Part shown: positions 1-64,000 of the stretch, in pieces
Numbering within the stretch: the stretch's first letter is position 1
How the letters are laid out: each line of letters begins with the position of its first letter
Assembly: GCA_041662625.1 (NCBI GenBank)
Contig: JBAZSB010000001.1
Span: 855,710-919,709 of the forward strand
Length of the DNA: 64,000 bases
From: Patescibacteria group bacterium
GTDB lineage: Bacteria > Patescibacteriota > Patescibacteriia > Buchananbacterales > UBA6539
Direction of reading: 5' to 3'
Translations under genes and position numbers: made by a program
Notes under the pieces: generated by a model
The model's input: only the letters and a program-made list of their open reading frames with translations
What the model was told of the DNA's origin: nothing
The model's database searches: none

Positions 1-89
1 TAACGGTATAATTGTTATTTTTTTGGCTTATGCTTTAGTTTATGTGATGTTATTTTCAATGGGTGGAGCTATAGGTAGTAAATAAAAAA

Positions 90-494
90 ATGTTTTTAAA
101 AAAAATTAATTTAATAACAATAATTGCCCTTTTACTTTTTAATTTTCTGCTAGCCGATATCAGTCAAGCGAGTGTTTTTGAGCAAATTATGAAAGGATTC
201 TCCACGACTGGTGATAAGGCGGGTTATGCCCTAAGTGGTCAAGCTCCGGCTCAAGAATTTGTTCCAGCTTTTATGGCTTATATCAATAGCTTCTTGGCTA
301 TAATAGCTGCTTTATTCATGGTCTTGATAATTTATGGCGGCTACCTTTGGATGAATGCCCGCGGCCGCGAGGAACAAGTTGAACGGGCAAAAAAATTAAT
401 TCTTGGTGCTGTTATTGGTATGGCTATAATTTTAGGCGGTCGTATGATTGCCGAACTAGCTTTATTTGTCCTGAATAAAACTTTACCAACATAA
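90..494 (+). CDS. Small secreted/membrane protein, paralog 1 of 7 (signal peptide plus C-terminal 2-TM hairpin); TrbC/VirB2-like pilin-type architecture
   Basis: N-terminal hydrophobic signal peptide, hydrophilic segment, then the conserved core IYGGYLWMNARGREEQVERAKK..ILGAVIGMAI shared with the next six ORFs. Confidence 0.55.
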   Translation: MFLKKINLITIIALLLFNFLLADISQASVFEQIMKGFSTTGDKAGYALSGQAPAQEFVPAFMAYINSFLAIIAALFMVLIIYGGYLWMNARGREEQVERAKKLILGAVIGMAIILGGRMIAELALFVLNKTLPT

Positions 495-919
495 TGAAAA
501 AACACCTTAGATTAATCAGCAGTTTCCTTATAATTTCTTTCTTGGTGCTTGTGTTTCTGCCAAACACCGCTTCAGCCGAATCAATCTTCCAAAAGATGCT
601 GGGTGGCTACAAAACCGCTGTCAATAAAGCCTACGGCGGTGAAACCGGCGCTAAAACAAATATCGGCACTTTTTCGGGTGGCTTATTTATCATTGTCAAT
701 TATCTCTTAACATTAGTTGGAATTGCCTTTTTCTTACTTTTAATTTATGCCGGCTACCTTTGGATGACGGCACGTGGTAATGAAGAACATGTTGAACGGG
801 CAAAAAAAATCACTCGCGAAGCCGTAATTGCCTTACTTATCATCCTTTTGGCCAGAATCTTCACCGAGCTTGTTATTTATTACATCGGTAGTGCTGCTAC
901 TTCTACCCCAACCCCATAA
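494..919 (+). CDS. TrbC/VirB2-like small membrane protein, paralog 2
   Basis: Core IYAGYLWMTARGNEEHVERAKK; the start overlaps the previous stop (ATGA); same architecture as paralog 1. Confidence 0.55.
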   Translation: MKKHLRLISSFLIISFLVLVFLPNTASAESIFQKMLGGYKTAVNKAYGGETGAKTNIGTFSGGLFIIVNYLLTLVGIAFFLLLIYAGYLWMTARGNEEHVERAKKITREAVIALLIILLARIFTELVIYYIGSAATSTPTP

Positions 920-924
920 CAAAT

Positions 925-1347
925 ATGACAAAAATCAGAAAACAAATTATTATCTTCACCCTTTTGGCAATAATAGTGACCGGCCTTTTACCAACCAATT
1001 TTTGTTCGGCCGAAACGGTATTTGAAAGGATGAACAAAGCCCTTTCTACTTCAGACTTACCTACTGGCGGATCAAACCCCGATGCCAAAGCTCAAGAAAT
1101 CGTGGGAAAAATTATTGCCACTTTTTTAAGTATTTTCGGTATTATGTTTATGGCCTTAATGATTTATGGCGGCTACAAATGGATGATGGCTTCTGGCCGG
1201 GAAGAAGAAGTAAAAAAAGCCAAGGATACCATCCGGGCCGCCATTATTGGCTTAATTATTGTGATGATGGCCTATGCCATTAGTTACTTCGTGGCCAGCG
1301 GCCTCCAAAGGGCAACTACTGGTACTAGTACTGAATCAACAAAATAA
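925..1347 (+). CDS. TrbC/VirB2-like small membrane protein, paralog 3
   Basis: Core IYGGYKWMMASGREEEVKKAKD..IIGLIIV; signal peptide plus 2 TM. Confidence 0.55.
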   Translation: MTKIRKQIIIFTLLAIIVTGLLPTNFCSAETVFERMNKALSTSDLPTGGSNPDAKAQEIVGKIIATFLSIFGIMFMALMIYGGYKWMMASGREEEVKKAKDTIRAAIIGLIIVMMAYAISYFVASGLQRATTGTSTESTK

Positions 1348-1351
1348 TCTT

Positions 1352-1753
1352 ATGAGCAAAAAAATAACAATTATTCTACTAGCAGTTACTACCTTGATGG
1401 TTTTAACTTCCATTATTGCCCCATCGGTATTGGCTATTGATATTACTAACAAATTACAAAATGTTGGTAATAACGCCGGCTATCCCAAAGATAATGCTAA
1501 TTCTTTACCTCAAATAATTGGTTTAGTAATTAAAGGCTTGCTTTCGCTTCTGGGCATTATCTTCATGTGTTACATTATCTATGGTGGCTATCTTTGGATG
1601 ACTGCGTCCGGCAAAGAAGAAAGTATTACTAAAGCCAAAGCCATTATTAAAGGCAGTATCATCGGCATAATTGTTGTTTTGGGTGCCTATGCTATTACGG
1701 AATTTGTGGTTGGCGCGGTCATCAGCGGCACTGGCTATTCAAAAACCGGATAA
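1352..1753 (+). CDS. TrbC/VirB2-like small membrane protein, paralog 4
   Basis: An in-frame ATG at 1352 (MSKKITIILLAV...) gives a signal peptide. Core IYGGYLWMTASGKEESITKAKA. The ORF-track start at 1274 overlaps paralog 3 and is unlikely. Confidence 0.55.
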   Translation: MSKKITIILLAVTTLMVLTSIIAPSVLAIDITNKLQNVGNNAGYPKDNANSLPQIIGLVIKGLLSLLGIIFMCYIIYGGYLWMTASGKEESITKAKAIIKGSIIGIIVVLGAYAITEFVVGAVISGTGYSKTG

Positions 1754-1772
1754 TAAATAACCCTTAACTAGC

Positions 1773-2183
1773 TTGATAAAAATGATTAAAAAATACCAAA
1801 AAGAAATCCTAAGCGCCATAATTTTAATTTTACTCCTAGCGCCAACCCTGCTTTTAGCGGCTAACCTAGATGCCTCCCGAAGCGACTTAGAAAAAAATTT
1901 AATGGAAGGAGCCAGTAATGCCGGCTACAAAACCACGGGTGGCCAATCATCAATAGCCGTTCTGGCCGGCACCGTAGTCCGCATGTTTCTTTCACTTTTA
2001 GGTATTATTTTTATTGGCTACACCATCTATGCGGGCTATCTTTGGATGACGGCGGGCGGTAATGAAGAAAATGTGACAAAAGCCAAAAATATTTTACGTA
2101 ATGTGGTTATCGGCTTGATTGTTGTTTTGGCTTCTGCTGCAATTTATCTATTTATTAAAACTGCTTTCACTGGTGCTGAGTAA
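1773..2183 (+). CDS. TrbC/VirB2-like small membrane protein, paralog 5
   Basis: Core IYAGYLWMTAGGNEENVTKAKN..VIGLIVVL. Confidence 0.55.
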   Translation: MIKMIKKYQKEILSAIILILLLAPTLLLAANLDASRSDLEKNLMEGASNAGYKTTGGQSSIAVLAGTVVRMFLSLLGIIFIGYTIYAGYLWMTAGGNEENVTKAKNILRNVVIGLIVVLASAAIYLFIKTAFTGAE

Positions 2184-2217
2184 GGCAACAATCAAATTTA
2201 AAAATAAACTAGAACAA

Positions 2218-2634
2218 ATGCCAAAAGCAACAAAAATCCTAACTTTTATCGCCCTCGTTATTTTAGCTAATTTTTTATTAACCAGCCTAAATGTCCAAGC
2301 TGCTACTCAATTAGTTGACCCTAATGTTTTAAATCAAGATACCGAGTTTATTAAAGAAACTGGCCTGGGCACAAAAGTTAGCCTCGGTGATGTGGTGAGT
2401 CGGATAATTAAAATTTTACTTTCCTTTTTAGGTGTTATCTTTTTTCTTTTGATGGTTTATGCTGGTTTCACCTGGATGATGGCCGCCGGCAATGAAGAAA
2501 AGGTAACAAAAGCCAAAAAAATTATGGCTTCCGCCGTTATTGGCTTAGCCATCGTCATTGCCGCCTATACAATTACTTACTTTGTAATTGATAAAATTCT
2601 TGAAGCAACGAAAGGTAGCTCCGGTTTAGACTAA
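2218..2634 (+). CDS. TrbC/VirB2-like small membrane protein, paralog 6
   Basis: An in-frame ATG at 2218 (MPKATKILTFIALV...) gives a signal peptide. Core VYAGFTWMMAAGNEEKVTKAKK. Confidence 0.55.
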   Translation: MPKATKILTFIALVILANFLLTSLNVQAATQLVDPNVLNQDTEFIKETGLGTKVSLGDVVSRIIKILLSFLGVIFFLLMVYAGFTWMMAAGNEEKVTKAKKIMASAVIGLAIVIAAYTITYFVIDKILEATKGSSGLD

Positions 2635-2658
2635 CTATTTATAACCAAATAAAACCTT

Positions 2659-3078
2659 ATGAAAAAGAACCTCTTAACTTTTTTCGGCCTGATTATTATC
2701 ACTAGTCTATTAACTTTGGTCCTAGTCCCCGTTCCGGTTTTGGCTGACGAAGAAATTGGCGATTTGATTGAGAATCAAATGGAGCCGATTCAAAATATTT
2801 ACGGCCAAGAGCAGGTTTCACCGGATACCTTTGCCGTTGCGGTGGCAAAAATTATTTCGATTGTGCTGGGATTTTTAGGCATTATCTTTTTAGTCTTAAT
2901 GATTTATGCTGGTTTCACCTGGATGACAGCAGCCGGTAATGAAGAAAGTATAACGAGAGCAAAAAAAACCATGATCGCCGCCGTCATTGGCGTGGCCATT
3001 GTTTTAGTGGCCTACGCCATCACTGTCTTTGTGATTAATTCTTTGCTAGAAGCTACAGGCGCCGAAGGATTTGAATAA
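2659..3078 (+). CDS. TrbC/VirB2-like small membrane protein, paralog 7
   Basis: Core IYAGFTWMTAAGNEESITRAKK..VIGVAIVLVAYAITVFVI. Confidence 0.55.
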   Translation: MKKNLLTFFGLIIITSLLTLVLVPVPVLADEEIGDLIENQMEPIQNIYGQEQVSPDTFAVAVAKIISIVLGFLGIIFLVLMIYAGFTWMTAAGNEESITRAKKTMIAAVIGVAIVLVAYAITVFVINSLLEATGAEGFE

Positions 3079-3101
3079 ACTAAAATCAATAATTTGTTTT
3101 A

Positions 3102-3128
3102 TCCCGACTTCGTGTCGGGATTTTTTTT
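3102..3128 (+). terminator. Rho-independent terminator ending the paralog array
   Basis: TCCCGAC-ttcgt-GTCGGGA 7-bp stem followed by T8. Confidence 0.7.
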
Positions 3129-3131
3129 AGA

Positions 3132-3240
3132 TTAACCCCCACACCTATTCCACCTATTAAATTTATATTTAAATAATCTTTTAGTAAATAAATAAATTAT
3201 CGATTCAGATGCTAATTAGCAAAATAGGTGTGGGGGTTAA
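3132..3240. mobile_element. 109-bp MITE-like element with perfect 18-bp terminal inverted repeats
   Basis: TTAACCCCCACACCTATT at 3132-3149 and its exact reverse complement at 3223-3240. The core is AT-rich. The element is flanked by TTAA, which could be a target-site duplication or part of the TIR. Confidence 0.5.
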
Positions 3241-3279
3241 TGCCTTGTTTTTGCCCCAAAGGCAAGGTAAAATAACTAC

Positions 3280-5235
3280 ATGAAAAAAGAAAGCTTAATT
3301 AATCATTTTATTACCAAAAAAAGTCGATGGGTAATAATTTTAGCCATCATTTTTTATCTTGTTTTATTTGGCTTTATCAGTCTTTGGAAATATTACAACT
3401 TTGGTTATAACGCCTTAGACTTAGCCATCATTAACCAGGTTTTTTATAATTCAAGCCAGGGGAATTTCTTTGCTTCCAGTATCCATCCGCCAACATACCT
3501 GGGTGATCATTTCTCACCGATTTTATTTCTGCTTCTGCCTTTTTATTGGCTTTGGCGCTCCCCGCAAATTTTGTTGATTTTTCAAACTCTTATTTTAGCC
3601 GCTTGCAGTTGGCCATTATACCTAATCACCAAAAAAGTGCTGGGACAAAGCTGGGCTCTTGGGTTAGTTTTAATCTGGCTACTTAATCCCTTTGTCCAAA
3701 ACATCAATTTGTTCGAATTCCACTTTTTGGCTTTGGGCATCTTTTTTATTTTTTGGGCTTTTTATTTTTACCAAAACAAAAATTTATTTGCTTATTTACT
3801 TATTTGCCTGCTGGCGCTAATGGTTCGGGAGGATTTAGCCCTAGTAATTATACTGTTTGGCCTGGTTGCTTTCTTGGAAAAACGGGGATGGCGCTGGTGG
3901 CTTGTAACAATTCTCCTGAGCGGGCTTTATTTTATAGCGGCTTTAAAAATTACCAGTTTTTTTGCTCCTGGGGAACAATATAAATTCTTAATTTACTATT
4001 CCTGGCTGGGCCAAACTCCGGCCCAAGCCCTGAATCACCTGGTTTTCCAACCCTGGCTTGTCATTCAGCAATTATTCAGATTTAATAATATAATCTTTAC
4101 TTTGGCACTTTTTTTACCCTGGGTATTTCTGCCTCTAATCAATCCTTTTTATCTTTTGCTAGGTTTAGGAATCTTTCTCCAATTGACACTGGGAAGTGGC
4201 GGCGGCTCCACCACAATTTTAGATACTTACTATTCAAGTCTGCTTTTACCGCCAATTTTTATTGCTGCCATTTATTCCTTAAAAAAAATTATTGATAATA
4301 AGTCAGATATTAGCCAAAAAATCCAAAATTATCGAGGGCTAGTCGGCTTAATTTTTGTTACTGGCATTATTTATTCCACCCTAACCCTTGGGCCAATTGT
4401 TGGCAGTCTGAATAAAATTTTTCAAACTGGCTTAATCTCCCCAACCAGCCAAAGTAAAAAAGAATTTATCGAAAAAATTCCTCCTGATGCGGCCGTGGCT
4501 ACAACTTACGATTTTTTGGCTCCCCTTTCTTCCCGGACAAACCTTTATTCATTTAATTACATTTTTTTGGGTAAACAACAATTCCTAACCAAAGACTATG
4601 CCCTACCAGATGACACCAAGTATTTGCTGATTGATTACAATGATTTCATCACTTACCAACTTCAGTATGGTAAAAATTTATTTTATCAGGCTCAATACCA
4701 AAAAGCAGCAAAAAATTGGCCAAAAACGCTATTAGGTTTTGGCCTAGTAGAAATCAAAGATAGCTTGGCTTTATACCAAAAAGGAGTAGCGGATAAATTC
4801 TCCTTAGTGGAAGTGCTACCAGAAATTCCTGCGGGGCTAAAAACAAAAAATTTGGTAATTACACCTGAAATAAAATTTATTGGTTTTAAAAAAATTGACA
4901 TGCAGTACCAACTATTCTGGGAAATCAATTTACCATTAACAAAAGATTACCAGCTTAACCTGTCCTTAGGCGGTGATGGAATCACTGAGACAAAGACTTA
5001 CCCTTTTGCTTATAATTTACTACAAACCGATAACTTGGGGGGTCAAACTATAATTCAAACCAACTATTGGCCAGATTTTATCAAAAAAGTCCCAAGCGGG
5101 ACCTATAATTTAAAAATTGATTTATCTGAAATTCAAGCGGGCGGGATTGAAGTCGATCAAATCCGATCAACGAAAAATGTAGTGGACCGAGAAAAGTTAA
5201 TTGGCGAAGTTTTAATTGGTCCAATTAATCTTTGA
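3280..5235 (+). CDS. Integral membrane protein (DUF2079-like N-terminal multi-TM domain) with a C-terminal extracytoplasmic domain
   Basis: 651 aa. The N-terminal 330 aa are polytopic. YYNFGYNALDLAIINQVFYNSS is reminiscent of DUF2079-family proteins that accompany GT clusters. Confidence 0.4.
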   Translation: MKKESLINHFITKKSRWVIILAIIFYLVLFGFISLWKYYNFGYNALDLAIINQVFYNSSQGNFFASSIHPPTYLGDHFSPILFLLLPFYWLWRSPQILLIFQTLILAACSWPLYLITKKVLGQSWALGLVLIWLLNPFVQNINLFEFHFLALGIFFIFWAFYFYQNKNLFAYLLICLLALMVREDLALVIILFGLVAFLEKRGWRWWLVTILLSGLYFIAALKITSFFAPGEQYKFLIYYSWLGQTPAQALNHLVFQPWLVIQQLFRFNNIIFTLALFLPWVFLPLINPFYLLLGLGIFLQLTLGSGGGSTTILDTYYSSLLLPPIFIAAIYSLKKIIDNKSDISQKIQNYRGLVGLIFVTGIIYSTLTLGPIVGSLNKIFQTGLISPTSQSKKEFIEKIPPDAAVATTYDFLAPLSSRTNLYSFNYIFLGKQQFLTKDYALPDDTKYLLIDYNDFITYQLQYGKNLFYQAQYQKAAKNWPKTLLGFGLVEIKDSLALYQKGVADKFSLVEVLPEIPAGLKTKNLVITPEIKFIGFKKIDMQYQLFWEINLPLTKDYQLNLSLGGDGITETKTYPFAYNLLQTDNLGGQTIIQTNYWPDFIKKVPSGTYNLKIDLSEIQAGGIEVDQIRSTKNVVDREKLIGEVLIGPINL

Positions 5236-6889
5236 TGACTTGATAAATTTGGACTTGGCCAGACTCAAAAACTAATCTTAAGTAATTTTTAGTGGCTGGA
5301 TCAAAACTACCCAGCTTTTTTTCATAATCACTATAAAAAATATAGTCAATCCCTTGCTTGTTTAAAAATTCTTTTTTGGCAGAATCTTGAGTATTATCTT
5401 TCAAAAACCAAATTAAATAAGGCAACTTGGAATCATAAAACAAGGTTTCGTGCAAATGAGCTAGATATACTGGCTGGCCAGAAAAACCGGGAATAAATTT
5501 TGCCGGCATTTCACTGGCCAAAACCACTTGGCCCAAAGGCTGATTTTTCAGCCAAGCCATGGCCGAAAGTACATCTTGGCTAAAATAAAATTTTTCTTTT
5601 ACTTCCTTTGGCTGAGCCGTAAAAAAATATAAATCGCGATAGAGGTTAAATAATGTTGATGGGCTAAGCAAAACAATAAACAAAACGCCCAGTAAAAATG
5701 GGTTTTCCACTAAAAAATTAGAGTAACTAGGTTTAAGTTTTGTTTTCAAGTAATCATATAAATAAAATAAGCCGGCAACGGTAAAAATCACCAAAACTAC
5801 ATGCAAGCCTTGAGTATAACGGCTATGAAAAGGCAGGGGTGAATAAATCAAAGCCAAATCTACCAAAAGCCAAACTAAGAGAAAAATGAAAGAATTGGTA
5901 AATTTTTTATTCCGCCCAAGAAAAACTAAGCCCAAAATCAACCCTAACCAAAGCCAGCCATAGCCCACGAAAACAAAAATTGGCGGCGATATAAAAGTTA
6001 CATTTTGGGCGGCCCGCTGGGCAATTACGGCACTGTTTTGAATCAACCAAAAATGATAAAAAATTGAAGGGGCAGAAAGTAAAAAAACTAAAATTAAATA
6101 CATCGCTTCAGTCCATAAAAATCTTTTGGCTTCTAGCATCAAAATAAAAAGGTACAGCCCCCCCACCCCAAAAATAACCGGGACATAATAAGGATGAAAA
6201 TTAAAATAAAATAAAGCTAAAACTCCACTAACCAAAGCATAACTAAGCTTTCTCTTTTCAAAAGCCAAAAGCATCAATAAAAAAATTAAAAGCATCAAAG
6301 TGATTGAAGCGATAAAATGAGAGGTTTGATATAAAGTGTTAAAGGTATTGGCCTCAGGTATCCATAAATCAATCGGCCAGCGATAAATTGAGGTATCAGC
6401 TAGGCCGAGCTTAAAAACCGGACCGGCAAAATAAAAACCAATGCCTGAGGCAAAAAATAAAAAAATTAAACAGATTTTCCGCTTCAGGACTTCAGGAAAA
6501 ATATAGCTAATAAAAAGATAGGCCACAAAAATAAAAATGGGAATCATTAAAATCCGAGAAAGCTGAAAACCCAATATGAGCGGCACGTGAAAAAATCTTA
6601 CCCCTAAGCCAACCAATGTCCACCAAACATTAAAAGTGCCCAAAGTCTGGGGCTCACTGGTAAATAAATCTTTAACCAAAAACTCACCTGAAGTAACTTG
6701 ATTAATATAAGAATAGTAAACCGGAATATCGCCCGGGCTTAAGGCGTGTAAACCATTATAAGCTGTTTGGCTCGGCGCATTTAAATAACCAACTAAATAA
6801 GGCAGGCCGGTTAAAATAATAATAACCACCGTTAGGATGGCGACAAACTGCCATTCTTTTTTGGAAATTGATTTAATTAGTTCCTTCAT
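5225..6889 (-). CDS. GT-C-fold-like polytopic membrane protein (putative polyprenyl-phosphate-sugar-dependent glycosyltransferase)
   Basis: 554 aa with more than 10 TM segments and a soluble C-terminal domain. Paralogous to 6910-8586: the C-terminal ends are shared (YIFYSDYEKKLGSF..YLRLVFESGQVQIYQV versus FVFYTKYEKSLGNF..YLKLVYKNPEVEIYQAW). Confidence 0.4.
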   Translation of the reverse strand: MKELIKSISKKEWQFVAILTVVIIILTGLPYLVGYLNAPSQTAYNGLHALSPGDIPVYYSYINQVTSGEFLVKDLFTSEPQTLGTFNVWWTLVGLGVRFFHVPLILGFQLSRILMIPIFIFVAYLFISYIFPEVLKRKICLIFLFFASGIGFYFAGPVFKLGLADTSIYRWPIDLWIPEANTFNTLYQTSHFIASITLMLLIFLLMLLAFEKRKLSYALVSGVLALFYFNFHPYYVPVIFGVGGLYLFILMLEAKRFLWTEAMYLILVFLLSAPSIFYHFWLIQNSAVIAQRAAQNVTFISPPIFVFVGYGWLWLGLILGLVFLGRNKKFTNSFIFLLVWLLVDLALIYSPLPFHSRYTQGLHVVLVIFTVAGLFYLYDYLKTKLKPSYSNFLVENPFLLGVLFIVLLSPSTLFNLYRDLYFFTAQPKEVKEKFYFSQDVLSAMAWLKNQPLGQVVLASEMPAKFIPGFSGQPVYLAHLHETLFYDSKLPYLIWFLKDNTQDSAKKEFLNKQGIDYIFYSDYEKKLGSFDPATKNYLRLVFESGQVQIYQVIKD

Positions 6890-6909
6890 AGTAGGTGATA
6901 CTTTTTATT

Positions 6910-8586
6910 TTACCACGCCTGGTAAATTTCAACTTCCGGATTTTTGTAGACTAATTTAAGATAAGATTTTTGGCCGGGCTGAAAATTACCCAGACTTTTT
7001 TCATACTTAGTATAAAAAACAAAATCAATTTTTTGGGCTTTAAGCCAAGCCTCTTTCTGATCGTCGATATCATTTGTACTAAAAAACCATTTTAAATCAG
7101 CCAATTTTTGGTCATAATTAACAGTCTGATGCAAATGACCAATATAAACTTTGTCACCGGTGATGGCCGGCATTGGATTTGCTACCCGAGGGGTGGCTAA
7201 AATTGTTGAGGGTTTTTCCGCTTTCAACCGAAGAGCGGCTTGGTAGTAACTGGCCGGAAAATAAAAAGCTTCATCATGACGCTGGTAAAAAATTAGATTG
7301 GAAACAAGAACCGAAATATTAGATAAAGCCAAAATAAAAAATAAGAAGATAGTAATTAAATAAGGAATAATTTTTAATTTGATTCGAGAAAAAAATAAAT
7401 CTAAAAATTTTACTGCCCCAAGTGACGCAAAGATGACCAAAGGGATAAAAACGGTGCTCAAAACCCGCCGTTGCTGGGAAAATGGTAAATAGGCTAAGAA
7501 TAAGTTAATTAAAAGCCAGCTTAACAAAAAAATAAATTTCCAGTCATTTTTTTTCGGCCAAAAATAGATTCCGGCCAAAGCAAAAATAAAAATTAGACCG
7601 TAACCGGTCAACAACCGAAAAATTGGCGGACTTTCGGTAAAGTTAGTCTGATTCCAAACAGGAAAAAACGGGTCAAACTTAAATAAAATCAGATAATAAA
7701 CAAAAATGGCGCCAAAAGCAGAAAAAATTATTCCTAGCCGTAAAATGAGTGGCTTTAAATCCACGACTTTTTGTTTAGTTAGCAAGTGAAAATACCAAAT
7801 AATCAAAACAAAAAAACTGGAAACAAAAGCAACCGTGATTAAGTCGTAGGGATGAAAAAATCCTAAAAATAAAACTAAGAGAAATAAACCAGTAATCAGC
7901 CAGTAATTCAGCTTAAGCTCGGAATTAATAAATAAATAAAAAATTAGCAATTCAACCAATAAAGCCAACGGTAATAGAGGGGAATGAAAAATATTAACAA
8001 AAACATTAAGCTCGGGCAAAAAAAGGTCAGCGGAAATCTGGTTAATAATCTCTAAGCCATTTAAATGAGAACTGAATTCCACAAACAAAGGATGTAAAAA
8101 GGCCCCAATTCCTGAGCCGAAAGCCAGCAACAAAAAACCAATTTTCCGCTGCCAAACGTCTTTGACAAAATAAGCAAGAAATAAATACAAAAAAATTAAA
8201 AGGCAAAAGCCAAAAACAATCCGGGCCACCTGATAGATAAAAATTTTGGGCAACTGACTTAACTTAACTAGTAAGCCTAAAAACAGCCAAAAAGGCTGAA
8301 CCATTAATGAATAGGCTAAATCGTGAGAGTAAAGATTAGCCAAAAAAAATTTCCCAATACTAGCCTGCTCCATTAAAGATAAATAGACCGTGATATCACC
8401 AACGTTAGTATAATTGCTCCATAAAAAATAATCATTGGAACTAAGATAACCATAAAGATAAGGTAGAGTGGTCAAAATGATCACTACTCCCCCGATAATC
8501 CAAACAAAGCGCCATTCTTTGTCTGAGACGGAATTAAAAATTTTACTTAAAGTCATTTTTTTAATCTTAAAAGCAAAACCTGCCAA
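6910..8586 (-). CDS. GT-C-fold-like polytopic membrane protein, paralog of 5225-6889
   Basis: 558 aa with the same architecture and C-terminal motif. Confidence 0.4.
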   Translation of the reverse strand: MAGFAFKIKKMTLSKIFNSVSDKEWRFVWIIGGVVIILTTLPYLYGYLSSNDYFLWSNYTNVGDITVYLSLMEQASIGKFFLANLYSHDLAYSLMVQPFWLFLGLLVKLSQLPKIFIYQVARIVFGFCLLIFLYLFLAYFVKDVWQRKIGFLLLAFGSGIGAFLHPLFVEFSSHLNGLEIINQISADLFLPELNVFVNIFHSPLLPLALLVELLIFYLFINSELKLNYWLITGLFLLVLFLGFFHPYDLITVAFVSSFFVLIIWYFHLLTKQKVVDLKPLILRLGIIFSAFGAIFVYYLILFKFDPFFPVWNQTNFTESPPIFRLLTGYGLIFIFALAGIYFWPKKNDWKFIFLLSWLLINLFLAYLPFSQQRRVLSTVFIPLVIFASLGAVKFLDLFFSRIKLKIIPYLITIFLFFILALSNISVLVSNLIFYQRHDEAFYFPASYYQAALRLKAEKPSTILATPRVANPMPAITGDKVYIGHLHQTVNYDQKLADLKWFFSTNDIDDQKEAWLKAQKIDFVFYTKYEKSLGNFQPGQKSYLKLVYKNPEVEIYQAW

Positions 8587-9257
8587 AAACTTTCTAAAAT
8601 TATTTTAAGATTAAATTTCGATTTGCCTTCGGCCCGTTCCGTAAAAATGATGGGGATTTCAGCAATTCTAAAACCGGCTTGATAGGCCTTAAAAGTAGTT
8701 TCAATTTGAAAATTATAACCAACTGAACTTAAATCAGCCAAATTAATTTTTTCTAAAACCGCGTGTCGGTAGCATTTAAAACCACCCGTCAAATCTTTAA
8801 GCGGTAAATTCAAAATCAAACGGGCGTAAATATTGCCAAACCGACTAATTAAGCGCCGGACCAAATTCCAATTTTTTGTTCCCCCGCCAAAAATATAGCG
8901 GGAACCTAAAACTAAATCATAATCTTTGATTTTATTCAAAAATTCCGGGATATATCTGGGATCATGGGAAAAATCCGCATCCATTTCAAAAATATAATCC
9001 GCCCCGCGCTTCAAAGCTTCGCTAAACCCAGCCAAATAAGCTTTACCTAAGCCGGCTTTCTGCTGGCGGTGTAAAATATCAAGCTGGGGATTAATCTTTT
9101 TTCGTTCTTCAACTATTCGGCCGGTGCCATCCGGTGAATTATCATCAACGACCAAAATATTCAAGCCCTCAATCCCTAAAGCAAAAATTTGTTCAATCAA
9201 CTTGATAATATTATTTTTTTCATTATAAGTGGGAATAACGATGATAATTTTTGGCAT
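8553..9257 (-). CDS. GT2 glycosyltransferase, polyprenyl/dolichyl-phosphate mannose(sugar) synthase-like (Dpm1/ArnC family)
   Basis: IIIVIPTYNEKNNI...VVDDNSPDGTG...EMDADFSH: the GT-A DXD region is typical of Dpm1-like enzymes. Confidence 0.75.
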   Translation of the reverse strand: MPKIIIVIPTYNEKNNIIKLIEQIFALGIEGLNILVVDDNSPDGTGRIVEERKKINPQLDILHRQQKAGLGKAYLAGFSEALKRGADYIFEMDADFSHDPRYIPEFLNKIKDYDLVLGSRYIFGGGTKNWNLVRRLISRFGNIYARLILNLPLKDLTGGFKCYRHAVLEKINLADLSSVGYNFQIETTFKAYQAGFRIAEIPIIFTERAEGKSKFNLKIILESFWQVLLLRLKK

Positions 9258-9259
9258 AA

Positions 9260-9976
9260 TTATTGGCTCTTAATTCTTTTTCTTAAAGCTAAAACTTCTT
9301 TAAAATAATTCCAACTTAAAGCCAACATGTTAACTCGGCTCTTATCAGTGCCTTCCCGCGGATCCTGCCAACTGATAGGTATTTCTTTAATTTTATAACC
9401 TTTTTTTTCGGCCAAAATCACCAGCTCGGAATCAAAAAACCACTGCTGATTGTTAATTAAATCAAGAAGATTTTCTTTAACTTTTTGGTTGATGGCTTTA
9501 AAACCGCAAGGCGCATCATTGATTTTTAAAGCCAAAATAATTTTTAAAACCAAGCGATAAGCCTGAGAAGTTAATTTCCTACCCAATGAACGGACGACTT
9601 TTGATTTCGGATGAAAGCGTGAACCAATCACTAAATCATTTCCTTCCTTAATCCCCGAGATTAACTGGGGCAAAGCAGCTAAATCAGTGGCTAAATCCGC
9701 ATCCATAAAACAATAAATATCGGCTGAGTCCTGCCGCCAAGCAGTTTTGATCGCTACCCCCTTACCTTTTTGACTAACAAATAAATATTTAACCGCTGGA
9801 AACTTAGCTGCTAAATCTTTGCCAATAACAGAAGTTCGATCTTTGGAATTATTATCGGCAATAATAATTTGCCAATCATCGCTTAAGTTCTGCTGGCAAA
9901 AAGCCAAAAGTTTTAAAACACTTTTTTCTAAGATTGATTCCTCATTGTAAGCCGGGATGGCAATTAAAATTTTCAT
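9260..9976 (-). CDS. GT2 glycosyltransferase (Dpm1/ArnC-like), paralog of 61934-62713
   Basis: ILIAIPAYNEE...IIADNNSKDRT...FMDADL; the C-terminal QWFFDSEL...GYKIKEIPISW is shared with 61934-62713. Confidence 0.75.
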   Translation of the reverse strand: MKILIAIPAYNEESILEKSVLKLLAFCQQNLSDDWQIIIADNNSKDRTSVIGKDLAAKFPAVKYLFVSQKGKGVAIKTAWRQDSADIYCFMDADLATDLAALPQLISGIKEGNDLVIGSRFHPKSKVVRSLGRKLTSQAYRLVLKIILALKINDAPCGFKAINQKVKENLLDLINNQQWFFDSELVILAEKKGYKIKEIPISWQDPREGTDKSRVNMLALSWNYFKEVLALRKRIKSQ

Positions 9977-9980
9977 GAAT

Positions 9981-12131
9981 TTAATCTTCCTGTCTAAATT
10001 TTATTGATTGATTAAAATAGTTCTGAAGTGTTGGTGACCAAAATCGATTATTCTTATAAAGATAATGCTGGTATAAAAATAACTGAGAAACCATTTTGTC
10101 TAGCTGGTTAAACTGGTTTTTTTCTTGATCTTTTACGTCGTTTTCCTCAGCCCGGCCGTCCTTTAAATTATAAAGTAAATTAACATCTTTATAAAACCGC
10201 TTCATCACCTTATAGTCTCCCTGGCGATAAGTTGACATACAACCAAGATAAGGCGAAGTGGCATACATAAACGAGTCTTGATAATTTAACTGATTTGCCA
10301 AGAGATCCTTACCCTGAAAATGATTCATAATTTTTATTCCCAAAAGATCTAAAATAGTTGGGGCGATGTCAATTTGGCTACTGACCATATCATTTTGACC
10401 CTTTAATTTTTCGCCCCCGTTATTAACAATCACCAAAGGAATCCAAAGATTTTCTTCATGCAGAGAAATAAAATTGATGAAATTAAAAATTCTTTCCCCA
10501 ATCGGCTGACTGTTATCGGCCGTAATAATAATGATTGAATTTTTAAACCAATCTTTATCTTTGTTTTGATCAAAAAAATCGCTTAAAACCGAATCAGAAT
10601 AATGCAGCAGATTAAAAATTTGGTGAGCAAAAGTATCATTGGGATAAAGTGCTGGTTCCCCCTCTGGCAAATAAAAAGGATGGTGAACTGCCAAACCGTA
10701 AACTGTCAGAAAGAAGGGTTTTTTATCTAAATTATCAAGTTTTTCCGTGACTTGACTAAATAAAGCCCGGTCGGTAATCCCCCAGGCCGGGCCATTGAGT
10801 CCGCCTAATTCATCTTTACCTAAAACTTCGGCAAATCCAATTTTTTCGAAAAATGGCCGTTTGTCCAAAAATTTCAGGTCACCAGCCTGCATTTCAATAT
10901 TATAATAATCAAACTGCTGCAAAATCTGGGGTAAGCACAATAAATCAGTATTTAAATTATCATTAATCTCTGGTGGCCCGGTCTGAGGATAGAGCGAACA
11001 AAGCGTACTGATGATTGATCGGGTAGTATCGGTTCCATTGCTATAAAAATTGGTAAAAGATAAATTATCCTGTGACAATTGACTAAAAAATGGGGTAATT
11101 TCCGGAGATAAATATTTAGCGCCAAATGATTCTAAAAAAATCAAAATGACGTTTGGTTTAGCATCATCAATTCCATCGCAGTTTTCATCAATTCGATTAT
11201 TTAAAATTTCTTTGGCCCCGGGGCGGATATCAGATTTAGTATCGTCACAATCAAATTTTAAAATATAACCATCATTATCTCGATCTTGCTGGCACTCTTC
11301 CTCAGTAACTAAGCCTAAACGACAAAGGTCACTGGTTGGTGCTTTGGCCAAAGGATAATTATCATCAAAATAACGAAAGTCAGGCGCTAACGGATTAAGT
11401 TGGAAATAATGCTGGTCTAGATCCGTTACTTCCATTTTTTCTATTGCTTGGGATTCGGCTGAACGGTGGCAATAATTACTGTCGGTAGTGGAAATTAAAT
11501 AAACAATAAAATTATTGCTGATACTCTCAACAAAAAAATCAGTGAAAATAATTTTAGGAATAGTTGTAAGCAACCCTACCAATAAAAGTAGGAAAATAAA
11601 AAAAATGGAAACCCGCCATCTAATCGACGGCAAATTCTCCCTTTTAATCCGTGTGACGATGCAATAGCTCGAGCTAAAAAATAAGATGATAAAAAATAAC
11701 AAAAGAACTAAATTGGGCCAAGTAAAAAAAGCTAAAATTGAAGCGGCAAAATTAGCCGTGTAAATGGCAAAGGCAAAAAGAGTATAATGGAGATGCGATC
11801 GGGCCAAGGAGAAATAAACGGTATCAATAAAAGTCAGAGCTAGGATTAAAAGCTCCAAAGAAAAAATAAAGATTAACCCAATCTTAAAAAAAATCAAATT
11901 AGAATTATCCTTTTTCAAGATAAAAGAAAAAAGGAGAAGCAATGCTCCAAAAATTAGCACCACAATTGAATCTTCAAGGGCACCGGTCAAAAGTACCAGC
12001 CAAACTGAATCAAAGCGGTTGATAAAAGACTGAAAACCATTAACATAAATTAAAAAAATTCTCATCAGCGAGAATAAAGCAAAGAAAACGACTAAATTAG
12101 AGAATAGTGAAACCTCAATCTTTCTTCTCAT
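9981..12131 (-). CDS. LtaS-family sulfatase-like membrane enzyme (phosphoglycerol/phosphoethanolamine-transferase-like)
   Basis: N-terminal 5-6 TM segments followed by an alkaline-phosphatase-superfamily domain (ILIFLESFGAKYL, NGTDTTRS, HHPFYLP). Contains an inserted Cys/Asp motif DCDDTKSDIRPGAKEILNNRIDENCDGIDD. Confidence 0.6.
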   Translation of the reverse strand: MRRKIEVSLFSNLVVFFALFSLMRIFLIYVNGFQSFINRFDSVWLVLLTGALEDSIVVLIFGALLLLFSFILKKDNSNLIFFKIGLIFIFSLELLILALTFIDTVYFSLARSHLHYTLFAFAIYTANFAASILAFFTWPNLVLLLFFIILFFSSSYCIVTRIKRENLPSIRWRVSIFFIFLLLLVGLLTTIPKIIFTDFFVESISNNFIVYLISTTDSNYCHRSAESQAIEKMEVTDLDQHYFQLNPLAPDFRYFDDNYPLAKAPTSDLCRLGLVTEEECQQDRDNDGYILKFDCDDTKSDIRPGAKEILNNRIDENCDGIDDAKPNVILIFLESFGAKYLSPEITPFFSQLSQDNLSFTNFYSNGTDTTRSIISTLCSLYPQTGPPEINDNLNTDLLCLPQILQQFDYYNIEMQAGDLKFLDKRPFFEKIGFAEVLGKDELGGLNGPAWGITDRALFSQVTEKLDNLDKKPFFLTVYGLAVHHPFYLPEGEPALYPNDTFAHQIFNLLHYSDSVLSDFFDQNKDKDWFKNSIIIITADNSQPIGERIFNFINFISLHEENLWIPLVIVNNGGEKLKGQNDMVSSQIDIAPTILDLLGIKIMNHFQGKDLLANQLNYQDSFMYATSPYLGCMSTYRQGDYKVMKRFYKDVNLLYNLKDGRAEENDVKDQEKNQFNQLDKMVSQLFLYQHYLYKNNRFWSPTLQNYFNQSIKFRQED

Positions 12132-12134
12132 GAC

Positions 12135-13682
12135 TTAATCTAATTTATAAATCTTAGCCTCCTGGTTTTTAAACACCTCCTGAAAATGAAAATTACTGGC
12201 TAAATTCTGATCAAAAGCCTCATTATCCTGAATATTAACAAAGACATATTTAGCGCCAAAAACTCGTTTAATTATCTCATACAAGTTGGCATTGAATTGA
12301 CCTGTTGTGATCTCAGACCATTGCTGATATAAGCCCGGATTATAAAAATACATAAAAGTCGGATCAAGCCCAACCAGGTAATAATCAAAACTATTATGGA
12401 AAAACAAAATCGGAAATTCGTCCCAGTCACTATGAAAAACGATATCACCAGCCTCAGAATTTTCTTTAAGCCATTGCATTGGCTCGGCAAAGGTATTAAA
12501 GGCAAAACCATTTTGAAAGGAATGCTTAATTGAAGTCAGGTCATGATAAAAAACCGGTGCCAAAACCAAAAAAATTAGCAAGGGAGTCAAAAAAACCAGG
12601 CGAACTGGCATTATTTTAGGCAAATTTTTCTTAATTAAAACAAAAAAATCAGCCAGACTTAAAGCGGAAAAACAAACCGCTAAAGGAACAAAATATTCAA
12701 TGTACCGCCTTGATTTTAAAGTGAGCATAAAAAACAAGAAACTTAATATGAGAAAAAACCAAGAATTCATTGACTGTTTTTTAAAATCAGTAGTAAAAAT
12801 AAAAACTGCTAAAAAATACAAAAGCCATAACGGGGCAGCCGCTAAAAGCAAATGCGAAAATTGGTAAGGATACCACTCCCCACCAACGCCAATGGAGTAT
12901 TGGTAGTTTAAAACCGCAATTTTAAAAGATTGCTGCCAGTAAAAGTCAAGATTCCAAGGAAAATAAGGACTAAAAAATACACCGGCGGCGATCCCAAGCA
13001 AAATACTGACCACTAGTAAAAGATTTTGCCCATAAATCTTTTTTTTCTTGAGCCTTAAAAGAAACCCACCCCGCTTCCAATAAACAAATAAGCTACTCAC
13101 CAGACCATAGATGACGGCTAAAACTAAAAGTAATGGCCAACCGCCATAAAGCCAAACATAAAGACAGGAAACCAAAATCAAAAACAAGTAGCGCCGGGTA
13201 AACAAAAGGTAGATAATTAAAAAAAGAAAAATTAAAACCAAAGCTTGGGCTTTAGCCAAATTCACGCGGAAAATAAAAGGATTGACGGTCAATAAAAACA
13301 AAGCGTACCAAAAAGCCCCTTTGACTTTAAGCTGCCGCAAAAACCAAAAAAACGTTAAAATTAACAGACTGGCAAAAGTTACCGTGGCAATCTTTAAACC
13401 AAAAAGCGGTGAAAACAATTTAACAAAAGGGATTAAAATTAAATGGTAAAGAAAATGGTGGTCAACAAAATTATATTTTAGATTAGTGGCCGTTAGCCAG
13501 GGAAATTCGGTAATGGCACCTTTCTCCGCTAAAATCTCAGCCAGCTTGGCATGATAAAAAGAATCGGGATCAGCAAAGGTCGAATCAAACTGTAAATAAA
13601 TAAATAAGCTGACCGTAATCAAAAAAAGTACGAGGTACTGCCGCTTGGAAAAAAAATTGCTAATTCGATTGATTGAAAGCAT
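12135..13682 (-). CDS. Polytopic membrane protein with a C-terminal soluble domain (glycosylation-associated, unknown)
   Basis: 515 aa with about 10 TM segments; lies in the operon with GT2, GT-C and PMI genes. Confidence 0.35.
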   Translation of the reverse strand: MLSINRISNFFSKRQYLVLFLITVSLFIYLQFDSTFADPDSFYHAKLAEILAEKGAITEFPWLTATNLKYNFVDHHFLYHLILIPFVKLFSPLFGLKIATVTFASLLILTFFWFLRQLKVKGAFWYALFLLTVNPFIFRVNLAKAQALVLIFLFLIIYLLFTRRYLFLILVSCLYVWLYGGWPLLLVLAVIYGLVSSLFVYWKRGGFLLRLKKKKIYGQNLLLVVSILLGIAAGVFFSPYFPWNLDFYWQQSFKIAVLNYQYSIGVGGEWYPYQFSHLLLAAAPLWLLYFLAVFIFTTDFKKQSMNSWFFLILSFLFFMLTLKSRRYIEYFVPLAVCFSALSLADFFVLIKKNLPKIMPVRLVFLTPLLIFLVLAPVFYHDLTSIKHSFQNGFAFNTFAEPMQWLKENSEAGDIVFHSDWDEFPILFFHNSFDYYLVGLDPTFMYFYNPGLYQQWSEITTGQFNANLYEIIKRVFGAKYVFVNIQDNEAFDQNLASNFHFQEVFKNQEAKIYKLD

Positions 13683-13687
13683 AAAAC

Positions 13688-14764
13688 TTAACTGATTTTT
13701 TTCAACTGATCTTTAAAATAATCTACCCACGGAATCAGAGTCGGGTTAGTATTATTAAGGATAGCCAAATAAAAAGTGACATAACTGCTTAAAAGTAAAG
13801 CCTCTAAAACCTGCTCAAATTTAGTTTTGGCACTGAGTTGATAAGAAACTTGTTTGACTTTATTTTGGGTAACTACTTTTTTGGTAATCTGGTAACGAAT
13901 TTGGTTTTTTGGTTGATAAAGTTTAGATTCAAGAAAAATAAATAGCAAACTTTGCTGATTGGTTTTAGGATATTTCAGTCCTTCTAGTAAATGATGGTTT
14001 AACTCCGGGATTAAATAATAGCTGGAAAAAGCCTTGGCAGTTTCATTGGTTTGATTGGCAAAAACATGGGCATTGCCTGCCAAAAATTCTGAAGCCACAA
14101 TCGCCAGACTTTTACCAAAAGCTTTTAAAGCTAAACTTTTGGCGGGATTTTTCGCCTCAGTTTTGGCAAAGCCAAAATTATTATTAAACTGACTAATAGT
14201 TTTCAGCCCCTGGCTAACCTCAGCATCACTCAGCTTAATTAACCCCAATTTTTTAACTAAAGCCAGCTGCGCGCCCAAAGAATAACCAAGACCCAGGCGT
14301 GGCTGAGACGAAGGGTTAAAAATTGGATCAAAAACATAACCCGGAATTTTACCCTGTTTAATTAAACCAGCCAATTTACCGCCAGAAGCAATACCAAACA
14401 GTTTTGCCCCGCGCTTTTTGGCTTCAAGAAAGGTCGAGATGGGCTCTTCGGTATTACCGGAGTAACTGGAAATGATATACAAAGTTTTTTTATCTAAACT
14501 GGCCGGCAGACTATAACTATTGATAATGCTAACGGGTAACTTTAACTGATCAAAAAAAAGCGCTCGTAAAACATGGCTGCCTAAAGCCGATCCGCCCATG
14601 CCATTAATTAAAATTTTATTAATCTGTCGATAATTTTTGGGAATTTTTACTGCTTTAAACTCCTGCCAGGCAGAATTAAGTTGTTCGCCCAGCATCTCAA
14701 TTGACCCTAAAACATCGCTTGGATCTAACTTTTTAATCACTTTTGTATTATCTAGGCTATTCAT
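13688..14764 (-). CDS. Bifunctional phosphoglucose/phosphomannose isomerase (SIS domain)
   Basis: INGMGGSALGSHVL and ISSYSGNTEE SIS motifs; about 358 aa, typical of archaeal-type PGI/PMI. Confidence 0.7.
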   Translation of the reverse strand: MNSLDNTKVIKKLDPSDVLGSIEMLGEQLNSAWQEFKAVKIPKNYRQINKILINGMGGSALGSHVLRALFFDQLKLPVSIINSYSLPASLDKKTLYIISSYSGNTEEPISTFLEAKKRGAKLFGIASGGKLAGLIKQGKIPGYVFDPIFNPSSQPRLGLGYSLGAQLALVKKLGLIKLSDAEVSQGLKTISQFNNNFGFAKTEAKNPAKSLALKAFGKSLAIVASEFLAGNAHVFANQTNETAKAFSSYYLIPELNHHLLEGLKYPKTNQQSLLFIFLESKLYQPKNQIRYQITKKVVTQNKVKQVSYQLSAKTKFEQVLEALLLSSYVTFYLAILNNTNPTLIPWVDYFKDQLKKIS

Positions 14765-14948
14765 ATTCGGTCCGGATTAATTAATGATAACTATCTAATT
14801 ATACCATAGAAACCAAGGCTTTGCTATTGAAAAAAAGCCTAAAAATTGCTAGAATAAAACTGGCGAAAAAGTAAGAAAATGAGAAATTAAGAAAATAAAG
14901 GCTTTAATTTTTTAATTTCTTATTTTCTTAATTTCTTATTCTTGACTT

Positions 14949-15659
14949 ATGTCTGGCCACAGCAAATGGGCAACTACTAAAAGACAAAAGGGCGCGGCTG
15001 ACGTTAAGCGCGGCGCTATTTTTACCAAACTTGGTAATGCCATAACTGTGGCAGCCAAACTGGGCGGCGGTGATCCGGAAAGCAACTTTAGATTGCGGCT
15101 GGCTATTGATCTGGCCAAATCCGCCAACATACCCAAAGACAATATTGAACGTGCCATTAAGCGCGGGACTGGCGAGCTAGGCGGCGGAATAATCGAATCA
15201 ATTACCTATGAAGGATTTGGCCCTTTTGGCACAGCCTTTATCATTGAAGCTTTAACTGATAACCGCAACCGCAGCAGTTCATCAATTAAACATACTCTGA
15301 CCAAATATGGCGGTAGCTTAGGCGTAAGCGGCAGTGTCGGCTGGCTGTTTGAACAAAAAGGCGTGCTCCGCATTAAAAAAATCAATGATGAACTGGAATT
15401 GGAGCTAATCGATGTTGGCCTGCAAGATTTCGCCATTGAAGAAGACGGCGTAACTATTTATACCGCACCAACTGACTTAAAAAAAGTTAAAGACTTTTTA
15501 GAAAAAAAAGAGATTGCTGTTGAATATGCGGAAATTGAACAAGTGGCTAAAGAAAAAAAACAATTAAGCCCTGAAGAAAAAGAAAAACTGGAAAAACTTT
15601 ATGCCGAGCTTGAAGACAATGAAGACGTCAATAACTATTACACCAATGCGGAAATCTAA
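14949..15659 (+). CDS. yebC: YebC/PmpR-family transcriptional regulatory protein
   Basis: MSGHSKWATTKRQKGAADVKRGAIFTKL... canonical N-terminus; 236 aa. Confidence 0.9.
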   Translation: MSGHSKWATTKRQKGAADVKRGAIFTKLGNAITVAAKLGGGDPESNFRLRLAIDLAKSANIPKDNIERAIKRGTGELGGGIIESITYEGFGPFGTAFIIEALTDNRNRSSSSIKHTLTKYGGSLGVSGSVGWLFEQKGVLRIKKINDELELELIDVGLQDFAIEEDGVTIYTAPTDLKKVKDFLEKKEIAVEYAEIEQVAKEKKQLSPEEKEKLEKLYAELEDNEDVNNYYTNAEI

Positions 15660-15684
15660 AGCTACGAACAATGAACTAAGAACT

Positions 15685-16200
15685 TTGAATTCTAAACCAA
15701 AAGTTCGGAGCTCAGAGTTCGGAGTTCAAAGCCAGATTATTCTCGGCATTGATCCAGGGCTGGCTGACACCGGTTTTGGCATAATCCAAAAACAAGGCAG
15801 CAAACTAAAATTGATTGACTATGGCTGTATTAAAACCAGCTCAAAACTGGCCATGGAAAACCGGCTGGAAGAAATTTATCAGTCACTAACTAAATTGATA
15901 AAAAAATACCGCCCGCAGTTGATTGCTGTAGAAAAATTGTTTTTCTGCAAAAATGTTAAAACCGCTTTGGCCGTCGGCCAGGCCCGCGGCGTAGTGATAT
16001 TAACTGCCGGGCAAAATAATCTGCCGCTTTACGAATTTACTCCTTTACAGATCAAACTTGCCCTGACTAGCTACGGTAAAGCTGATAAAAATCAAGTCCA
16101 GCAAATGGTTAAAATAATTTTAGGCTTAAAGCAAATTCCCAAGCCCGATGATGCGGCCGACGCTTTAGCCGCGGCAATCTGCTGTGCTCATTCGCTTTAG
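15685..16200 (+). CDS. ruvC: Crossover junction endodeoxyribonuclease RuvC
   Basis: ILGIDPGLADTGFGII, AVEKLFF, DDAADALAAAICCAH. The start is uncertain: no in-frame ATG precedes the fold, TTG at 15685 is proposed, and the ORF-track start at 15601 overlaps yebC. Confidence 0.8.
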   Translation: MNSKPKVRSSEFGVQSQIILGIDPGLADTGFGIIQKQGSKLKLIDYGCIKTSSKLAMENRLEEIYQSLTKLIKKYRPQLIAVEKLFFCKNVKTALAVGQARGVVILTAGQNNLPLYEFTPLQIKLALTSYGKADKNQVQQMVKIILGLKQIPKPDDAADALAAAICCAHSL

Positions 16201-16280
16201 ATTAGGGAGTAGGTGGTAGGTTGTAGGTTATTAGTTCAGCCTAGCACCTAAATTCCTAGTACCTAATTTCCTAACTTCCT

Positions 16281-17354
16281 ATGAATAACAAGATAAAAAA
16301 ACTTATTGCCAAAAGCCGGGAAGTAATTTCGGATAGCGCTTTGGATAATGGCGCCATTGTGGCGGCTAATTCGGATAAGCCTTATTACCCACGCAAAGCC
16401 CGAGATTATCACTATGTCTGGCCCCGGGATGCCGCCTATATCTGTGTTGCCGCCAAACTGCTTGGCTTAAACAAAATTCAGGAACCATTTTTCGCCTGGC
16501 TTGAGGAAAGGCCGCAGGATTTTAAAAAGGAAGGCAAACTTTTTGGTAACTACTCGGTTAATGGCCCCCATAAAGTTAAACAATTCCAGCCGGATCAAGC
16601 CGGGGCAATGCTTTGGGCAATCTATAATTTTTATCAAGAGAATTTAAGTGGGGCGCAAAAGCAAGAAATTTTAATCCGCCGCTTGGCCGATGGTTTGACT
16701 GATGACTGGCAGGACAGATATTTTTTTACCAATACCGTTGATTTGTGGGAAGAAAAAAATCGGCAGACTTCGACGCAGGTGGAAAATAATCATACTTACT
16801 CCCTGGCTGCTTGTGCTAGCGGCCTAATTACCGCCGCCAAAATTTTTAAAGGTAAAAAATGGGAGGAAGCAGCCCAGCAAATGATCAAACAAATTAATGA
16901 GGCTTATCGAGTGGATAAAAAAATTTTTGTGAGAAACCATGGTAAAATTGACGATCTTAATATCGACGCTTCACTTTTAGGCCTAGTTTATCCTTTTGCT
17001 GTCATTAAAGCCAATGATCCCAAAATGATTAATACCGTCAAACAAATTGAAGAAAAAATTGTCACCGGTGGTGGGGTCCACCGTTATCAATTTGATTATT
17101 ATGATGGCGAGGGCTCAGCCCAAGAAGGTGGCGGCGCTTGGCCGATTTTAAACTTCTGGCTGGCGATTTACTTTGTTTTAGCCGGTGATAAAACTAAAGC
17201 GAAAAAATATTACAACTGGGTAATTGACCGGGTGGGTGATGACTGTTTAATTCCGGAGCAGATTTTTGACGATTTCCGAACCGGAATTAAACCACTGGTT
17301 TGGTCACATGCGATGTTTATTATTGCTTCTCATTATTTAGGCGAACTAAAATAA
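16281..17354 (+). CDS. Glycoside hydrolase family 15 (glucoamylase/glucodextranase-like)
   Basis: YHYVWPRDAAYICVA is a GH15 signature; the alpha/alpha-toroid size fits. Confidence 0.65.
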   Translation: MNNKIKKLIAKSREVISDSALDNGAIVAANSDKPYYPRKARDYHYVWPRDAAYICVAAKLLGLNKIQEPFFAWLEERPQDFKKEGKLFGNYSVNGPHKVKQFQPDQAGAMLWAIYNFYQENLSGAQKQEILIRRLADGLTDDWQDRYFFTNTVDLWEEKNRQTSTQVENNHTYSLAACASGLITAAKIFKGKKWEEAAQQMIKQINEAYRVDKKIFVRNHGKIDDLNIDASLLGLVYPFAVIKANDPKMINTVKQIEEKIVTGGGVHRYQFDYYDGEGSAQEGGGAWPILNFWLAIYFVLAGDKTKAKKYYNWVIDRVGDDCLIPEQIFDDFRTGIKPLVWSHAMFIIASHYLGELK

Positions 17355-18844
17355 TGAAAGGAAAAAAATTACAAATTGTCCATATTGCTTCCGAAGTGGA
17401 GCCATTTTCCAAAACTGGCGGTTTGGCTGATGTGACCAGTTCCCTGCCCAAAGCCATAAAAAAAATCGGCCATCGGGTGATTGTTATTACGCCGTTTTAT
17501 AATGAATTAATTGATCCCAAAAAATATAATTTAAAATTAATCGCCGAAGAAATCGATTTACCATTAAGCGAAGGGGTGACAATGAAGGTTAATTTTTGGC
17601 AAGGCGAACTAGCTGAAGGCTTACCAATTTATTTTGTTGACAATAATAAATATTTTGGGCGGCGCAAAACTATTTACGGTTCGGAGCATGAAAATGCCCG
17701 ATTTTTCTTTTTTGATCTAGCCGCCTTAAAATTGCTGAAAATAATTGATTTTAAGCCGGATTTAATTCACTGCCATGACTGGCATGCCGGCTTGATCCCT
17801 TACTTTATTAAACGGCGCTTTAAAGATGATCCATTTTTTGAAAAAGCTACTACCCTTTTCACTATTCACAATCTTTTATTCCAGTTCGGCCATAATTGGT
17901 GGCAGGTTAAAGGTAAATTGCGCGACAATGGCACCACCCGCCTGCCAAAATTTGAGCACTCCGCCAAATTGGAAAGGATTAATTTTGCCAAAAGAGCCAT
18001 TATTAATGCTGATTTAATTAATACCGTTTCGGAACAATATGCCCAAGAAATTCTGACTAAAAATTTCGGCCAGGACCTTCATCGGATTTTAAAAAATAGA
18101 GAAGATCGAGTTTTTGGCATTGTTAATGGTATTGATTATAAAGACTATAACCCAAAAACTGATCCGGGCTTAGAACAAAACTACGACTTTAACTCTTTGG
18201 AAAAGAAATTAGAAAATAAAAAAGCGCTGCAAAAATATTTTAATCTGCCCGTTGACACTCACATTCCCCTTGTAGGCATGGTTACCCGGATTGCCGAACA
18301 AAAAGGTTTTGATCTACTGATGAAAATTATTGAGGATGTCTTAAAAATGGAAGTCCAATTCGTTATTATGGGTTCGGGCGAAAAAACCTATGAAAGTTTT
18401 TTTAAAAAAATTCAAAAACAATACCCCAAAAAAGTCGGCATTCATTTGGAATTTGAGGCAAAAAAAGCCACGCTGGTTTATGCCGGTACCGACATGTTTT
18501 TAATGCCCTCCCGTTTTGAACCCTGCGGCCTGGGCCAATTAATCAGCCTGCGTTACGGCTCGGTGCCGATTGTCCGCGCCGTCGGCGGCTTGGCCGATAC
18601 GGTAACCAATTTTAACCCCCAAAGGAAATATGGTAATGGCTTTGTTTTTGACAGCTATAATCACCGATCATTATTAATTGCCATTGTCCGGGCAATAGAA
18701 ACTTATAACCACCGCGAAGTTTGGCAAGCACTGGTTAAAAAAGGCATGCAGCAATCTTTTTCCTGGGAAATCCCCGCTAAAAAATATCTGACTTTATACC
18801 GCAAAGCAATTAAACAAAGGCAGTCTAATGCTAATAATAAATAG
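17354..18844 (+). CDS. glgA: Glycogen (starch) synthase, GT5
   Basis: KLQIVHIASEVEPFSKTGGLADVTSSLPKA is the canonical GlgA N-terminus; the ATG at 17354 overlaps the GH15 stop (TAATG). Confidence 0.85.
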   Translation: MKGKKLQIVHIASEVEPFSKTGGLADVTSSLPKAIKKIGHRVIVITPFYNELIDPKKYNLKLIAEEIDLPLSEGVTMKVNFWQGELAEGLPIYFVDNNKYFGRRKTIYGSEHENARFFFFDLAALKLLKIIDFKPDLIHCHDWHAGLIPYFIKRRFKDDPFFEKATTLFTIHNLLFQFGHNWWQVKGKLRDNGTTRLPKFEHSAKLERINFAKRAIINADLINTVSEQYAQEILTKNFGQDLHRILKNREDRVFGIVNGIDYKDYNPKTDPGLEQNYDFNSLEKKLENKKALQKYFNLPVDTHIPLVGMVTRIAEQKGFDLLMKIIEDVLKMEVQFVIMGSGEKTYESFFKKIQKQYPKKVGIHLEFEAKKATLVYAGTDMFLMPSRFEPCGLGQLISLRYGSVPIVRAVGGLADTVTNFNPQRKYGNGFVFDSYNHRSLLIAIVRAIETYNHREVWQALVKKGMQQSFSWEIPAKKYLTLYRKAIKQRQSNANNK

Positions 18845-18846
18845 CC

Positions 18847-21072
18847 ATGATTAAATGGGTTAATTTTTTACATATCTACCAGCCGCCCTACCAAGAACTG
18901 GGATTAATCCAAACTATCGCCCGCGAAAGTTATTGGCCGCTGATTGAAACTTTGAAAGGGAACAAAGAAGCTAAAATTACCTTAAACTTTTCCGGCTGTC
19001 TTTTGGAACACTTGCATAATGTCGGCGAAGAAAAATTAATCGAGGAATTTAAAAATCTGGTGGCGGCTAATCAAATTGAATTAGTCGGTTCCGCCCGCTA
19101 CCACCCAATCCTGCCGCTTCTGCCGACCAAAGAAATTAAAAGGCAAATTTTTCTTAATGAACAGATTTTAAAACGGGATTTTGACCAATACTACAAACCG
19201 ACTGGCTTTTTTCTGCCGGAGATGGCCTATAGCTTAAAAGTAGCAAAAATCATCAAAGAGTTGGGTTATAAATGGATAATTATTGACGAAATCGCTTACC
19301 AGGGACAATTGGGTCTGGTTGATTTTAATCATAAATATAGAATTAAAGGGGTGGGGTTAAACGTGGTTTTTCGCAACCGCAGTATTTCTAAAACTTTCGT
19401 GCCGGAAAAAATTATTGAATTGGCCAAAAAAAGCAACCCACCGGCTTACATTGTTTCCGCCACTGACGGCGAAATGTACGGCCATCACCATCATGATGGT
19501 CAAAATCTTTTTGAGGAAGCCTTAAAAAATCCTCAGATAAAAACTTTAACCATATCAGAATATCTTAATTCATTACCGGCCAAATCAGAACTGATTAATC
19601 CCCTCAGTTCCTCTTGGGAAAGTATACCCCAGGAGCTGAAAAGAAAATTGCCTTTTGCCCTCTGGCAGGACCCAAAAAATAAAATTCACCAAAATCTCTG
19701 GGAACTGAGAAAAATTGCCATTCGCTTAATAAACAAAAGTAAAGAAGAAGGGACTAATTATGATTGGGCAAGACATCATCTTGATCGCGGACTAGCCAGT
19801 TGCGCTTGGTGGTGGGCGGCGGATAAAAAATTGGATATTTTCAATTTTGTAACTTGGAATCCCGATACCATCGAAAAAGGAATTAGGGAATTAATTTCGA
19901 GTATCCGGTCATTAAAAAATGTCTCCCAGAAAACTAAGTTAAAAGCCGAAAAATACTACCATCTTCTGATTAAAGAAATCTGGAAAAAACACTGGAAAAA
20001 ATACCACAAAACCCAAACCGCAGAAACAAAAATGCCAGCGGAAATCAGACGAGGGCTTTCTTTATTAAATCAAAATTCCTTGATTGAACTTTTTCAAAAA
20101 AAATTACCGCCTGAACTGATCGGCAACGAAAAAATCGACTATATCGCCATTAAAGTCTTCAAAGAAAAAATTGGCCGGACCTCTTTTTATCACATTGTCG
20201 GCCGCTACCGCCTCCACTTCAAAAATAATAAAATTAAGCCGCTGACTATTTTTTGTAATGCCAATTCCAAAGAATCGCGCCAAGGCGCTTTTTTGGCCAT
20301 GCAATATCTTTGGGAAAATAATTCCTCCTGGGGCAGGCTAAAATCACCCCGGCCACTTTTTTATAATAAAAAACTGAAAGCCATGTTTTATCTTGAGGCT
20401 TCAGGCAAAAATCTTTACCATTATCTGATTAACCCGCAGACTGAATTCAAAAAACTGGAGCATATCGTTGAACTGACGGCTCGATGGCTTGGCCGTCTTC
20501 ATTCCCTGCCCACAATCGGAATTATCAATTTCAATCCAATCCAAAGCAAAGTGGCAACGGTTTTGCCCGGACCAAAAAAATTCCTAAAAATTATTGAGGA
20601 AAAACATTCCCAATACCCAAAATATTACCAATGGACCAATGAGCTATTCAATAAAATCAACGAGCTGGAGAAAAAAAATAAGAACAAAAGAAAATATATT
20701 ATCCACGGCGATATCCATCCGGAGAACGTCGTCTATAATGAAAATAAAGATACTTTATACCTGATCGATTATACGGACTGCTGCCTGGCAGATTTCACCC
20801 GCGACTTAGGCAATTTCCACCAGCAATTAGGCTATATGGCTCAAAATCATCTAACGCCGGAGCAAATTGAACAGCTCCAAAAAGTATTTCTTGATTCTTA
20901 CCTCCGGGCCAGAAATATGAAACTTTCCGCTCAAGATAAAAAGAATTTTGAATTATACAAAGCCTGGACGGCTTTACGTAGCGCCATTTTCTTTTTAACC
21001 ATCCCGATGTTTGATCGGCCCCGGGCCGACGCTTTATTCATTGAAGCCCGCGCTTATCTGAAAAAAACATAA
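18847..21072 (+). CDS. GH57-family alpha-glucan enzyme fused to a C-terminal APH/Mak-like phosphotransferase domain
   Basis: N-terminal LHIYQPPYQ and GFFLPEMAY (GH57 HQP and G-x-WLPE motifs). C-terminal IIHGDIHPENVV and LIDYTDCCLADFTRDLGNF (protein-kinase-like phosphotransferase motifs). Confidence 0.6.
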   Translation: MIKWVNFLHIYQPPYQELGLIQTIARESYWPLIETLKGNKEAKITLNFSGCLLEHLHNVGEEKLIEEFKNLVAANQIELVGSARYHPILPLLPTKEIKRQIFLNEQILKRDFDQYYKPTGFFLPEMAYSLKVAKIIKELGYKWIIIDEIAYQGQLGLVDFNHKYRIKGVGLNVVFRNRSISKTFVPEKIIELAKKSNPPAYIVSATDGEMYGHHHHDGQNLFEEALKNPQIKTLTISEYLNSLPAKSELINPLSSSWESIPQELKRKLPFALWQDPKNKIHQNLWELRKIAIRLINKSKEEGTNYDWARHHLDRGLASCAWWWAADKKLDIFNFVTWNPDTIEKGIRELISSIRSLKNVSQKTKLKAEKYYHLLIKEIWKKHWKKYHKTQTAETKMPAEIRRGLSLLNQNSLIELFQKKLPPELIGNEKIDYIAIKVFKEKIGRTSFYHIVGRYRLHFKNNKIKPLTIFCNANSKESRQGAFLAMQYLWENNSSWGRLKSPRPLFYNKKLKAMFYLEASGKNLYHYLINPQTEFKKLEHIVELTARWLGRLHSLPTIGIINFNPIQSKVATVLPGPKKFLKIIEEKHSQYPKYYQWTNELFNKINELEKKNKNKRKYIIHGDIHPENVVYNENKDTLYLIDYTDCCLADFTRDLGNFHQQLGYMAQNHLTPEQIEQLQKVFLDSYLRARNMKLSAQDKKNFELYKAWTALRSAIFFLTIPMFDRPRADALFIEARAYLKKT

Positions 21073-21075
21073 GTT

Positions 21076-22095
21076 ATGAAAATCGCTCACCTCCATGTCT
21101 GGGATAAAAAAAATAAAGGTGACCAAAGTATTGTTTTAGCGGTTCAACAATTGCTAAAAAAACACTTAGCCGGGGTTGAAATTATTGATTTGCCCCTGGA
21201 AGTTCTGCGCGACGGGAAAACCAAAGATTTTAAAAGAATTAACCAAGCTGATTTAGTTGTTATTGGCGGCGGCGGGATTTACTACCGCTGGTTTTTGCCT
21301 TTTGACCCAAAAAAAATCAGCCAAATTAAGCCGCCGATTGTTATTTTCGGCGTTGGCTATATCCGCGAAATCGGTTCACCGCCTTTAACTAAAAAAGAGA
21401 TTGAAAGTATTGCTTTTTTGAACCAAAAAGCCGTTTTAAGCTCGGTTCGCGATTATTACACCAAAAAATTTTTGCTTAAAGCCGGAGTAAGACCAAAAAA
21501 AATCCAAGTAATCGGCGATCCCGCCATTTTTTTGACCGAAACTAAACCACCAAAAATCAACTTAAGTAATCGCCCAAAAATCGGTCTTAATCTCAATTAT
21601 TCCGGCTGGCTGGGCTTTGGCCGCTACGAAAAAGATATCATCCGTTCCTACAATGAAACCGGCAATTACTTTCAGAAAAAATACGGGGCGGAGATTTATT
21701 ATCTCCAGCATCACCCGGATGAAAAAAAGATCAGGCCAAAACTCCTAATCCCCCACTTACATTTAATTAACTACTCGGTTGAGCAGCAAAAGTATATTTA
21801 TGGTAAAATGGATTTAGTGATTGGGATGATGCTTCATTCAGCCGTCTTAGCCTTCGGAGCCGGAACCCCAGAAATTAATGTGGCCTATGATTTGCGGAAT
21901 CGCAGTTTTGCCAATTTCATCGGCTGCCCGGATTTAGTAATTAGTTCCAAAAACCTCAAGGGTCAAGCCCTACTTAATAAAGCTAAATTAATTTTTAAAA
22001 ATCGCCAAAAATATCGCCAAAAATTCAAAAGCCGCAAGGAAAAAATTTGGCAAAAGCAGCAAAAATTTTTAAATCAAATGAAAAAATATGATTAA
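21076..22095 (+). CDS. Polysaccharide pyruvyl transferase family protein
   Basis: MKIAHLHVWDKKNKGDQSIVLAV and DLVVIGGGGI resemble the PS_pyruv_trans N-terminal and GGG motifs. Confidence 0.5.
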   Translation: MKIAHLHVWDKKNKGDQSIVLAVQQLLKKHLAGVEIIDLPLEVLRDGKTKDFKRINQADLVVIGGGGIYYRWFLPFDPKKISQIKPPIVIFGVGYIREIGSPPLTKKEIESIAFLNQKAVLSSVRDYYTKKFLLKAGVRPKKIQVIGDPAIFLTETKPPKINLSNRPKIGLNLNYSGWLGFGRYEKDIIRSYNETGNYFQKKYGAEIYYLQHHPDEKKIRPKLLIPHLHLINYSVEQQKYIYGKMDLVIGMMLHSAVLAFGAGTPEINVAYDLRNRSFANFIGCPDLVISSKNLKGQALLNKAKLIFKNRQKYRQKFKSRKEKIWQKQQKFLNQMKKYD

Positions 22096-23026
22096 ATCTG
22101 AACTTCGCAAAGACTATATCCAAGAAAAATATGTTATCATTGCCCCCAAACGCGGCAAACGGCCTCATGATGTTGAGCGGCCCGAACGGCTGGTACCATT
22201 AAAAAAACGAGAGTGCGTTTTTTGCCCGCAGCGGATTGATAAAGCCAGTAAAGTTCTACTCACTGTTTCACAAACTAAAGAAAAAAAAGAACCTTGGGCA
22301 ATAAAAGTGATTGCTAATAAATTCCCTTCCGTCAGTCGAGCTAACTCTAAAGCTTATGGCCAGCAAGAAGTGGTGATTGAAACTCCCGGCCACCAAGAAG
22401 AAATTGAGGATTTAAGCACGGCCCGGGTAGCCGAAATCCTCAAAGTCTATGCTGACCGAACCAAAGTAATTTCACAGGATAAAAAAATAAATTACATTTT
22501 AATTTTTAAAAATAATGGTGGTGCTGCCGGAGCATCGCTAATGCATGCCCACTCCCAAATTTTTGCCACCGAATTTCTCCCGCCTAACCTAAAAGATAAA
22601 TCCCAGCGGGTTCAGGAATATAAACTAAACCATGGCTCTTGTGTTTATTGCGACGTGATTAAAAAAGAAATAAAAGGACCCAGACGGGTATTTGAAGATA
22701 AAAATATGATTGCTTTTTGCCCTTGGGCACCAATGCATAACTACGAAATTTGGTTAATGCCTAAACGGCACTTAGATAATATCACGTTCTTGACTCCGGC
22801 CGAGCGGCTGAGTTTTGCCAAAATCCTAAAAAAGATTTTGAAGAAAATTAACCAACTGGACTTACCTTATAACTACTACTTCCATCAGGTAGTCAAAGAC
22901 CAGGACCAGCACTTGTATATAAAAATCACGCCGCGCGGCAGTGTCTGGGCCGGCGTAGAAATTGGTTCAGGATTAATTATCAACCCAGTTTCACCCGAAG
23001 AAGCCGCCAAGTTTTACCGGAAATAG
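22088..23026 (+). CDS. GalT-like hexose-1-phosphate uridylyltransferase (HIT superfamily)
   Basis: CVFCPQ zinc motif, MHAHSQIF (HxHxQ-type), and a second half with CVYCD. Confidence 0.6.
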   Translation: MIKSELRKDYIQEKYVIIAPKRGKRPHDVERPERLVPLKKRECVFCPQRIDKASKVLLTVSQTKEKKEPWAIKVIANKFPSVSRANSKAYGQQEVVIETPGHQEEIEDLSTARVAEILKVYADRTKVISQDKKINYILIFKNNGGAAGASLMHAHSQIFATEFLPPNLKDKSQRVQEYKLNHGSCVYCDVIKKEIKGPRRVFEDKNMIAFCPWAPMHNYEIWLMPKRHLDNITFLTPAERLSFAKILKKILKKINQLDLPYNYYFHQVVKDQDQHLYIKITPRGSVWAGVEIGSGLIINPVSPEEAAKFYRK

Positions 23027-23045
23027 GGTTATAGTAGATGAGCTA

Positions 23046-23071
23046 AAAAATCGCCTAAGAGGCGATTTTTT
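23046..23071 (+). terminator. Rho-independent terminator
   Basis: AAAATCGCC-taaga-GGCGATTTT followed by a T-run; a TATAAT box follows at 23074-23079 ahead of the ROK gene. Confidence 0.7.
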
Positions 23072-23088
23072 GATATAATGAGGATAAT

Positions 23089-23979
23089 ATGAACTACTAC
23101 ATTGGTGTGGATATTGGCGCCACAAAAATTGCTGCTGGTTTGATCTTGGGTGATAAAATCATTAAGCGGGCACAGCAAAAAACTGACGCTAAAAAGAGTA
23201 AGGCTCAGGTCTTGTCTAATATTGTTTCAGCTATTACTGAGGTTTACTTGCCAAAAGTTAAAGGTATTGGCGTTGGTATTGCTGGTGCAATTGACCCGCA
23301 AAATGGCATTGTTATTTCCAGCCCAAATTTCAACAAAAGTTTCAAAAATGTTGCTTTAGAAAATTACTTAGAGAAAAAATTTCATAAACCGGTCAGGCTT
23401 GAAAATGACACCCATTGTTTTACCTTGGGAGAAACCATTTACGGCCAAGCAAAAAAATATAAGCAAGTGATTGGTTTGACTTTAGGCACTGGCGTGGGTG
23501 GCGGCATTGTTCTGGATAAAAAGATTTATCACGGTAAAAATGGTCTGGCTGGAGAATTAGGCCACATGACCATTAAAGCCGGTGGCCTAACCTGCAGCTG
23601 TGGTCAAAAAGGACATTTAGAAATCTATGCTTCGGGCACCGCTATGGTTAAACTTTATGAGCAGCTAACCGGTCAAAAAAAAGATGCATTTTTTGTTGAA
23701 AAAAAGTTTCTGAAAAAGGATAAAAATGCCATCAAGGTCTGGCAAACTATGAGTGAAGCTTTAGCCACAGGTCTGGCAAATATCATTAACATTTTTAATC
23801 CGGAAATTATTATTTTAGGGGGCGGCTTATCCCGAGTTAATTCATTAGTGAACCCGGCAATTGAACTGGCAAGAAAAAAAGTAGTCTACCCCAAACTTAA
23901 TCAGACAAAAATTGTAATTAGTCGATTAAAAAGTGACGCCGCCCTTTTGGGTGCTGCCGCTTTATTTAAAAAGTTTTGA
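23089..23979 (+). CDS. ROK-family glucokinase
   Basis: YIGVDIGATKIAAGL, LGTGVGGGIV, GELGHMTI..CSCGQKGHLE (ROK zinc motif). Confidence 0.85.
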   Translation: MNYYIGVDIGATKIAAGLILGDKIIKRAQQKTDAKKSKAQVLSNIVSAITEVYLPKVKGIGVGIAGAIDPQNGIVISSPNFNKSFKNVALENYLEKKFHKPVRLENDTHCFTLGETIYGQAKKYKQVIGLTLGTGVGGGIVLDKKIYHGKNGLAGELGHMTIKAGGLTCSCGQKGHLEIYASGTAMVKLYEQLTGQKKDAFFVEKKFLKKDKNAIKVWQTMSEALATGLANIINIFNPEIIILGGGLSRVNSLVNPAIELARKKVVYPKLNQTKIVISRLKSDAALLGAAALFKKF

Positions 23980-23987
23980 GATATCAT

Positions 23988-26903
23988 ATGCCTATTCCTG
24001 GTTTATCGGTCAGAACTAAATCGCCTCAAGATTGGCGGAAGAAAAGTTATTTTCGCCGCCACTTGCCCAAGCGGGGTTTTGGTAAAAAACCAATTTTTAC
24101 CGGCCGCCGGAAAAAATTACCTGCCAATCTAGTTAAAGCTGGCTTAACTTTAGGTGCCTTTGGTATTGCCTTTTTTGGTATTGTCAGTATTATCATGTTG
24201 GCTTGGATTGCCCGCGATTTACCCAATCCCAACCGAATTATTGACCGCTCAATTGCTTTGAGCACCAAAATTTATGACCGCACCGGTGAAACTTTGCTTT
24301 ATGATGTCCATGGCGATGAAAAAAGAACTTTTGTCAGCTTAACTGATATCCCAGAGAGTTTGAAAGAGGCTACACTAACGGCGGAAGACCGAAAATTTTA
24401 TGAGCATGGCGGCATCAGTATTACCGGTATCATCCGGTCCGTCATAAAAAATACTTTAACCGGCAGTAAAGTTGGCGGTTCAACTTTAACCCAACAATTG
24501 GTGAAAAATGCGATTTTAAGTCCGGAGAAAAAATACACCCGGAAAATCAAAGAAGTGATTCTGTCTTACCAGATTGAAAAAAAATTCAGCAAAGATGAAA
24601 TTTTACAGATGTATTTCAATGAAATCCCTTATGGTTCAGTGGCGTATGGGGCCGAAGCCGCCAGCCAAACTTATTTTGGCAAAGGTGTCAAAGGCCTCAG
24701 CTTAGCCGAAACAGCAATTTTAGCCGCCCTGCCCCAGGCCCCGACGTATTATTCGCCTTATGGCGGTCATATTGATGCCTTATTTGCCCGGCAGCACTGG
24801 ATTTTGGACAGTATGGCTGAACTTGGTTATATCACCGAGCAAGAAGCTGAGTTGGCCAAGGCGGAAAAAGTTGAATTCAAGAAACGATCAGAAAACATGA
24901 TGGCTCCCCATTTTGTCATGTACGTTAAGGAATATTTAACCGAAAAATACGGCGACTTGGTGGTTGAACAAGAAGGTTTGCAAGTAATTACCACCCTTGA
25001 TCTATATAAACAAAAAATTGCCGAGGAAGCAGTGGCCGAAGCTATAGAAAAAAATGTTAAAAATTATAACGCCAATAATGCGGCACTGGTGGCCTTAGAC
25101 CCCAAGAACGGCCAAATTTTAGCCATGGTTGGTTCCAAAGACTATTTTGCTGATCCTGCCCCAGAAGGCTGCACTCCGGGCAAAGACTGCGTCTTTGATC
25201 CCCAGGTCAACGCCGTTACCAGCCTGCGCCAGCCCGGTTCTTCCTTTAAACCAATTGTCTATACCGCCGCTTTCAAAAAAGGCTATACCCCAACTACTAT
25301 CCTTTATGATGTAGTAACAAAATTTTTAAATTACGACGGCAGAGACTACGAACCGAAAAACTATGATTTGAAAGAACACGGCCCAGTTACGATGAGGCAG
25401 GCCCTACAGGGTTCTTTAAATATCCCGGCAGTAAAAACCATTTACTTAACCGGGGTTGATAATGTCATTGATTTAGCCGAAGACTTGGGTTACACCAGTT
25501 TCAGAGACCGCAGCCGTTTTGGTCTTTCTTTAGTTTTGGGTGGCGGCGAAGTTAAGCTTTTGGAACATACGAACGCCTATGCGACTTTAGCCCGCGAAGG
25601 CGAATGGCACCCGCCAGTAGCAATTTTAGAAGTTAAAGATAAAGACGGTAATATTTTGGAAGAATACAAAAACAAAGAAAAGAAAGTTTTAGCCACCCAA
25701 ACCGCCCGCCAAATTAATAATGTGCTAACTGATAATGCTAGTCGCGCTTTTATTTTTGGTGAAAGTAATTATTTAACTTTGGGTGGCCGGCCTGTTGCCG
25801 CCAAAACCGGTACCACGAATGATTATCATGATGCCTGGACTTTGGGCTACACTCCATCTTTGGCCGTTGGCGTCTGGGTGGGCAATAATAATAACAGTGA
25901 AATGAAACGGGGCGCCGACGGCAGTATTGTCGCGGCTCCAATTTGGCATACTTTTATGCAACGGGTTTTGGGTGATACTCCGGCTGAAGGTTTTAAAGAA
26001 CCGGACGCGGTCCAAACCGATAAACCGGTTTTAAACGGCAGTATTGCTGAAGGCGTAAAAGTTAAAATTGATAAAACTACCGGTTTACTGGCCACTAATC
26101 TCACCCCGGAAAGCCAGGTGGAAGAAAAAACTTTCCGCCAAGTCCATTGTATTCTTTATTACATCAACAAAGACGACCCGCAAGGTAATTCAGCACCTGA
26201 CCTGAATGACCCACAATATCCACGCTGGGAGGAAGCGGTCCAACGCTGGGCCAAGGAAAATAATATCGTGTCCGAAAACCCGCCAACTGAATATGATACC
26301 ACTCATACCACGGCTGATCAGCCAAAAATTGAAATTGTTGCACCCGACTCTAACCAAACCATTACCAGTCGGGATTTCAAAGCTACAGTTACCACTTCGG
26401 CTCCCCGCGGCGTAACCCGAGTTGAATATTACCTCAATGATCAATTGCTGAAAAATGTCACCACTTCCCCTTTCAATCTTGAGGTGTTCCTCGAAGACCC
26501 TGGTCTCCGCAGCGGGTTTTATACTCTGAAAGCAATTGCCTATGATGATGTTGATAATAATAAAAGCGACCAGATTGAATTAAATTTTCAGCTCAAAGCC
26601 CTGCCTGCCGTCTTAGACTGGGTTAAGCCAACTGATAACCAAGACATAAAGACGAAAGATTTTCCTTACCCAATCAAAGTTAATTTAAATAATTCTTCAA
26701 ACATTCAAAAAATTGACCTTTATTATGAAACTACAGACGGTCAGGCCAACTACATTAATACTGTCCGCCAATTTTCCGATAGTCAATTAAATACCCAGTG
26801 GCTTTCCCCTCCCCCGGCTGGCACTTACAAGCTCTACGCCGAAATCACCAATAACGACGGCTACACCTACCGCGGCGGGGAAATCACGGTGACGGTTAAA
26901 TAA
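23988..26903 (+). CDS. Class A penicillin-binding protein (GT51 transglycosylase plus transpeptidase) with a C-terminal Ig-like extension
   Basis: EDRKFYEHGGI (GT51), SSFKP, SLN, KTGT; TM anchor after a basic N-terminus. An in-frame ATG at 23988 is preferred over the TTG at 23976. Confidence 0.85.
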   Translation: MPIPGLSVRTKSPQDWRKKSYFRRHLPKRGFGKKPIFTGRRKKLPANLVKAGLTLGAFGIAFFGIVSIIMLAWIARDLPNPNRIIDRSIALSTKIYDRTGETLLYDVHGDEKRTFVSLTDIPESLKEATLTAEDRKFYEHGGISITGIIRSVIKNTLTGSKVGGSTLTQQLVKNAILSPEKKYTRKIKEVILSYQIEKKFSKDEILQMYFNEIPYGSVAYGAEAASQTYFGKGVKGLSLAETAILAALPQAPTYYSPYGGHIDALFARQHWILDSMAELGYITEQEAELAKAEKVEFKKRSENMMAPHFVMYVKEYLTEKYGDLVVEQEGLQVITTLDLYKQKIAEEAVAEAIEKNVKNYNANNAALVALDPKNGQILAMVGSKDYFADPAPEGCTPGKDCVFDPQVNAVTSLRQPGSSFKPIVYTAAFKKGYTPTTILYDVVTKFLNYDGRDYEPKNYDLKEHGPVTMRQALQGSLNIPAVKTIYLTGVDNVIDLAEDLGYTSFRDRSRFGLSLVLGGGEVKLLEHTNAYATLAREGEWHPPVAILEVKDKDGNILEEYKNKEKKVLATQTARQINNVLTDNASRAFIFGESNYLTLGGRPVAAKTGTTNDYHDAWTLGYTPSLAVGVWVGNNNNSEMKRGADGSIVAAPIWHTFMQRVLGDTPAEGFKEPDAVQTDKPVLNGSIAEGVKVKIDKTTGLLATNLTPESQVEEKTFRQVHCILYYINKDDPQGNSAPDLNDPQYPRWEEAVQRWAKENNIVSENPPTEYDTTHTTADQPKIEIVAPDSNQTITSRDFKATVTTSAPRGVTRVEYYLNDQLLKNVTTSPFNLEVFLEDPGLRSGFYTLKAIAYDDVDNNKSDQIELNFQLKALPAVLDWVKPTDNQDIKTKDFPYPIKVNLNNSSNIQKIDLYYETTDGQANYINTVRQFSDSQLNTQWLSPPPAGTYKLYAEITNNDGYTYRGGEITVTVK

Positions 26904-27021
26904 CTCGGGTATAAATGGGTTATAGTAAGCTATTTATTCAAAAAATATCTGGCATTTTAGCCAAAAAATCAACAGGTTCGTATAACCCTAGTTAGACGAA
27001 ATTTTTGGCCACTAACCAATC

Positions 27022-27738
27022 ATGGCAAACAAAATCATCAAAAAATATAAGGTAACAAAAAAAGGTCTTGGCGGTACTATAGACAGACTAGCTGATGATT
27101 TATTACCTTTTGTGGCCAATGGCACAATTATCAACGGCGGCAACTTCCAAATCAGAGAAGGCATCTATAAAACTCATTATCTCGCCACCGCTACTTTTGA
27201 GGCTGCAACTTTATTGTATAAAAAATCTAAGACAAAAAATAAAAAAGTAACTCTGTCTTTTCTGATTGATAACTTCAGCATCCGCAATAAGGGCTTTAAG
27301 ATGCCAAAAGAGTACCTGAAAATTCAAAAAAAGTATAACATCAACCCTAAAAAAATTTTATATTTTAAAGAAAACCAACTTAGAAACCGAGCAGCTAGGA
27401 TTTTACTTAAACAACTTACCAAAAAAGAAGTTAACCAAGGTAGTATATTCATAAAAAGTAAACTACCGAAACAAAAGTTTGAAGTCGCAAGAATACATAA
27501 AATGCTTAAAATTTTTACACCACTTGGAACAGCACTATTGGCTCAACAACTTTTTGATAGTGAAAAACAAGGAAATAAAGTTGCCGTCAATTTAATGCAT
27601 GAAGGTTCTTATGAATCTAAGGGTGGTGCCAATGCTTTTGTTTATCACTTACTTGGCGGCAAAATGAAAGTGTTAAATGTATACTTTAGAGAAAAGGCAA
27701 AAAAGATTGAAATTGAGGTTACTTTTCATGATAAATAA
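27022..27738 (+). CDS. Hypothetical protein
   Basis: 238-aa ORF, Lys-rich, no recognised motif. Confidence 0.3.
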   Translation: MANKIIKKYKVTKKGLGGTIDRLADDLLPFVANGTIINGGNFQIREGIYKTHYLATATFEAATLLYKKSKTKNKKVTLSFLIDNFSIRNKGFKMPKEYLKIQKKYNINPKKILYFKENQLRNRAARILLKQLTKKEVNQGSIFIKSKLPKQKFEVARIHKMLKIFTPLGTALLAQQLFDSEKQGNKVAVNLMHEGSYESKGGANAFVYHLLGGKMKVLNVYFREKAKKIEIEVTFHDK

Positions 27739-27759
27739 GTAGGCGGCCAAAAACTCCAT

Positions 27760-27895
27760 CTAACACGTTTTATGTGGCTCGCCCTTTATTAAGAAATTCA
27801 GCTCGCCTACATCGCTCGTTTGTTTGTGTGGTTGCGCATCCGCGCAATTGTACCACACCACAAACGTCACGACGTCACATAAAACGGTAACGTTA
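27760..27895. mobile_element. MITE-like inverted-repeat element, family B copy 1
   Basis: 5' CTAACACGTTTTATGTGG ... 3' CACATAAAACGGTAACGTTAG form terminal inverted repeats around an internal GC-rich stem. The element is shared with 28256-28425. Confidence 0.5.
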
Positions 27896-27978
27896 GGTGA
27901 AATTGACTTTCCTAACTTAAAGAAAAAAGCCCGCCGATCAGAGTCCGTCGAGCTTGTATAATTGCATGGTACGAAAAA

Positions 27979-28167
27979 TCAGCTAAATAGCTTAATGAGC
28001 AAAATCACAAATATGAACGTGGCTGACCCTACTCCAGCCAGAATGCCAGCCCATGCAGTCCAAGGATTACTTTTTCTGGCAATATAACCAAGACGGAACA
28101 TGAGAAGACTCGCAATCAACTCAAGAATCCATTGCCCGGTAGTCAATGGCAATAACTGATCTTCCAT
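27979..28167 (-). CDS. Small 2-TM membrane protein (62 aa), higher GC, strong SD
   Basis: AAGGAGGTG lies 7 nt upstream of the ATG. Two hydrophobic helices. Sits between two family-B repeat copies. Confidence 0.4.
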   Translation of the reverse strand: MEDQLLPLTTGQWILELIASLLMFRLGYIARKSNPWTAWAGILAGVGSATFIFVILLIKLFS

Positions 28168-28255
28168 CTCACACCTCCTTTACCATGTTGGTACTTAGCT
28201 GAAGTTAATCACAAAATACCACTCTTGTCAACTATAAAACGGAAGGTCAATATCA

Positions 28256-28425
28256 CCTAACACGTTTTATGTGGTTCCCCTCTCGACTCACTTAAATTAA
28301 CCTGAAACATCGCTCGAGGTTCACCCAAATCGCTTGTCGTCTTAGGTGGTTGACTCCGTCAGATTATACCACCACGACGACTGCGCGACGTCACATAAAC
28401 CGGTAACGTTGTCGGAAATTGGGTT
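28256..28425. mobile_element. MITE-like inverted-repeat element, family B copy 2
   Basis: Same termini as copy 1. The internal stem differs but keeps base-pairing (GTCGTCTTAGGTGGT / ACCACCACGACGAC). Confidence 0.5.
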
Positions 28426-28479
28426 GTTTTCCCCAACCACTATATACTATATAATCCACTTATAATTACTTAAATTGCT

Positions 28480-29094
28480 ATGGAACAAAAAAACAATGTA
28501 TGGACCATTACCCTCGCCATCATCATTGCTGCAGTTATTGTCGGCGGTGGATTTTATTATTGGCAACAATCACAGTTAGAATTAATGGATGAAGCGATTA
28601 CAGATTTAAAAAATGAAAATCAGGCCCTAACAAATAAGGCGACTCCAATAGAAAATGAAAATAATAATATTAGAATAAACCAACTCTTAACTTTAGATGC
28701 TAGTAGCACGTTATGTACTAAAAGTCCAACTACAGAATCAAGTGATATTGGTGGAGATTATACTATCTATCCGGTAGCAGATGAATACAAAACTACAGCT
28801 GACGATTATCATAATATTGCTGGTTTATTTACTGCTGCTGCTTGCGGTAAAGCACGCCTAAATGAACTTTTTGGTTCAAAAACTTTTCGCGATGTCGCAA
28901 TATTTACCCAAGATCCTAGCAGCAGTTTAATTGAGTACTTAAACAAAAATGGCTTTGCGTGCGATGATGATAAAATACCAGATAATCGTTGCAGTCGCTG
29001 GCATAATAATGGCCCAGTTCCCCTTGAGGTCCTGGTCGGGCTTAGAGAGTGGGCTACAATGATATACGGCTCAGATTGCACAGATTGCGGATAG
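28480..29094 (+). CDS. Hypothetical membrane-anchored Cys-rich protein
   Basis: N-terminal TM helix, coiled-coil segment, and 8 Cys in the C-terminal half. Confidence 0.3.
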   Translation: MEQKNNVWTITLAIIIAAVIVGGGFYYWQQSQLELMDEAITDLKNENQALTNKATPIENENNNIRINQLLTLDASSTLCTKSPTTESSDIGGDYTIYPVADEYKTTADDYHNIAGLFTAAACGKARLNELFGSKTFRDVAIFTQDPSSSLIEYLNKNGFACDDDKIPDNRCSRWHNNGPVPLEVLVGLREWATMIYGSDCTDCG

Positions 29095-29105
29095 TAAACA
29101 GCCCA

Positions 29106-29130
29106 ACAATCCGACAACACGTTTTGTGTG
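29106..29130. repeat. Solo terminal-repeat fragment of family B element
   Basis: CGACAACACGTTTTGTGTGCC versus the 5' TIR TCTAACACGTTTTATGTGGC. Confidence 0.35.
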
Positions 29131-29159
29131 CCATTGGCGAATAAATTATCTAATAACAT

Positions 29160-29630
29160 ATGACTACAAAACTCACTTTAGCCGAAAAAAAACTAATTAA
29201 TCATGCAAAAAAAGCGGCAGTGAAATATAACAAAACCCGCAAATCTAAGGGCGGCATTGATACGCTGTATTCTTTTTTGTTGTCTGACAGCGGCAAAATC
29301 TATGACGGTGCCTGCCTGGAATCAAATGTTGGCCACGCGAATATCTGCGGCGAAAGACATGCGATTGCCAACCTGATTATGAATGAATCCTACAAAGCAA
29401 AAATAAAAAGCATAGTCGTGGCCGATCCGGTGCCGAAAGCCCAAAAGCACGGCACCATGCCTTGCGGCACTTGTCGGCATTTGATCTGGCAATTTGGCTC
29501 ACCAAAAACCACAGTACTTTGCCTGCAATATATCAAAAAAGAAAATGGCTGGATATTTCTGCCTAAAATTGAAAAATATACCATCAAGAAAATCTATCCC
29601 AATGCTTACGAACCGGTAAAGTGGGACTAA
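29160..29630 (+). CDS. cdd: Cytidine deaminase, tetrameric (Cys-ligand) type
   Basis: CGERHAI ... MPCGTCRHLIWQF is the zinc-binding C-[AG]-E and PCxxC signature of T-CDA / blasticidin-S-deaminase-like enzymes. Confidence 0.7.
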   Translation: MTTKLTLAEKKLINHAKKAAVKYNKTRKSKGGIDTLYSFLLSDSGKIYDGACLESNVGHANICGERHAIANLIMNESYKAKIKSIVVADPVPKAQKHGTMPCGTCRHLIWQFGSPKTTVLCLQYIKKENGWIFLPKIEKYTIKKIYPNAYEPVKWD

Positions 29631-29692
29631 TTTATTCACCAGCAACACACCACACGCTTTATCCGGTTCGCGCTTGCTAAATAAAATTATTT

Positions 29693-30202
29693 ATGCAGAT
29701 AAAACGATTGAATGCCAATCAAATAATCACGCTTACTGACTTTCCTGTTTACAACGAACAGATATTGAAAATATTTTTTCTGATATTTAGAAAAAAATGT
29801 TCCAAAATCATTCCACCTTGCCCTATAATGGCCATATCTTTAGTGGTTCCTTATTTCTCCGGCAAACTAAAAATAGTTTTTTCTAAATTTGCAAGTCGAA
29901 ACCCCCAAGCCAAATATTTTTTACTCGATGGCAGTCACAAAACGACCGCGGCGACACTAACTGGATCAAAAATCGCCGTGATGATCTTTCAAAACAACAA
30001 AGACATACAAATAGCGAAAAACATGGTAAAAACTGGTGATTTATTTAGCTTAATGGTAGACAATACCATTAAAGATAATGCCATTGAATTAAAACGTCAT
30101 TTCAACAAGAAAAAATGTTTTCAAACAGTAGAGGAAAAAACTAAATTAATGGTAAAGAAGAAAGTTATTCCCCAATACATGATTAACTACTATAACAGGT
30201 GA
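29693..30202 (+). CDS. Hypothetical protein
   Basis: 169 aa; weak LLDGSHKTTAA resemblance to the ParB/Srx-fold motif; unassigned. Confidence 0.25.
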   Translation: MQIKRLNANQIITLTDFPVYNEQILKIFFLIFRKKCSKIIPPCPIMAISLVVPYFSGKLKIVFSKFASRNPQAKYFLLDGSHKTTAATLTGSKIAVMIFQNNKDIQIAKNMVKTGDLFSLMVDNTIKDNAIELKRHFNKKKCFQTVEEKTKLMVKKKVIPQYMINYYNR

Positions 30203-30261
30203 CATTTTATCAGATTCGCGAGCTGAATAAAATTTTAACCTGCAAGAACTAAGCAAATGAT

Positions 30262-30699
30262 ATGAAAGTAGGAAAAGACTATATTGGTGTTGGTTGCGGC
30301 GCCATTATAATAAATGACAAAAACGAAGTATTGTTAATGAAACGGGCCAAAGATTCCCGGGTAGATGCCGGAATGTGGTGTCGGCCTGGCGGCAAAGTCG
30401 AATTTGATGAATCAGCACCTGAAGCGGTCGAAAGAGAAGTTAAAGAAGAAACCGGCCTTATAATAAAGGTAATTCGAACTTTAGATTTTAGTGAAAAAAT
30501 ATCTGAAGATAAAACCACCCACTGGGTTTCTTTGGGTTTTTTGGCCAAACTTATTTCCGGAGAACTTAAAAATGTAGAGCCTGATAAACATGATGAGATT
30601 AAATGGTTCCCGCTAAATAATCTGCCAAATGGTCTTGCGGAAAATACGAAAAAATCTATTGATTTTTACTTAACACGAGCAGCCGGTTCGCATAATTAA
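30262..30699 (+). CDS. NUDIX hydrolase
   Basis: Nudix box GGKVEFDESAPEAVEREVKEETGL. Confidence 0.85.
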   Translation: MKVGKDYIGVGCGAIIINDKNEVLLMKRAKDSRVDAGMWCRPGGKVEFDESAPEAVEREVKEETGLIIKVIRTLDFSEKISEDKTTHWVSLGFLAKLISGELKNVEPDKHDEIKWFPLNNLPNGLAENTKKSIDFYLTRAAGSHN

Positions 30700-30706
30700 T
30701 CGGGCT

Positions 30707-31204
30707 ATGAGCTTTTACATAATAATCCGTGGACCACTTGGCTGTGGAAAATCTACAATATCTGAAAAATTATCTAAAATTTTAAACGCGGAATACTTTG
30801 CCGTGGATAGAGTCTTAGATGAATACGATTTAACCAAAGATAAAGAAGATGGGTATATCTCGCAAAAAAGCTTTATCAAAGCAAACGAAATAATTACCCA
30901 AAGGGCTGAAAAAATTTTAGCTAATAATCGTTCAGTAATATTTGACGGTAATTTCTACTGGAAATCGCAAGTTGATGACCTGATTAAAAGACTTGGTTTC
31001 CCACACTATGTTTTCACTTTAAAAGCGCCTTTGGAAATCTGCATTGAACGAGATAGTAAAAGGGATAAAATCCACGGCAGTGATGCGGCAGAAGCAGTCT
31101 ACAAAAAATCAACTGAGTTTGATTACGGGATAGTCGTTGATATATCTAAATCTTTAGATGAAGCCGCAAGAAAAATTATTTCTCATTTACCTAAGTCCGA
31201 TTAA
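30707..31204 (+). CDS. P-loop NTPase / small nucleoside(nucleotide)-kinase-like protein
   Basis: Walker A IIRGPLGCGKST; 165 aa, the size of a shikimate/gluconate/deoxynucleoside-kinase fold. Confidence 0.5.
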   Translation: MSFYIIIRGPLGCGKSTISEKLSKILNAEYFAVDRVLDEYDLTKDKEDGYISQKSFIKANEIITQRAEKILANNRSVIFDGNFYWKSQVDDLIKRLGFPHYVFTLKAPLEICIERDSKRDKIHGSDAAEAVYKKSTEFDYGIVVDISKSLDEAARKIISHLPKSD

Positions 31205-31233
31205 TTATTTAACGCGCTCACCCAAATAAAATT

Positions 31234-31629
31234 ATGCTTACAAAAAATGATAAAAAATTAATAAAAGAGGCAAAAGCTCTCGTCAGAGCGAAAAAAATTC
31301 GAGGCGGGGCCACAAAAGAAGTCGGCTGTGTTTTGCTGACTGCAAAAGGGAAAATTTTTAAAGGCGTTTCTATGGATTTGGCGTGTGGCATTGGATTTTG
31401 CGCAGAACATACTGCCATCTCCGCCATGATCACATATACTAACGAAACCCATATTAAAACTATAGTAGCCCATAATAATAAAAAGGTTATCCCGCCTTGC
31501 GGTCGATGCCGAGAACTGCTGAACCTGATTGACAAGAAAAATCTTGAGACCGAAGTAATAATTTCCGATAATAAAAAAATTAAATTACAAGAGCTTTTGC
31601 CTTTTGCCTGGGATGTTAAAAGAGGATAA
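31234..31629 (+). CDS. Cytidine deaminase / blasticidin-S-deaminase-like, second paralog
   Basis: GFCAEHTAI ... PPCGRCRELL; 131 aa. Confidence 0.7.
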   Translation: MLTKNDKKLIKEAKALVRAKKIRGGATKEVGCVLLTAKGKIFKGVSMDLACGIGFCAEHTAISAMITYTNETHIKTIVAHNNKKVIPPCGRCRELLNLIDKKNLETEVIISDNKKIKLQELLPFAWDVKRG

Positions 31630-31664
31630 CATTTTTTTATTCTTTATTAATTAATCAAAAAAAT

Positions 31665-32006
31665 ATGTCGGATCTTACATTTAAAGAAGTGATACAAAAA
31701 ACCAACGAGGTTATTAAGGCCTTTCAAGAAGTCGAGCAACGTAAATGGGGCATTGAGGGTAATATGATTGAACTTACAAAACAGATAGGCGAACTTGGCA
31801 AAAACGTCATGATGATAGAGAATTACTACCTGGCTGAGAGAAAAAATGATCCAAACTACAATACGGCCTCAAAAGAAGAGATTGGCAACGAGCTGTCTGA
31901 CATATTTTTTATACTTATCAGGATTGCAAATCATTATGGGATTGACCTTGAAAAAGTACACCTAAAAGAATTGGAAATTGCCTTAACTTCACTGAAAGGA
32001 AATTAA
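31665..32006 (+). CDS. MazG-like nucleotide pyrophosphohydrolase
   Basis: All-alpha, 113 aa, with EExxE-type metal motifs (KEEIGNELSD). Confidence 0.5.
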   Translation: MSDLTFKEVIQKTNEVIKAFQEVEQRKWGIEGNMIELTKQIGELGKNVMMIENYYLAERKNDPNYNTASKEEIGNELSDIFFILIRIANHYGIDLEKVHLKELEIALTSLKGN

Positions 32007-32032
32007 AAAAATAAAATTTAACATCACCTAAT

Positions 32033-32530
32033 ATGCTAACGGGGAAAAATAAGATGAGAAAAATATTTTACTTTATTATTGGTTTATTATTAGCAATTCC
32101 GACAGAATCTTTTAGATTTTTTATAGTGGAAAAACGGCCAGCCCCGTGGATATCAATGACAATCGCCTATATAATTCTGCTTGGGATAGGCTACGTTGCT
32201 TCAAAATACATCAAAAATAATCTCATCTACTACATCATCTTTGGAATTTTTGGACTATTCATTGAAGTATTTGTTTGGAAAGTGCTCCCCCAAATTGCTG
32301 CCGTTGGGATCTTGGGCTGGATAATGTGGTTTAGTTTCTGGGGATCGCTATTTTTGATCCCAAGGCTGTATCTTAAAGGTGAACTGCATTCACCCACCAT
32401 AATATTTTTTTGCGGTTCCCTGATATTTTTCATACTATTTTATTTGACCACAAAAAATACTGGGGCGGGTGGTTTGTTTTTTACTAGTTTAAACCTTCCG
32501 TATTTCTTATGGCATTTTAAACATAAATAA
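32033..32530 (+). CDS. Polytopic membrane protein, unknown
   Basis: 165 aa with 4-5 TM helices. Confidence 0.35.
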   Translation: MLTGKNKMRKIFYFIIGLLLAIPTESFRFFIVEKRPAPWISMTIAYIILLGIGYVASKYIKNNLIYYIIFGIFGLFIEVFVWKVLPQIAAVGILGWIMWFSFWGSLFLIPRLYLKGELHSPTIIFFCGSLIFFILFYLTTKNTGAGGLFFTSLNLPYFLWHFKHK

Positions 32531-32548
32531 AATTATTCTAATTAAACT

Positions 32549-33037
32549 ATGACATCAAAACAATTTATTGAGGGACAATTGAAGGGTTGTAAACAAAACC
32601 GTTGCGAGGATACTTGCTGCGATGATGACCAAGTTGAGGAATGGGTAAATGAGTATTTTGCTTTCCACGAACGACTCAAAGACTATATCACCTCATTAGG
32701 AATTAAGATAAAATTTATAAAGGACAGAGTTCAATTTACAAATTGTTCAGATGGCAAAAAATGTAAATTTCTAATACACTCCTTAAATAAGGACATTGAC
32801 CCCAGACCAATCGACTGTAAAATATATCCTTTCTGCGTAGACTGGGATTCAATCGATTTTAATGAAAAGATTGTAAGGTTATATTATTGGGATAATTCTT
32901 GTCCTTTGGTCAAAAGTAAATCTATTCCTAACGATTTCAGAAAAGAAGTTGAGGCTATAATTAGACGTGATTTTGCGGTATTATTCTATGGCGCCAGATT
33001 TAAAGTAAAATTCATTAATAAAGTATATAAGGGATAA
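32549..33037 (+). CDS. Cysteine-cluster protein (YkgJ/UPF0153-like Zn/Fe-chelating motif?)
   Basis: CKQNRCEDTCCDD plus further Cys pairs. Confidence 0.3.
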   Translation: MTSKQFIEGQLKGCKQNRCEDTCCDDDQVEEWVNEYFAFHERLKDYITSLGIKIKFIKDRVQFTNCSDGKKCKFLIHSLNKDIDPRPIDCKIYPFCVDWDSIDFNEKIVRLYYWDNSCPLVKSKSIPNDFRKEVEAIIRRDFAVLFYGARFKVKFINKVYKG

Positions 33038-33058
33038 TTTTATTACTAACAAAACCAG

Positions 33059-33601
33059 ATGAATACCATACTCATCCTTCCAGGCTGGCAAGACTCTGGG
33101 CCGACGCATTGGCAAAGCCTTTGGCTTAAAAAATATCCAGGTGCTGTTAAAGTAATGCAAAAAGACTGGATGTGCCCCAAAAAACAAGACTGGGTCAAAA
33201 CCCTCAATGACTATATCGAAAAATATAAGGAAAGCGATATTGTTTTGGTCGGCCACAGTTTAGCCTGCGCCACCATTGCTTACTGGTCAAATGAATTCTT
33301 TTCTAAAACTTCGGCTAGAATTAAGGGGGCACTCTTGGTTAGCCCAAGCGACATGGATGCACCAAATTTTCCCAAAGAAATTAATGGCTTTGCGCCGATG
33401 CCTTTAGAACCGCTCAAGTTTAAAACAATAGTTGTAGCCAGCTCAAATGATCCTTGGGTAAGCCTCCAAAGGGCAGAATACTTTGCACAATGCTGGCAGG
33501 CGGAATTAGTAAATATTGGGCCGCATGGGCACATTAATGCTGACGCCGGCTATGGGCAATGGCCAAAGGGTGAAGAATTGCTACAAAAGCTATTAAAATA
33601 A
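33059..33601 (+). CDS. Alpha/beta-fold serine hydrolase of the YdeN/RBBP9 family
   Basis: LVGHSLA nucleophile elbow; 180 aa begins MNTILILPGW. Confidence 0.65.
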   Translation: MNTILILPGWQDSGPTHWQSLWLKKYPGAVKVMQKDWMCPKKQDWVKTLNDYIEKYKESDIVLVGHSLACATIAYWSNEFFSKTSARIKGALLVSPSDMDAPNFPKEINGFAPMPLEPLKFKTIVVASSNDPWVSLQRAEYFAQCWQAELVNIGPHGHINADAGYGQWPKGEELLQKLLK

Positions 33602-33841
33602 ATGAAAAATAAACTTACAACAATTATTAAACTGGCTTTATTAGCATTTTTCTCTTTGGTTTGGTTTCTTTTTATACAGGCAGAGTACGAAATGGTAACA
33701 AAACCAGAGCTACAGAATGATTTTCCGATCATCAAGGGGATTTATGCGGTTTTATTTTTGGGTTCTATTTTATTAATTATAGGCGTAATCATTGTTTTTT
33801 TATTATATTCAATCAAAAAATCATGTACGGCAAAAAACTGA
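33602..33841 (+). CDS. Small membrane protein
   Basis: 79 aa with 2 TM. Confidence 0.3.
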   Translation: MKNKLTTIIKLALLAFFSLVWFLFIQAEYEMVTKPELQNDFPIIKGIYAVLFLGSILLIIGVIIVFLLYSIKKSCTAKN

Positions 33842-34227
33842 AAAATGTAATAATGGTTGCTATAATCTCGGCTGTCATCTCAGCTCTGATCGGTTTTGTC
33901 ATATTTGAAATGGATTGGCCATTTCTGCCCTTCCCGCTTTTGGCCGGAGTGGCGATAATTTTGGTCCAAAAAGAAACAACCAGTTTAAAATTTTTAGATA
34001 AGCTGCTATTGGGCGCCTTGCTGTTTGGATTTTTGACTTCGCTTTTGATATTTACCAGAACTTATCTTGGCGCCCATTTTATTGTTCAAACAAATGACTT
34101 CCCTTGGTGGCCACTATCCAACCCCAAAGAATTTCTGCTTGTTTCTTTAGTTTTTTCCTTTGTCTGTTTTATGGGCGGACTGGTTGGAATTGTAATCAAA
34201 GGCTTTTACTCGATTATTAAAAAATAA
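33823..34227 (+). CDS. Membrane protein
   Basis: 134 aa with 4 TM. Confidence 0.3.
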   Translation: MYGKKLKNVIMVAIISAVISALIGFVIFEMDWPFLPFPLLAGVAIILVQKETTSLKFLDKLLLGALLFGFLTSLLIFTRTYLGAHFIVQTNDFPWWPLSNPKEFLLVSLVFSFVCFMGGLVGIVIKGFYSIIKK

Positions 34228-34365
34228 TCAAAAAAATTCAAATAAACATACTACCCGCTTCGCAAGTACAAGAATGCTTGACTTAATCCCATAAATAATA
34301 TAAATTGACATACCATAATAGCAAAACAAATATTTTTAGGAGGTCAACTTAGTGGAGGACCACAG

Positions 34366-34515
34366 ATGAAAGTAAGAAAGGGTGTGAAGGTAATCACCGG
34401 CATCACCTGGGTGGCTGCCCTGGTAATCGCTTCTGCGACCGGCTCGCTTTGGTGGATAGTCGGAACAGGCCTCGGGTCAATACCTGCGTACGCCATCTGC
34501 TTCCGCTGGAAGTAG
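34366..34515 (+). CDS. 49-aa hydrophobic peptide, high GC, canonical SD (not in ORF track)
   Basis: TTAGGAGGTCAACTTAGTGGAGGACCACAGATG. Encodes MKVRKGVKVITGITWVAALVIASATGSLWWIVGTGLGSIPAYAICFRWK. A TTGACT..TATAAA-like promoter lies upstream and a G-rich hairpin downstream. Confidence 0.35.
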   Translation: MKVRKGVKVITGITWVAALVIASATGSLWWIVGTGLGSIPAYAICFRWK

Positions 34516-34602
34516 CGGCGGAAAGTAGAACTACGTTCTTCAGGGGGAAGGGCGAGAAAACACTTCTTGTCTCTTCCCCACTTCCTAAAAATATTTGTTT
34601 AA

Positions 34603-35136
34603 ATGAACAAAAAACAACATCATATTATGAAACAACAAGTTGTTCTTGTTGATAAAAACAATCGGCAAATCGGGATTGAGGAAAAACTAAAAGCCCATCA
34701 GGCAGGCAAGCTCCATCGGGCTTTTTCGATTTTTGTCTTCAATTCAAAAGGAGAATTACTGATCCAACAAAGAGCCAAAACCAAATACCATTCCGGCTCT
34801 TTATGGGCTAATACCGTCTGCAGTCACCCAAAACCAAAGGAAACTTATACTCAAGCAATTCATCGGCGCTTAAAAGAAGAAATGGGGTTTGACTGCAAAT
34901 TAAAAAAACTATTTTGTTTTATCTACAAAGCCCGTTTCCAAAATGGTTTAACAGAACACGAATATGACTGGGTTTTTATTGGGAAATTTGAGGGAAAACC
35001 TAAGCCAAATTCTGGGGAGGTCAAAAATTATAAATGGATTGCGGTGAAAAAATTAAAACAGGATATAATTAAAAATCCAAATAAATATTCAGTTTGGCTA
35101 AAAATAGCATTAGCAAAAATGAAGTCTTTGAACTAG
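34603..35136 (+). CDS. idi: Isopentenyl-diphosphate delta-isomerase type 1 (Nudix fold)
   Basis: HRAFSIFVFNSKGELLIQQRAKTKYHSGSLWANTVCSHP ... RLKEEMGF; the start may be at M-9 (MKQQVVLVD). Confidence 0.7.
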   Translation: MNKKQHHIMKQQVVLVDKNNRQIGIEEKLKAHQAGKLHRAFSIFVFNSKGELLIQQRAKTKYHSGSLWANTVCSHPKPKETYTQAIHRRLKEEMGFDCKLKKLFCFIYKARFQNGLTEHEYDWVFIGKFEGKPKPNSGEVKNYKWIAVKKLKQDIIKNPNKYSVWLKIALAKMKSLN

Positions 35137-35161
35137 CCAAAATTTTTCTCAATACATCAGC

Positions 35162-36784
35162 ATGGAGCAAATCAAAAAATATCTCATCTTGATTCTAACA
35201 TTTATCGTGATTTTTTCTGTCTACGAAGAGTTATCACGTCTTTGGTCAGAGTGCGGCCAACTATCAGCTAGGCTATTTTTGTTCGAATATCCCCTGCTAA
35301 TTTTGGTTGGCAGTCTTTTTTATTTTCCCACCAAAGGTAACTTTAAAAAAAATGTTATTGCTTCACTTGCCGCCATAACCCCGATAATTGCTGCTTATAT
35401 CCTATTTGATTCTTTTTACTATTTCCGCCACCGGACTTTCCGTTTTTCCGATCTCCACAATATTCTAACTATCCGGGATTTTTCTCCTACTCTGCTGGCC
35501 GGCATAATAGCCCTAACGGTCTTTTCCTTTCTCCCAATTCTTATCTTATTTTTTAAAGACATAAAAGATAAAAAAAGTACCGACCCTAATATTGCTCAGA
35601 AAGTCGCTTTAAGATTCCTACTAATCATTATTTTATTCTTTCTGATATTTTCTCCAAGCGTTATCTCCCTCTACCAAAAGAAAACTTTGGAGTTTAGCGG
35701 CTGGTCAGGTAACCAAAATATTGAAACCTATGGCCGGATTGCCTCAATATTCTATTACAGCCAGCAGAGTGCCAATATTACGACTAGACTAGACATGTTT
35801 AATCACCAAAATAGCGTTAAAAATCCGCTAGCCGTAGAAGTTTTGGAAAAACGCAATGTCTATATTATTATTTTAGAGAGTTTTATAGATCCGCAATATA
35901 TCCAAAATGTTTCCTTTACTAAATCGCCGCTCTACGAAAAAATACCCGATATTTTGGGCAATTCTTCTTTTGACGTGGCAATTGCACCGGTCTATGGCGG
36001 CGGCACGGCCCAGTCGGAATTTGAAATTTTTTGCGGTGTGCCGGCGCTGGCAAAAATAGACAGCATTGAATTTAATGTATTTAATGGCAGAGAAGTTAAT
36101 ACTTTAGTGACCGCTTTAAAAAAATATGGCTATTTGGCCATTGCTTCAATTGCGACCAAAGAAAATTTTTACAACGGCACTTTAGCCTACAAGAGTTTAG
36201 GCTTTGACCAGCTGCGTTTAATTGATAAAGTTGATATCCCGGGAGAAAAAAGAAAAGATTATATCTTTGATGGTGACTTGTTGGATCAAAACCTCGAATA
36301 TCTCCAAACTAATTATCTTGGGGCAAAAAAACCTTTTATTACTTATATCTTGGGGATGTATGGGCATATGCCTTTTGAACGTGACAAAACAAGACACCCG
36401 GATGTTTTACAAGCCTATATAAGTAATAAACCAGCTTATGAAATCGAACAAATTGCTAACCAATTCTATCACCGAACCAAGGGGATTTATGATTTTTTAA
36501 TGAAGCTGCGCGCAGCCGACCCAAGTGCGATTGTCCTGGTTATTGCTGATCACCTGCCGCCGGTATTAAATGGTAATACTCACTACGCAATGAGTGATAA
36601 AGAAAACATATTCATTCTGCTTGATGGCCCCACCCGCTACCAACCAACCGAACCAATCCACTATTTTGAAATCCCCTATTTGATTATGGGAATGCTTTCC
36701 GGCCATCAGATTAAAACACCCAATGCAGGTGAACTGAGAAATATGTATTTTAATATTTTAGCCACGGGTAACCAACAACCTTAG
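35162..36784 (+). CDS. LtaS-family sulfatase-like membrane enzyme
   Basis: 5 TM segments then YIIILESFIDPQY and GGGTAQSEFEIFCG (LtaS catalytic-Thr region), ADHLPP. Confidence 0.65.
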   Translation: MEQIKKYLILILTFIVIFSVYEELSRLWSECGQLSARLFLFEYPLLILVGSLFYFPTKGNFKKNVIASLAAITPIIAAYILFDSFYYFRHRTFRFSDLHNILTIRDFSPTLLAGIIALTVFSFLPILILFFKDIKDKKSTDPNIAQKVALRFLLIIILFFLIFSPSVISLYQKKTLEFSGWSGNQNIETYGRIASIFYYSQQSANITTRLDMFNHQNSVKNPLAVEVLEKRNVYIIILESFIDPQYIQNVSFTKSPLYEKIPDILGNSSFDVAIAPVYGGGTAQSEFEIFCGVPALAKIDSIEFNVFNGREVNTLVTALKKYGYLAIASIATKENFYNGTLAYKSLGFDQLRLIDKVDIPGEKRKDYIFDGDLLDQNLEYLQTNYLGAKKPFITYILGMYGHMPFERDKTRHPDVLQAYISNKPAYEIEQIANQFYHRTKGIYDFLMKLRAADPSAIVLVIADHLPPVLNGNTHYAMSDKENIFILLDGPTRYQPTEPIHYFEIPYLIMGMLSGHQIKTPNAGELRNMYFNILATGNQQP

Positions 36785-36848
36785 AAAAAATCCCCTGCAT
36801 TAAATAAAAAAGGTCCGTTAGGGTGGAACCATACCCAAAATCCAATGT

Positions 36849-37031
36849 TCAGAGCTTTTTCCCACAATGGGGACAAAATGTTCGCCCCCAGCTCCGAGAG
36901 TCATCATGACTGTCGCGACAACGCGATTCGATCGGAATTCTGTTGTTAGTCAACACTCCACATTTAGCACAGTACCTGACCGAACCCATACTTTTGTGGT
37001 CATTTGTGCATTGGCTGCCTTGTTCCAACAT
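36849..37031 (-). CDS. Small zinc-ribbon protein (60 aa), high GC, canonical SD
   Basis: AAGGAGG lies 8 nt upstream of the ATG at 37031; contains CAKCG ... CPHCGKK. Confidence 0.4.
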   Translation of the reverse strand: MLEQGSQCTNDHKSMGSVRYCAKCGVLTNNRIPIESRCRDSHDDSRSWGRTFCPHCGKKL

Positions 37032-37130
37032 TTCCGGCACCTCCTTTTTCCTGAGCTCAGCTTATCATAGGCTAAATAAAAAAACAATTCAATTTAAACT
37101 ATCCTAAAAAATAACAAAAACAGCTTCCTT

Positions 37131-37158
37131 TAAGCTGTCTTTTTAATTAAGAAATATA
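37131..37158 (-). terminator. Rho-independent terminator of the nitroreductase gene
   Basis: ACAGCTT-cctttaa-AAGCTGT hairpin followed by a T-run on the minus strand. Confidence 0.55.
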
Positions 37159-37160
37159 AT

Positions 37161-37631
37161 TTACTTTTTATAACCAACCGGAATAATCACAACTGGTCTC
37201 AGGTTATCAGTTAGATTTAAAACTTCTCTAGTTTTATTTTCATCAAAGGCTCCAACCCAGCAAGCACCCAGCCCCAAAGCGGTTGTGGCTAAAAGCAAAT
37301 TTTGGGTGGCAGCCGCAGTATCTTGGATTGAATATAAATCATGGCCGCGTTCACCATAATGGTCCTTGGTTTTATTGGAATCAACACAAACCACAATTAC
37401 GATTGGCGCTTTGGCCACAAAACTTTGCCGAAAAGAAATTGCCTGTTCAATCAACTGCTGCTTCTTTTCTTTTTCTTTGACAACCACAAATTCCCAATCC
37501 TGACAATTACCGGCTGAAGGTGCCATCTTAGCCGCATTGATAAGTTTTTCAATCTGCTCATCAGCCACCGGTTTATTAGAATCAAAACTTCGAACGCAGT
37601 GGCGGCTTTTTAGAACCTTCCAAAAATCCAT
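37161..37631 (-). CDS. Nitroreductase-family protein
   Basis: WKVLKSRHCVRSFDS ... APSAGNCQDWEFVVV. Confidence 0.75.
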   Translation of the reverse strand: MDFWKVLKSRHCVRSFDSNKPVADEQIEKLINAAKMAPSAGNCQDWEFVVVKEKEKKQQLIEQAISFRQSFVAKAPIVIVVCVDSNKTKDHYGERGHDLYSIQDTAAATQNLLLATTALGLGACWVGAFDENKTREVLNLTDNLRPVVIIPVGYKK

Positions 37632-37663
37632 AGATTATTTAGTAACTAAAACCTACTCACTAA

Positions 37664-38818
37664 TTATTGTTTGATCGGCATGATGATATAAAGATAATCA
37701 CTACCTTTACCTGCTGGTTTTAGAACACAAGGACTGCTGCTATCAATCACACTAACTTCCACTTGTTCAGTACTAATATTTTGTAGCCCATCTAAAAGAT
37801 AACGATAATTAATAACGATGCTGTTATTGTCACCAGACAGTTCCCCACCCAGCCGAGAAATATTTTCTCCCAGTTGATTATTGGCTGAAGAAATAGTGAC
37901 TTCTTTTTTTTCTGGATTAACTTCTAAACTAACATCATAAATTCCGCTGCGGGTAAAAAGACTGGTGGTTTTGGTGGCGGCAATAAATTCCGAAACACTT
38001 AAAGTCGCTTTGGTGTTAGATTGCTGGGGAATAATTTGTTGGTAATCGGGATACTGGCCTTCCACCAAGCGAGAAATTAATTCGATATTTCCTAAAATAA
38101 ATAAAATTTGATTTTCCGCCAGATAAATTTCCACTTCTTCAATTTCGGAAATTGCCGCCGGGTCTTTAAAACTCCCTAAAATCCGCTGGAGTTCCTGCAA
38201 GGTCCGGGTGGGGACAATTACTCTTTGGGGAATACTGCTTGATTTTTTGGCTAAACTGACTGATTTTTCCGCTAACCGATAACTATCGGTAGCCGCTAAA
38301 ACTAAAGAATTACCCACAAAATTAAACAAGACCCCGTTAATTTCCGGCCGGGTTTCACTGATTGAAACGGCAAAAATTACCTGGTTAATTGCCTGGCGTA
38401 ATTTTTGGCTGGATAAAACATAGGGATTTTTTTTGTTGATCTGGGGAATTAAAGGAAAATCAGTGGCGGGCTGACCTTTAATTTTAGTTGAATTATTCTT
38501 GCAGCGAAGACTCAAACTTTGGTCCTGTCCTTCTTTGATTTCTTTTGCCACCACCAAATCAACTCGTTCTTTGGGCAGGAGCCCAACATAATCAGCTAAA
38601 AGTCGGGAGTGGATGGTAAAATCACCTTCTTCTTCCACCTTCCCCCGAATAATACAACTAACGCCAATTTCTAAATTTGTTGCCGAAAGTTTAATAGTAT
38701 TTTCTTGGGCTTGAATTAAAACGTTGTTTAAAATTGGCAAGGCCGTATTTTTTGAAGCGATATGGCTGACAACAAACAAGCCTTGATTTAAGTTTTCTTG
38801 GGTGCAGGATATTTTCAT
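37664..38818 (-). CDS. dnaN: DNA polymerase III beta sliding clamp
   Basis: MKISCTQENLNQGL ... ALPILNNVLI; 384 aa; adjacent to dnaA. Confidence 0.85.
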   Translation of the reverse strand: MKISCTQENLNQGLFVVSHIASKNTALPILNNVLIQAQENTIKLSATNLEIGVSCIIRGKVEEEGDFTIHSRLLADYVGLLPKERVDLVVAKEIKEGQDQSLSLRCKNNSTKIKGQPATDFPLIPQINKKNPYVLSSQKLRQAINQVIFAVSISETRPEINGVLFNFVGNSLVLAATDSYRLAEKSVSLAKKSSSIPQRVIVPTRTLQELQRILGSFKDPAAISEIEEVEIYLAENQILFILGNIELISRLVEGQYPDYQQIIPQQSNTKATLSVSEFIAATKTTSLFTRSGIYDVSLEVNPEKKEVTISSANNQLGENISRLGGELSGDNNSIVINYRYLLDGLQNISTEQVEVSVIDSSSPCVLKPAGKGSDYLYIIMPIKQ

Positions 38819-39099
38819 AACTTTTAGTTTATATATTTATTAATAATATTAATAAGGGGGGTGGATAAGTGGGAAAGATTAAAATTTATTTTAATTTAGT
38901 AATTTTATTAAGGTCAAATTTTTCAAAAGTTGGGGAAAGACTTGTGAATAAGGTTGTGGTAACTTCCACCCTTATTTTCAGTTGATTTTTTTCCACCACT
39001 ACCCTTAAGTTTGTCCGGTGGGTTTTCCTAAAAGTTACCCCCACTAGCCTAAAAATTATCAACAGCTTTCAGATCCTAAAATAGCTTTTATACCCTTGA
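38819..39099. promoter_or_regulatory. Candidate oriC / DnaA-box cluster (dnaA-dnaN intergenic)
   Basis: AT-rich with DnaA-box-like 9-mers at 1 mismatch or fewer: GGTGGATAA, TGTGAATAA, TTATCAACA. Confidence 0.5.
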
Positions 39100-40464
39100 T
39101 TAGATATAAAGTTTTTCTCTAATCAGTTTGATATCCTGATTAATTTTTTCATCCTCGTCGATTGCTGTAGTGATCTTAAAGTGGGCATGCATGGCAGTGG
39201 TGTGATCGCGGTTACCAATTTCTTGGCCAATGGCTGGATAAGAGCTTCTTAATTCCTCGCGCATCAAATACATCACAATCTGTCGGGGTAAAGCCAGATT
39301 TTTTTTGCGGCAGGCACCCAACAAATCTTCTAGTTTGATATCATAAAATTCCGCCACTAAATTGATAATTTGTTTAGGGGTGACTGATTTTCTGCGTTGG
39401 CCTGAGCTAATGGAAGTTAAAACCTTTTTTATGTTGTCTAAAACCGGTTCAGTTCCATTCAACTGATGGTAAGCAATGATTCTATTCAAAGCCCCTTCCA
39501 ATTCTCTAATGTTATTTTGAATATTAGCGGCGATATAGGTAATAATTTCATCATTAAGCTGATAATTTTTCTCTTTACATTTAGTCTTTAAAATTGCGGC
39601 CCGGGTTTCCAGGTCAGGAGCCGAGATATCAGCAATCATTCCCCATTCAAAGCGAGAGACCAAGCGGCTTTCCAGGGCCGGGATGGCCTTCGGTGGCCGA
39701 TCGGAAGTGATTACCACTTGTTTATTGGCTTGGTGTAAGTCATTGAAAGTATAGAAAAAGGCTTCCTGGGTTCCTTCTTTACCAGCCAAGAACTGGATAT
39801 CGTCCACTAATAAAACATCAACCGAGCGATAAATATTTTTAAAATGATCAGCTCGGTTACTGGAAATTGATTTAATAAAATCATTGGTAAATTTTTCGCA
39901 AGAAACGTAAAGGACTTTCTTTTGGGGGTTGGTCTGAAGAATTTGATTGCCGATTGCTTGGATTAAATGAGTTTTACCTAAACCAACGCCGCCGTAGATA
40001 AATAAAGGATTATAGACCTGCCCTGGTTTTTGGGCCACCGCCATACTGGCCGCTTGAGCTAATTCATTACCTTTACCAATGACGAAATTATTGAAAGTAT
40101 AACGGGGGTTAAGGCCGAATTCATTAAGGGCTGGTGCTTCTGTCCCTACCGTAAGCATTACTTTAGCGGTTTTTTCCTGGATTTTTTTCTCAGTTTGTTC
40201 CTCTTCAGCTTTAAATTTCGTTTCCACTTGGTAAATAATGATTTTTATTCGATTATTGGTAATTTTTTGTAAAGCCCGAAGAATAGCAGAGTGGTACTTC
40301 TTTTCTAGCCAAGCCTTGGTAAAGGTATTAGGTACGCCAATAGTAATAGTTTCTTCTTGATAAGAAGAAATAAAGGTATTTTTGAACCAAGTAGTAAAAT
40401 TTGCTCGGCTAAGAGTCAATTCCAGTTCACCCAGAGTCGCTTGCCAAATTTTTTGCTCCTCCAT
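39100..40464 (-). CDS. dnaA: Chromosomal replication initiator DnaA
   Basis: GGVGLGKTHL (Walker A), DDIQFLAGKE, and the C-terminal DnaA signature QEIGNRDHTTAMHA. Confidence 0.95.
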   Translation of the reverse strand: MEEQKIWQATLGELELTLSRANFTTWFKNTFISSYQEETITIGVPNTFTKAWLEKKYHSAILRALQKITNNRIKIIIYQVETKFKAEEEQTEKKIQEKTAKVMLTVGTEAPALNEFGLNPRYTFNNFVIGKGNELAQAASMAVAQKPGQVYNPLFIYGGVGLGKTHLIQAIGNQILQTNPQKKVLYVSCEKFTNDFIKSISSNRADHFKNIYRSVDVLLVDDIQFLAGKEGTQEAFFYTFNDLHQANKQVVITSDRPPKAIPALESRLVSRFEWGMIADISAPDLETRAAILKTKCKEKNYQLNDEIITYIAANIQNNIRELEGALNRIIAYHQLNGTEPVLDNIKKVLTSISSGQRRKSVTPKQIINLVAEFYDIKLEDLLGACRKKNLALPRQIVMYLMREELRSSYPAIGQEIGNRDHTTAMHAHFKITTAIDEDEKINQDIKLIREKLYI

Positions 40465-40788
40465 TTTTTTGGTTTTTTAATTTCTTAAATTATAATCAAA
40501 GTTTTTACTTGGGGTTTTTGGTGACCATCACATTATAGCATAAACTATTTATCCCCAACACTAGCTTTGTCTAATGATAATGTTAATAAGCTGTTGATGG
40601 AATGTGTATAATAATTTAACCCTTTTAAAGATTTTGGTCAATCCCCTACCCCTAGATTATTTTTGATTTATTTCAGCTATTCCCTTTGACGTTTAAAGGA
40701 AATTCTGATATTATAAATGGGTCAATCCCAAAATAATTCAGTAAAATGGGAAATATAATAATTAAAAAAGGGTAATTTTTAACGAGAT
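40465..40788. promoter_or_regulatory. dnaA upstream region / second oriC candidate (rpmH-dnaA intergenic)
   Basis: AT-rich; TTATCCCCA (1 mismatch to the DnaA box); direct repeats GGTCAATCCC twice; gene-strand polarity switches here. Confidence 0.45.
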
Positions 40789-40926
40789 ATGCCAAAAAGA
40801 ACTTATCAACCCAAGAAACGTCGGGCTAAAAGGAAACATGGTTTCCGGAAAAGAGCTGCCAGTGCCAGCGGGCGTAAGGTTTTGAAGCGTCGGAGAGACA
40901 AAAAGAGAAAAAAGTTGTCTCTTTAA
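40789..40926 (+). CDS. rpmH: 50S ribosomal protein L34
   Basis: [45 protein letters not shown] (not in ORF track; 45 aa). Confidence 0.9.
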
Positions 40927-40998
40927 AGGTACCCCGTTAGAAATTTAAGAAAATAACGGGATAACTTTAAATATTGCCGGTGTTTCTAACGGGATTAT

Positions 40999-41340
40999 AT
41001 GTTAGCCTTTAGAAGTCGTTTAACTAAAGAGAAAGATTTTAAAAAGATTAATAGGCTCGGCCGGCCTTTTTTTTCTCCGGGTTTCAGGGTGAAATTTTTG
41101 GCTAATAATTTAAAGTCAAGCCGTTTTGCCATCGTGATTTCGACCAAAGTGAGCAAAAAAGCCACCCAGCGCAATCGAACTCGGCGCCAACTCCAGGAGA
41201 TTATCCGGTTGAATCAGACCAAAGTTAAACCAGGTTATGATATTGTCATTTCTGTTCAGCCCCAGGTCTTGGGTAAAAGTTATCAGGAATTAGAGGCAAA
41301 AATTTTTGCCGCATTAAACAAAAGTAAACTTTTACAATGA
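40999..41340 (+). CDS. rnpA: RNase P protein component
   Basis: [11 protein letters not shown] ... [13 protein letters not shown]; conserved position after rpmH. Confidence 0.85.
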
Positions 41341-41591
41341 CTTTTTTTTCGGCTCAAATTAGATTTTTTGTTTTACAACTGATTAGAATTTACCAGAAAA
41401 CCCTATCTTTTGATCATGGGATTTTCCGTCACCTTTTCCCGAATGGTTTTTGTCGGTTTCACCCAACTTGCTCTGAATATGGTTATCAGGCAATTGAAAA
41501 ATACGGGGTAATTAAAGGTGGCAGGATGGCGCTTTGGCGGGTAATACGTTGTAACCCCTGGAATAAAGGTGGGTACGATCCGTTACGATAA
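41337..41591 (+). CDS. yidD: Membrane protein insertion efficiency factor YidD
   Basis: [33 protein letters not shown]. Confidence 0.9.
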
Positions 41592-41659
41592 CGAATAAGA
41601 AATTAAAAAATTAAAAAAATAAGGCATTTTCTTAACTTCTTAATTTTTTATTAATTACA

Positions 41660-42391
41660 ATGGCACAATTTTTCACCACAATTTTGTATCAACCCCTGCT
41701 TAATCTTTTGGTCTTTTTGTATAATATTATCCCGGGGCATGATTTGGGGTTAGCAATTATTCTTTTGACGGTTTTAATCAAACTTGTTTTATATCCCTTC
41801 GCCCGTCAGTCAATCAAGTCACAGAAAGCTTTACAAGATTTACAACCTAAAGTCGAAGCCTTAAAAAAACAATACAAAGACGACAAGGAAAAAATGGCTA
41901 AAGAGATGATGGTGCTTTATAAGGCAGAAAAAGTTAATCCCCTTTCTTCTTGCCTACCTTTGTTAATCCAGCTGCCATTTTTAATTGCAGTTTATCAAGT
42001 GTTTCGGACTGGTTTAGATTCCAGCAGCTTAAGTCTGCTTTATCCTTTTGTTCAAAACCCCGGTCAGCTTAATGCCATTTCTTTTGGTTTTCTTGATTTA
42101 GCCAAAGTAAACTTAGTTTTAGCCGGTCTAACCGGTTTGGCTCAGTTTTGGCAAACCAAAATGCTGATGGCCAAAAAGCAGCCGAAGATTGAAGGAGCCA
42201 AAGATGAAAATATGATGGCGATGATGAATAAGCAAATGCTTTATTTTATGCCGGTTTTCACCGTCATTATTGGAGCGAGTTTGCCCGCCGGGCTGGTGTT
42301 ATATTGGTTAGTAATGACGGTTCTCACCGCCTTGCAACAACTGCTAATGTTTAGACATAATAAAAAACAAGAGGCCGAAGCCAAACCATGA
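41660..42391 (+). CDS. yidC: YidC/Oxa1-family membrane protein insertase (short form)
   Basis: GLAIILLTVLIKLVLYPF ... VNPLSSCLPLLIQLPFLIAVYQVF. Confidence 0.9.
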   Translation: MAQFFTTILYQPLLNLLVFLYNIIPGHDLGLAIILLTVLIKLVLYPFARQSIKSQKALQDLQPKVEALKKQYKDDKEKMAKEMMVLYKAEKVNPLSSCLPLLIQLPFLIAVYQVFRTGLDSSSLSLLYPFVQNPGQLNAISFGFLDLAKVNLVLAGLTGLAQFWQTKMLMAKKQPKIEGAKDENMMAMMNKQMLYFMPVFTVIIGASLPAGLVLYWLVMTVLTALQQLLMFRHNKKQEAEAKP

Positions 42392-42663
42392 TTATTTTAA
42401 GCAGCGATTTAACGAATCTGCCGGTCTATACTCAAGGTGGCCAGTACTTGGGCCGGATTGATTCTTTTGAAGTTGATATCGATACTAATACTATTACCTG
42501 TTATCACATCCGGACTGGTTTAATTAAAGGTTTATGGCACCAGCAATTAATGATTAATCAAAACCAAGTTATTTCTATCAGCAAAGAAAAGATGATTGTT
42601 GAAGATAATGTTAGTCGCCAGCCAATTGGTGAAGTGGAATTAGCCACTCCAATAGCGAAGTAA
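42388..42663 (+). CDS. PRC-barrel-like small protein
   Basis: 91 aa; G..LG.ID.FEVDIDTN.I pattern. Confidence 0.35.
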   Translation: MIILSSDLTNLPVYTQGGQYLGRIDSFEVDIDTNTITCYHIRTGLIKGLWHQQLMINQNQVISISKEKMIVEDNVSRQPIGEVELATPIAK

Positions 42664-42715
42664 AAAAGATTAGATTTATTAAATTAGCCCGCCGAAGCGG
42701 GCCTAGATAATGTCA

Positions 42716-42743
42716 GCCCAGGGTTTTTGCCCTGGGTATTTTT
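42716..42743. terminator. Bidirectional rho-independent terminator between convergent genes
   Basis: CCCAGGG-ttttt-GCCCTGGG followed by TATTTTTT; a second hairpin GCCCGC-cgaa-GCGGGC lies just upstream. Confidence 0.7.
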
Positions 42744-42748
42744 TAGTT

Positions 42749-43522
42749 TTAAAACCAGCGAGTCTTGCCAACAATTAATTTCAGTTTACCCGGAACAATT
42801 TCAATCCGCACCGGCGTTTTGAGAACATGATGGCCATCGGTGGTGATTGGAATTGATTCTTTGCTTTTGATAAAAATCTTTTTAATGGGAATAACGCTAT
42901 TTTTTATCAGATCAGTTTTTTTAAACATTGACCAAAAGCCAGTTGCTAGCGGCTGGATGAGAATTTCCAAAAAACCATCTTTGGGGTTGAAATAATTTAC
43001 TTGCCCCCACCCGGCGGCAAAAAGTGGCCGCAAGTTACAAATACTGATTTGATCTTTAAGTTGGGGTGTCACTTGGTATTTATTTTCGCATTCAATTGTT
43101 ACCGGGCCATTGGCTATTTTAATATTGGACAGAAAGTAAGTGTTATTGGCCCGGCCCAAGTCAATTTTTTCAATGATTCTGGCGGCCAAAATATTGCAGG
43201 CTTCTTCAGGCGTGGTAATACCAAGAATTTGGGCAATTTTGTTGTCTGGGCCAATTGGGATCAGCGCTAAAGTTGCATCAAGTTTAGCGGCAATATTAAT
43301 TACTTGGCCTAAAGTTTTATCATTGCCGACAACAACTATAGTTTTGGCCCCACTTTTGGTTTCATCAGTGAGGAGCTCATTGAGATTTCTTAACGGGGAA
43401 AGACGAAAGATTTTTCCGCCGATACCTAAATCAGTTAGCCGCGTTTCAATTTTAGCTAACAAATTACTGTATTTTTTGTTATTTAAAAACGAGTCGTAAA
43501 GGTAAAGATACATAAAAACCAA
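42749..43522 (-). CDS. Diacylglycerol-kinase catalytic-domain lipid kinase (YegS/DgkA-like)
   Basis: VVVGNDKTLGQVIN ... LALIPIGPDNKIAQ matches the DAGK_cat pattern GGDGT...iPlGTgNdfa. Confidence 0.5.
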   Translation of the reverse strand: MVFMYLYLYDSFLNNKKYSNLLAKIETRLTDLGIGGKIFRLSPLRNLNELLTDETKSGAKTIVVVGNDKTLGQVINIAAKLDATLALIPIGPDNKIAQILGITTPEEACNILAARIIEKIDLGRANNTYFLSNIKIANGPVTIECENKYQVTPQLKDQISICNLRPLFAAGWGQVNYFNPKDGFLEILIQPLATGFWSMFKKTDLIKNSVIPIKKIFIKSKESIPITTDGHHVLKTPVRIEIVPGKLKLIVGKTRWF

Positions 43523-43525
43523 AAG

Positions 43526-43978
43526 CTATTTTACTTTTTCAACAATCGAATCACTCTCCGACTTAGTATTTAGCGCTAGTTTATTTTTTTGTTTTTCTAT
43601 CTTTTCAAAATCTTCAATTTTTTCTAGTTTGGCTTTTCTCTCTTCACCGACGCTACATTTACCCTGGAGGCAGGCACCGGCGGCCATCGTTAAAATTTGA
43701 GTTTTGACATCGCCGAAAATTTTAGCGGTGTTGGTCAATTCCAGATTTTCTTTAATTTTAATATTACCTTGGACTTCGCCGGCAATCAAAGCATTAGCGG
43801 CTGAGATTTGGGCAAAGACTTTTGCTCCGCCGCCAACGCGAAGATTTTTTTCCGTTCTGATACTGCCCGAGACCGTCCCTTCGATAACAATATCACCATT
43901 GGCAACAAAATTTCCTTCGACTTGGACAGAAGGACCAATTACAGTTTCAATTTCGTCGCCACCTTCTTTTTTAAACAT
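43526..43978 (-). CDS. Bactofilin
   Basis: Beta-helical repeats V.G....V.G.I....L.V.G.AKV.A.I.A....I.GEV.G.I. Confidence 0.65.
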   Translation of the reverse strand: MFKKEGGDEIETVIGPSVQVEGNFVANGDIVIEGTVSGSIRTEKNLRVGGGAKVFAQISAANALIAGEVQGNIKIKENLELTNTAKIFGDVKTQILTMAAGACLQGKCSVGEERKAKLEKIEDFEKIEKQKNKLALNTKSESDSIVEKVK

Positions 43979-44268
43979 AGGATTAAAGTTATTTATTAGG
44001 TATTACCTCTTTATTTTAGGGGGTTTTAGGGAGAGTGTCAATCTGGTAAAAATCGCAAATTACAAATCTCAAATTCCAAACAAATTCAAAATCTCAAATT
44101 CAAAATTCAAAACGTTAATTCCAAGAAGTTTGTAATTTTAGATTTTGAATATTGTAATTTGTTTGATATTTGTAATTTGGAATTTGGTGCTTATACTTTA
44201 ATTCCCTCTTGCCTTTTTAAATCACTCATGCTATCCTTATTTTTGTTACTTAATTAATTCAAATTACT

Positions 44269-44538
44269 ATGCCCATAAAAAAATCAGCTTTTAAAGCACT
44301 GCGACAAGGTAAAAAACGAGCCGAGCAGAATAAGAAAGTTAAAAGTGACCTGGTTGCTTTGATTAGAAAAGTGAGGAAATCTGTAGAAAAAAAAGATGAA
44401 GCTAAAGCGGTTGAATGGCTGAAGCAGGCAATCAAAAAAATTGATAAAGCCGCTCAAAAAGGAATAGTTAAAAAAAATACCGCGGCCCGGAAAAAGTCGC
44501 GACTAGCTAAAGCCGTGGGAATGCTGAAGAAAAAATAA
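44269..44538 (+). CDS. rpsT: 30S ribosomal protein S20
   Basis: MPIKKSAFKALRQGKKRAEQNKK ... KNTAARKKSRLAK. Confidence 0.85.
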   Translation: MPIKKSAFKALRQGKKRAEQNKKVKSDLVALIRKVRKSVEKKDEAKAVEWLKQAIKKIDKAAQKGIVKKNTAARKKSRLAKAVGMLKKK

Positions 44539-44548
44539 AACGATAAAA

Positions 44549-44590
44549 ACATCGAGGTGCTCTGCTAGGACACCTCTATGTTTTTATCAC
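44549..44590. terminator. Bidirectional terminator between rpsT and holA
   Basis: AAAAACATCGAGGTG-ctctgctagga-CACCTCTATGTTTTT. Confidence 0.6.
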
Positions 44591-45562
44591 CAGCAAGTCA
44601 AATAAGACCTCAGGATCAATTTGGCTTGTTTTTATTTTATAGTCAATTGTAATCAGATTTTGGTAGATTTTTTTTAAAGTGGGTAATTGATGAAAGTGGG
44701 CCTGAGCCATGGTTTTTTTAATCACAAACGGATGAAGACCCAAGGTATAGGTTAGGCGGGAAGAAGAATAGCCGCTGCCATGGCTTTCCATAAAGCTTTT
44801 GACTAGCAGCAGATTTTTGAATTGCCAGGTGATTTTGGTTAAAAGTTCAGTTGGGCTGGTGCCACCCCGCAGCTGATCGGAGATTAATTTTAACGCCAAT
44901 TTTTTGTTTTTTTGGCCCAAAGCATCGGTGAGTTTAAAAATATCAGCCTCTAATTTATTTTTAACCAGTTCATTAACGTCCGCTACTGTAATCAGTTGAT
45001 TGGGGCGAAAAGCCAAAAGCTTATCAATTTCTGAATTCAGCTGCCATAAGTCATTGCCGGTTAGATCAGCCAAAAGATTTAAGGCAGAGGGTTCAATTTT
45101 ACCGCCCCGCTTTTTAATTTGTTCACTGGCAAAGCGGCAGACTTCTTGTTCAGTCAAAAGATCAAATTCCTGGGCATATTTTTCTTTTTTCAGCCGGCTG
45201 AAAAGCAGGTTGCTGCGTTTTTGGGAAATTTTGGAGCGTGATTTGCCCCCGTCCAGCCCGCTTTCCCAAAAAACAATAATTGTATCTTTTAAACCATTTT
45301 TGTCCAAAGCCTCAAGAATTTCTTTTTGAATTTTTTGGCCTTTGTTTTTGGAAATTAAGTCTTCAATAATTACCAGTCGTTTTTTGGCCAAAAAAGGAGG
45401 GGTCGAAACAGCCTTTTCAAACTCTGGCGTTTCTAGAGTATCCCCTTTTAAAATCTCAATATTCAAACTCGACTTATCAAGTTCTTTGACAAATTTTTCT
45501 TTAATCTCCTTAAGTTTTTGCCTAGAGCGGAAAGTGTCTGGGCCCCAAAGGAAGAAAATCAT
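44576..45562 (-). CDS. holA: DNA polymerase III delta subunit
   Basis: 328 aa, MIFFLWGPDTF..; the size and N-terminal pattern fit HolA. Confidence 0.55.
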   Translation of the reverse strand: MIFFLWGPDTFRSRQKLKEIKEKFVKELDKSSLNIEILKGDTLETPEFEKAVSTPPFLAKKRLVIIEDLISKNKGQKIQKEILEALDKNGLKDTIIVFWESGLDGGKSRSKISQKRSNLLFSRLKKEKYAQEFDLLTEQEVCRFASEQIKKRGGKIEPSALNLLADLTGNDLWQLNSEIDKLLAFRPNQLITVADVNELVKNKLEADIFKLTDALGQKNKKLALKLISDQLRGGTSPTELLTKITWQFKNLLLVKSFMESHGSGYSSSRLTYTLGLHPFVIKKTMAQAHFHQLPTLKKIYQNLITIDYKIKTSQIDPEVLFDLLVIKT

Positions 45563-45702
45563 GTAGAGTAGTTGGTAAGTTTATAAGTTGGTAAGTTGAA
45601 AAGTTGGCGTAGTTATTTTAACAAAGATTAAGTTTTTTAGAAAGGAAAGAGCGCCTCGGCTGGGGAAGTCGAGGCGCTCGGTTTCGATGTTGATGTCAGA
45701 GG

Positions 45703-47274
45703 TTACCGTCTGGCTTTGTGGGCAGAGGCAATCTCTTCCATACGGGCTCGCAGGGAGCCAGCATCCCGGGCCGGAGCGGCCTGGGAGCGTTCATTGTGGT
45801 GGGAGCGGCCGTTGCCGCCTTTGTGGTCCTGCCGTTGGGGGCGAGTCCGGGGGCGGTCGTCGTGATGCTGGTCGCGGCGTTGGCTGATTTTCACCTGGCG
45901 GCGAACAGCGCAGCAGCGGGGCAGACCCAGCCAGTACATCGGGCAGGTACCACCCGACTGGTCTGGCAGGCGGCACATCCTGCCAGTGGCGCACTGCTCT
46001 TGGCCCCGATGCCACTTGGTCTCATCCAAGGCCAAGGTGATTGCCGCCACGATCTCCTGGGTCGTCAGCAGGGTGGGCTCCACCTCTGGGTGGCTCAGGG
46101 AGCCATTCAGGAGGTTGATGCCGATTGTGATAACGATTGGACCCTTGCCGCGGCGGACCGTGATTTCCTTCTTGGGGTAATGCCAGGCCGGGGCGTCATC
46201 GATCGTGCCTTCGGCAGAGAGGTCTTGCCAGTCTTGGAAGGTGGCCTGCGTCATCTTGCCGGTCCTGATGCGGGCTGCAATCTCGTAGTAGCGGATGGCC
46301 CGGACTACGCTATCGAAGTCGATGTGGCGGTTCCGGCGGTAGAAGATCTGGGTCTGACCGCCTTGCCACCGCATTACCACGATATCGGCCTCGTCGCCAT
46401 ATTTGCTCATGGCCGCACTCGGCATCTGGGCTGCCAACTGCGCCAAAGGCGAGAGCTGATCGCCACGAGGCATGGGTTCGGGCAGCTCGATCACGACGAG
46501 CCGGTACATCAGTCGAACCCACTGGTCTTCACCCTTGGTACGCTTCTTGACCATTGGGCCGGGGATCTCGGCGACTTTGCTGGCCAACTCGCGGTACTTG
46601 CTGACCACTTGGGTCATGAAAGACTCTCGTTGACCGAGATGGGTTGTCAGTAGGAACCGGCCGATTCTGATCGCGGCCAGGGATCCGAACTGACGACCCG
46701 TGCCTTTGCCCATGGCACTCGGTCCAAGCGGATTGCGGTCGCCATTCCGGTCTTCCCACTGGATGTACCCCAGCATGCGGGTGAATACCGGGTCATCCTT
46801 GATACCAAGGATTCCCGCCATCAGACTGGTGGCGCACTCGTGGCGAAATCCGCTCTGGTGTTCGTCCACCGGTCCCTTGGCGATTCCGATCGGCAAAGTG
46901 CCTTCGTGGAGGTGGGCTTCGATGGGCCGACTGTCCGGGGTTTCTTGCGCCGTACCCCAGAATTGAATCAGGTCTGGATCCTTCCTGCCTTTTGTCTTCC
47001 CGCCATCATCAAGGGCCATTTTGATCAGCTTTTCGATGCCCGGGAATACCACCTCTCCCCGATGCTCAAGGAGCACAAGGGCTCCAACTTCGTCAAGGTG
47101 AGGAAAGTGGTGGGTGGCAAGCCGTTTTACCAGCTTACCTTTCCCGCTCGGGTGGGGGGGGAGGAGATCAAGCAAAGCTTGCATCCTTTTCACCTGCTCC
47201 TGATAAGCCGGTGGCTTGCCCCTCTCACTTGTTGCTGCCGGTGTTACTTTCGGTGCTGTGGTGCTTGCTACCAT
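45703..47274 (-). CDS. Hypothetical 523-aa protein on a high-GC (about 60%) foreign island
   Basis: SD AAAGGAGCGGAACC upstream of the ATG; a 10-bp GC hairpin terminator at 45649-45679; strong GC contrast with the flanks; basic disordered C-terminus. Confidence 0.5.
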   Translation of the reverse strand: MVASTTAPKVTPAATSERGKPPAYQEQVKRMQALLDLLPPHPSGKGKLVKRLATHHFPHLDEVGALVLLEHRGEVVFPGIEKLIKMALDDGGKTKGRKDPDLIQFWGTAQETPDSRPIEAHLHEGTLPIGIAKGPVDEHQSGFRHECATSLMAGILGIKDDPVFTRMLGYIQWEDRNGDRNPLGPSAMGKGTGRQFGSLAAIRIGRFLLTTHLGQRESFMTQVVSKYRELASKVAEIPGPMVKKRTKGEDQWVRLMYRLVVIELPEPMPRGDQLSPLAQLAAQMPSAAMSKYGDEADIVVMRWQGGQTQIFYRRNRHIDFDSVVRAIRYYEIAARIRTGKMTQATFQDWQDLSAEGTIDDAPAWHYPKKEITVRRGKGPIVITIGINLLNGSLSHPEVEPTLLTTQEIVAAITLALDETKWHRGQEQCATGRMCRLPDQSGGTCPMYWLGLPRCCAVRRQVKISQRRDQHHDDRPRTRPQRQDHKGGNGRSHHNERSQAAPARDAGSLRARMEEIASAHKARR

Positions 47275-47522
47275 GGTTCCGCTCCTTTGCCAGGCCTATC
47301 CTGGCCGGATCTTCTCTGAGACCCGTAATGTAGATTGAACGCAAAAAATGAGCTTACAGCCGCTCCAACATGATGGGTTGGTTCGGACTGGTCAAATAGA
47401 CTTTAAAGGATAGCATAATTGGGCTATTTTGTCAAGAAAAACCAAAAAATAGCCTAAATGGGCTATTCTTAAGTGGGTGGTTAATTGGTTAAGCTGGCAA
47501 AACTTGTTTTGTCCTAGGTATT

Positions 47523-50273
47523 TTAGATTTTTTTCAGTTCTCCCCAGTTCTCCCCGACTTCTACCTCCACGGCAATTGGTGCCCGCAGTTCATAGATTTT
47601 TTCCATAGTCTTTTGGACAAACTCAGCGACTTTTTTCAGATCATTTTGGGGCACTTCAAAAACCAGTTCATCATGAACTTGTAAAATCATTTTGGTTTTG
47701 GGAGAAATGGTTTCTAACTCTTGATGAATTTTAATCATGGCAAGTTTCATCAGATCAGCAGCCGTACCTTGAATAGGATGGTTAATAGCCATGCGTTCGG
47801 CCGAAGAAGCAATCGGCTGAATGTTGGAATTAATTTCTGGTAAATAGCGGCGGCGGCCAAAGAAAGTTTCTACATAACCTTTTTTTCTGGCTAATTCTTT
47901 GGTCTGTTCGAGGTAATTATAAATGTCGCGATGAATGGTAAAATAGCGATCAATGAAATCACGGGCTTGGCCATAAGTTATGCCGGTACCGGCAGCCAAA
48001 CCATGCGGTCCTTGGCCATAGATAATGCCAAAGTTTACCGCTTTTGCGGCATAGCGCATTTGTTTTGTGACTTTTTCTAAAGGTACCTGGTTGATTTCCG
48101 CTGCTGTTCGGGAATGGATATCCTCATTTTTTTTGAAGCTTTCAATCATTCTTTTGTCGTTGGCAAGCGAAGCAATAATCCGCAGTTCAATTTGGGAGTA
48201 ATCAGCTGCCAGAATTTTAAAGCCGCGTGGGGCCACAAAAGCTTTACGGATTTGCTGGCCCAGTTCGGTTCGGATCGGAATATTTTGTAAATTAGGTTCA
48301 GAAGAAGAAAGTCGGCCGGTGGCAGTTATCGTTTGGTTAAAGCTGGTGTGAATCCGGCCGGACAGATCAACCAGTTTAGGCAAAGCATCAAGGTAAGTTG
48401 ATTTCAGTTTAGCCAGTTCGCGGTATTTAATGATTAAATCAATAATTTTATGCTGGCCCCTTAATTTTTCCAGTTCATCGGCAGCGGTAGAAATTCCGGT
48501 TTTGGTGTGGCCAAGGCCTTGGGTGGAAATTTTTAATTTATTAAAAAGGATTTCTTTGAGTTGCAAGGGGGAGGCAATATTAAATTTGGTGCTGGCCAGC
48601 TGGTAAATCTTTTTTTCGAGTTCAACTAAATCCTGATCAACGTGGCGACTCATTTTTTTCAAAAAAGTGGTATCAACCAAAATGCCGTCTTTTTCCATTT
48701 GGGCTAAAACCGGAATTAAGGGCACTTCAATTTTTTGCAAAAGACCCAAATTGTTTTTTTCTTCGAGTTGCTTGGTTAAAGGTTTAACCAGGCGCCAGGT
48801 GAAATCAGCGTCTTCGCCAGAGTACCAAGCGACTTTTTCCAGCGGGACTTCTTTGAGAGTAATTTGATCCTTACCTTTTTTGCCGATTAGGTCGGTGATG
48901 GGCTGCATTTGGTAACCTAGTTCAGTGAAAACCAGCCCGTCTAAATTATGCTGCCGGCTGCCGGGGTTAATTAAGTAAGAGGCAATCATGGTGTCAAAAA
49001 CAACGCCTTTTAATTCCAGGCCAGCCGTCTGCAGGGTTTCCAGATCAAATTTAATATTATGCCCGACTTTTTTAATTTGGGGATCAGCTAAAATTGGTTT
49101 AATAATTTCTAGCCAGGCTCGTTGAGCCGGTAAATAGTAGGCAATCCCCGCTTGCCAGCAAAAACTGATGCCTAAAAGTTCGGCGTTAAACTGGTCCAGG
49201 CCGGAAGTTTCCGTATCCAAAGCGAAGATTTTTTGTTTTTTTAGTTCGCTAACAAATTTTTTGAAATCAGCTTCAGCTTTGATTAATTGGTAGTTGGCAT
49301 TTGCAGGCCTGGCGCCGCCATCGCGTTTTCCCGCTCGGTCTTGGTCACTAAATTCAAACCGGCCTTGGCCCGGGATGGTGCCTTTTTGCAAATCCTTTGG
49401 TAATTTGTTAATTAGAGACTTAAATTCTAATTCCTGAAAAAGCGGAATGACTTTACCCACGTCATAGGGGCGGACTTTGGCGTCTTCCAGCTTAAATTTG
49501 ATTGGCACGTCAAAAATCAGCTGGCTGAGCTTTTTTGACATCAAAGCTTCTTTTTTTTGCTCTGAAAGCAAAGCGCGGTAGCGGTCCGGGATTTTTTTTG
49601 CTTCTAAATTTTTATATAAATTATCCAAAGTTTTAAATTCTTTAAGCAGGGTAATTGCCCCTTTTTCACCAATTCCTTTAACCCCGGGAATGTTATCTGA
49701 GGGGTCGCCGCGCAAAGCTTTGTAATCAACCATTTGCTCTGGCGTCAAACCTTCAAACCGGCGTTTAACTTCGGCGATATCGTAAGTCAGGGTGTCGGAG
49801 ATTCCTTTATGCATGGTATAAACTTCAGTGTTTTGGTCAACCAGTTGTAAAGTGTCCAAGTCACCGGTGACAATAATAGTCAGTAAGTCTTGGACTGATT
49901 TATCTTTAACCAAAGTGGCAATCACATCATCAGCTTCAAAACCTTCTTTTTCGTAAATTGGCAGGTTAAAAGCTTTGACCACTTCTTTGACTTTAGGAAT
50001 TTGAGCGTAGAGTTCGTCGGGTTGTTTTATCCGGGTCGCTTTGTATTCTTTGTATTCTTTATGGCGAAATGTCGGGGCTTTCAAATCAAAAGTCACGGCT
50101 AAATAATCCGGCTTTAAATCTTTTAGGACTTTAAGCAGAATCATGGTAAAGCCGTAGACCGCATTAACAATTTCGCCGGACTTAGTCTGCAAAGTCGGTG
50201 GCAAAGCGTGCCAGGCGCGGTGGAGCAAAGCATTGCCATCAATGATGATAAATTTATCCTTTTTTGAGCTCAT
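47523..50273 (-). CDS. polA: DNA polymerase I (5'-3' exonuclease, 3'-5' exonuclease, polymerase)
   Basis: 916 aa; FIIIDGNALLHRAWHA, motif A DYSQIELR, motif C HDE. Confidence 0.9.
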   Translation of the reverse strand: MSSKKDKFIIIDGNALLHRAWHALPPTLQTKSGEIVNAVYGFTMILLKVLKDLKPDYLAVTFDLKAPTFRHKEYKEYKATRIKQPDELYAQIPKVKEVVKAFNLPIYEKEGFEADDVIATLVKDKSVQDLLTIIVTGDLDTLQLVDQNTEVYTMHKGISDTLTYDIAEVKRRFEGLTPEQMVDYKALRGDPSDNIPGVKGIGEKGAITLLKEFKTLDNLYKNLEAKKIPDRYRALLSEQKKEALMSKKLSQLIFDVPIKFKLEDAKVRPYDVGKVIPLFQELEFKSLINKLPKDLQKGTIPGQGRFEFSDQDRAGKRDGGARPANANYQLIKAEADFKKFVSELKKQKIFALDTETSGLDQFNAELLGISFCWQAGIAYYLPAQRAWLEIIKPILADPQIKKVGHNIKFDLETLQTAGLELKGVVFDTMIASYLINPGSRQHNLDGLVFTELGYQMQPITDLIGKKGKDQITLKEVPLEKVAWYSGEDADFTWRLVKPLTKQLEEKNNLGLLQKIEVPLIPVLAQMEKDGILVDTTFLKKMSRHVDQDLVELEKKIYQLASTKFNIASPLQLKEILFNKLKISTQGLGHTKTGISTAADELEKLRGQHKIIDLIIKYRELAKLKSTYLDALPKLVDLSGRIHTSFNQTITATGRLSSSEPNLQNIPIRTELGQQIRKAFVAPRGFKILAADYSQIELRIIASLANDKRMIESFKKNEDIHSRTAAEINQVPLEKVTKQMRYAAKAVNFGIIYGQGPHGLAAGTGITYGQARDFIDRYFTIHRDIYNYLEQTKELARKKGYVETFFGRRRYLPEINSNIQPIASSAERMAINHPIQGTAADLMKLAMIKIHQELETISPKTKMILQVHDELVFEVPQNDLKKVAEFVQKTMEKIYELRAPIAVEVEVGENWGELKKI

Positions 50274-50355
50274 AGTAAATTAAGCGAGTTCAGTAAATTA
50301 AGCGAGTTAAGTCCACTTAATTTACTGAACTCGCTGAACTCGCTTAATTTACTTA
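50274..50355. repeat. Composite palindromic repeat immediately upstream of the polA start
   Basis: Units A=AGTAAATTAA and B=GCGAGTTC are arranged A-B-A-B / gtccac / A'-B'-B'-A'. Confidence 0.6.
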
Positions 50356-50463
50356 TTATATTATACCATTTTCCTTTTAATAAATCCTTGGCTAAATAAA
50401 AACCCCTGGTGGGCTTGCGCACGCACCAGGAGGTGAATACAGTTCGAGTTCAGCGGACTTGGT

Positions 50464-50811
50464 TCAGCCCACTTGTCTAATCCTCCGCAGCAAAGCTTGG
50501 GGGTGATAGGGCTTCCAGACGATAGCCTGCACTCCGGCTTGCTGACAACGATCGGCCAGCGATCTATCCACCCCTTTATCTAGGGTGACAATCACTGGAT
50601 AGTTCGGCCAGGCTGCCTTGACTAGTTCCAGGTTACCAATACCTTGGTCATCCGGAACGTGTAGGACTATGACCGTTGGTCCGTCAGTCGTCAGGTTAAC
50701 ATCACTGACTTTCTGGTTCAGCGAAACCGGAAAACCCGCCGCCTGAAGGGTATTGGCCACGCCACCCAGACTAAGGCTTTCGCCAATGAACACTACTTTT
50801 GGTTTTTCCAT
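50464..50811 (-). CDS. Stand-alone degenerate receiver (REC-like) domain protein, high GC
   Basis: Matches the REC pattern around VIVLHVPDDQGIG and KPY, but the N-terminal acidic pair is replaced (FIGES). A terminator hairpin on the minus strand at 50405-50440. Confidence 0.4.
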   Translation of the reverse strand: MEKPKVVFIGESLSLGGVANTLQAAGFPVSLNQKVSDVNLTTDGPTVIVLHVPDDQGIGNLELVKAAWPNYPVIVTLDKGVDRSLADRCQQAGVQAIVWKPYHPQALLRRIRQVG

Positions 50812-50832
50812 CGCTGTTTCCTCCGCGATGAT

Positions 50833-51801
50833 TTAGTTCGGGATCAGCCCCAGTTCGTCCAGCACCCGCTTCAGAATCGCAGTGTTGGCCGGTTGCATCG
50901 GGACCAGCGGTAGTCTGAAACAGGCTTTCTCGATCACTTTCCTCTGGGCAAGAGCCTCTTTCACGCCCAACGGGTTGGTCTCGATGAAAAGACCTCCTTT
51001 ACCGAAGAGTGTTTCCAGTCGGTGGTGGATGGCAAAGCCAGCCGCTCGGTCATCACATATTTGGCCGTTAGCCGCAGCGAAGTGGTCAACCATAACCTTG
51101 ACTTGGTCAGTGATGCAGGATGCGACTGAAATCACACCGTTGCAGTCGCCAGTCGCCATGACTTGAGCCGTGATGCCGTCATCACCAGACCAGATGACAA
51201 AGTCCGCTGGGCATTGTTTCCGTAAGGCAGCGAAGCGAGCCGGGTCACCTTCAGCTTCTTTGTGGCCGATGTAATGGGGGAATTCCCGAGCCAGTTCGAC
51301 AATCACCTCGACTGGAATGGGTCCGCCGCCGGTCCGTGCCGAAACCGAGTAGCTGATGAAGGGGATACCGAGTTTGGCGATGGCTCGGAAATGCGCCAGC
51401 ACACCCTCCGGCGTGGGGTTGTTGTAGTACGGCTTTACGATCAAAACCGCATTGGCGCCAGCTTCGGCCGCTCTCCTGGTTAGCCAGATCGCCTCCTTGG
51501 TGCTGTTGGCACCAGTGCCAGCGATAACCGGAACGCGACCGTCGACCGTACCGATGGTCCAGGAAATGTAGGCGAGTTGTTCTTCATGACTCATGGTCGC
51601 CGGCTCGCCCGTGGTGCCGGCCGCCAGGATGGCGTCGTTGCGGCATGGGTCGATGAGATGGTCAATCAGTTTGGCCTGCTGCGCAAAATCGATTGGCGCA
51701 TCATCTGGTCCCAAGCCATTACTGGCATAGACCGTGGGCATTGCTGGGATACAGCGCAAAGCCCTGGCTGTCTTTCTGGTCAGTAGCTCATGTGGTTTCA
51801 T
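50833..51801 (-). CDS. DapA/NAL-family class I aldolase (dihydrodipicolinate-synthase-like), high GC
   Basis: AAGTTGE, YYN, IGHKEAEG (Schiff-base Lys region); GC about 58%. Confidence 0.6.
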   Translation of the reverse strand: MKPHELLTRKTARALRCIPAMPTVYASNGLGPDDAPIDFAQQAKLIDHLIDPCRNDAILAAGTTGEPATMSHEEQLAYISWTIGTVDGRVPVIAGTGANSTKEAIWLTRRAAEAGANAVLIVKPYYNNPTPEGVLAHFRAIAKLGIPFISYSVSARTGGGPIPVEVIVELAREFPHYIGHKEAEGDPARFAALRKQCPADFVIWSGDDGITAQVMATGDCNGVISVASCITDQVKVMVDHFAAANGQICDDRAAGFAIHHRLETLFGKGGLFIETNPLGVKEALAQRKVIEKACFRLPLVPMQPANTAILKRVLDELGLIPN

Positions 51802-51927
51802 CGTTTACTACTCCTTCTCGGTTACTGGGATTTACTCCCAATCTAAGTCCAATTGTCAATATTACCTGGTAATTTAGTTTAGACTATTTTGTTGTTTTTA
51901 GTCAATATTTCTGTTAAAATTAGATTA

Positions 51928-51993
51928 AGTAAATCAAGCTGGCAAGTTAGTAAGCAGCTTGATTTACTGATTAACTTGCTAGCTTGATTTACT
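51928..51993. repeat. Palindromic repeat cluster immediately upstream of smc
   Basis: AGTAAATCAAGCT / AGCTTGATTTACT is a perfect 13-bp inverted repeat, plus a third direct copy; related to the 50274 repeat units. Confidence 0.6.
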
Positions 51994-52000
51994 AACCAAA

Positions 52001-54373
52001 ATGTTTCTTCAGAAAATCGAAATTCACGGCTTCAAATCGTTTGCTCAAAAAACTATTTTAGAATTTCCACGGCCCGGCCAGGGCTGTCCTTTAGTTAGAA
52101 ACACCGGGCGAAGCGGCGAACCTAACCAGTTAGGCCAGGGACTGTGTGGTATCGCCTGTATTGTCGGTCCCAACGGTTCAGGCAAATCCAATATTGTCGA
52201 TTCCATCCGCTGGGTTTTGGGCGAGCAAAGTTTAAAAAGCCTGCGCGGCAAAAAATCCCAGGATATAATTTTTGCCGGTTCGGAAAAAAAGGCCAAACTT
52301 GGGTTAGCCCAGGTGTCTTTACATATCAATAATGAAGACGGCGCTATGCCGTTTGATTACCCGGAAGTGGTAATTTCCCGCAAACTTTACCGGAGCGGCG
52401 AAAGTGAATATTGGATCAATAAAAGCCGGGTGCGGCTCCAGGATATTTTACTTTTGGTGGCTAAAGCAAATTTTGGTCAGAAAAGTTACAGCATTGTTTC
52501 TCAGGGTTCGATTGATCAAGTGATTATGGCTAACCCCAATGAACGCAAAGATTATTTTGATGAAGCGGTTGGGGTCAAAGAGTTTCAGCTCAAGCGGGAC
52601 CAGTCTTTGAATAAATTGGAGAGTGCTTGGAACAATTTACGGCAAGTTGATGCTTTGTTAACCGAGATTAAACCCCGCTTAAATTCTTTAACGCGGCAGG
52701 TGCGCCGACTCGAAAAGCGGGAAAAGATTGAAGCCGAACTTAAAACCGTCCAGCAGCAATATTACGGCTGGCTTTGGCAGGAGTTGAATAATAAAATTAA
52801 AAAACTTAAGCCCGAGCTAGAAAACGGTGAATCAAACCTGGCCGCTTTTATCAAGGAATTAAAAGAAGTCCAGGCCCAGCTTCAGTCTTTGGAAAAAGAA
52901 GATTCAAGAAGTAAAATTTTTAATGACTTGCAGCAAAAATACCAGCAGGCTTTGGACCAAAAAAATAAACTGCGGGAAGAGCAGCTGATTTTACAAAATA
53001 AAATTGAACTAGCCCAGCAGCGCCTGATTGAAAAAGCCGTGCCAATGAGCCTAGCGGAAATCATTTCTAAATTAAAGGAAATTGATGAAACTGAGCAGAA
53101 GATTTTGGCTAATTTGGAGAGTAAAGAACCGGCTCAATTAGCTCAGCTTAAAGAAGATATCCGGGAGCTTGGTCGGCTGATTAAAGATTTGCGGCAGCAA
53201 TTAGAAGATCCCAAAATTAAAGAAAAAGTTAAAGCCGAAGTTGATCAAGATTTAGTTAACGATTTAAAAGAAGTGGAAACAGATTTAATAGACGTCACTA
53301 AACGACTGGAAACCAGTCGGCAAGATATTGAAAATTTCAATCAGCAAGAAGAAAAGAAAAAAGGTAAATTTTTTGAACTGCAGCGCCAAATTACCAGTAA
53401 ACAAAATCAGTATAATCAGTTGGCCGGCCAAGTTTCTGAACTGCGGGTGGAAATGGCTAAACTGGAAACTCGTCAGCAGGATTTAAAACAGGAAATCAAA
53501 GGTGAAATGCAGGATTTACAATGGCTCGATAGTTTTGCCGCTGGCAAAATCAATGAGCCAGAACTTCATACCGAAATGATCCATCTCAAGCGGCAGCTGG
53601 AATTGATTGGCGGAGTTGATCCCGAAACCGTCAAAGAGTATCAGGAAACCAAAGAGCGCCATGATTTCTTGGCCGAGCAAGCTGAAGATTTAAGGCAATC
53701 GATTAATTCTTTGGAAAAAGTCATCAATGATTTGGATGATAAAATCCAGCTTCAGTTTGATACGGCTTTTAAACACATTAATCAGGAATTTTCTAAATTC
53801 TTCAAGGTTTTATTTGGTGGCGGCAAGGCTGAGTTGTTCTTGATAAAAGAAGATTTAAGTAATGAGAGCGATCAGCGATCAGTAAGCAGCGATCAGCCAG
53901 CCGAAACCGAATCAGATGGTGAGCAACAGCCCGGCATTTTAGACAAGCTGATGGCAGCCGAAGAAAATTTAAGTCTCAAGAGATTTTTGAAAAAAAAGAC
54001 CGGCAAAGTCATTACTGGCATTGATATCACGGCAACTCCGCCGGGCAAAAAAGTTTCTTCAATTAATATGCTTTCCGGCGGTGAACGGTCGCTGGCTTCC
54101 ATTGCCTTGATTTGTGCGGTGATTGCCAATAACCCTTCACCCTTTGTGATTCTTGATGAAGTTGACGCGGCTTTAGATGAAGCCAATTCTCAGCGCTTTT
54201 CCCAAATCATCACTGAGCTTTCTCATAAAACTCAGTTTATTGTTATTACTCACAATCGTTCAACCATGCATCAGGCTAATATTTTGTATGGTGTGACTAT
54301 GGGCGAAGATGGGATTTCAAAACTAATCAGTTTGAAAATGGAAGAAGCTCAGAGGATGGTCAGGCCGAATTGA
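52001..54373 (+). CDS. smc: SMC-like chromosome-segregation ATPase (short, no obvious hinge)
   Basis: Walker A GPNGSGKSN; long coiled coil; C-terminal LSGGERSLASIAL signature and DEVDAALD Walker B. Confidence 0.7.
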   Translation: MFLQKIEIHGFKSFAQKTILEFPRPGQGCPLVRNTGRSGEPNQLGQGLCGIACIVGPNGSGKSNIVDSIRWVLGEQSLKSLRGKKSQDIIFAGSEKKAKLGLAQVSLHINNEDGAMPFDYPEVVISRKLYRSGESEYWINKSRVRLQDILLLVAKANFGQKSYSIVSQGSIDQVIMANPNERKDYFDEAVGVKEFQLKRDQSLNKLESAWNNLRQVDALLTEIKPRLNSLTRQVRRLEKREKIEAELKTVQQQYYGWLWQELNNKIKKLKPELENGESNLAAFIKELKEVQAQLQSLEKEDSRSKIFNDLQQKYQQALDQKNKLREEQLILQNKIELAQQRLIEKAVPMSLAEIISKLKEIDETEQKILANLESKEPAQLAQLKEDIRELGRLIKDLRQQLEDPKIKEKVKAEVDQDLVNDLKEVETDLIDVTKRLETSRQDIENFNQQEEKKKGKFFELQRQITSKQNQYNQLAGQVSELRVEMAKLETRQQDLKQEIKGEMQDLQWLDSFAAGKINEPELHTEMIHLKRQLELIGGVDPETVKEYQETKERHDFLAEQAEDLRQSINSLEKVINDLDDKIQLQFDTAFKHINQEFSKFFKVLFGGGKAELFLIKEDLSNESDQRSVSSDQPAETESDGEQQPGILDKLMAAEENLSLKRFLKKKTGKVITGIDITATPPGKKVSSINMLSGGERSLASIALICAVIANNPSPFVILDEVDAALDEANSQRFSQIITELSHKTQFIVITHNRSTMHQANILYGVTMGEDGISKLISLKMEEAQRMVRPN

Positions 54374-54440
54374 GGAAGAAGTGAATAAAGTTGATATAGC
54401 GATAAAGCGATAGAGTGAATAGAGCGATCGGCGATCAAGT

Positions 54441-54468
54441 CAGCTTTGTGGAGCTGACTTTTTGAAAA
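54441..54468 (+). terminator. Rho-independent terminator of smc
   Basis: GTCAGCT-ttgtgg-AGCTGAC followed by TTTTT. Confidence 0.7.
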
Positions 54469-54517
54469 AAGAAGTTGAAAATGGTTTTAAAAAAATAAGG
54501 CACCTCCGCAGAAGCGC

Positions 54518-54847
54518 CTATATTGGCTGGAGTTCGAAGACGAGAACACCGAGTCGACTAACATCACCCTTAAGTACTTCCCTCAGAGCAGCCAGAAGGG
54601 CATCCTGCTCCGTATCAGGATTAGGATAGATGCGTCGATAGTCCTCTGTTTTGAGGGCATCTTCTAGTGTGGGATACTCCCGGATGCCCGTGACTTTTCT
54701 TCCGTGTCTATTGTTAAAGATTATGGTATCTCCAACTTTAACCTCCCTGAAGATACGGTGTCCAAGTCGGATCTCCAAATCTTTGCTGCCGTCCTCGATG
54801 AACGGCAGCACAAGACGCATCACGAACCAACTGTGCGTTGCCGACAT
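54518..54847 (-). CDS. ASCH (PUA-like) domain protein, elevated GC
   Basis: 109 aa; SD AAGGAGG lies 8 nt upstream of the ATG. Confidence 0.4.
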   Translation of the reverse strand: MSATHSWFVMRLVLPFIEDGSKDLEIRLGHRIFREVKVGDTIIFNNRHGRKVTGIREYPTLEDALKTEDYRRIYPNPDTEQDALLAALREVLKGDVSRLGVLVFELQPI

Positions 54848-55146
54848 CTTAAGCCCTCCTTGTTGAAATGGATTGCAGTAAAAGAGATTATCATTTTTTA
54901 TCTAGGTTGTCAATTGAAATATGATTGGATCTTGACTATTCTATTGGGGTATGTAATAATGTCATTACTTAATTACCTGTGGTAATTAGGGCAAAGGTTG
55001 AAAAGCTCACCGCCCCGGCTTTAAATGGGACGACTAATTAATTCATAGGTTATTTTTTTTACGCAAATGTTGCAAATTAATGCGAATAACACCGATAAGC
55101 AATTCGCATAATTTGCAGGTATTCGTGTAATTAGCATCCTAAAACT

Positions 55147-55656
55147 ATGTTAAAAATCAGACTTGCCAGAATTGGCAAAAAGAAAAAACCAACTTACCGC
55201 TTTATTGTTTCCGAAGCCGGCCGAGATACTTATGGCAAAGCTTTGGAGATTTTGGGTTCTTATAATCCATTTTCCAAAGTCTGCGACGTCAAAAAAGACC
55301 GGATTTTGTACTGGATTTCTAAAGGTGCTCAAGCTTCACCAACCGCCCACAATCTGTTAGTTGACCAAAATGTGATTAGTGGTGCCAAACTAAAAGCTTC
55401 CAAGGGTGGCAAAAAGAAAGACGCGGAAGTAGCCGCGGAAAAAAACGCAGAAGGAAACGCGCCTTTCGACTCCGCTCAAGGCGCCTCGAGCGCAGTCGAG
55501 ATGGCGGAAAGTAAAGCTGAAGTTAAGGTAGCCGCGGAAACCGCGGAAAAGCCTGCCGAAAAAGTTGCAGAAAATACAGAAGTCAAAGTGGAAGAAAAGA
55601 AAGAAGAAAAGGTGGAAGAGAAAACTGAAGCTAAACCGGCTGAACCAGCAGCTTAG
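55147..55656 (+). CDS. rpsP: 30S ribosomal protein S16 with a KAE-rich C-terminal extension
   Basis: MLKIRLARIGKKKKPTYRFIVSE ... ILGSYNP ... ILYWISKGAQ. Confidence 0.9.
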   Translation: MLKIRLARIGKKKKPTYRFIVSEAGRDTYGKALEILGSYNPFSKVCDVKKDRILYWISKGAQASPTAHNLLVDQNVISGAKLKASKGGKKKDAEVAAEKNAEGNAPFDSAQGASSAVEMAESKAEVKVAAETAEKPAEKVAENTEVKVEEKKEEKVEEKTEAKPAEPAA

Positions 55657-55754
55657 CAAAAACATTTCATTAAATTGAAGGCGGCATCTTGCGATGCTGT
55701 CTTTTTTTAGTCTCGTTTGACATTATTATTAGTCGTGCTAAGATAGGAATATGA

Positions 55755-55877
55755 CCCGGTAGTGATCCCCCCACTTTTATATGTGGGATCACAAACGGGT
55801 GAGATATAAAAAATTATAATTAATATTATTAATAGATAACTCCCATAATTAAAAAAGTGGGGGGGACTACTACCGGG
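55755..55877. mobile_element. 123-bp MITE, family C copy A, with 24-bp TIRs and a TATGA target duplication
   Basis: CCCGGTAGTGATCCCCCCACTTTT ... AAAAGTGGGGGGGACTACTACCGGG; flanked by TATGA on both sides. Confidence 0.8.
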
Positions 55878-56003
55878 TATGAAAATTAACCTTAGCCAAA
55901 ATTCAAGCTGGTCAAATGGTTCAAGCTCAAGCAGTTCATCATGCTGCCGCTTTTTTGGTGGAAGGTTAATTTCTGGCTAAATCATAGACCAATTCAGATA
56001 GAA

Positions 56004-56033
56004 ACCAACCTTTCACCAGAAAGGTTGTTTGTT
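56004..56033 (+). terminator. Rho-independent terminator ahead of the serA cassette
   Basis: AACCTTTC-acca-GAAAGGTT followed by a T-run. Confidence 0.6.
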
Positions 56034-56076
56034 TTTTAGGGAGGAATAGTTCTTCAACAAACAAGGAGTTGGTGCC

Positions 56077-57384
56077 ATGACGAGAAGAATAGAAGGAAGG
56101 GCAGTATTACTGCTCGACAATATTGGCCCGGAGGCTGTACCAATCCTGGAGCAAGTGGGTGTCAGAGTCATTGATGCCAAGCGAGGTTTTGACAAAGATG
56201 CTGAAGCTGCTTTGTGTCAGTACATTACCGTGAATTTCCAAACCGGCGAATTAGCTGCCATCTGCCTGCGTAGTTCGACTACACTGGGAGCAGCGATCAT
56301 GCCGTTTCTGCGAGAAATGGGCGTCGAACTCATTGTCCGGTTTGGCTCAGGAACGGATAACATTGATGAGACAGCCGCCAGTGAAGTCGGGATCATCGTG
56401 GAGAACACGGCTGGCCAGAATGCCAATGGCGTAGCCGAGCTCGTGCCCGCTTTCATGGTTGCCTTGACTCGAAATGTTGATAAGGCCATCAAGGCGATGC
56501 TTGCCCGAGAAATATTGCCCAAGCTGTTGGCTGCTAGAGCACAGTTGAGCGATTGCCCGAGTGCTATTGATGAGCTGGTCACCCAGTTGCAAGGTTATGC
56601 TAAGGCTGAGAAGACCGGCTTTAAGGGTACCGAGATCGAAGGCAAGACGGTAGGCATCATCGGCTTGGGCCGAATTGGCTCAAAGGTAGCCAGAAAACTG
56701 CTCGGTATGGGGATGAAGGTTTTGGCTTATGACCCGAAATCCGAGCTGGAAATTACTGGTGTCACTCGAGTTGAACTGGCAACGCTTCTGGCCGAGTCAG
56801 ACTTCATCACCATCCACGCCAGTGGCAGCCAGCAGTTGATTGGTCAAGAAGAGATTCAGCAGATGGCAAAAAGACCATATCTGTTTAACCTCGCGCGGCG
56901 TGGGGTCGTGGATTTGGCGGCAGTTATGGCGGCACTGCAGGCCGATCAACTAGCCGGCTTTGCGTCAGACCTGGACGATCCGGCACATCCCGTATTTGGT
57001 TTGGCTCATACGATCATCACGCCTCACATCGGTGCCACCACTAAAGAGTCAGAAGCACGCTGTGCTCAAGTAGGTGCTCAACACGTGGTCGACTGGCTGA
57101 CTGACGGTTTCATCTGTGATGGCGTCAATATTCCGGACACGGCTATCAAGCGACGTCAGAATGGCCGGTTGGTGGTCTTGAACCGGAATGAGCCGGGAGC
57201 ACTTGGCGCAGTTACTGACTGCGTGAGAGATCGAGGCCTCAATATTCATTCCTTGGCGAATGAAGGTCGGGAACGGGGTGGACTGGCCTACACCGTCATG
57301 GACCTAGATGATCCTTTTGGTGAAGACCTGATTGCTGCCCTGGCAGCGTTGCCTCAGGTCGTGAGGGTTATTGGTTTGAAGTAA
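56077..57384 (+). CDS. serA: D-3-phosphoglycerate dehydrogenase-like 2-hydroxyacid dehydrogenase with a C-terminal ACT domain, high GC
   Basis: GIIGLGRIGSKVA NAD-binding motif, catalytic-domain pattern, C-terminal ACT (RLVVLNRNEPGALGAV); SD AAGGAG; GC about 55%. Confidence 0.75.
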   Translation: MTRRIEGRAVLLLDNIGPEAVPILEQVGVRVIDAKRGFDKDAEAALCQYITVNFQTGELAAICLRSSTTLGAAIMPFLREMGVELIVRFGSGTDNIDETAASEVGIIVENTAGQNANGVAELVPAFMVALTRNVDKAIKAMLAREILPKLLAARAQLSDCPSAIDELVTQLQGYAKAEKTGFKGTEIEGKTVGIIGLGRIGSKVARKLLGMGMKVLAYDPKSELEITGVTRVELATLLAESDFITIHASGSQQLIGQEEIQQMAKRPYLFNLARRGVVDLAAVMAALQADQLAGFASDLDDPAHPVFGLAHTIITPHIGATTKESEARCAQVGAQHVVDWLTDGFICDGVNIPDTAIKRRQNGRLVVLNRNEPGALGAVTDCVRDRGLNIHSLANEGRERGGLAYTVMDLDDPFGEDLIAALAALPQVVRVIGLK

Positions 57385-57411
57385 CCTGGCGTAAGCTAGA
57401 GTTCTTAGTTC

Positions 57412-57444
57412 GCCTCTGTCTTTAACCGGACAGAGGCATTTTTT
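57412..57444 (+). terminator. Rho-independent terminator of serA
   Basis: GCCTCTGTC-tttaaccg-GACAGAGGC followed by T7. Confidence 0.75.
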
Positions 57445-57517
57445 TAATATTTTTTTGCTTTAATATTTGTTTGTAATTTCCTGGATTAATTTTTTACAAA
57501 TTGGCAAGGCGGGTTGA

Positions 57518-57639
57518 CCCGGTAGTGATCCCCCCACTTTTATATGTGGGATCACAAACGGGTGAGATATAAAAAATTATAATTAATATTATTAATAGAT
57601 AACTCCCATAATTAAAAAAGTGGGGGGACTACTACCGGG
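57518..57639. mobile_element. MITE, family C copy B, with a TTGA target duplication
   Basis: Differs from copy A only by a one-base G-run length; flanked by (G)TTGA on both sides. Confidence 0.8.
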
Positions 57640-57668
57640 TTGACAAAGCTATTATTTGTTGTATAATA
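57640..57668 (+). promoter_or_regulatory. Sigma-70-like promoter of khpA
   Basis: TTGACA-17 bp-TATAAT; the -35 box incorporates the MITE target duplication. Confidence 0.55.
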
Positions 57669-57807
57669 TTTTAAGTTCCTCAAAACAGGAACTGGTACCA
57701 GACTGTTTTTCAGCAACCTCTCGGTTGCCTGGAAGGTCGGCAGACTGGTTGTTAATGTAAGTAATTCATTCCGACTTTCTTGAGTCGGAGTGACACGGTA
57801 TTGTTCT

Positions 57808-58122
57808 ATGGCAGCAAAAGAAGCTGATCAAGAGTTTGTCGAACACCTTGTCAAAGCCATTGTGGCTAACCCAAGTGATGTGAAGACAGAACGAACAGTT
57901 GACGAGATGGGAGTATTAATTACTCTTCATCTAAACCCATCAGACATGGGCTATGTCATTGGCCGCCAAGGCCAAACTGCTCGGGCAATCCGCACCCTCC
58001 TTAAAATTGTTGGTGCTAAACACAATGCCCGGGTCAACCTCAAAATTCATGAACCTGAAGGTTCAAGACGAGGCCGAGCTGCTGAAGCTGATACTTCAGT
58101 AGTCGACGATTTAAAAATCTAA
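57808..58122 (+). CDS. khpA: KH-domain RNA-binding protein (KhpA/YlqC, UPF0109)
   Basis: GYVIGRQGQTARAIRTLLKIVGAKHNARVNLKI; ATG at 57808 preferred (the track start at 57790 is GTG). Confidence 0.75.
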   Translation: MAAKEADQEFVEHLVKAIVANPSDVKTERTVDEMGVLITLHLNPSDMGYVIGRQGQTARAIRTLLKIVGAKHNARVNLKIHEPEGSRRGRAAEADTSVVDDLKI

Positions 58123-58321
58123 CTAGGATTTTCCCCCCTCACCTTCTGCACGTCATCAAACTAATTGACCAAGTTTTTCAAGAGTTTGCATCAATTAGTT
58201 TATGAAGATAATGATGGATAGAAGGTGAGGGGGGTTTGTTTACCAAAAGTTAGACAAAAGTGGCGATAATTGTTAAATTTAAGTATATAAGTCTATTTAA
58301 AATAGCTCTGTTTCATAGAAT

Positions 58322-59857
58322 ATGAAGGGAAATTTAAGCAAGGGACGGATAATTTTACTAGCCATGGTTTTAGGCTTTGTTTTTATATTTGTTTATAGTC
58401 CTCATTTTAGTTATCCTTTCCCGTTTCATATTGATGAGTGGCATCATATTTCTCAGTCAATTAGGCTAGGAAATTATGGTGATTATTTTCAAATGATGCA
58501 ACTTGAGAATGCCAGAAGGGCGCCCGGGATGGAGATTGGCTTTCATTTCTTTTTGTTTTTAATTTCTTGGTTATTTAATTTAGTTTCCACTTATCAATTT
58601 TTACCAGCATTTTGGGCAGTAATTTCCGCCCTAGTTTTGTTTTTTGTTGTTTACAAAAAAACCGATCGGAATTTTTTTCTGGCCTTGCTAGCTATTATTT
58701 TTTTTGGTTCGCTTAAATCCAACACCAATCTGACTGGACTGTGGTTTTTTACGCCCCTAACTTTTTCTATCCCCTTAATTTTTCTTTATTTTTATTTATT
58801 TAGTGAAGGCGTGGAAAAACAAAATAATAAACTAATTTTAGCCAGCCTGGCTTTGATGATAATTTTGATTCCAACCCATTCTATCTCTTTACTTTTTGCC
58901 CTGCCTGCCCTCATCATTTATTTAATTTTTAATTTTAAGTATGTTTTTAAAAATAGTCTTTTATTTTTGACCTTTTTGATCATCCCAATTTTTGGCGTTT
59001 TGTTTTACAAGTATATTTTGGATGTTCCGTGGGGGCAATTAATTAGCCATCTGGCGCAGACTTTGCAATTCCCGCATGGCTGGGGAGTATTAGAATTAAA
59101 AAATTCACCGTTCGAAATTTATAACTGGGCTGGTTATTTTTTTGCTTTGGTTGGTGTCGCCGCAATTGTTCTGAGCCATAAAACTAAAAAATACCTTATC
59201 TATCTCCTTTGGCCGGCAACTATTATTATCTCAATAATTATTTACCGGACAACTGGCATTTCTTATCTTAGCCCTTATCAAAGGAATTTTTATTATTTAG
59301 CCATTAGCCTGCCATTTTTAAGTGCCTTTGGTCTTTATACTTTTATCATTTTAACCAGAAAATATTTGCAGCGATTTGTTTTTCTTCCTCCCAACCAATC
59401 AGTTGGTGCTGTCACGATTAATATTAAAGTCAACCCCAAATATGAAAGGTTGACTCTCAATTTGGTTACTACCATTATTTTTTGTGTTGTTTTAATTCTA
59501 ACCTTTGCCAATTATTATTCTATCCCTAAGCAACTCGGGCTTTATCAAGTGATTGATTCTGACGATTATCAAGTCTTAACTTATTTGTCATCGTTGCCAA
59601 AAGGGAAAGTGATGTCTAATCCATTTCTGGCTTCAGCTATTTTCCCTGTCACCGGTAATGAAACTGTAGCGGATGTTAGTTTTTATGGTGATCGAAAAAT
59701 AATTGAGGAGTTTTTCTTATTTTCCGAGTGTCCAAGAAAAGATGAAATTATTAAGGAACAAAACGTCAGGTACATAATCTCTCCGGCTCCTTTAAGCTGT
59801 GATTTTAAGGTTATTTATGCCCAAAAGAATAATATTGTCTACGAAGTTGTGCAGTAA
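58322..59857 (+). CDS. Polytopic membrane protein (glycosylation-associated)
   Basis: 511 aa with more than 10 TM segments. Confidence 0.35.
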   Translation: MKGNLSKGRIILLAMVLGFVFIFVYSPHFSYPFPFHIDEWHHISQSIRLGNYGDYFQMMQLENARRAPGMEIGFHFFLFLISWLFNLVSTYQFLPAFWAVISALVLFFVVYKKTDRNFFLALLAIIFFGSLKSNTNLTGLWFFTPLTFSIPLIFLYFYLFSEGVEKQNNKLILASLALMIILIPTHSISLLFALPALIIYLIFNFKYVFKNSLLFLTFLIIPIFGVLFYKYILDVPWGQLISHLAQTLQFPHGWGVLELKNSPFEIYNWAGYFFALVGVAAIVLSHKTKKYLIYLLWPATIIISIIIYRTTGISYLSPYQRNFYYLAISLPFLSAFGLYTFIILTRKYLQRFVFLPPNQSVGAVTINIKVNPKYERLTLNLVTTIIFCVVLILTFANYYSIPKQLGLYQVIDSDDYQVLTYLSSLPKGKVMSNPFLASAIFPVTGNETVADVSFYGDRKIIEEFFLFSECPRKDEIIKEQNVRYIISPAPLSCDFKVIYAQKNNIVYEVVQ

Positions 59858-59995
59858 CTGGGGGCGGAAATGATCGATCAACTAATTTTGGTAATGGCAA
59901 AGTGGCTTGAGCGAACTGAGTGAAATCAAAATTCGTTTTTAACCTTAATCGTTTCAGACGATTTTTTCTTCTTTAATAGGGATTAAAGAAAAATA

Positions 59996-61921
59996 ATGAT
60001 GCCATTAAATAAAGATTTGTTTTGCAAGTTCAAAAAGGTTATTGCTAATGAGTATTTTATTATTGCCGCTATTATTTTTTTAGCTTACCTTTTGCGCGTC
60101 CTGCCTTATTTGTTGGGTTATCCCCTGCCTTTCACGGAAAACGGGATAATGGATTTTGACCAAGTTAAATATTTAATTTCTAACCACAAAATCAATTTTA
60201 CCGATAGCTATTATTATTATGGCTCATTTCCAGTTGTCCATTTAATCATTTTTTTTATTTCCCTTTTTGGTTTTGACGCCTTAAAGACTTTTTTGTTTGT
60301 CCCCCAAATTTTTGCCAGCCTAGGGATTTTATTTTTTTATCTATTTCTTAGGAGGTATTTTTCAGTCAAGCAAAGTTTATTTGCTTGTTTTTTAATTGCG
60401 GTTTTTGGTCCGCATATTCATTGGAGTGCCCAACCCGGCCGGGAAAGTTTGGGCTTATTTTTCTTCCCCCTAGTTATTTATTTGTTTGATCGAGAGTTTG
60501 TTGGTGTCACCAAAAAATCTGTTTGGAATAAAATCCTTTTGGTAACCAGTTTGATTTTAATGATTTTATCTCATCATTGGTCGACGATAATGCTGGCTGG
60601 TTGGCTGTTGATTTTCAGTTTTTTATTTATTAAGGAAAAGAAAAAACTTTCAACGGTACTTTTGGTGATTAGTTATTTTGTTGTTTTTGCCATTATTTAT
60701 TGGTATCTGTGTTTTCCTATGGCATTTACTTTAATAAATAATAGAATATATCTTAACTCAATAATTCCTTTAGTTGTCATATTATTAGTTTTTCTTATTT
60801 GGTTAAAGCTTAAAAAATTTAGCCAATTTAATTTAAACCAGCTAAAAATCAGGTATTTACAAGAGTTATCTTATCTTTCCATTGCAATCTTAGTTATTAT
60901 TTTGGCAATGAAAATATTACCCATGCTTTATCCACTTCAGCTTTGGTTGATGTTTATTTTTTTCGCCTTGTTCATTTTGGTTGGATTTTTTAGCAGTCGG
61001 GATAACAACTTGAATAAATTAATGGTCATTAATATTTTTTACCTATCATTTTGGGTAATTACTGTTTTTTATATTATCAACGGTAAACGAATTATTTCTA
61101 TGCCGTTTGACCCTTTCCGAACACTTGAATTTATGATTTTCCCTTCAGCAATTGCCGCGGCTGTTGGTTTCCTTAAATTAACTAGTAACAAAAAATCTTT
61201 GATATTTGGTAGTATCGGTATTCTAATTTTTTTAGCTACCTTAACTTATCCACCCATTTTTATCTATAAAAATAAATTTCAAAATACAATTTTTTATGAT
61301 ATTCGGAGTGAAATTCGGTATCTGCCGTCCGGCATCCCCGAACTGGTTAAATGGGCTAATAATCATGGTTATGGTGTTAAATCGATTATTCCGGAAGTGA
61401 ATGCTTATCAAAGAGTGTTTTTCCCTGCCAAAGAGGATAGTTTGACCCTAGTAACTAATCAGGAAAAATTTATTGCTGATTATTATGATTTGATTAAAGA
61501 TCCGATCCTGAAAATTCCTAATCCAAAATTTTGGGTGGTTGAACGAGATAATCAGGTGGTAGCCTTCGAAAATGATAGCGGTAAGTTGATTCGGCCGCTG
61601 TATGATGCCAGATTTATTTCTTTTGATTACCCCTCGGTTGTAAGTGTGGGTGAAAAACTAGTTATTAAAATTAGATTCAAAAATACCGGCAGTGCCACCT
61701 GGCTACCTAATGAAGTAAAATTGATTGGGGGTAAAACTTTATTTGCCCGTATTGATAAAGCTGTTTTACCTGATGAAGTGGGCGAGTTTATTTTTAGCAG
61801 AACTGTTCCGGCTTTATCCGGCGACGGCATTATTAATTGGTATCCCTATCATCTAAGTGTTGGACTTTTTGGTGATTGGCCTCAGGAAACTAGAATTACA
61901 GTGGTGGGATCAGAACAATAA
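59996..61921 (+). CDS. Polytopic membrane protein with a C-terminal beta-rich extracytoplasmic domain
   Basis: 641 aa, N-terminal multi-TM region. Confidence 0.35.
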   Translation: MMPLNKDLFCKFKKVIANEYFIIAAIIFLAYLLRVLPYLLGYPLPFTENGIMDFDQVKYLISNHKINFTDSYYYYGSFPVVHLIIFFISLFGFDALKTFLFVPQIFASLGILFFYLFLRRYFSVKQSLFACFLIAVFGPHIHWSAQPGRESLGLFFFPLVIYLFDREFVGVTKKSVWNKILLVTSLILMILSHHWSTIMLAGWLLIFSFLFIKEKKKLSTVLLVISYFVVFAIIYWYLCFPMAFTLINNRIYLNSIIPLVVILLVFLIWLKLKKFSQFNLNQLKIRYLQELSYLSIAILVIILAMKILPMLYPLQLWLMFIFFALFILVGFFSSRDNNLNKLMVINIFYLSFWVITVFYIINGKRIISMPFDPFRTLEFMIFPSAIAAAVGFLKLTSNKKSLIFGSIGILIFLATLTYPPIFIYKNKFQNTIFYDIRSEIRYLPSGIPELVKWANNHGYGVKSIIPEVNAYQRVFFPAKEDSLTLVTNQEKFIADYYDLIKDPILKIPNPKFWVVERDNQVVAFENDSGKLIRPLYDARFISFDYPSVVSVGEKLVIKIRFKNTGSATWLPNEVKLIGGKTLFARIDKAVLPDEVGEFIFSRTVPALSGDGIINWYPYHLSVGLFGDWPQETRITVVGSEQ

Positions 61922-61933
61922 TGATTTTGGTCA

Positions 61934-62713
61934 ATGGCTAGCAATTTTTGGCTAGCAGCAGTTAAGATGATTAATAAAATGTTGATAAAAGATAAAATTA
62001 ATATCGAAGTTGATTTGCCGGTTTTTAATGAGCAGGATTGTTTGCAAAAAAATGCCGAGAGGTTGATTGATTTTTTAAAGTCGAGTGATTTTAATTATTC
62101 TTGGCGAATCGTTATCATTGATAATGGCTCCACTGATAACACTCTAGCAATCGCCGAACAGTTGAAGGAGAGATATCCCGAGGTTGACTATCTTAAACTA
62201 ACTCAAAAAGGCCGGGGCCGAGCTTTATGTCAAGCCTGGTTAAAAAGCCAAGCCGACATTGTCAGTTATATGGACATTGATTTAGCTACTGATCTAGCAG
62301 CTTTCCCCGCTTTAATTGATGTAGTTGCTAACCAGGGATTTGATCTTGCCACTGGTTCACGAATGATGAAAGAATCTAAAGTCAAAAGGTCATTCAAAAG
62401 AGAAGTTCTGTCTCGAGGATATATTTTTTTGCTAAGGCATTTTTTACACGTTAATTTTTTAGATGCTCAGTGTGGTTTTAAAGCTTTAAACCGAAAAGTA
62501 ATTGAAAATATTCTACCTCAGGTTTTGGATCAGCAGTGGTTTTTTGATTCCGAGCTTTTAATCAAATGCCAGCGTTATGGTTATAGAATTAAAGAAATTC
62601 CGATACAATGGACTGAAGATAAAGGCAGTAAAGTAGAAATTTTTAAAACTGTGGGTAATTATATATTTTCCGTCTTAAGGTTGAAGAAAGAATTTAAAAA
62701 TTATGAAAAATAA
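61934..62713 (+). CDS. GT2 glycosyltransferase (Dpm1/ArnC-like)
   Basis: VIIDNGSTDNT ... MDIDLATD ... QWFFDSELLIKCQRYGYRIKEIPIQW. Confidence 0.75.
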   Translation: MASNFWLAAVKMINKMLIKDKINIEVDLPVFNEQDCLQKNAERLIDFLKSSDFNYSWRIVIIDNGSTDNTLAIAEQLKERYPEVDYLKLTQKGRGRALCQAWLKSQADIVSYMDIDLATDLAAFPALIDVVANQGFDLATGSRMMKESKVKRSFKREVLSRGYIFLLRHFLHVNFLDAQCGFKALNRKVIENILPQVLDQQWFFDSELLIKCQRYGYRIKEIPIQWTEDKGSKVEIFKTVGNYIFSVLRLKKEFKNYEK

Positions 62714-64000
62714 GTTTGATTATCACGTCAATAATTACCTAGGTGTTTTAGGGGTAATAATTTTAATGGGAATTTTTTTAAGATTAGTCTTCCTGTCAAA
62801 TTTAGGAGGGATGGGCTGGGATGAGGCTTCTCATTCTTTAGCCGGGGTGCTGTTGGCCCGTCTGGTTCATAATGGCTTTGATATCGGCTATTTGCATAAA
62901 TTTATTAGTAATTATTGGGCTAGCGCGGGCAGTCTTTTCTTTTTTCCCTGGGGCTACTCAATTTTAACTGCTCTTTCTTTTCTTTTTTTTGGCTTTAATG
63001 AGTTGGCTGCCCGGCTGCCCAGCTGGGTTTTTAGTGTGCTATTAATTTTTGTTACTTATCTTTTAGCCGAAAAATTGTTTGATAAAAAAATTGGATTACT
63101 TGCAGCTTTTATTACTGCTGTTAACCCCTGGATTATTTTATGGGGTAGCCAAGCCTTAGCCGATGTACCAATGGTTTGTTTAATGATTTTAGCGATTTAT
63201 TTTTGTCTTCAAGGTATTGAAAAACCCGGGATGAAATATTGGATTTGGTCAGGCCTGGCAGGGGGTTTAGCCGGCTTAATGAAGCCACCCGGCTTCATTA
63301 TTTTTCCCTTTTTGGCATTTACCGTCAGTTATTTCCAAGGTTTAAATTATCTAATGAAAAAACAATTTTTAGTTTTGGCTTTGATTGGATTTATATGTTT
63401 TCTTTCGTATTTCGGTTTTGGGCTACTAGCAATTTTGGTTTTGCCAAGGTTAGGAATAATTAATGCCGAGTCCGGCCTTTTAATTTTTAAAAGTATTTTT
63501 CAGTGGTTTGGCCGGTTCCTGCCGTCGAATTTTTTTCAATGGTTTGGTAAAGATTTGATTTACGCCGATTTGGGCGATCCAAATTTTAAAAGCTTAGAAG
63601 GCTGGCTTTATTATTTAAAATTAATTCCGGCGCAGATGGGCGGTTATCTGGTTGTTATTCTTTCAATAATTGGTGCCATCAAACTTTTTCTTGATAAAAA
63701 TTTTAAGAGAAATTTGTATTTGATTTTTACTTTTGTCATTTCTATTTATTTGATTTTTACTTTTATCGCCAATAAAGATACACGCTTTACCCTACCTTAC
63801 TTGCCGTTTTTTTGCATTTTAGCCGGTATTGGTGTTAGCTTTCTAATTTCTATTTTCAAAACAAAACTTCGGGTAGTATTTCTAGTTTTAATTTTGGCGG
63901 TTATTCTAGTAGTTTCAACCCAGCAATTGAACGAGTTCGCCGGGGGAAGTGATATCAGAGTTTATTTGGTAGATGCTATTAATACCATTATTAATTCAAA
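62703..64000 (+). CDS. GT-C glycosyltransferase of the ArnT/PMT (GT39/GT83-like) family, 3'-truncated by the window end
   Basis: ATG at 62703 in a different frame from the upstream GT2 stop; reads through to the window end. Motif SNLGGMGWDEASHSLAG. Confidence 0.6.
   Translation, partial: MKNKFDYHVNNYLGVLGVIILMGIFLRLVFLSNLGGMGWDEASHSLAGVLLARLVHNGFDIGYLHKFISNYWASAGSLFFFPWGYSILTALSFLFFGFNELAARLPSWVFSVLLIFVTYLLAEKLFDKKIGLLAAFITAVNPWIILWGSQALADVPMVCLMILAIYFCLQGIEKPGMKYWIWSGLAGGLAGLMKPPGFIIFPFLAFTVSYFQGLNYLMKKQFLVLALIGFICFLSYFGFGLLAILVLPRLGIINAESGLLIFKSIFQWFGRFLPSNFFQWFGKDLIYADLGDPNFKSLEGWLYYLKLIPAQMGGYLVVILSIIGAIKLFLDKNFKRNLYLIFTFVISIYLIFTFIANKDTRFTLPYLPFFCILAGIGVSFLISIFKTKLRVVFLVLILAVILVVSTQQLNEFAGGSDIRVYLVDAINTIINS

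Follow-up and report, generated by a model that had tools for sequence, protein, structure and literature searches.

Allelic cassettes lying between conserved flanks are familiar from capsule and O-antigen loci and from the GC-rich vls locus of the AT-rich Borrelia. Classical cassette loci are usually AT-richer, not GC-richer, than their own genome, and bacterial mutation bias is universally toward AT. Published effects of recombination on GC at third codon positions (GC3) are small gene-class averages, far below +25–35 points. Bacterial genes that recombine have higher GC, most strongly at GC3, an effect shown as differences between gene classes (PMC4450053, Lassalle et al. 2015). Two described protein groups also bear on the locus discussed here: MYG1, a DHH-motif 3'-5' RNA exonuclease (PMC6582341), and the ChrB_C domain, which belongs to a chromate-responsive regulator (PMC3817168).

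We analyzed a 64-kb stretch of a Patescibacteria contig (hereafter the window), in which polA and holA enclose a GC-rich segment at a distance of a few kb from dnaA/dnaN. A sequence-only reading had described this segment as a sharply bounded island, inserted or conceivably misassembled, that encodes a 523-aa protein. The ORF (hereafter gene X) is present, and the compositional jump is real: positions 45640–47340 are 56–69% GC with flanks of 35–42%, and GC in 200-nt steps is 0.54–0.69 over ~45600–47400 and 0.25–0.45 on either side. The window has 56 non-overlapping ORFs that reach 100 aa or more, and gene X is the most GC-rich of them (0.608 vs 0.394 ± 0.051, z 4.2) and the most extreme in GC3 (0.714 vs 0.383 ± 0.068, z 4.8). 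GC decreases from third to first to second codon positions (0.71/0.65/0.46), a coding signature. The amino-acid composition of the protein resembles that of a 60–65% GC genome, codon usage is the reverse of the host's at all two-fold codons, and NNC is favored over NNT even where one tRNA reads both. The coding strand contains 14–17% T, falling to 8–14% at third positions. Throttling of expression by rare codons was considered and dropped, as the fraction of host-rare codons (0.16, vs 0.09 ± 0.04 and a maximum of 0.255 elsewhere) is not distinctive. The features of the locus are as follows.

45570..45610, minus strand: tandem array of 8-nt period (AACTTnnC) in the holA 5' leader (direct-repeat search)
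45639..45679, minus strand: intrinsic terminator of gene X, a GC hairpin and T-rich tract (inverted-repeat search, sequence)
45703..47274, minus strand: coding sequence of gene X, 523 aa (ORF list, codon-position GC, conserved columns, AF2 model)
45718..46653, plus strand: antisense ORF of 311 aa, a by-product and not a gene (ORF list)
47275..47404, minus strand: 5' leader of gene X, 130 nt (RNAalifold, four-locus alignment)
47407..47435, minus strand: sigma-70-type promoter of gene X (TTGACA, 17-nt spacer, TATCCT, extended -10 TG)
47445..47470, minus strand: intrinsic terminator of polA, hairpin AAGAATAGCC..GGCTATTTTT with a T-run (terminator scan, 10 pairs)

Gene X forms a genuine monocistronic unit, complete with a promoter, a structured leader, a Shine–Dalgarno sequence (SD) and a terminator of its own. 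The promoter, with 10/12 matches, is the sole promoter-like site in 45500–47600, and its TTGACA and TATGCTA elements are invariant at all four orthologous loci (the window, L001, L003 and L005). Both the SD and the hairpin terminator previously ascribed to the ORF hold up: the SD (AAAGGAG, 47288–47282) lies 7 nt 5' of the ATG and is invariant in the same four loci, while the terminator arms (45649–45661 and 45667–45679, 13 nt each, 92% complementary) are followed on the minus strand by TTTCCTTTCT. Analogous hairpins with T-tracts, differing in sequence, follow X in L001, L003 and L005. The NCBI record gives a shorter product of 493 aa starting at M31; we favor the 523-aa start because the SD and the N-terminus are conserved.

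The leader opens with an invariant block, AAAGTCTATTTGACCAGT, that has no second copy in the window, and continues into a covarying stem-loop (about 47390–47357) and a GCCAGG/CCUGGC hairpin immediately before the SD. A GCUC segment is predicted to be able to pair with the SD (GAGC). RNAalifold placed 32 pairs in the alignment of leaders, 9 of them with compensatory double changes, in a model built from four sequences only. Between the window and L005 the leader is 83–91% identical, versus about 48% for the coding sequence. Searches against Rfam 15 gave no match, whether at the gathering score across the whole window or at E <= 1 for 45550–47560. Direct and inverted repeats had been taken to flank the island; both exist, but they are not the ends of an element. 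The inverted repeat (47406–47470) is the polA terminator, kept with compensatory changes in 4/4 loci and here partly overlapping the gene X promoter. The direct repeats (45570–45601) are the tandem array, which is part of holA rather than gene X, lies at the edge of the hyper-divergent zone described below, has more copies in L005 and is absent from L001 and L003.

Gene X fills a fixed polA–holA slot in one Patescibacteria clade. Three other Patescibacteria lineages carry an X ortholog in the polA-X-holA-rpsT slot, each with the same GC jump, which contradicts the idea of an inserted island; the longer order polA-X-holA-rpsT-bactofilin-DAGK recurs in L001/L002, L003/L004 and L005, and at least 6 further contigs (NCBI, ENA, JGI, Logan) have the same architecture. 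Strain contig L012, from an independent assembly, aligns collinearly with 7,137 bp of the window, both junctions included, at 99.55% identity. That contig contradicts the suggestion of an assembly chimera or contaminant fragment, for which the compositional jump is the only argument; with a source contig of 922 kb as well, we regard this explanation as practically negligible.

Recent horizontal insertion from a high-GC donor into the spacer of one genome would account for a GC change that is abrupt and confined to one transcription unit, and for the inverted codon usage and shifted amino-acid composition; the other GC-raised genes nearby also differ between close genomes. Yet four lineages have the slot filled by an X gene that is GC-rich in each, their silent sites are at or near saturation, and X retains a conserved promoter and leader, both AT-rich. 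Of the usual signs of an island only atypical composition was found; an empty site in relatives, mobility hallmarks and a donor lineage each failed to appear. There was no integrase, tRNA, att-like duplication or target-site repeat at gene X (and no tRNA in the whole window), and the unit contains one gene only. No relatives were found in phages, plasmids or IMG/VR viral contigs, no donor-like homolog outside the clade was closer than about 30% identity, and no GC-rich donor pool emerged among 15 billion proteins, phages, plasmids and viral contigs. Since the slot is common to the clade, GC is kept high and divergence is fast, gene X is no assembly artefact; nor did it arrive recently by insertion, a possibility to which we give very little weight.

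The region might instead be mainly non-protein, either a large structured RNA or a sequence coding on both strands. Structured RNAs typically stand out by high GC where the genome is AT-rich, and long antisense ORFs are present (311 aa here, 486 aa in L001). Against this, the codon-position signature noted above is that of a protein gene, and the four differences from L012 within gene X are all synonymous (4 synonymous, 0 non-synonymous). X also has a confident AF2 model and belongs to a ~1,000-cluster family with invariant catalytic-type residues, and Rfam is silent on the region. When codons were shuffled synonymously in the four orthologs, antisense open runs at least as long as those observed arose in a fraction of 0.41–1.0, and neither the length nor the extent of the runs is conserved among orthologs (316, 477, 169 and 261 codons). 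The shuffles thus rule out an antisense gene and mark the ORF as a by-product of GC3-rich codons, as the sequence-only reading had supposed in calling it typical of high-GC DNA. We find a non-protein or dual-coding region scarcely credible.

In every lineage X has a GC of 0.57–0.62 and a GC3 of 0.68–0.82, compared with 0.39–0.44 and 0.40–0.50 for its neighbors. Between distant lineages, the four-fold sites of X and of most neighboring genes match no more often, or little more often, than expected at random. Because silent sites are at or near saturation, the GC excess must be maintained and is not the fading scar of an import: the high GC of X is a stable, gene-specific equilibrium. Family members from other lineages show the excess in weaker form: they are GC-richer than their own neighbors in L026, L029, L027, L006, L009 and L011, with no enrichment in L007, L010 and L016.

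Selection on the RNA for a GC-rich, U-poor transcript might maintain such an equilibrium, through resistance to AU-preferring RNases (perhaps X's own), stable folding or tuning of expression. The T-poor coding strand and the preference for NNC over NNT with the same tRNA fit this explanation, as do the conserved structured leader and the recurrence of GC enrichment across family hosts of differing GC. Relative to synonymous shuffles, X mRNAs have more local structure (z -2.8 to -7.2), but 11 control genes give overlapping values (+0.6 to -4.3) and structured windows do not fall at a common position, which leaves a weak tendency only. The shift also extends to GC1, GC2 and amino-acid composition, beyond what selection confined to silent sites would require; three lineages have unenriched members, and the excess divergence of X is left unexplained. 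We consider selection at the RNA level quite unlikely as the principal cause.

X behaves as a hyper-divergent cassette within a conserved frame. Between the window and L005, which come from close genomes, protein identity is 88.6% for polA, 88.4% for holA, 90% for DAGK and 93% for dnaA/dnaN/SMC, versus 40% for X. DNA identity drops from ~90% to ~40% within roughly 50 nt of the X start codon and recovers at holA, so that the divergent zone in this profile corresponds to the transcribed ORF and its terminator. The divergence extends to silent sites: retention at four-fold sites is 0.15 ± 0.07 in X and 0.33–0.51 in six core genes, a silent divergence 2–3 fold above that of the neighbors. It is also strongly domain- and lineage-specific.

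Much of this pattern could arise without allele exchange. X may go back to a transfer that reached the ancestor of the clade long ago, and that transfer could have been followed by in-situ evolution under strong positive or relaxed selection together with local GC-favoring mutation (for example, transcription- or repair-associated). Four-point distances give ((window,L005),(L001,L003)), matching the host tree, and all five lineage-specific indels (5/5) are common to the window and L005 only. The coincidence of the divergent zone with the ORF and terminator and the domain and lineage specificity of the divergence also suit this explanation, and the GC-raised neighbors, DHDPS and orf115, combine fast protein evolution with ordinary silent divergence. 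Nevertheless, an ancient transfer leaves the persistence of the GC excess past synonymous saturation unexplained, mutation bias is AT-directed, and no ORF-limited GC-biased mutator is known. The 2–3 fold silent excess is beyond the reach of protein selection alone, and the L001 and L003 X proteins (52% identical) are closer than those of the window and L005 although their hosts are far more distant. We hold in-situ evolution without exchange to be possible, though improbable.

Window-wise identities hint at mosaic alleles with domain-specific affinities, in a comparison of four alleles only; the shared indels argue for common descent. Descent in situ, unevenly accelerated, would explain them at least as well as replacement of alleles. 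Searches of the window with X (tblastn and blastn) matched X alone, with no silent cassette or template repeat.

The earlier remark that the protein shows no recognizable motif agrees with the family libraries: X has no match in Pfam (E <= 10), NCBIfam, PHROG, PADLOC or PDB sequences, nor do its three segments or ten close relatives in Pfam, and a PDB profile search with a 101-sequence alignment returned chance EGFR matches only. An exhaustive HMM search, in contrast to an indexed homology search that gave 2–3 matches per query, located 1,042 family representatives. Clustering at 50% identity divides the family into about 1,000 clusters; most are some 350 aa long, and a cluster look-up gave only the name "hypothetical protein". 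Family members are solitary in varied housekeeping contexts, with no conserved operon partner. Only four long-form alleles were found, all in polA-X-holA synteny. The parts of the long form are as follows.

Residues 1–20: disordered N-terminus rich in T/A/P/K
H55, H59, D61, E62, D137-E138-H139, C147 and D175: domain with catalytic-type motifs
Residues 231–263: clade-specific beta-hairpin insertion
Residues 388–392: LLNGS motif of the second domain
C428/C434/C444/C454: Cys cluster
Residues 474–504: basic disordered tail with GGNGR
Residues 505–522: predicted terminal helix

The AF2 model is confident (pLDDT 87.7, pTM 0.82) and upholds the earlier description of a disordered basic tail, with disorder at 485–504 before the predicted helix. 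Across the 101 aligned members, H55, H59, D61, E62 and D175 are conserved in at least 90% and the DEH triad is nearly invariant. Aligned with hhalign, the family profile matches a validated MYG1 sequence with a probability of 53% (E 1.3e-4, 145 columns), placing X 50–221 on MYG1 45–236 and THHFPHLDE on THNGTFHCDE, so that the N-terminal H-x(3,4)-H-x-D-E motif and a downstream Asp are in register. X itself matches neither Pfam DHH nor MYG1_exonuc, whose gathering threshold it does not reach, whereas a human MYG1 sequence, as positive control, scored 458.7 bits against the MYG1 model; 2/101 family members match DHH weakly (E = 0.005). The top whole-chain PDB matches in Foldseek all belong to the DHH family (DhhP, RecJ2; best E 3.3e-3), at probabilities <= 0.69 and TM values of about 0.15–0.25, and the N-terminal domain modeled alone (pLDDT 93) had no PDB match (best E = 1). 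Our analysis goes part of the way to establishing X as the long form of a large unnamed family with putative MYG1/DHH-type metal motifs, and the model weakly suggests a DHH-like fold. We think that X is a phosphoesterase of the two-metal kind, with RNA or nucleotide 3' ends as its putative target and with exoribonuclease, nanoRNase and nucleotide phosphodiesterase as candidate activities; the Glu of DEH could still bind metal.

The account that we prefer, with a probability of about one half, is that X is a resident phosphoesterase-like gene, held at high GC and made hyper-divergent by additional input from recombination or mutation. The Cys cluster, together with the basic tail, would serve to bind a nucleic-acid substrate, and the leader would control translation through occlusion of the SD, possibly by autoregulation. 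In the least certain step, we infer that the polA–holA locus receives the extra input, which could enter through the conserved flanks by allele replacement or gene conversion; X would then stay GC-rich owing to GC-biased repair or to a pool of GC-richer alleles. A role for recombination and GC-biased gene conversion (gBGC) is proposed by analogy with other bacterial genes.

A bolder variant, which we consider rather doubtful, is diversification that favors GC and is delimited by the ORF, with targeted gene conversion or hypermutation acting from the start codon of X to its terminator, or else self-immunity of a ribonuclease's U-poor mRNA. If GC-favoring diversification were true, it would have kept a nuclease-like gene hyper-variable over the long term, with a GC content 20 points higher than that of the genome around it, and the same principle, in weaker form, would extend across the whole family of about 1,000 clusters. 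Combined with the covarying leader, it would amount to a mode, not described before, by which minimal genomes maintain and regulate a gene that evolves fast.

Under the preferred account of a resident gene, a locus that would be flagged as "HGT island or misassembly" becomes a natural experiment on the evolution of base composition. A GC3 of 0.68–0.82 in genomes at about 0.40–0.45, despite silent saturation, is contrary to simple amelioration theory, and because it has been kept past saturation, GC-biased conversion, RNA-level selection and recurrent import can be tested at one locus. Composition-based island and contamination filters would wrongly strip this resident gene from CPR MAGs. The newly defined family, common in Patescibacteria and lacking a Pfam or NCBIfam model, offers a candidate RNA or nucleotide phosphoesterase with a DEH triad and a Cys4 cluster, in organisms about whose machinery for RNA turnover little is known. 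The conserved, covarying leader of X may be a new cis-regulatory RNA.

Among described proteins, X most resembles MYG1/UPF0160 (PF03690) in the size of its core (about 320–350 aa), in an N-terminal T-H-x-x-x-(F/P)-H-x-D-E followed by a hydrophobic helix, and in a G-G-x-(Y/F)-D-x-H where the catalytic DHH sits, with a conserved Asp downstream. It differs in that DEH replaces the canonical DHH triad (PMC6582341), in its additional conserved Cys4 cluster (C-x5-C-x9-C-x9-C), and in the basic tail and beta-hairpin insertion peculiar to its clade. The DHH/DHHA1 phosphodiesterases (NrnA, DhhP/Pde2, GdpP, RecJ), whose DhhP (9r7o) and RecJ2 (7ykv/6tvv) structures are weak neighbors, seem to share with X a two-domain layout with acidic/His metal motifs in the first domain and an LLNGS (G-S) loop in the second, but their DxD, DHH and GGGH motifs are not canonical in X. 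ChrB_C (PF09828) resembles the family's N-terminal ~120 residues, with an H..H.DE..A.WLL motif, and 19/101 members match it at E <= 1 (best 6.2e-7). Three of these matches, checked singly, fall below the Pfam cutoff of 25 (two at 13.7 and 15.2 bits); X itself has no match, and there are no chr genes near X.

At the level of the locus, X shares with allelic cassettes its conserved flanks, identity cliffs at the borders, deep allele divergence and atypical composition, yet it is a single gene for a predicted cytoplasmic enzyme rather than a surface-structure locus, and, unlike vls or DGR systems, it has no silent donor copy within the window. As in genes affected by gBGC, its GC excess is largest at GC3 and coincides with the most divergent locus; unlike them, the excess is carried by a single gene standing +25 to +37 GC3 points above its neighbors.

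The sharp GC island that a sequence-only reading had placed at 45640-47340 was confirmed in 200-nt windows, with GC of 0.54-0.69 across 45600-47400, 0.37-0.41 at 45400-45700, 0.39-0.42 on the other side and mostly 0.33-0.45 in the remaining 64-kb window. The island coincides with a single ORF between polA and holA, here called X.

Genes referred to in the window
37.7-38.8 kb: dnaN
39.1-40.5 kb: dnaA
45703..47274, minus strand: X, 523 aa, the sole ORF with which the island coincides

X is the most extreme of 56 non-overlapping window ORFs of at least 100 aa (GC 0.608 vs. 0.394 +/- 0.051, z = 4.2; GC3 0.714 vs. 0.383 +/- 0.068, z = 4.8), and its ordering of GC3 > GC1 > GC2 (0.71/0.65/0.46) is the pattern that marks a coding sequence exposed to GC pressure. 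The codon-usage comparison that the earlier reading had proposed showed host preference inverted at every two-fold codon (X vs. host fractions: TTC 0.82 vs. 0.18; ATC 0.90 vs. 0.26; AAG 0.57 vs. 0.17; TTA 0 vs. 0.32). The Shine-Dalgarno sequence (SD) and GC hairpin terminator described for X are both present, as is an overlapping antisense ORF, correctly read as a by-product of high GC; we reject it as a gene because synonymous-codon shuffles equal or exceed its length, which is not kept among orthologs. NCBI annotation WC675_04520 begins at Met31, giving 493 aa (window 47185-47274, minus strand). A conserved SD 7 nt upstream and alignable ortholog N-termini support the ATG at 47274 as the probable start of a 523-aa product.

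X had also been read as an inserted island or possible assembly chimera, and neither reading has support. A separately assembled JGI contig (L012) is collinear with window 43760-50895 at 99.55% identity; a different strain therefore carries both X junctions, which argues against a chimera or contaminant. Within X the two strains differ at four positions, all synonymous, a sign that a genuine protein is under purifying selection (p about 0.004 under neutrality by our own estimate, taking ~3/4 of random changes as non-synonymous). The sole near-identical database entry for the protein is a hypothetical protein on a 922-kb contig of a Patescibacteria MAG. Recent insertion is likewise not supported, since the polA-X-holA slot and its GC jump recur in three other lineages, where the order polA-X-holA-rpsT-bactofilin-DAGK is shared and X orthologs occupy the slot in L001/L002 (protein P0002), L003/L004 (P0003) and L005 (P0004); in L005 the gene run extends to yidC, rnpA, dnaA and dnaN. 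The window contains no tRNA gene. X is a resident, regulated and fast-evolving gene.

The window organism is closely related to L005, with amino acid identities of 88.6% for polA, 88.4% for holA, 91% for rpsT, 90% for DAGK and 93% for dnaA, dnaN and SMC, but between the two X shares only 40% of its residues. DNA identity is ~82% in polA and 83-91% in the X leader, drops to ~40% within ~50 nt of the X start codon (averaging 48% over X), is 50-64% in the terminator spacer and climbs back to 85-91% where holA begins. Silent divergence is also elevated, since normalised four-fold-site retention is 0.15 +/- 0.07 in X vs. 0.33-0.51 in six core genes, an excess that cannot come from protein-level selection alone. 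X divergence is decoupled from host distance: the X proteins of L001 and L003 are 52% identical, their holA only 62%. Four-point distances favour ((window,L005),(L001,L003)) and all five lineage-specific indels in X are common to the window and L005; the N-terminal domain of the window protein is closer to L001/L003 and its C-terminal half closer to L005. Allele exchange and uneven in-situ acceleration are both viable accounts of the four alleles. The 93%-identical dnaN and dnaA (window 37664-40467) lie ~5-8 kb from X, placing this hyper-variable gene close to the probable replication origin.

The repeats that the earlier reading had noted on either side of the island proved to be signals of an ordinary kind. 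The polA terminator, which overlaps the X promoter, accounts for the inverted repeat, and the AGTTGGTA direct repeats belong to a tandem array of 8-nt period that lies in the holA leader and also occurs in L005.

Signals flanking X
47470->47445, minus strand: polA intrinsic terminator, common to four loci, with compensatory changes between lineages
47435->47407, minus strand: sigma-70-type promoter of X (TTGACA-17 nt-TAnnnT, extended -10 TG), common to four loci
47275-47404, minus strand: X leader, 130 nt in the window and 124-130 nt across four loci
45570-45610: tandem array of 8-nt period in the holA leader, reading AACTTnnC on the strand of holA, directly before the holA start codon

Apart from the X promoter the region has no promoter-like site, and X ends in a GC hairpin and T-tract of differing sequence at all four loci. 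RNAalifold predicted 32 pairs across the four leaders, nine with compensatory double changes, concentrated in a 5' stem-loop whose arms differ in each lineage (CCAAC/GUUGG, UUCCAAC/GUUGGAA, GCUAAC/GUUAGC, ACGCAG/CUGCGU). The same alignment predicts a conserved hairpin (GCCAGG/CCUGGC) immediately 5' of the SD and, by GCUC/GAGC pairing, a helix that would block the SD. The leader has no match in Rfam, its 5' motif occurs once in the window, and on these four sequences it may be a new cis-regulatory RNA. Long non-coding spacers (250-650 nt) also precede solitary genes of the wider X family at L023, L026, L027 and L029; long leaders may thus extend through the family rather than being restricted to the window's clade. 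The holA-leader array is a copy-number-variable repeat in the leader of an essential gene, with ~5 units in the window, ~7 in L005 (11775-11845) and none in L001 or L003.

An imported gene under the host mutational regime should ameliorate, losing its excess GC3. In all four lineages X has GC of 0.57-0.62 and GC3 of 0.68-0.82, vs. 0.39-0.44 and 0.40-0.50 in its neighbours. We compared four-fold sites of identical residues with the expectation for unrelated sequences of the same composition: matches between distant lineages were 0.38-0.46 in X (expected 0.33-0.40) and likewise at or close to random expectation in most neighbouring genes (holA, window-L001, 0.24 vs. 0.25; DAGK, window-L003, 0.30 vs. 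0.30). It follows that silent sites have undergone one or more rounds of turnover, and the persistence of high GC3 in all four orthologs indicates that the GC excess is a gene-specific equilibrium. Both this persistent excess and the cassette-like divergence of X are unusual. A weaker excess over neighbours occurs in the wider family at L026 (GC3 0.56 vs. ~0.30), L029 (0.61 vs. ~0.41), L027 (0.74 vs. ~0.56), L006, L009 and L011; family genes match host GC in the GC-rich L023, L008 and L014, and L007 and L010 are exceptions to the enrichment.

Several processes could maintain this equilibrium. We rank first, together, extra recombinational input with GC-biased repair and recurrent import from a GC-richer pool of alleles not yet sampled. 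The former is consistent with the excess silent divergence of X and with the general link between recombination and GC3 in bacteria (PMC4450053), although the effect at X is far larger than known effects. No mobile or viral reservoir of X was found in phage, plasmid and viral-contig collections, and the window itself yielded no silent cassettes. Second comes a mutational process that is limited to the ORF and favours GC; selection for a U-poor transcript, perhaps tied to the product being an RNase, is viable but third, and is consistent with a third-position T of 8-14% in X. The case for mRNA structure (z of -2.8 to -7.2 vs. +0.6 to -4.3 in controls, at no common position) is weak or inconclusive, as is that for rare-codon throttling.

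Other GC-raised genes nearby are also variable.

Other GC-raised genes in the window
50464-50811, minus strand: orf115, GC3 0.53, 53% identity to L005
50833-51801: DHDPS-family gene, GC3 0.64, 70% identity to L005
54518-54847: orf109, GC3 0.52, no counterpart in the L005 region compared
56077-57384: 2-hydroxyacid dehydrogenase with ACT domain, GC3 0.55, no counterpart in the L005 region compared

L005 in turn has a GC-raised UbiA gene that is not in the window. GC-richness therefore appears to mark this lineage's flexible genes. Silent divergence is normal in orf115 and the DHDPS-family gene; X, the extreme of the set, alone shows an excess of silent change. The 99.55%-identical window and L012 diverge abruptly at 50690-50895, the border of a second segment that is GC-raised and varies between strains: the N-terminal part of orf115 has eight differences and the 84 bp that follow have 15, vs. 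only 10 in the preceding 6.9 kb.

As first described, the protein has no placeable motif: it matched nothing in Pfam, NCBIfam, PHROG, PADLOC or PDB sequences. Searched exhaustively with a profile, 1.84 billion representatives yielded 1,042 relatives (564 at E <= 1e-10), most of ~350 aa, the four syntenic alleles being the only long forms. Available names are all 'hypothetical', ten close relatives have no Pfam family, and members stand alone among housekeeping genes of various kinds in Saccharibacteria, Parcubacteria and a small number of further MAGs. At L027 a class-A RNase P RNA (5409-5858; RF00010, 175 bits) lies directly upstream of a 398-aa member on the same strand, which hints at a link to RNA processing but may be coincidental. 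Nearly invariant residues are H55, H59, D61, E62, D137, E138, H139, C147, D175 and N390-G391-S392, and the family consensus conserves a C-x5-C-x9-C-x9-C cluster. An AlphaFold2 model (101 sequences; pLDDT 87.7, pTM 0.82) comprises two globular domains, a clade-specific beta-hairpin (231-263) and a terminal helix, and bears out the basic C-terminal tail as disordered at 485-504.

The family is undescribed and phosphoesterase-like. Whole-chain Foldseek against PDB placed DHH-family enzymes (DhhP, RecJ2) weakly on top (best E 3.3e-3, probability 0.69), and weak Pfam matches on the same N-terminal region were to DHH in 2/101 members and ChrB_C in 19/101. A human MYG1 sequence, validated as PF03690 (E 1.8e-137), could be aligned with the family profile along 145 columns (probability 53%, E 1.3e-4); the three metal motifs fall in register, and X has DEH at the position of the catalytic DHH of MYG1 (PMC6582341). 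On this evidence the most likely function, to which we give a probability of roughly 0.6, is that of a two-metal phosphoesterase of MYG1/DHH-like type that acts on the 3' ends of RNA or nucleotides, a resemblance short of established membership.

Follow-up and report, generated by a model that had tools for sequence, protein, structure and literature searches.

Gene content of the locus

The window, by which we mean the whole 64,000-nucleotide stretch of DNA analysed here, is a segment of a Candidatus Buchananbacteria (Patescibacteria/CPR) chromosome around oriC. Pfam searches on its proteins confirmed native dnaA, dnaN, rnpA, yidC, rpsT and glgA, and polA and smc were identified via Pfam matches on identical or orthologous genes in three of the loci fetched for comparison (L001, L084 and L092); relatives of polA at 66-77% identity include three Candidatus Buchananbacteria records. 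No tRNA was found in the window. Eight ORFs are preceded by a strong SD; shadow ORFs aside, all reading frames of 100 aa or more between 44 and 58 kb belong to these SD-led genes or to identified core genes. The SD-led genes and their associated features are as follows.

27979..28167, minus strand: mini-ORF, 62 aa, hydrophobic (membrane-like by eye); SD AAGGAGG 6 nt upstream; GC 43%
34366..34515, plus strand: mini-ORF, 49 aa, hydrophobic (membrane-like by eye); SD GGAGG 7 nt upstream; GC 56%
36849..37031, minus strand: mini-ORF, 60 aa, zinc-ribbon; SD AAGGAGG 8 nt upstream; GC 49%
45649..45680, minus strand: P523 terminator, a GC-rich hairpin with T-rich tail past the stop, found by eye and unlisted in the consensus scan
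45703..47274, minus strand: P523, 523 aa; SD AAAGGAG 7 nt upstream; GC 61%, GC3 71%
47275..47435, minus strand: P523 promoter-like site (TTGACA-17-TATCCT) and structured 5' leader of ~125 nt ending in AAAGGAG
50400..50416, minus strand: terminator-like hairpin past REC, common to the DHDPS-REC operon
50464..50811, minus strand: REC-like gene, 115 aa, second in the operon; SD GGAGG 8 nt upstream; GC 53%
50833..51801, minus strand: DapA/DHDPS-family lyase, first gene of the two-gene operon; SD AAGGAG 9 nt upstream; GC 57%
54498..54519, minus strand: terminator-like hairpin past ASCH, from the consensus scan
54518..54847, minus strand: ASCH/PUA-like gene, 109 aa; SD AAGGAGG 7 nt upstream; GC 49%
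55752..55878, plus strand: first copy of a 127-nt long-hairpin element, lying after the rpsP terminator and before the serA leader; dG -53.5, z -6.8
56077..57384, plus strand: SerA-like D-2-hydroxyacid dehydrogenase with ACT domain; SD AAGGAG 8 nt upstream; GC 53%
57412..57437, plus strand: serA terminator, from the consensus scan
57515..57641, plus strand: second copy (copy 2) of the 127-nt hairpin element, immediately in front of the khpA promoter (TTGACA-16-TATAAT)

The original prediction had placed all eight SD-led ORFs at 45640-57444, an interval outside which the three mini-ORFs fall. It also held that most of them have private terminators; terminator-like hairpins of their own follow serA, ASCH and P523 (the last by eye), but DHDPS and REC share one.

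The lyase clears the equivalog cut-off of TIGR00674 (DapA, 4-hydroxy-tetrahydrodipicolinate synthase; 232.2 versus 206.15 bits). Its closest relatives (53-82% identity) are all found in Buchananbacteria contexts, and outside the clade identity is 43-47%. The REC-like protein scores below the PF00072 gathering threshold (19.1 versus 30.2 bits), and its orthologue in L091 has a Response_reg match. The ASCH-like gene has no Pfam match; in the PDB it matches two small Pyrococcus proteins, 1xne (E = 4e-8) and 2z0t (E = 8e-6). The SerA-like protein, which contains the Pfam domains 2-Hacid_dh_C, 2-Hacid_dh and ACT, stays under the phosphoglycerate dehydrogenase equivalog cut-offs (208.6 versus 454 for TIGR01327, and 178.6 versus 404 for NF008759) and has no relative above 48% identity.

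P523 has neither a Pfam or NCBIfam match nor a profile match in the PDB, and the named members of its family are found only in Patescibacteria. The family is marked by the motifs HxxPHLDE and GGGxFDEH and by a C-terminal 4-Cys knuckle; in an alignment of 42 sequences, D137, H139 and D175 never vary, and H55, H59 and D61 hardly do. A Foldseek comparison of the AF2 model (pLDDT 87) with DhhP and RecJ2 gave weak matches (E = 0.009-0.04, TM <= 0.2), and the predicted fold may, with weak confidence, be DHH-phosphoesterase-like.

Among the fetched loci we detected no homologues of the mini-ORFs, which may not all be genes. That at 27979..28167 is flanked by two copies (~150 nt, 75% identical) of a second hairpin element. 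The 127-nt element was not found in relatives. Its two copies were considered as direct-repeat borders of a serA cassette, an idea we rejected because the 99.95%-identical L092 has serA without copy 2. Searches of the leaders and hairpins against known RNA families returned only spurious miRNA-type hairpin matches.

Two classes of genes differ in SD usage and composition

We scored positions -20 to -3 of each of the window's 65 gene starts against the canonical 16S tail ACCUCCUUU, and took a duplex dG <= -7.8 kcal/mol, 5-9 nt upstream of the start, as a strong SD. Eight of the 65 genes have such an SD, while the remaining 57, ribosomal protein genes among them, are all weaker (dG > -6 kcal/mol); internal in-frame start codons gave a decoy rate of 5/592. 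Across 14 Buchananbacteria loci an SD precedes 49 of 224 ORFs, and the dG histogram is bimodal (decoy rate ~1.4%). The proposal of two gene classes, with native genes that lack an SD, is thus upheld by systematic scanning of the window.

The GC-richest genes of the window are seven of the eight SD-led genes, and a GC content of at least 0.47 is strongly associated with an SD (P = 1.1e-8, Fisher's test on the 2x2 table over window genes). All eight had been predicted to carry an SD and to exceed 50% GC; the first part stands, whereas the second fails for ASCH (49%) and for two mini-ORFs (43% and 49%). By 200-bp profiling the window has a GC background of ~37%, broken by sharp islands at 45.64-47.4 kb (54-69%), 50.42-51.8 kb (53-59%) and 56.08-57.4 kb (52-56%), with a weaker bump of ~47% at the ASCH-like gene; island boundaries are sharp and lie in intergenic regions. 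In amino-acid usage and at each of the three codon positions, the SD-led genes look unlike native genes in composition: their GARP ranges over.26-.34 (native genes,.16-.29) and their R/(R+K) over.45-.69 (native median, ~.33), with some overlap at the margins.

The leaders of native genes in the window contain 2-10% G at positions -20 to -1, 45-59% A at -3 to -11 and 59% T at -1. No alternative ribosome-binding motif was found in them, only generic A/T-rich 5-mers, together with TTACT in six genes.

SD-led genes occupy the same slots across Buchananbacteria

The same families recur in the same core-gene slots in more than 12 further Buchananbacteria assemblies. The smc-polA interval contains DHDPS, alone or together with REC, in L002, L003, L006, L007, L008, L084, L085 and L094; in L010 and L087, whose fetched loci do not include smc, it lies upstream of polA. 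Members of the P523 family are found in the polA-holA interval in L004, L006, L007, L008, L010 and L084, and in L082 immediately upstream of holA. L007 and L094 have a SerA-like gene in the rpsP-khpA interval, and in L085 such a gene adjoins rpsP at the contig end. The smc-rpsP slot is occupied by ASCH in the window but by UbiA in L084 and L004.

An SD is kept in all 25 orthologues, drawn from five families, at a spacing of 5-11 nt. These include DHDPS copies with host-like GC3 (.35 in L085 and.40 in L002) and the copies in L010, whose host has 56% GC; the SD is also kept in L089, from another CPR lineage. The GC3 of SD-led genes is.56 +/-.12 whatever the GC3 of the host (.32-.75), falls below the host value in L010, and stays at.60-.73 in lineages with saturated core dS. 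The short P523-family members L004_329 and L085_324 have low GC and lack an SD.

The P523 leader is 90% identical to that of L084, but the coding sequence only ~45% identical at the nucleotide level, and the jump falls exactly at the start codon. Its structure has 33 pairs, eight of them with compensatory changes (in three sequences), and a GCUC/GAGC pairing overlaps the SD. Scanning metagenomes with the leader motif returned three known contigs and one chance match.

Turnover of SD-led genes relative to the core

The closest relative of the window is L084, with 80-95% nucleotide identity in the core, and it has neither serA nor ASCH. For the SD-led genes, hereafter cassettes, dS between the window and L084 is.92-1.7, compared with.64-1.1 for the core, and dN is.21-.63, compared with.04-.09. 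Across lineages with same-slot orthologues, core dS ranges from 0.8 to saturated. Seven core genes place L084 nearest to the window, whereas the window's DHDPS and REC are nearer to L090 and L091; this discordance is to be read as one of pairwise divergences among few taxa, with one core fragment of 95 codons. In L001, the polA product is identical to that of the window, the last 230 nt diverge by 10%, and divergence is 20% within the 63 bp of DHDPS covered; no closer allele or donor for this end was found among the fetched loci. Same-slot DHDPS genes fall into at least three subfamilies at <=35% identity.

Within one subclade, however, the DHDPS identity matrix agrees in part with the core tree, and the divergence of L090's DHDPS is close to that of its smc; vertical descent therefore accounts for much of the inheritance. 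The analysis turned up no recombination tracts and no integrases or other machinery of transfer. Phage were considered as the vehicle of the cassettes and rejected, as the viral contigs searched hold no relatives of P523 or DHDPS.

Origin of the SD-led genes

We lean, by a modest degree of confidence, towards a lineage-wide exchangeable pool of SD-led cassettes in a genome with an SD-independent core. Core genes would initiate without SD pairing, as Bacteroidota do, on leaders rich in A and poor in G. Some 12% of the window's genes would be self-contained cassettes in fixed slots between core genes; in the larger ones, a promoter-like site, leader and terminator can be recognised around an ORF of GC-rich codon and amino-acid usage, with a canonical SD at a distance of 5-11 nt from its start. 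Their alleles are lost, gained and replaced at a higher pace than core genes change, and replacement would most probably proceed by homologous recombination within the conserved flanking sequence. As the cassettes would pass through genomes of 37-56% GC, their composition might stay near the pool average (GC3 ~.56) and reach no host equilibrium; selection is an alternative reason for the high GC. In this explanation the two classes, the synteny, the turnover, the SD conservation and the discordance of cassette with core divergence are observed, while SD function, the presence of an anti-SD, the recombination route and the cause of the GC level are inferred.

It is possible, though rather unlikely, that the cassettes are instead old residents, vertically inherited regulated genes whose high GC and SD are under selection, with little lateral exchange. 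Structured GC-rich mRNAs may, for example, need SD anchoring, and SD-hiding leaders may gate translation; the P523 leader, conserved with compensatory pairs and with the pairing over its SD, is in keeping with this, as are the conserved slots, the partial congruence of the DHDPS matrix with polA and smc, and the persistence of GC3 at.60-.73 where core dS is saturated. The low-GC SD-less members L004_329 and L085_324 show that a change of class is possible. Against it stand the discordance of DHDPS and REC divergence with the core, the drop in identity from 90% to 45% at the P523 start codon, the multiple DHDPS subfamilies in one slot, the strain-level allele break in L001, and the differences between close relatives in the presence of serA and in ASCH versus UbiA.

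The original prediction held that the genes were foreign, from SD-dependent donors, and had not yet ameliorated. We consider recent import from GC-rich non-CPR donors into a host unable to use an SD to be distinctly improbable. It would account for GC richness at all codon positions and in amino acids, for the lack of an SD in native genes and for the absence of serA and ASCH from L084, and the DapA-like and SerA-like genes are metabolic, with ordinary bacterial DapA and SerA as next-nearest relatives. However, we found no close donor outside CPR: DHDPS has at most 47% identity outside Buchananbacteria, the SerA-like gene at most 48% anywhere, and the P523 family has the purely Patescibacterial named membership described above. 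The same slots are filled in many Buchananbacteria, in lineages separated by core dS of 0.8 to saturation; cassette dS equals or exceeds that of the core; and the SD persists in all orthologues, GC-ameliorated copies included.

A further explanation is that the host 16S lost its anti-SD, AAGGAGG being read otherwise or the genes being untranslated by the host's own standard ribosomes. Such loss is reported for a subgroup of Parcubacteria, the CCTCCT anti-SD being detected in only 48% of Parcubacteria (Tsurumaki et al. 2022, PMC9297842). The SD-less state of all 57 native genes, ribosomal protein genes included, would fit. The cassette motif, however, is exactly complementary to CCUCCU and canonically spaced in 25 of 25 orthologues, which is hard to explain without a canonical partner. 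We also take Buchananbacteria to belong with the Falkowbacteria/Uhrbacteria group and not with the uL1-lacking group, which counts against anti-SD loss, and we regard this explanation as very improbable. An assembly or binning chimera, with high-GC fragments of another organism in a low-GC contig, might be suggested by the sharp intergenic GC boundaries but can be dismissed, as the same junctions are present, at 99.5-100% identity, in three independent assemblies (L001, JGI 3300014208; L092, ENA ERZ27249449; L093, Logan SRR18595301) and more than 12 MAGs from different studies have the same architecture.

Under the exchangeable-pool explanation, two modes of initiation would coexist, SD-independent for the core and SD-dependent for the cassettes. 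Retention of the SD in 25 of 25 orthologues, including those with host-like GC3, argues that the host ribosome uses it; since the SD is kept by selection, the 16S rRNA very probably retains a usable anti-SD. No rRNA lies in the window and no 16S 3' end in the 95 fetched loci, where L013 has a 23S gene and one tRNA only. The puzzle of how SD-led genes are translated in an SD-independent host is probably moot.

Comparison with known systems

Like flexible-genome islets, the cassettes are unusual in GC and codon usage, sit at fixed positions among syntenic core genes, and differ between close relatives by presence or absence and by allele replacement, with raised dN. Unlike islets, they are units of one or two genes without integrase, tRNA or att site, the same families recur in the same slot throughout a candidate phylum, and class matches the translation signal perfectly. 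The host-unlike composition of genomic islands is likewise present, but their mobility signatures (integrase or transposase, tRNA target, att-type repeats) are absent.

Integron cassettes and CALIN are similarly compact ORF units with their own SD and host-unlike composition, and here serA and one mini-ORF each lie between direct copies of a long imperfect hairpin. In contrast to integrons, however, no integrase was seen, and the cassettes, which come with promoter-like sites and terminators of their own, are scattered over both strands. The hairpins differ from one another and do not have the R and L box layout of attC (R''-L''...L'-R', G/TTRRRY), and one hairpin copy is polymorphic independently of serA.

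In Bacteroidota, initiation is SD-independent on A-rich leaders and few genes keep an SD. The window resembles them in that most genes have no SD, the leaders are A-rich and G-poor, and a minority have a strong SD; unlike in Bacteroidota, this minority consists of GC-rich accessory cassettes rather than a specific regulated housekeeping gene, and the lineage is CPR. The Parcubacteria without an anti-SD are likewise CPR with essentially no SD before native genes, but the conserved canonical SDs in the cassettes here argue that the anti-SD is retained; that study concerns rRNA, not mRNA leaders, and its main text does not mention Buchananbacteria (PMC9297842). Our literature search found no paper on two SD classes in CPR. 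The L089 locus, from another CPR lineage, shows the same pattern.

Significance

These results separate the origin of a gene from its mode of translation, two questions that are usually merged. Here and in at least one other CPR contig, an SD predicts membership of the flexible genome almost perfectly, in hosts of 37-56% GC. More broadly, though we think it doubtful, Buchananbacteria and perhaps many CPR could have two genome-wide translation regimes: a core without SD, and a mobile GC-rich pool translated only via SD, swapped at fixed slots and actively held off the host's compositional equilibrium. Anti-SD access, or SD-hiding leaders like that of P523, could then serve as one switch for the accessory genome as a whole.

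If the exchangeable-pool explanation is true, these bacteria would offer a natural system for selective SD use in SD-poor bacteria, and the SD would be a simple sequence marker of accessory genes in CPR genomes. If gene callers or models of start sites are trained on one class, they would misplace starts in the other; the NCBI annotation begins P523 30 codons downstream. The persistence of the cassettes' composition would also be a case against simple amelioration clocks, and the SD-led genes would bear on the anti-SD loss reported in Parcubacteria.

Two classes of gene in a segment around oriC

The window, with a mean GC of about 37%, carries rnpA-yidD-yidC, dnaA-dnaN, rpsT, holA, polA, smc, rpsP, khpA, glycogen genes and a PBP gene. 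Its polA product is 66-77% identical to those from a group of MAGs, three of them Candidatus Buchananbacteria (RIFCSPHIGHO2_02_FULL_39_17, FULL_46_11b and FULL_56_16 are among these MAGs), and cumulative GC skew has its minimum near dnaA/dnaN. From its polA relatives, gene content and skew minimum, the window is therefore a segment of a CPR chromosome around oriC. At 90-3078, seven paralogues arranged in tandem, associated with direct-repeat families D1-D3, encode proteins of ~140 aa with signal peptides; the one member tested matches Pfam T4SS_pilin (PF18895).

For 65 starts, we calculated the duplex energy of positions -20 to -3 against the canonical 16S tail. Eight genes lie at -7.8 to -13 kcal/mol and the other 57 are all weaker than -6, with an empty gap between; among decoys, the threshold was reached at five of 592 internal in-frame start codons. 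The eight genes preceded by a strong Shine-Dalgarno site (SD-led genes) encode P523 (523 aa), a DapA-like DHDPS, REC-like, ASCH-like and SerA-like (serA) proteins, and three mini-ORFs. GC is 0.47 or higher in seven of them and in none of the other 57 (P = 1.1e-8, Fisher's exact test). A 200-bp GC profile shows three islands with sharp edges, and the ASCH-like gene as a weak bump only.

Features of the two-class organization
27979-28167, SD-led mini-ORF
34366-34515, SD-led mini-ORF
36849-37031, SD-led mini-ORF
45.64-47.4 kb, GC island 1, 54-69% GC
45703-47274, SD-led P523 gene
50.42-51.8 kb, GC island 2, 53-59% GC
56.08-57.4 kb, GC island 3, 52-56% GC

The original prediction of a low-GC class without SD and a GC-rich class with SD thus holds on a systematic scan, although some of its particulars do not: five of the eight SD-led genes exceed 50% GC, as had been claimed for all, while three are at or below 49%, and the mini-ORFs fall outside the range 45640-57444 given for the set. 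Terminators had been described as mostly private; terminator-like hairpins do follow serA, ASCH and P523 (the last identified by eye), but DHDPS and REC share one. Promoter-like sites occur upstream of P523, ASCH and the serA leader. Upstream of native starts, G makes up just 2-10% over -20 to -1, A reaches 45-59% at -3 to -11 and T occupies -1 in 59%; no other motif is conserved there. In a set of 14 Buchananbacteria loci, the SD-led class makes up 49 of 224 ORFs, and the duplex energies form two modes separated by a trough near -7. GC3 of SD-led genes is.56 +/-.12 whatever the host GC3 (.32-.75), exceeding that of the host in low-GC genomes and falling under it in L010. This confirms the two-class observation and widens it to the lineage.

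An assembly artefact is ruled out. L001, a JGI contig from metagenome 3300014208, matches 43760-50895 at 99.55% and spans the rpsT/holA/P523/polA/REC junctions; L092, an ENA MEGAHIT contig from ERZ27249449, matches 50077-63501 at 99.95% and spans polA/REC/DHDPS/smc/ASCH/rpsP/serA/khpA; and L093, a Logan contig, is 100% identical across serA.

DHDPS scores above the DapA equivalog cut-off. The SerA-like protein, a 2-hydroxyacid dehydrogenase with an ACT domain, falls under the SerA cut-offs, and the REC-like protein scores under the Pfam threshold; the ASCH-like protein matches small Pyrococcus proteins of known structure. In a 42-sequence alignment of the P523 family, D137, H139 and D175 are invariant, H55, H59 and D61 are nearly so, and four Cys are conserved. 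The AF2 model of P523 is confident (pLDDT 87), and Foldseek returned weak matches only, to the DHH phosphoesterases DhhP and RecJ2.

Conservation and probable use of the SD

An SD core lies 5-11 nt before the start in 25 of 25 orthologues from five families, most commonly at 8-9 nt, against a chance expectation of ~1% per site. It is retained in DHDPS copies with host-level GC3 (.35 in L085,.40 in L002) and in the cassettes (self-contained SD-led units) of L010, a 56% GC genome whose core genes (GC3.76-.85) are still without SD. Because it is so conserved, the SD of the cassettes is very probably used by the host, and the suggestion that these genes sit in a host that cannot read an SD is disfavoured. 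Tsurumaki et al. (2022; PMC9297842) detected a CCTCCT anti-SD in just 48% of Parcubacteria 16S genes, its absence overlapping with the uL1-lacking subgroup; their main text makes no mention of Buchananbacteria. Our literature search found no report of a two-class SD/GC genome in CPR.

Two short P523-family genes adjoining holA, L004_329 (L004 15321-16310, 329 aa) and L085_324 (L085 14293-15267, 324 aa), resemble the host in their low GC and lack an SD. These genes, which may derive from the SD-led family by domestication, indicate that a switch between classes can happen.

The SD-supported ATG of P523 gives 523 aa, and this start and the leader before it are common to the orthologues in L084, the closest relative of the window, and L082. 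For the identical gene (WC675_04520), the NCBI annotation omits the first 30 codons and gives 493 aa; the coexistence of two kinds of start signal probably hampers start calling in this genome.

Conserved P523 5' leader
47275-47402 (-), window
14093-14222, L084
1-137, L082

The consensus fold of these three sequences has 33 pairs, eight with compensatory changes; in it, one hairpin directly adjoins the SD, which a GCUC/GAGC pairing overlaps. An Rfam search with the leader returned no matching family. We regard it as a candidate translational control leader.

The same families occupy the same slots

The comparison set for the window proteins comprised polA loci from relatives and contigs encoding homologues of the proteins from the islands. 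In it, the same families recur in slots, that is, fixed places between core genes.

Slots and their occupants
smc-polA, DHDPS-family gene in L002, L003, L006, L007, L008, L084, L085 and L094
polA-holA, P523 homologue in L004, L006, L007, L008, L010 and L084
rpsP-khpA, SerA-like gene in L007 and L094
smc-rpsP, ASCH in the window, SD-led UbiA gene in L084 and L004

L010 and L087 also have a DHDPS-family gene upstream of polA (smc is outside these loci), and the DHDPS-family gene adjoins a REC-like gene in L084, L087 and L091; a P523 homologue is immediately upstream of holA in L082, and a SerA-like gene adjoins rpsP at the contig end of L085. In L087 (Buchananbacterium, 1-9375), an 8.5-kb SD-led run of 51-60% GC, immediately upstream of polA, encodes REC-like, DHDPS, two membrane-like, Band7, 252-aa and HATPase_c_3 proteins; the neighbouring polA fragment has 39% GC. 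Judged by sequence comparison, the supposedly foreign genes belong to the resident gene content of this lineage.

Turnover at the slots

Core genes of the window and L084 share 80-95% nucleotide identity (dS.64-1.1, dN.04-.09). L084 lacks serA and has UbiA in place of ASCH; its DHDPS and REC are 63-75% identical to those of the window (dN.21 and.36). The P523 coding sequences are ~45% identical (aa 40%, dN.63) and the 150-nt leader 90%, with the break at the start codon. Relationships are discordant across the region: over smc codons 1-95 the window is closer to L084 (aa.95, dS.35) than to L090 (aa.87, dS 1.0), whereas its DHDPS is closer to L090 (aa.82) and L091 (.77) than to L084 (.71), and its REC to L091 (aa.78, dS.40) than to L084 (aa.54, dS.92). 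Same-slot DHDPS genes form at least three groups with mutual identity of 35% or less. The L001 polA product equals that of the window (two synonymous nucleotide differences), but at the REC/DHDPS boundary its final 230 nt before the contig end (L001 1-230, window 50666-50895) are 10% divergent, and 20% within the covered 63 bp of DHDPS, which suggests that the L001 population carries a different cassette allele. Taken together, these comparisons suggest that fixed slots undergo allele replacement as well as gain or loss, for which the flanks of the slots would be the likely recombination substrates.

Hairpin elements flank two SD-led genes, giving serA and mini-ORF 27979-28167 a common hairpin - SD gene - hairpin layout.

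Hairpin elements
55752-55878 and 57515-57641, 127-nt long hairpin, direct copies flanking serA, 99% identical
27761-27893 and 28258-28410, ~150-nt hairpin, copies flanking mini-ORF 27979-28167, 75% identical

The 127-nt hairpin (dG -53.5 kcal/mol, z -6.8) lacks its second copy in L092, where a 21-nt arm-like remnant is left; the element is therefore polymorphic between strains, as MITE or REP elements are. The ~150-nt element differs from it and has the ends CTAACACGTTTTATGTGG ... CACATAAAACGGTAACGTT. AT-rich palindromic elements of AGTAAATTAAGCGAGTTCAG-type units immediately precede the start codons of polA and smc (50274-50353 and 51928-51993), and the motif is present upstream of smc in L090 too; these elements may be native promoter or leader modules.

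Origin of the SD-led genes

All three codon positions are GC-rich in SD-led genes, and the encoded proteins are GARP-rich and FYMINK-poor, with Arg exceeding Lys in most of the larger ones. Such a composition implies that the genes have long resided in backgrounds richer in GC. One ancient import that then ameliorated neutrally would not leave GC3 at.60-.73 in five of seven DHDPS lineages with core dS from 0.8 to saturated; the high GC could come from circulation among Buchananbacteria of 37-56% GC, or from selection.

Donors outside the lineage, which the original prediction took to be SD-dependent, were not identifiable. The nearest DHDPS relatives are graded (82, 77, 70, 61, 59, 56 and 53% identity), and all those with visible context sit in a Buchananbacteria backbone; beyond this series identity drops to 43-47% (ordinary DapA). 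For the SerA-like protein, ten relatives reach 42-48%, followed by generic SerA proteins at 31-38%. P523 has ~500 relatives (E <= 1e-3) among 1.84 billion representative proteins, none with a Pfam domain, and those named are Patescibacteria and Blackburnbacteria. The P523 relative in L089 has GC3.87 and AAGGAGG in a backbone of ~50% GC whose genes are without SD. No relatives of P523 or DHDPS were found in viral contigs, nor any transfer machinery for the cassettes.

The proposal of foreign, not yet ameliorated genes is thus only partly right: the SD-led genes are non-native in composition yet not recent. The best model is a pool of self-contained SD-led cassettes, shared across the lineage, in genomes whose core is SD-independent.

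Follow-up and report, generated by a model that had tools for sequence, protein, structure and literature searches.

Small non-autonomous mobile elements of the MITE type are known from several bacteria and include the Correia/NEMIS elements of Neisseria, the ERIC/IRU elements of enterobacteria, and the RUP elements of Streptococcus pneumoniae. Correia elements duplicate TA at their target. Gene cassettes in integrons are joined to attC sites, which in Vibrio measure 123–126 nt and whose cores follow the consensus R'' RYYYAAC and R' GTTRRRY. A different set of described systems controls genes from their leaders. The classical leader-peptide attenuators are trpL, hisL, leuL, thrL, ilvL, and pheL (review PMC1183508; survey PMC2965389). 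In mycobacteria, leaderless polycysteine short ORFs are reported to control translation by unmasking a ribosome-binding site (Canestrari et al., bioRxiv 10.1101/834739), and serA of Paenibacillus polymyxa is under the control of a T-box (PMC8002221). A search of the literature returned no serine leader peptide for serA.

The locus described here lies in a 64-kb stretch of Patescibacteria DNA, the whole of which is referred to as the window; all features discussed below are on its forward (+) strand. The first gene of the locus is rpsP (55147–55656; Pfam PF00886, E = 3e-15; NCBI protein MFA6255267.1), encoding a ribosomal protein S16 with a long C-terminal tail rich in Lys, Glu, and Ala, and it is followed by an intrinsic terminator (55677–55704) composed of a 12-pair stem and a T run. 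The second gene (56077–57384; NCBI MFA6255268.1) encodes a SerA-like D-2-hydroxyacid dehydrogenase with a C-terminal ACT domain; it is preceded by the Shine-Dalgarno sequence AAGGAG (56063–56068, read from the sequence) and followed by an intrinsic terminator of its own (57412–57437; 10-pair stem, then a T run). The AAGGAG may pair with an upstream TTCTTC, for which a 5-pair helix is predicted from the alignment. The third gene, khpA (57808–58122; Pfam PF13083, E = 1e-22; gene call from strain L004, which is 99.9% identical to the window), encodes a KH-domain RNA-binding protein of 104 amino acids. Exact-protein matches to S16 and KhpA were found in only one further assembly, the same for both. 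The window contains no gene for a tRNA or tmRNA, and a tRNA-targeted island was rejected on that ground.

The dehydrogenase contains the catalytic and NAD-binding domains of 2-hydroxyacid dehydrogenases (PF00389 and PF02826) and the ACT domain PF22629 in an E. coli-type layout, and its top PDB matches are all D-3-phosphoglycerate dehydrogenases. Its best NCBIfam matches are two phosphoglycerate dehydrogenase models, TIGR01327 (208.6 bits; equivalog cut-off, 454) and NF008759 (178.6 bits; equivalog cut-off, 404), and because both scores fall under the cut-offs, the substrate can be named only as a candidate. The match spans positions 141–406 of the 410-position E. coli-type model. These similarities suggest a SerA-like enzyme with D-3-phosphoglycerate as a candidate substrate. 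The window ORFs annotated, about half of 57, include neither serC nor serB.

The dehydrogenase unit has a native promoter (55717–55744) that matches the consensus at 10 of 12 positions, with TTGACA at 55717–55722, a 16-nt spacer, and TAAGAT at 55739–55744; a TG precedes the −10 box. This −35/−10 arrangement is kept in the sister genomes, and in eight of nine genomes exactly 6 nt separate the −10 box from the ATG of a short leader ORF, the exception being L092, in which the leader ATG lies about 20 nt beyond the best −10 box. The promoter geometry points to transcription starting at about position 55751, the A of the ATG, and to leaderless initiation at the leader ORF. In the window, the leader ORF (55879–55980) comprises 33 codons, MKINLSQNSSWSNGSSSSSSSCCRFFGGRLISG*, including 12 Ser and 2 Cys. 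It is intact in nine genomes at a length of 28–33 codons, all indels are multiples of three, and the TAA stop is invariant. Serine accounts for 73 of the 268 pooled codons (27% vs a background of 5.4%, P = 6e-31; 21–36% per ORF) and cysteine for 17 of 268 (P = 9e-12). The exact positions and the number of the Ser codons vary among genomes, and the last Ser/Cys codon is always situated 10–11 codons ahead of the stop. The leader C-terminus, FGGRLIF, is conserved, as are Trp, Asn, and Gln residues towards the N-terminal end. The accessions of S16 and the dehydrogenase are consecutive (MFA6255267.1, MFA6255268.1), indicating that NCBI carries no gene annotation at the leader ORF.

The end of the leader ORF overlaps a candidate antiterminator hairpin predicted with RNAalifold (55956–56018), in which a 5' arm at 55956–55983, containing the invariant TAA, pairs with a 3' arm at 55991–56018. 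In this structure, 94.9% of alignment cells are paired, compared with 37–56% in controls with slid partners, and six pairs show compensatory changes. Its energy ranges from −19 to −30 kcal/mol in all eight sequences, in each of which it is stabler than the terminator that follows. This attenuator terminator (56006–56037, stem 56006–56027) is formed by CAACCTTTC-ACCA-GAAAGGTTG and then TTTGTTTTTT; it is present in every sister, its stem positions covary, and a U run was found in eight of eight leaders tested and is also visible in L097. The 3' arm of the antiterminator is the 5' arm of the terminator, and the two structures are therefore mutually exclusive. Judged from sequence, this layout appears to be that of a leader-peptide transcription attenuator, apparently serine-sensing, upstream of a SerA-like gene.

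The antiterminator arms are conserved beyond the needs of pairing, which could reflect a bound factor acting instead of, or besides, ribosome sensing. In one alternative, the leader would be a ligand- or protein-responsive hairpin with a terminator, and the small ORF would be either incidental or a source of functional peptide. It draws on the near invariance of both hairpin arms, including unpaired positions such as GATAGAAA, and on the conserved FGGRLIF and N-terminal-side Trp, Asn, and Gln positions, although the C-terminal conservation is explained by overlapping RNA and coding constraints. An incidental ORF would not be expected to tolerate in-frame indels only, to keep its start 6 nt from the −10 box, or to place an invariant TAA inside the very arm that must be masked, and the extreme enrichment in Ser and Cys at varying codon positions speaks for sensing at the codon level rather than for a conserved peptide. 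Rfam searches, at gathering thresholds across the window and at E <= 10 across 55600–58200, gave no match for this leader or for the conserved khpA leader described below, and even at E <= 10 there was no riboswitch or T-box match. We consider a ligand- or protein-responsive leader unlikely. A T-box leader was likewise rejected, as there is no Stem I and no Rfam match in the same searches.

The putative serine attenuator of the window strain is interrupted by the first of two copies of a 123-nt element. Copy 1 (55755–55877, 123 nt) has terminal inverted repeats of about 24 nt, an AT-rich core, and no ORF, and copy 2 (57518–57639, 122 nt) lies 1.76 kb away in the same orientation. As the earlier note on this DNA had claimed, the repeats are near-identical, the sole difference being a run of seven G residues (G7) in copy 1 and six (G6) in copy 2. 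Its description of 24-bp terminal inverted repeats also holds, with 22 of 24 positions complementary and two mismatches (GTGATC vs GTAGTC); they can alternatively be drawn as 28 nt at 89%. No ORF of at least 50 amino acids overlaps either copy. The 20-nt element terminus occurs three times in the window, where 0.00 occurrences are expected by chance, and no further copies or termini are found elsewhere in the 64 kb. Copy 1 is predicted to fold as RNA into a hairpin of −50.7 kcal/mol. A weak promoter-like site within the element (9 of 12 consensus positions) is directed towards the leader ORF and could partly restore expression.

The two copies are flanked by separate target duplications, again in agreement with the earlier note. 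For copy 1, a left TATGA (55750–55754, read from the sequence), which contains the original 5'-terminal ATG, is repeated as a right TATGA (55878–55882), which supplies the ATG of the present leader ORF. The element thus interrupts the leader ORF after its first 4 nt, so that the former 5'-terminal ATG now starts a three-codon ORF, ATG ACC CGG TAG. For copy 2, a left TTGA (57514–57517, read from the sequence) is repeated as the first four bases of the khpA promoter (57640 on). All ten sister loci lack the element, and at the homologous site 1 the sister genomes, among them L097 as the closest, show one uninterrupted TATGA/ATGA. Removal of the element and one TATGA from the window (TAAGAT-AGGAAT-ATGAAAATTAACC) restores an exact match to the sister layout.

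Site 2 varies between strains. Strain L004 carries copy 1 and the gene but not the full copy 2; in its place is a 17-nt piece that resembles the right terminus and ends at exactly the same junction as copy 2. Compared with the window, L004 is identical over the 6.3 kb downstream of site 2 and differs by 10 SNPs over the 11.4 kb upstream. The allele does not have the form of a clean empty site or of a simple deletion, and derivation through a single deletion or microhomology slippage was rejected because two to three extra substitutions would be needed. The separate duplications, the empty site 1 in sisters, and the strain-variable site 2 bear out the view in the earlier note that the copies are independent insertions of a non-autonomous element. 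The assignment as a small, non-autonomous, MITE-like mobile element with inverted repeats, inserted twice independently, is supported, the case for mobility being built on the inverted repeats and flanking duplications together with the empty site 1 in sisters and the difference between strains at site 2.

Relatives of the element were also sought. A sensitive blastn search of the window and of the ten sister loci yielded AT-rich noise only, and blastn against plasmids and phages gave no match. The 20-nt terminus had no match in a viral-contig collection and three single, chance-level matches in a genome-contig collection that does not include the source genome. In a metagenome-contig collection it had 76 single matches, mostly in human gut samples, none of which extends past the 20-mer. 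One of the genome-collection matches is in Flavonifractor plautii, which suggests that the gut metagenome matches have an unrelated source. The parent element that the earlier note proposed to look for by BLASTN therefore has no counterpart in the genome, metagenome, viral, plasmid, or phage collections. No transposase domain was detected in the 30 window ORFs that were scanned, out of 57, and Rfam searches with the element (gathering thresholds and E <= 10) gave generic long-hairpin matches only, to plant miRNA precursors. The known element material in the sequences searched amounts to two copies and one terminus-like remnant.

This scarcity leaves room for a reading in which the repeats are not transposable and instead represent a local structured module that was copied between spacers and might serve as a hairpin insulator, RNA-processing site, or promoter module. 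Only two copies are known, in the same orientation, 1.76 kb apart, and both at promoters; the collections searched, from which the source genome is missing, hold no relatives; the scanned window ORFs encode no transposase and the window has no further termini; and the L004 remnant ends at the identical junction. A module copied locally would nevertheless not account for target duplications of 5 and 4 nt beside inverted repeats, the signature of transposase-mediated insertion, or for the exact recovery of the sister sequence when the element and one TATGA are removed from site 1. We thus regard a non-transposable module as quite unlikely and retain the interpretation as a mobile element.

A separate matter is whether the element brought the gene with it. 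The earlier note had correctly placed a 435-amino-acid phosphoglycerate-dehydrogenase-like gene between those for S16 and the KH-domain protein (56077–57384) and had read the arrangement as MITE-associated gene capture. In this scenario, a composite transposon or a mobilised, foreign, high-GC serA cassette entered the rpsP-khpA junction. The direct repeats surround a gene with a GC content of 0.53 (GC3 0.55, compared with the previous figure of about 55% for the gene as a whole) in a window with a mean of 0.39, and in many bacteria khpA directly neighbours rpsP. However, where an empty rpsP-khpA site was anticipated, the order S16, dehydrogenase, KhpA is found in ten of ten sister Patescibacteria loci (L008, L010/L011, L012, L013, L092, L093/L094, L095, L096, L097), with dehydrogenase identities of 42–73% and no repeats. 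The GC offset is no mark of foreign origin either, since the GC3 of the dehydrogenase exceeds that of neighbouring genes in all four sisters measured; the same gene in the same place, repeat-free and with this composition, is the pattern that the earlier note had itself named as speaking against capture.

The duplications tell the same story: they pair within each copy and not across the outer flanks of the repeat-bounded segment, which have no duplication in common (left, TATGA; right, TTGAC), and this rules out movement of the segment as one composite unit. Composite transposition and Campbell-type integration through one repeat copy were both rejected on this pattern. Strain L004, moreover, has the gene but no full copy 2. 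Nor is the segment the self-contained unit once described, because the promoter (55717–55744) and the original leader start lie to the left of copy 1. The terminator noted upstream of the gene does exist (56006–56027), although its role is that of an attenuator terminator, and the proposed rpsP-khpA-rimM-trmD operon context fails in that rimM and trmD are not 3' of khpA at this locus. For some close S16 relatives on long contigs, no corresponding dehydrogenase match fell on a contig of equal length, so the gene could have entered this position at an earlier time; capture by the present repeats is refuted by the conserved gene order.

A further alternative is an assembly artefact that created an extra repeat copy or put one in the wrong place. 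In its favour, the copies differ in homopolymer length only and are otherwise 100% identical, and no full copy 2 is present in the L004 assembly. However, three of the four element junctions are supported by independent assemblies: L004 contains both junctions of copy 1, and the Logan unitig L005, from a different run, contains the right junction of copy 1 together with the left one of copy 2. The right junction of copy 2 is seen in the window only. With a separate target duplication for each copy as well, we give this explanation almost no weight.

Copy 2 abuts the khpA promoter (57640–57667), which consists of TTGACA, a 16-nt spacer, and TATAAT, matches the consensus at 12 of 12 positions, and is conserved in the sisters. 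The proposal that the TTGA duplication regenerates the khpA −35 box agrees with the intact, clade-conserved TTGACA at 57640. Between this promoter and khpA is a structured 5' region (57668–57807) conserved in nine genomes, with the core GTACCAGACTG ... AGGTCGGCAG(T)ACTGGT ... AATGTAAG flanking a hairpin of variable length. A closing helix of 11 pairs is predicted, with no covariation, and there is no Rfam match; an SRP RNA, suggested by a loose GGAAGG..GCAG likeness, was rejected in the absence of a model match.

We consider it likely that the segment is a native gene unit conserved in the clade, with an attenuator as its leader and two recent element insertions. The position of the dehydrogenase gene between rpsP and khpA would then predate the divergence of these Patescibacteria lineages. 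Its own promoter would fire straight onto the leader ATG, giving a leaderless mRNA. With plentiful seryl-tRNA, the ribosome would reach the TAA stop and mask the 5' arm of the antiterminator; the 3' arm would consequently be free, the terminator would form, and transcription would end ahead of the dehydrogenase gene. With scarce seryl-tRNA, and perhaps cysteinyl-tRNA, the ribosome would stall in the Ser/Cys block, allowing the antiterminator to form and the gene to be transcribed. The 123-nt element would have inserted into this arrangement twice, independently. Insertion of copy 1 at TATGA would place a hairpin of −50 kcal/mol between the promoter and the leader ORF, which in the window strain would then be poorly translated, so that the antiterminator would form by default and the dehydrogenase is predicted to be expressed whatever the serine supply. 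Insertion of copy 2 at TTGA would have fallen on the khpA −35 box, which the duplication restored.

If this model is correct, the leaderless Ser/Cys leader with its antiterminator and terminator constitutes a previously unannotated regulatory device. Patescibacteria are commonly pictured as metabolically passive; a leaderless Ser/Cys attenuator would imply that at least some of them tune an amino-acid pathway to tRNA charging. Such regulation for serine appears not to have been described before. In a more speculative reading, which we rate as less likely than not, this would be the first ribosome-mediated amino-acid-sensing attenuator described in Patescibacteria, the first for serine, and a leaderless one; a promoter-seeking element would have severed the sensor from its promoter and made the dehydrogenase independent of serine, so that metabolic control in this reduced genome would have been rewired naturally and recently, and the site-2 allele of the neighbouring strain would record repeated insertions of one element family at one promoter. 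The element-bearing strain and its element-free relatives provide a natural mutant series for leaderless attenuation, and the element adds a MITE-like family to a phylum with few documented. To keep the capture reading would be to mislabel a native gene as horizontally acquired. GC-rich, repeat-flanked genes in such small genomes can be old residents, with a composition offset that is conserved in the relatives measured.

Set against known systems, the locus resembles integron cassettes and composite transposons in that a single gene lies between direct repeats of about 120 nt that have imperfect internal symmetry and a length near that of Vibrio attC sites. It differs from both in that there is no common outer duplication and the gene is native at its position in all relatives compared. 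An integron attC was rejected because the boundaries GTATGAA and GTTGACA, compared by eye with the consensus, do not fit GTTRRRY. The element itself is closer to Correia/NEMIS, ERIC/IRU, and RUP, with which it shares a length in the range of 100–160 nt, short duplications, and a non-coding, AT-rich core between inverted repeats of about 25 nt. Like bacterial MITEs it is intergenic and promoter-proximal, and as a long, co-transcribed hairpin it could alter the expression of its neighbours. Unlike Correia elements, it has a 5- or 4-nt duplication (TATGA, TTGA) and not TA; unlike known MITEs, it has no sequence similarity in the collections searched, is represented by two copies and one remnant, and has no parent insertion sequence among the sequences found. 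Its host also differs from those of the named MITEs, being a Patescibacteria genome of about 0.92 Mb.

The leader shares with the T-box of P. polymyxa serA its class of target gene and a transcription attenuation responsive to the charging of the cognate tRNA, yet a T-box senses uncharged tRNA directly, through Stem I and the T-box sequence, whereas here only about 75 nt, which are coding, precede the hairpin. The mycobacterial polycysteine ORFs, as reported in the preprint, are alike in being leaderless small ORFs in which amino-acid-specific stalling controls downstream genes of a related pathway, and Cys is enriched here too, although Ser and not Cys dominates. The canonical intrinsic terminator and antiterminator indicate control of transcription at this locus, as opposed to the control of translation described there for mycobacteria. 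The closest likeness in layout is to attenuators of the trpL type, which have a short ORF with codons for the pathway amino acid, a terminator directly before the biosynthetic gene, and a competing hairpin built on one of the terminator arms, with the position of the ribosome selecting the structure. The leader lacks a clear counterpart of the region 1:2 pause hairpin, and the predicted default without translation is thus read-through. The leader differs further from trpL-type attenuators in its regulatory codons, which are Ser and Cys, in an ORF that appears to be leaderless, and in its lineage, the Patescibacteria.

The gene between the two repeats encodes MFA6255268.1, a D-2-hydroxyacid dehydrogenase of 435 aa that carries an ACT domain. 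As the earlier note had described, it lies downstream of the S16 gene and upstream of the KhpA gene. Its initial closest matches were 42–48% identical, and several of these homologues appeared to be linked to close S16 homologues. The retrieved contigs bore this linkage out: scored as far as the individual contigs extend, the order S16–dehydrogenase–KhpA recurs in the sister Patescibacteria L008, L010/L011, L012, L013, L092, L093/L094, L095, L096 and L097. The nearest relative, L097, encodes a dehydrogenase 73% identical to that of the window, and L012 and the window have the wider PolA-DapA-SMC-S16 synteny in common. Neither the repeat element nor any fragment of it was found in any of these sister loci. 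The proposal that MITEs had captured a foreign, high-GC gene is thus refuted, as the sisters have the same gene at the same place without the element, an outcome that the earlier note had itself listed as counting against capture. The high GC fails as a mark of foreign origin as well. The GC3 of the dehydrogenase gene exceeds that of its neighbours not only in the window (0.55 vs 0.31–0.43) but in all four sisters measured, namely L008 (0.67 vs ∼0.57), L010 (0.54 vs 0.32–0.36), L012 (0.47 vs 0.23–0.29) and L013 (0.39 vs 0.28–0.36). The 'foreign' base composition is a property of this gene family, and the gene is not a recent import.

Other genes in the window, which has 39% GC overall, are also GC-rich, including dapA (57% GC) and a 115-aa ORF (53%). 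Among the ORFs at 45703–47274 (−), 50464–50811 (−) and 50833–51801 (−) is one of 523 aa (61% GC, GC3 0.71) that matched no Pfam or NCBIfam family. Like the dehydrogenase gene, dapA is GC-enriched relative to its neighbours in both the window and L012; because the enrichment of dapA recurs in L012, the lineage seems to be characterised by GC offsets of individual genes.

The repeats themselves are present as first described. Copy 1 (55755–55877, 123 nt) and copy 2 (57518–57639, 122 nt) lie in direct orientation and differ solely in a run of seven versus six G residues. The termini of each are inverted repeats of ∼24 nt with two mismatches (GTGATC vs GTAGTC), and the window contains three occurrences of the 20-nt terminus, whereas 100 shuffles gave none. 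Each copy has its own target duplication, with TATGA on both sides of copy 1 and TTGA on both sides of copy 2. An assembly artefact is excluded because independent assemblies reproduce three of the four element junctions: L004, the ENA assembly of a 99.9%-identical strain, contains copy 1 with both junctions, and L005, a Logan unitig from a different run, joins copy 1 to its right flank and copy 2 to its left flank. Because the duplications match within each copy, while the outer flanks differ (TATGA on the left, TTGAC on the right), composite movement of the whole segment and integration of a circle via one repeat are both ruled out.

Removal of copy 1 and one TATGA from the window yields TAAGAT-AGGAAT-ATGAAAATTAACC, which reproduces the arrangement of the sisters to the base: the −10 box, six bases, then ATGAAAATT. 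L004 has copy 1 and the dehydrogenase gene without a full copy 2, and it differs from the window by 10 SNPs over 11.4 kb upstream of the copy-2 insertion site and by none over 6.3 kb downstream. Thus, the reconstructed site and the L004 alleles establish that the dehydrogenase gene is older than the elements, that the copies inserted on two separate occasions, and that the copy-2 site, at least, is still polymorphic in the population. Together with the duplications, these results support the earlier view of the repeats as independent insertions of a mobile element.

At the copy-2 site, L004 reads TTGGC-GAGGGACTACTGCCGGG-TTGACA (L004 11425–11450, homologous to window 57501–57645). The 17-nt GAGGGACTACTGCCGGG matches the right terminus of the element at 15 of 17 positions and ends exactly at the copy-2 junction of the window. 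This allele is not an empty site, and a single deletion in the window allele would not produce it; the left flank of copy 2 in the window resembles the L004 remnant minus 9 nt. Possibly, an older insertion was cut down to one terminus, a new insertion arrived alongside, and a deletion inside the palindrome followed; gene conversion is another possible origin of the two alleles.

The element behaves as bacterial MITEs do (Correia/NEMIS, ERIC, RUP) and has their structural hallmarks: inverted termini, a duplication checked against an empty site, absence of coding capacity, and a difference between strains. No further termini were found elsewhere in the window, and no transposase among its annotated ORFs. 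Judged by sequence, the element appears to be an orphan newcomer among MITE-like elements, with no relative in the genome, metagenome, viral, plasmid and phage collections scanned, which do not include the source genome.

The unit between the repeats had been regarded as self-contained, yet its promoter (55717–55744; TTGACA-16-TAGAAT is conserved, with TAAGAT in the window) lies to the left of copy 1. The promoter and the features that follow it were read from the S16–dehydrogenase spacers aligned across genomes. In eight of nine genomes, a spacing of exactly 6 nt separates the −10 box from a downstream ATG, so transcription should start on or beside that ATG and give a leaderless message. In all nine genomes the ATG opens a leader ORF of 28–33 codons; these ORFs differ in length only by multiples of three, and every one of them ends in TAA. 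The leader peptides (for example, MKINLSQNSSWSNGSSSSSSSCCRFFGGRLISG, MKTYYLSSSSSCSGCSSSTYFGARLISG and MKTNLHQIWSCSCSCSCSGSQTGGRFIFA) are extremely rich in Ser (73 of 268 residues, or 27%, vs 5.4% in the long ORFs of the window; P = 6e-31) and in Cys (6% vs 0.7%; P = 9e-12). How many Ser codons are present, and which ones, differs from genome to genome, and the final Ser/Cys codon is situated 10–11 codons ahead of the stop in every case. Inside the window's leader ORF, a hairpin of five pairs (GCAGTTCATCATGCTGC) with CGCTTTTTTG after it (55931–55947) could cause pausing or weak termination; its conservation among the sisters is not obvious.

The leader stop codon lies within the 5' arm (55956–55983) of a long hairpin with its 3' arm at 55991–56018. 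RNAalifold retrieves this hairpin from the alignment, with 94.9% of alignment cells paired compared with 37–56% when the partners are slid by 1–3 columns, and six of its pairs show compensatory changes (GGUGG/CCACC becomes GGCGG/CCGCC in two lineages, for instance). An intrinsic terminator (56006–56027, followed by TTTGTTTTTT) uses the same 3' arm as its own 5' half and is found in every genome with covarying stem positions. In all eight sequences the long hairpin has greater stability than this terminator. This anatomy points to a ribosome-mediated attenuator. A ribosome at the leader stop codon would cover the 5' arm, in which case the terminator would fold and transcription would end. Alternatively, with the ribosome stalled among the Ser/Cys codons, the 5' arm would stay free, the antiterminator would fold, and the dehydrogenase gene would be transcribed. 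We infer these steps from the anatomy. Farther downstream, a conserved TTCTTC can pair with the dehydrogenase Shine-Dalgarno (both within 56048–56068; columns 180–184 with 204–208 of alignment A4) in a helix of five pairs with one compensatory change, a hint that control may also act, as a second layer, on translation.

Copy 1 is inserted 4 nt into the leader ORF. As a result, the promoter-proximal ATG of the window now opens ATG ACC CGG TAG, and after this three-codon ORF the element, as RNA, folds into a hairpin of −50.7 kcal/mol. The ATG of the leader ORF proper now lies one base past the hairpin, with no Shine-Dalgarno at a normal distance. Copy 1 would be expected to leave the leader poorly translated in the window strain. 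Since the antiterminator is the default fold, serine-independent read-through into the dehydrogenase gene can be predicted for this strain, albeit tentatively and with somewhat less than even confidence. The element also contains a weak promoter-like site (9/12 match) in the same reading direction, which could bear on this prediction. We consider the conserved, serine-rich, putative leaderless attenuator, disrupted by copy 1, to be the most interesting object at the locus.

The best family matches of the enzyme are two phosphoglycerate dehydrogenase models, and it is designated SerA-like because it scores below the curated cut-offs of both. Its layout is of the E. coli type with an ACT domain, and its top PDB matches are D-3-phosphoglycerate dehydrogenases without exception. 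A function in serine synthesis is also favoured, independently if circumstantially, by the serine-rich leader.

The insertion point of copy 2 coincides with the −35 box of the khpA promoter, which is perfect and conserved in the clade, and the TTGA duplication does keep this box intact, as had been proposed. The promoter is followed by a conserved 5' region of ∼140 nt (57668–57807) that also precedes khpA in L008, L010, L012, L013, L092, L094, L095 and L096. Its core, GTACCAGACTG ... AGGTCGGCAG(T)ACTGGT ... AATGTAAG, closes round a hairpin of ∼10 to ∼90 nt; it has no Rfam match, and the closing helix is too highly conserved for covariation to appear. The region may be an autoregulatory site for the RNA-binding KhpA. 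Its 5' part deviates in L013 (∼3372–3395), L094 (∼1825–1850) and L095 (∼1515–1540), where it starts ATGGCTAA(A/G)AAGTG(C/T)GG(A/G), corresponding to MAKKCG; because the differences are synonymous, another small ORF is suggested in these three leaders.

Enlarged spacers surround the dehydrogenase gene in L013 (2745–3533) and L092 (1417–2378 and 3706–4455). The former contains an unrelated 43-nt direct repeat (2792–2834, 3010–3052) and ACGAAT-rich repeats, and the latter contains two additional small ORFs (84 and 74 aa). Insertions seem to have accumulated repeatedly in these spacers. The S16 of the window (55147–55656, 169 aa) bears a Lys/Glu/Ala-rich C-terminal extension of ∼90 aa, and the sister proteins (123–192 aa) have similar variable tails. 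Elsewhere in the window, dnaN and dnaA, with yidC nearby, are found in the segments 37664–40464 (−) and 41660–42391 (+). The minimum of the cumulative GC skew falls at ∼37–38 kb, so the replication origin probably lies within the window.

In the literature found, control of serA is by T-box only (PMC8002221). No serine leader peptide appears in the literature searched, including a broad attenuator survey (PMC2965389), and no Rfam family matches the leader. In its predicted operation the leader resembles the classical trp, his, leu, thr, ilv and phe attenuators. A further parallel in operation would be with the polycysteine short ORFs of mycobacteria, which are leaderless too (10.1101/834739); the mycobacterial ORFs are reported to unmask a ribosome-binding site, whereas the leader described here has a terminator/antiterminator pair.
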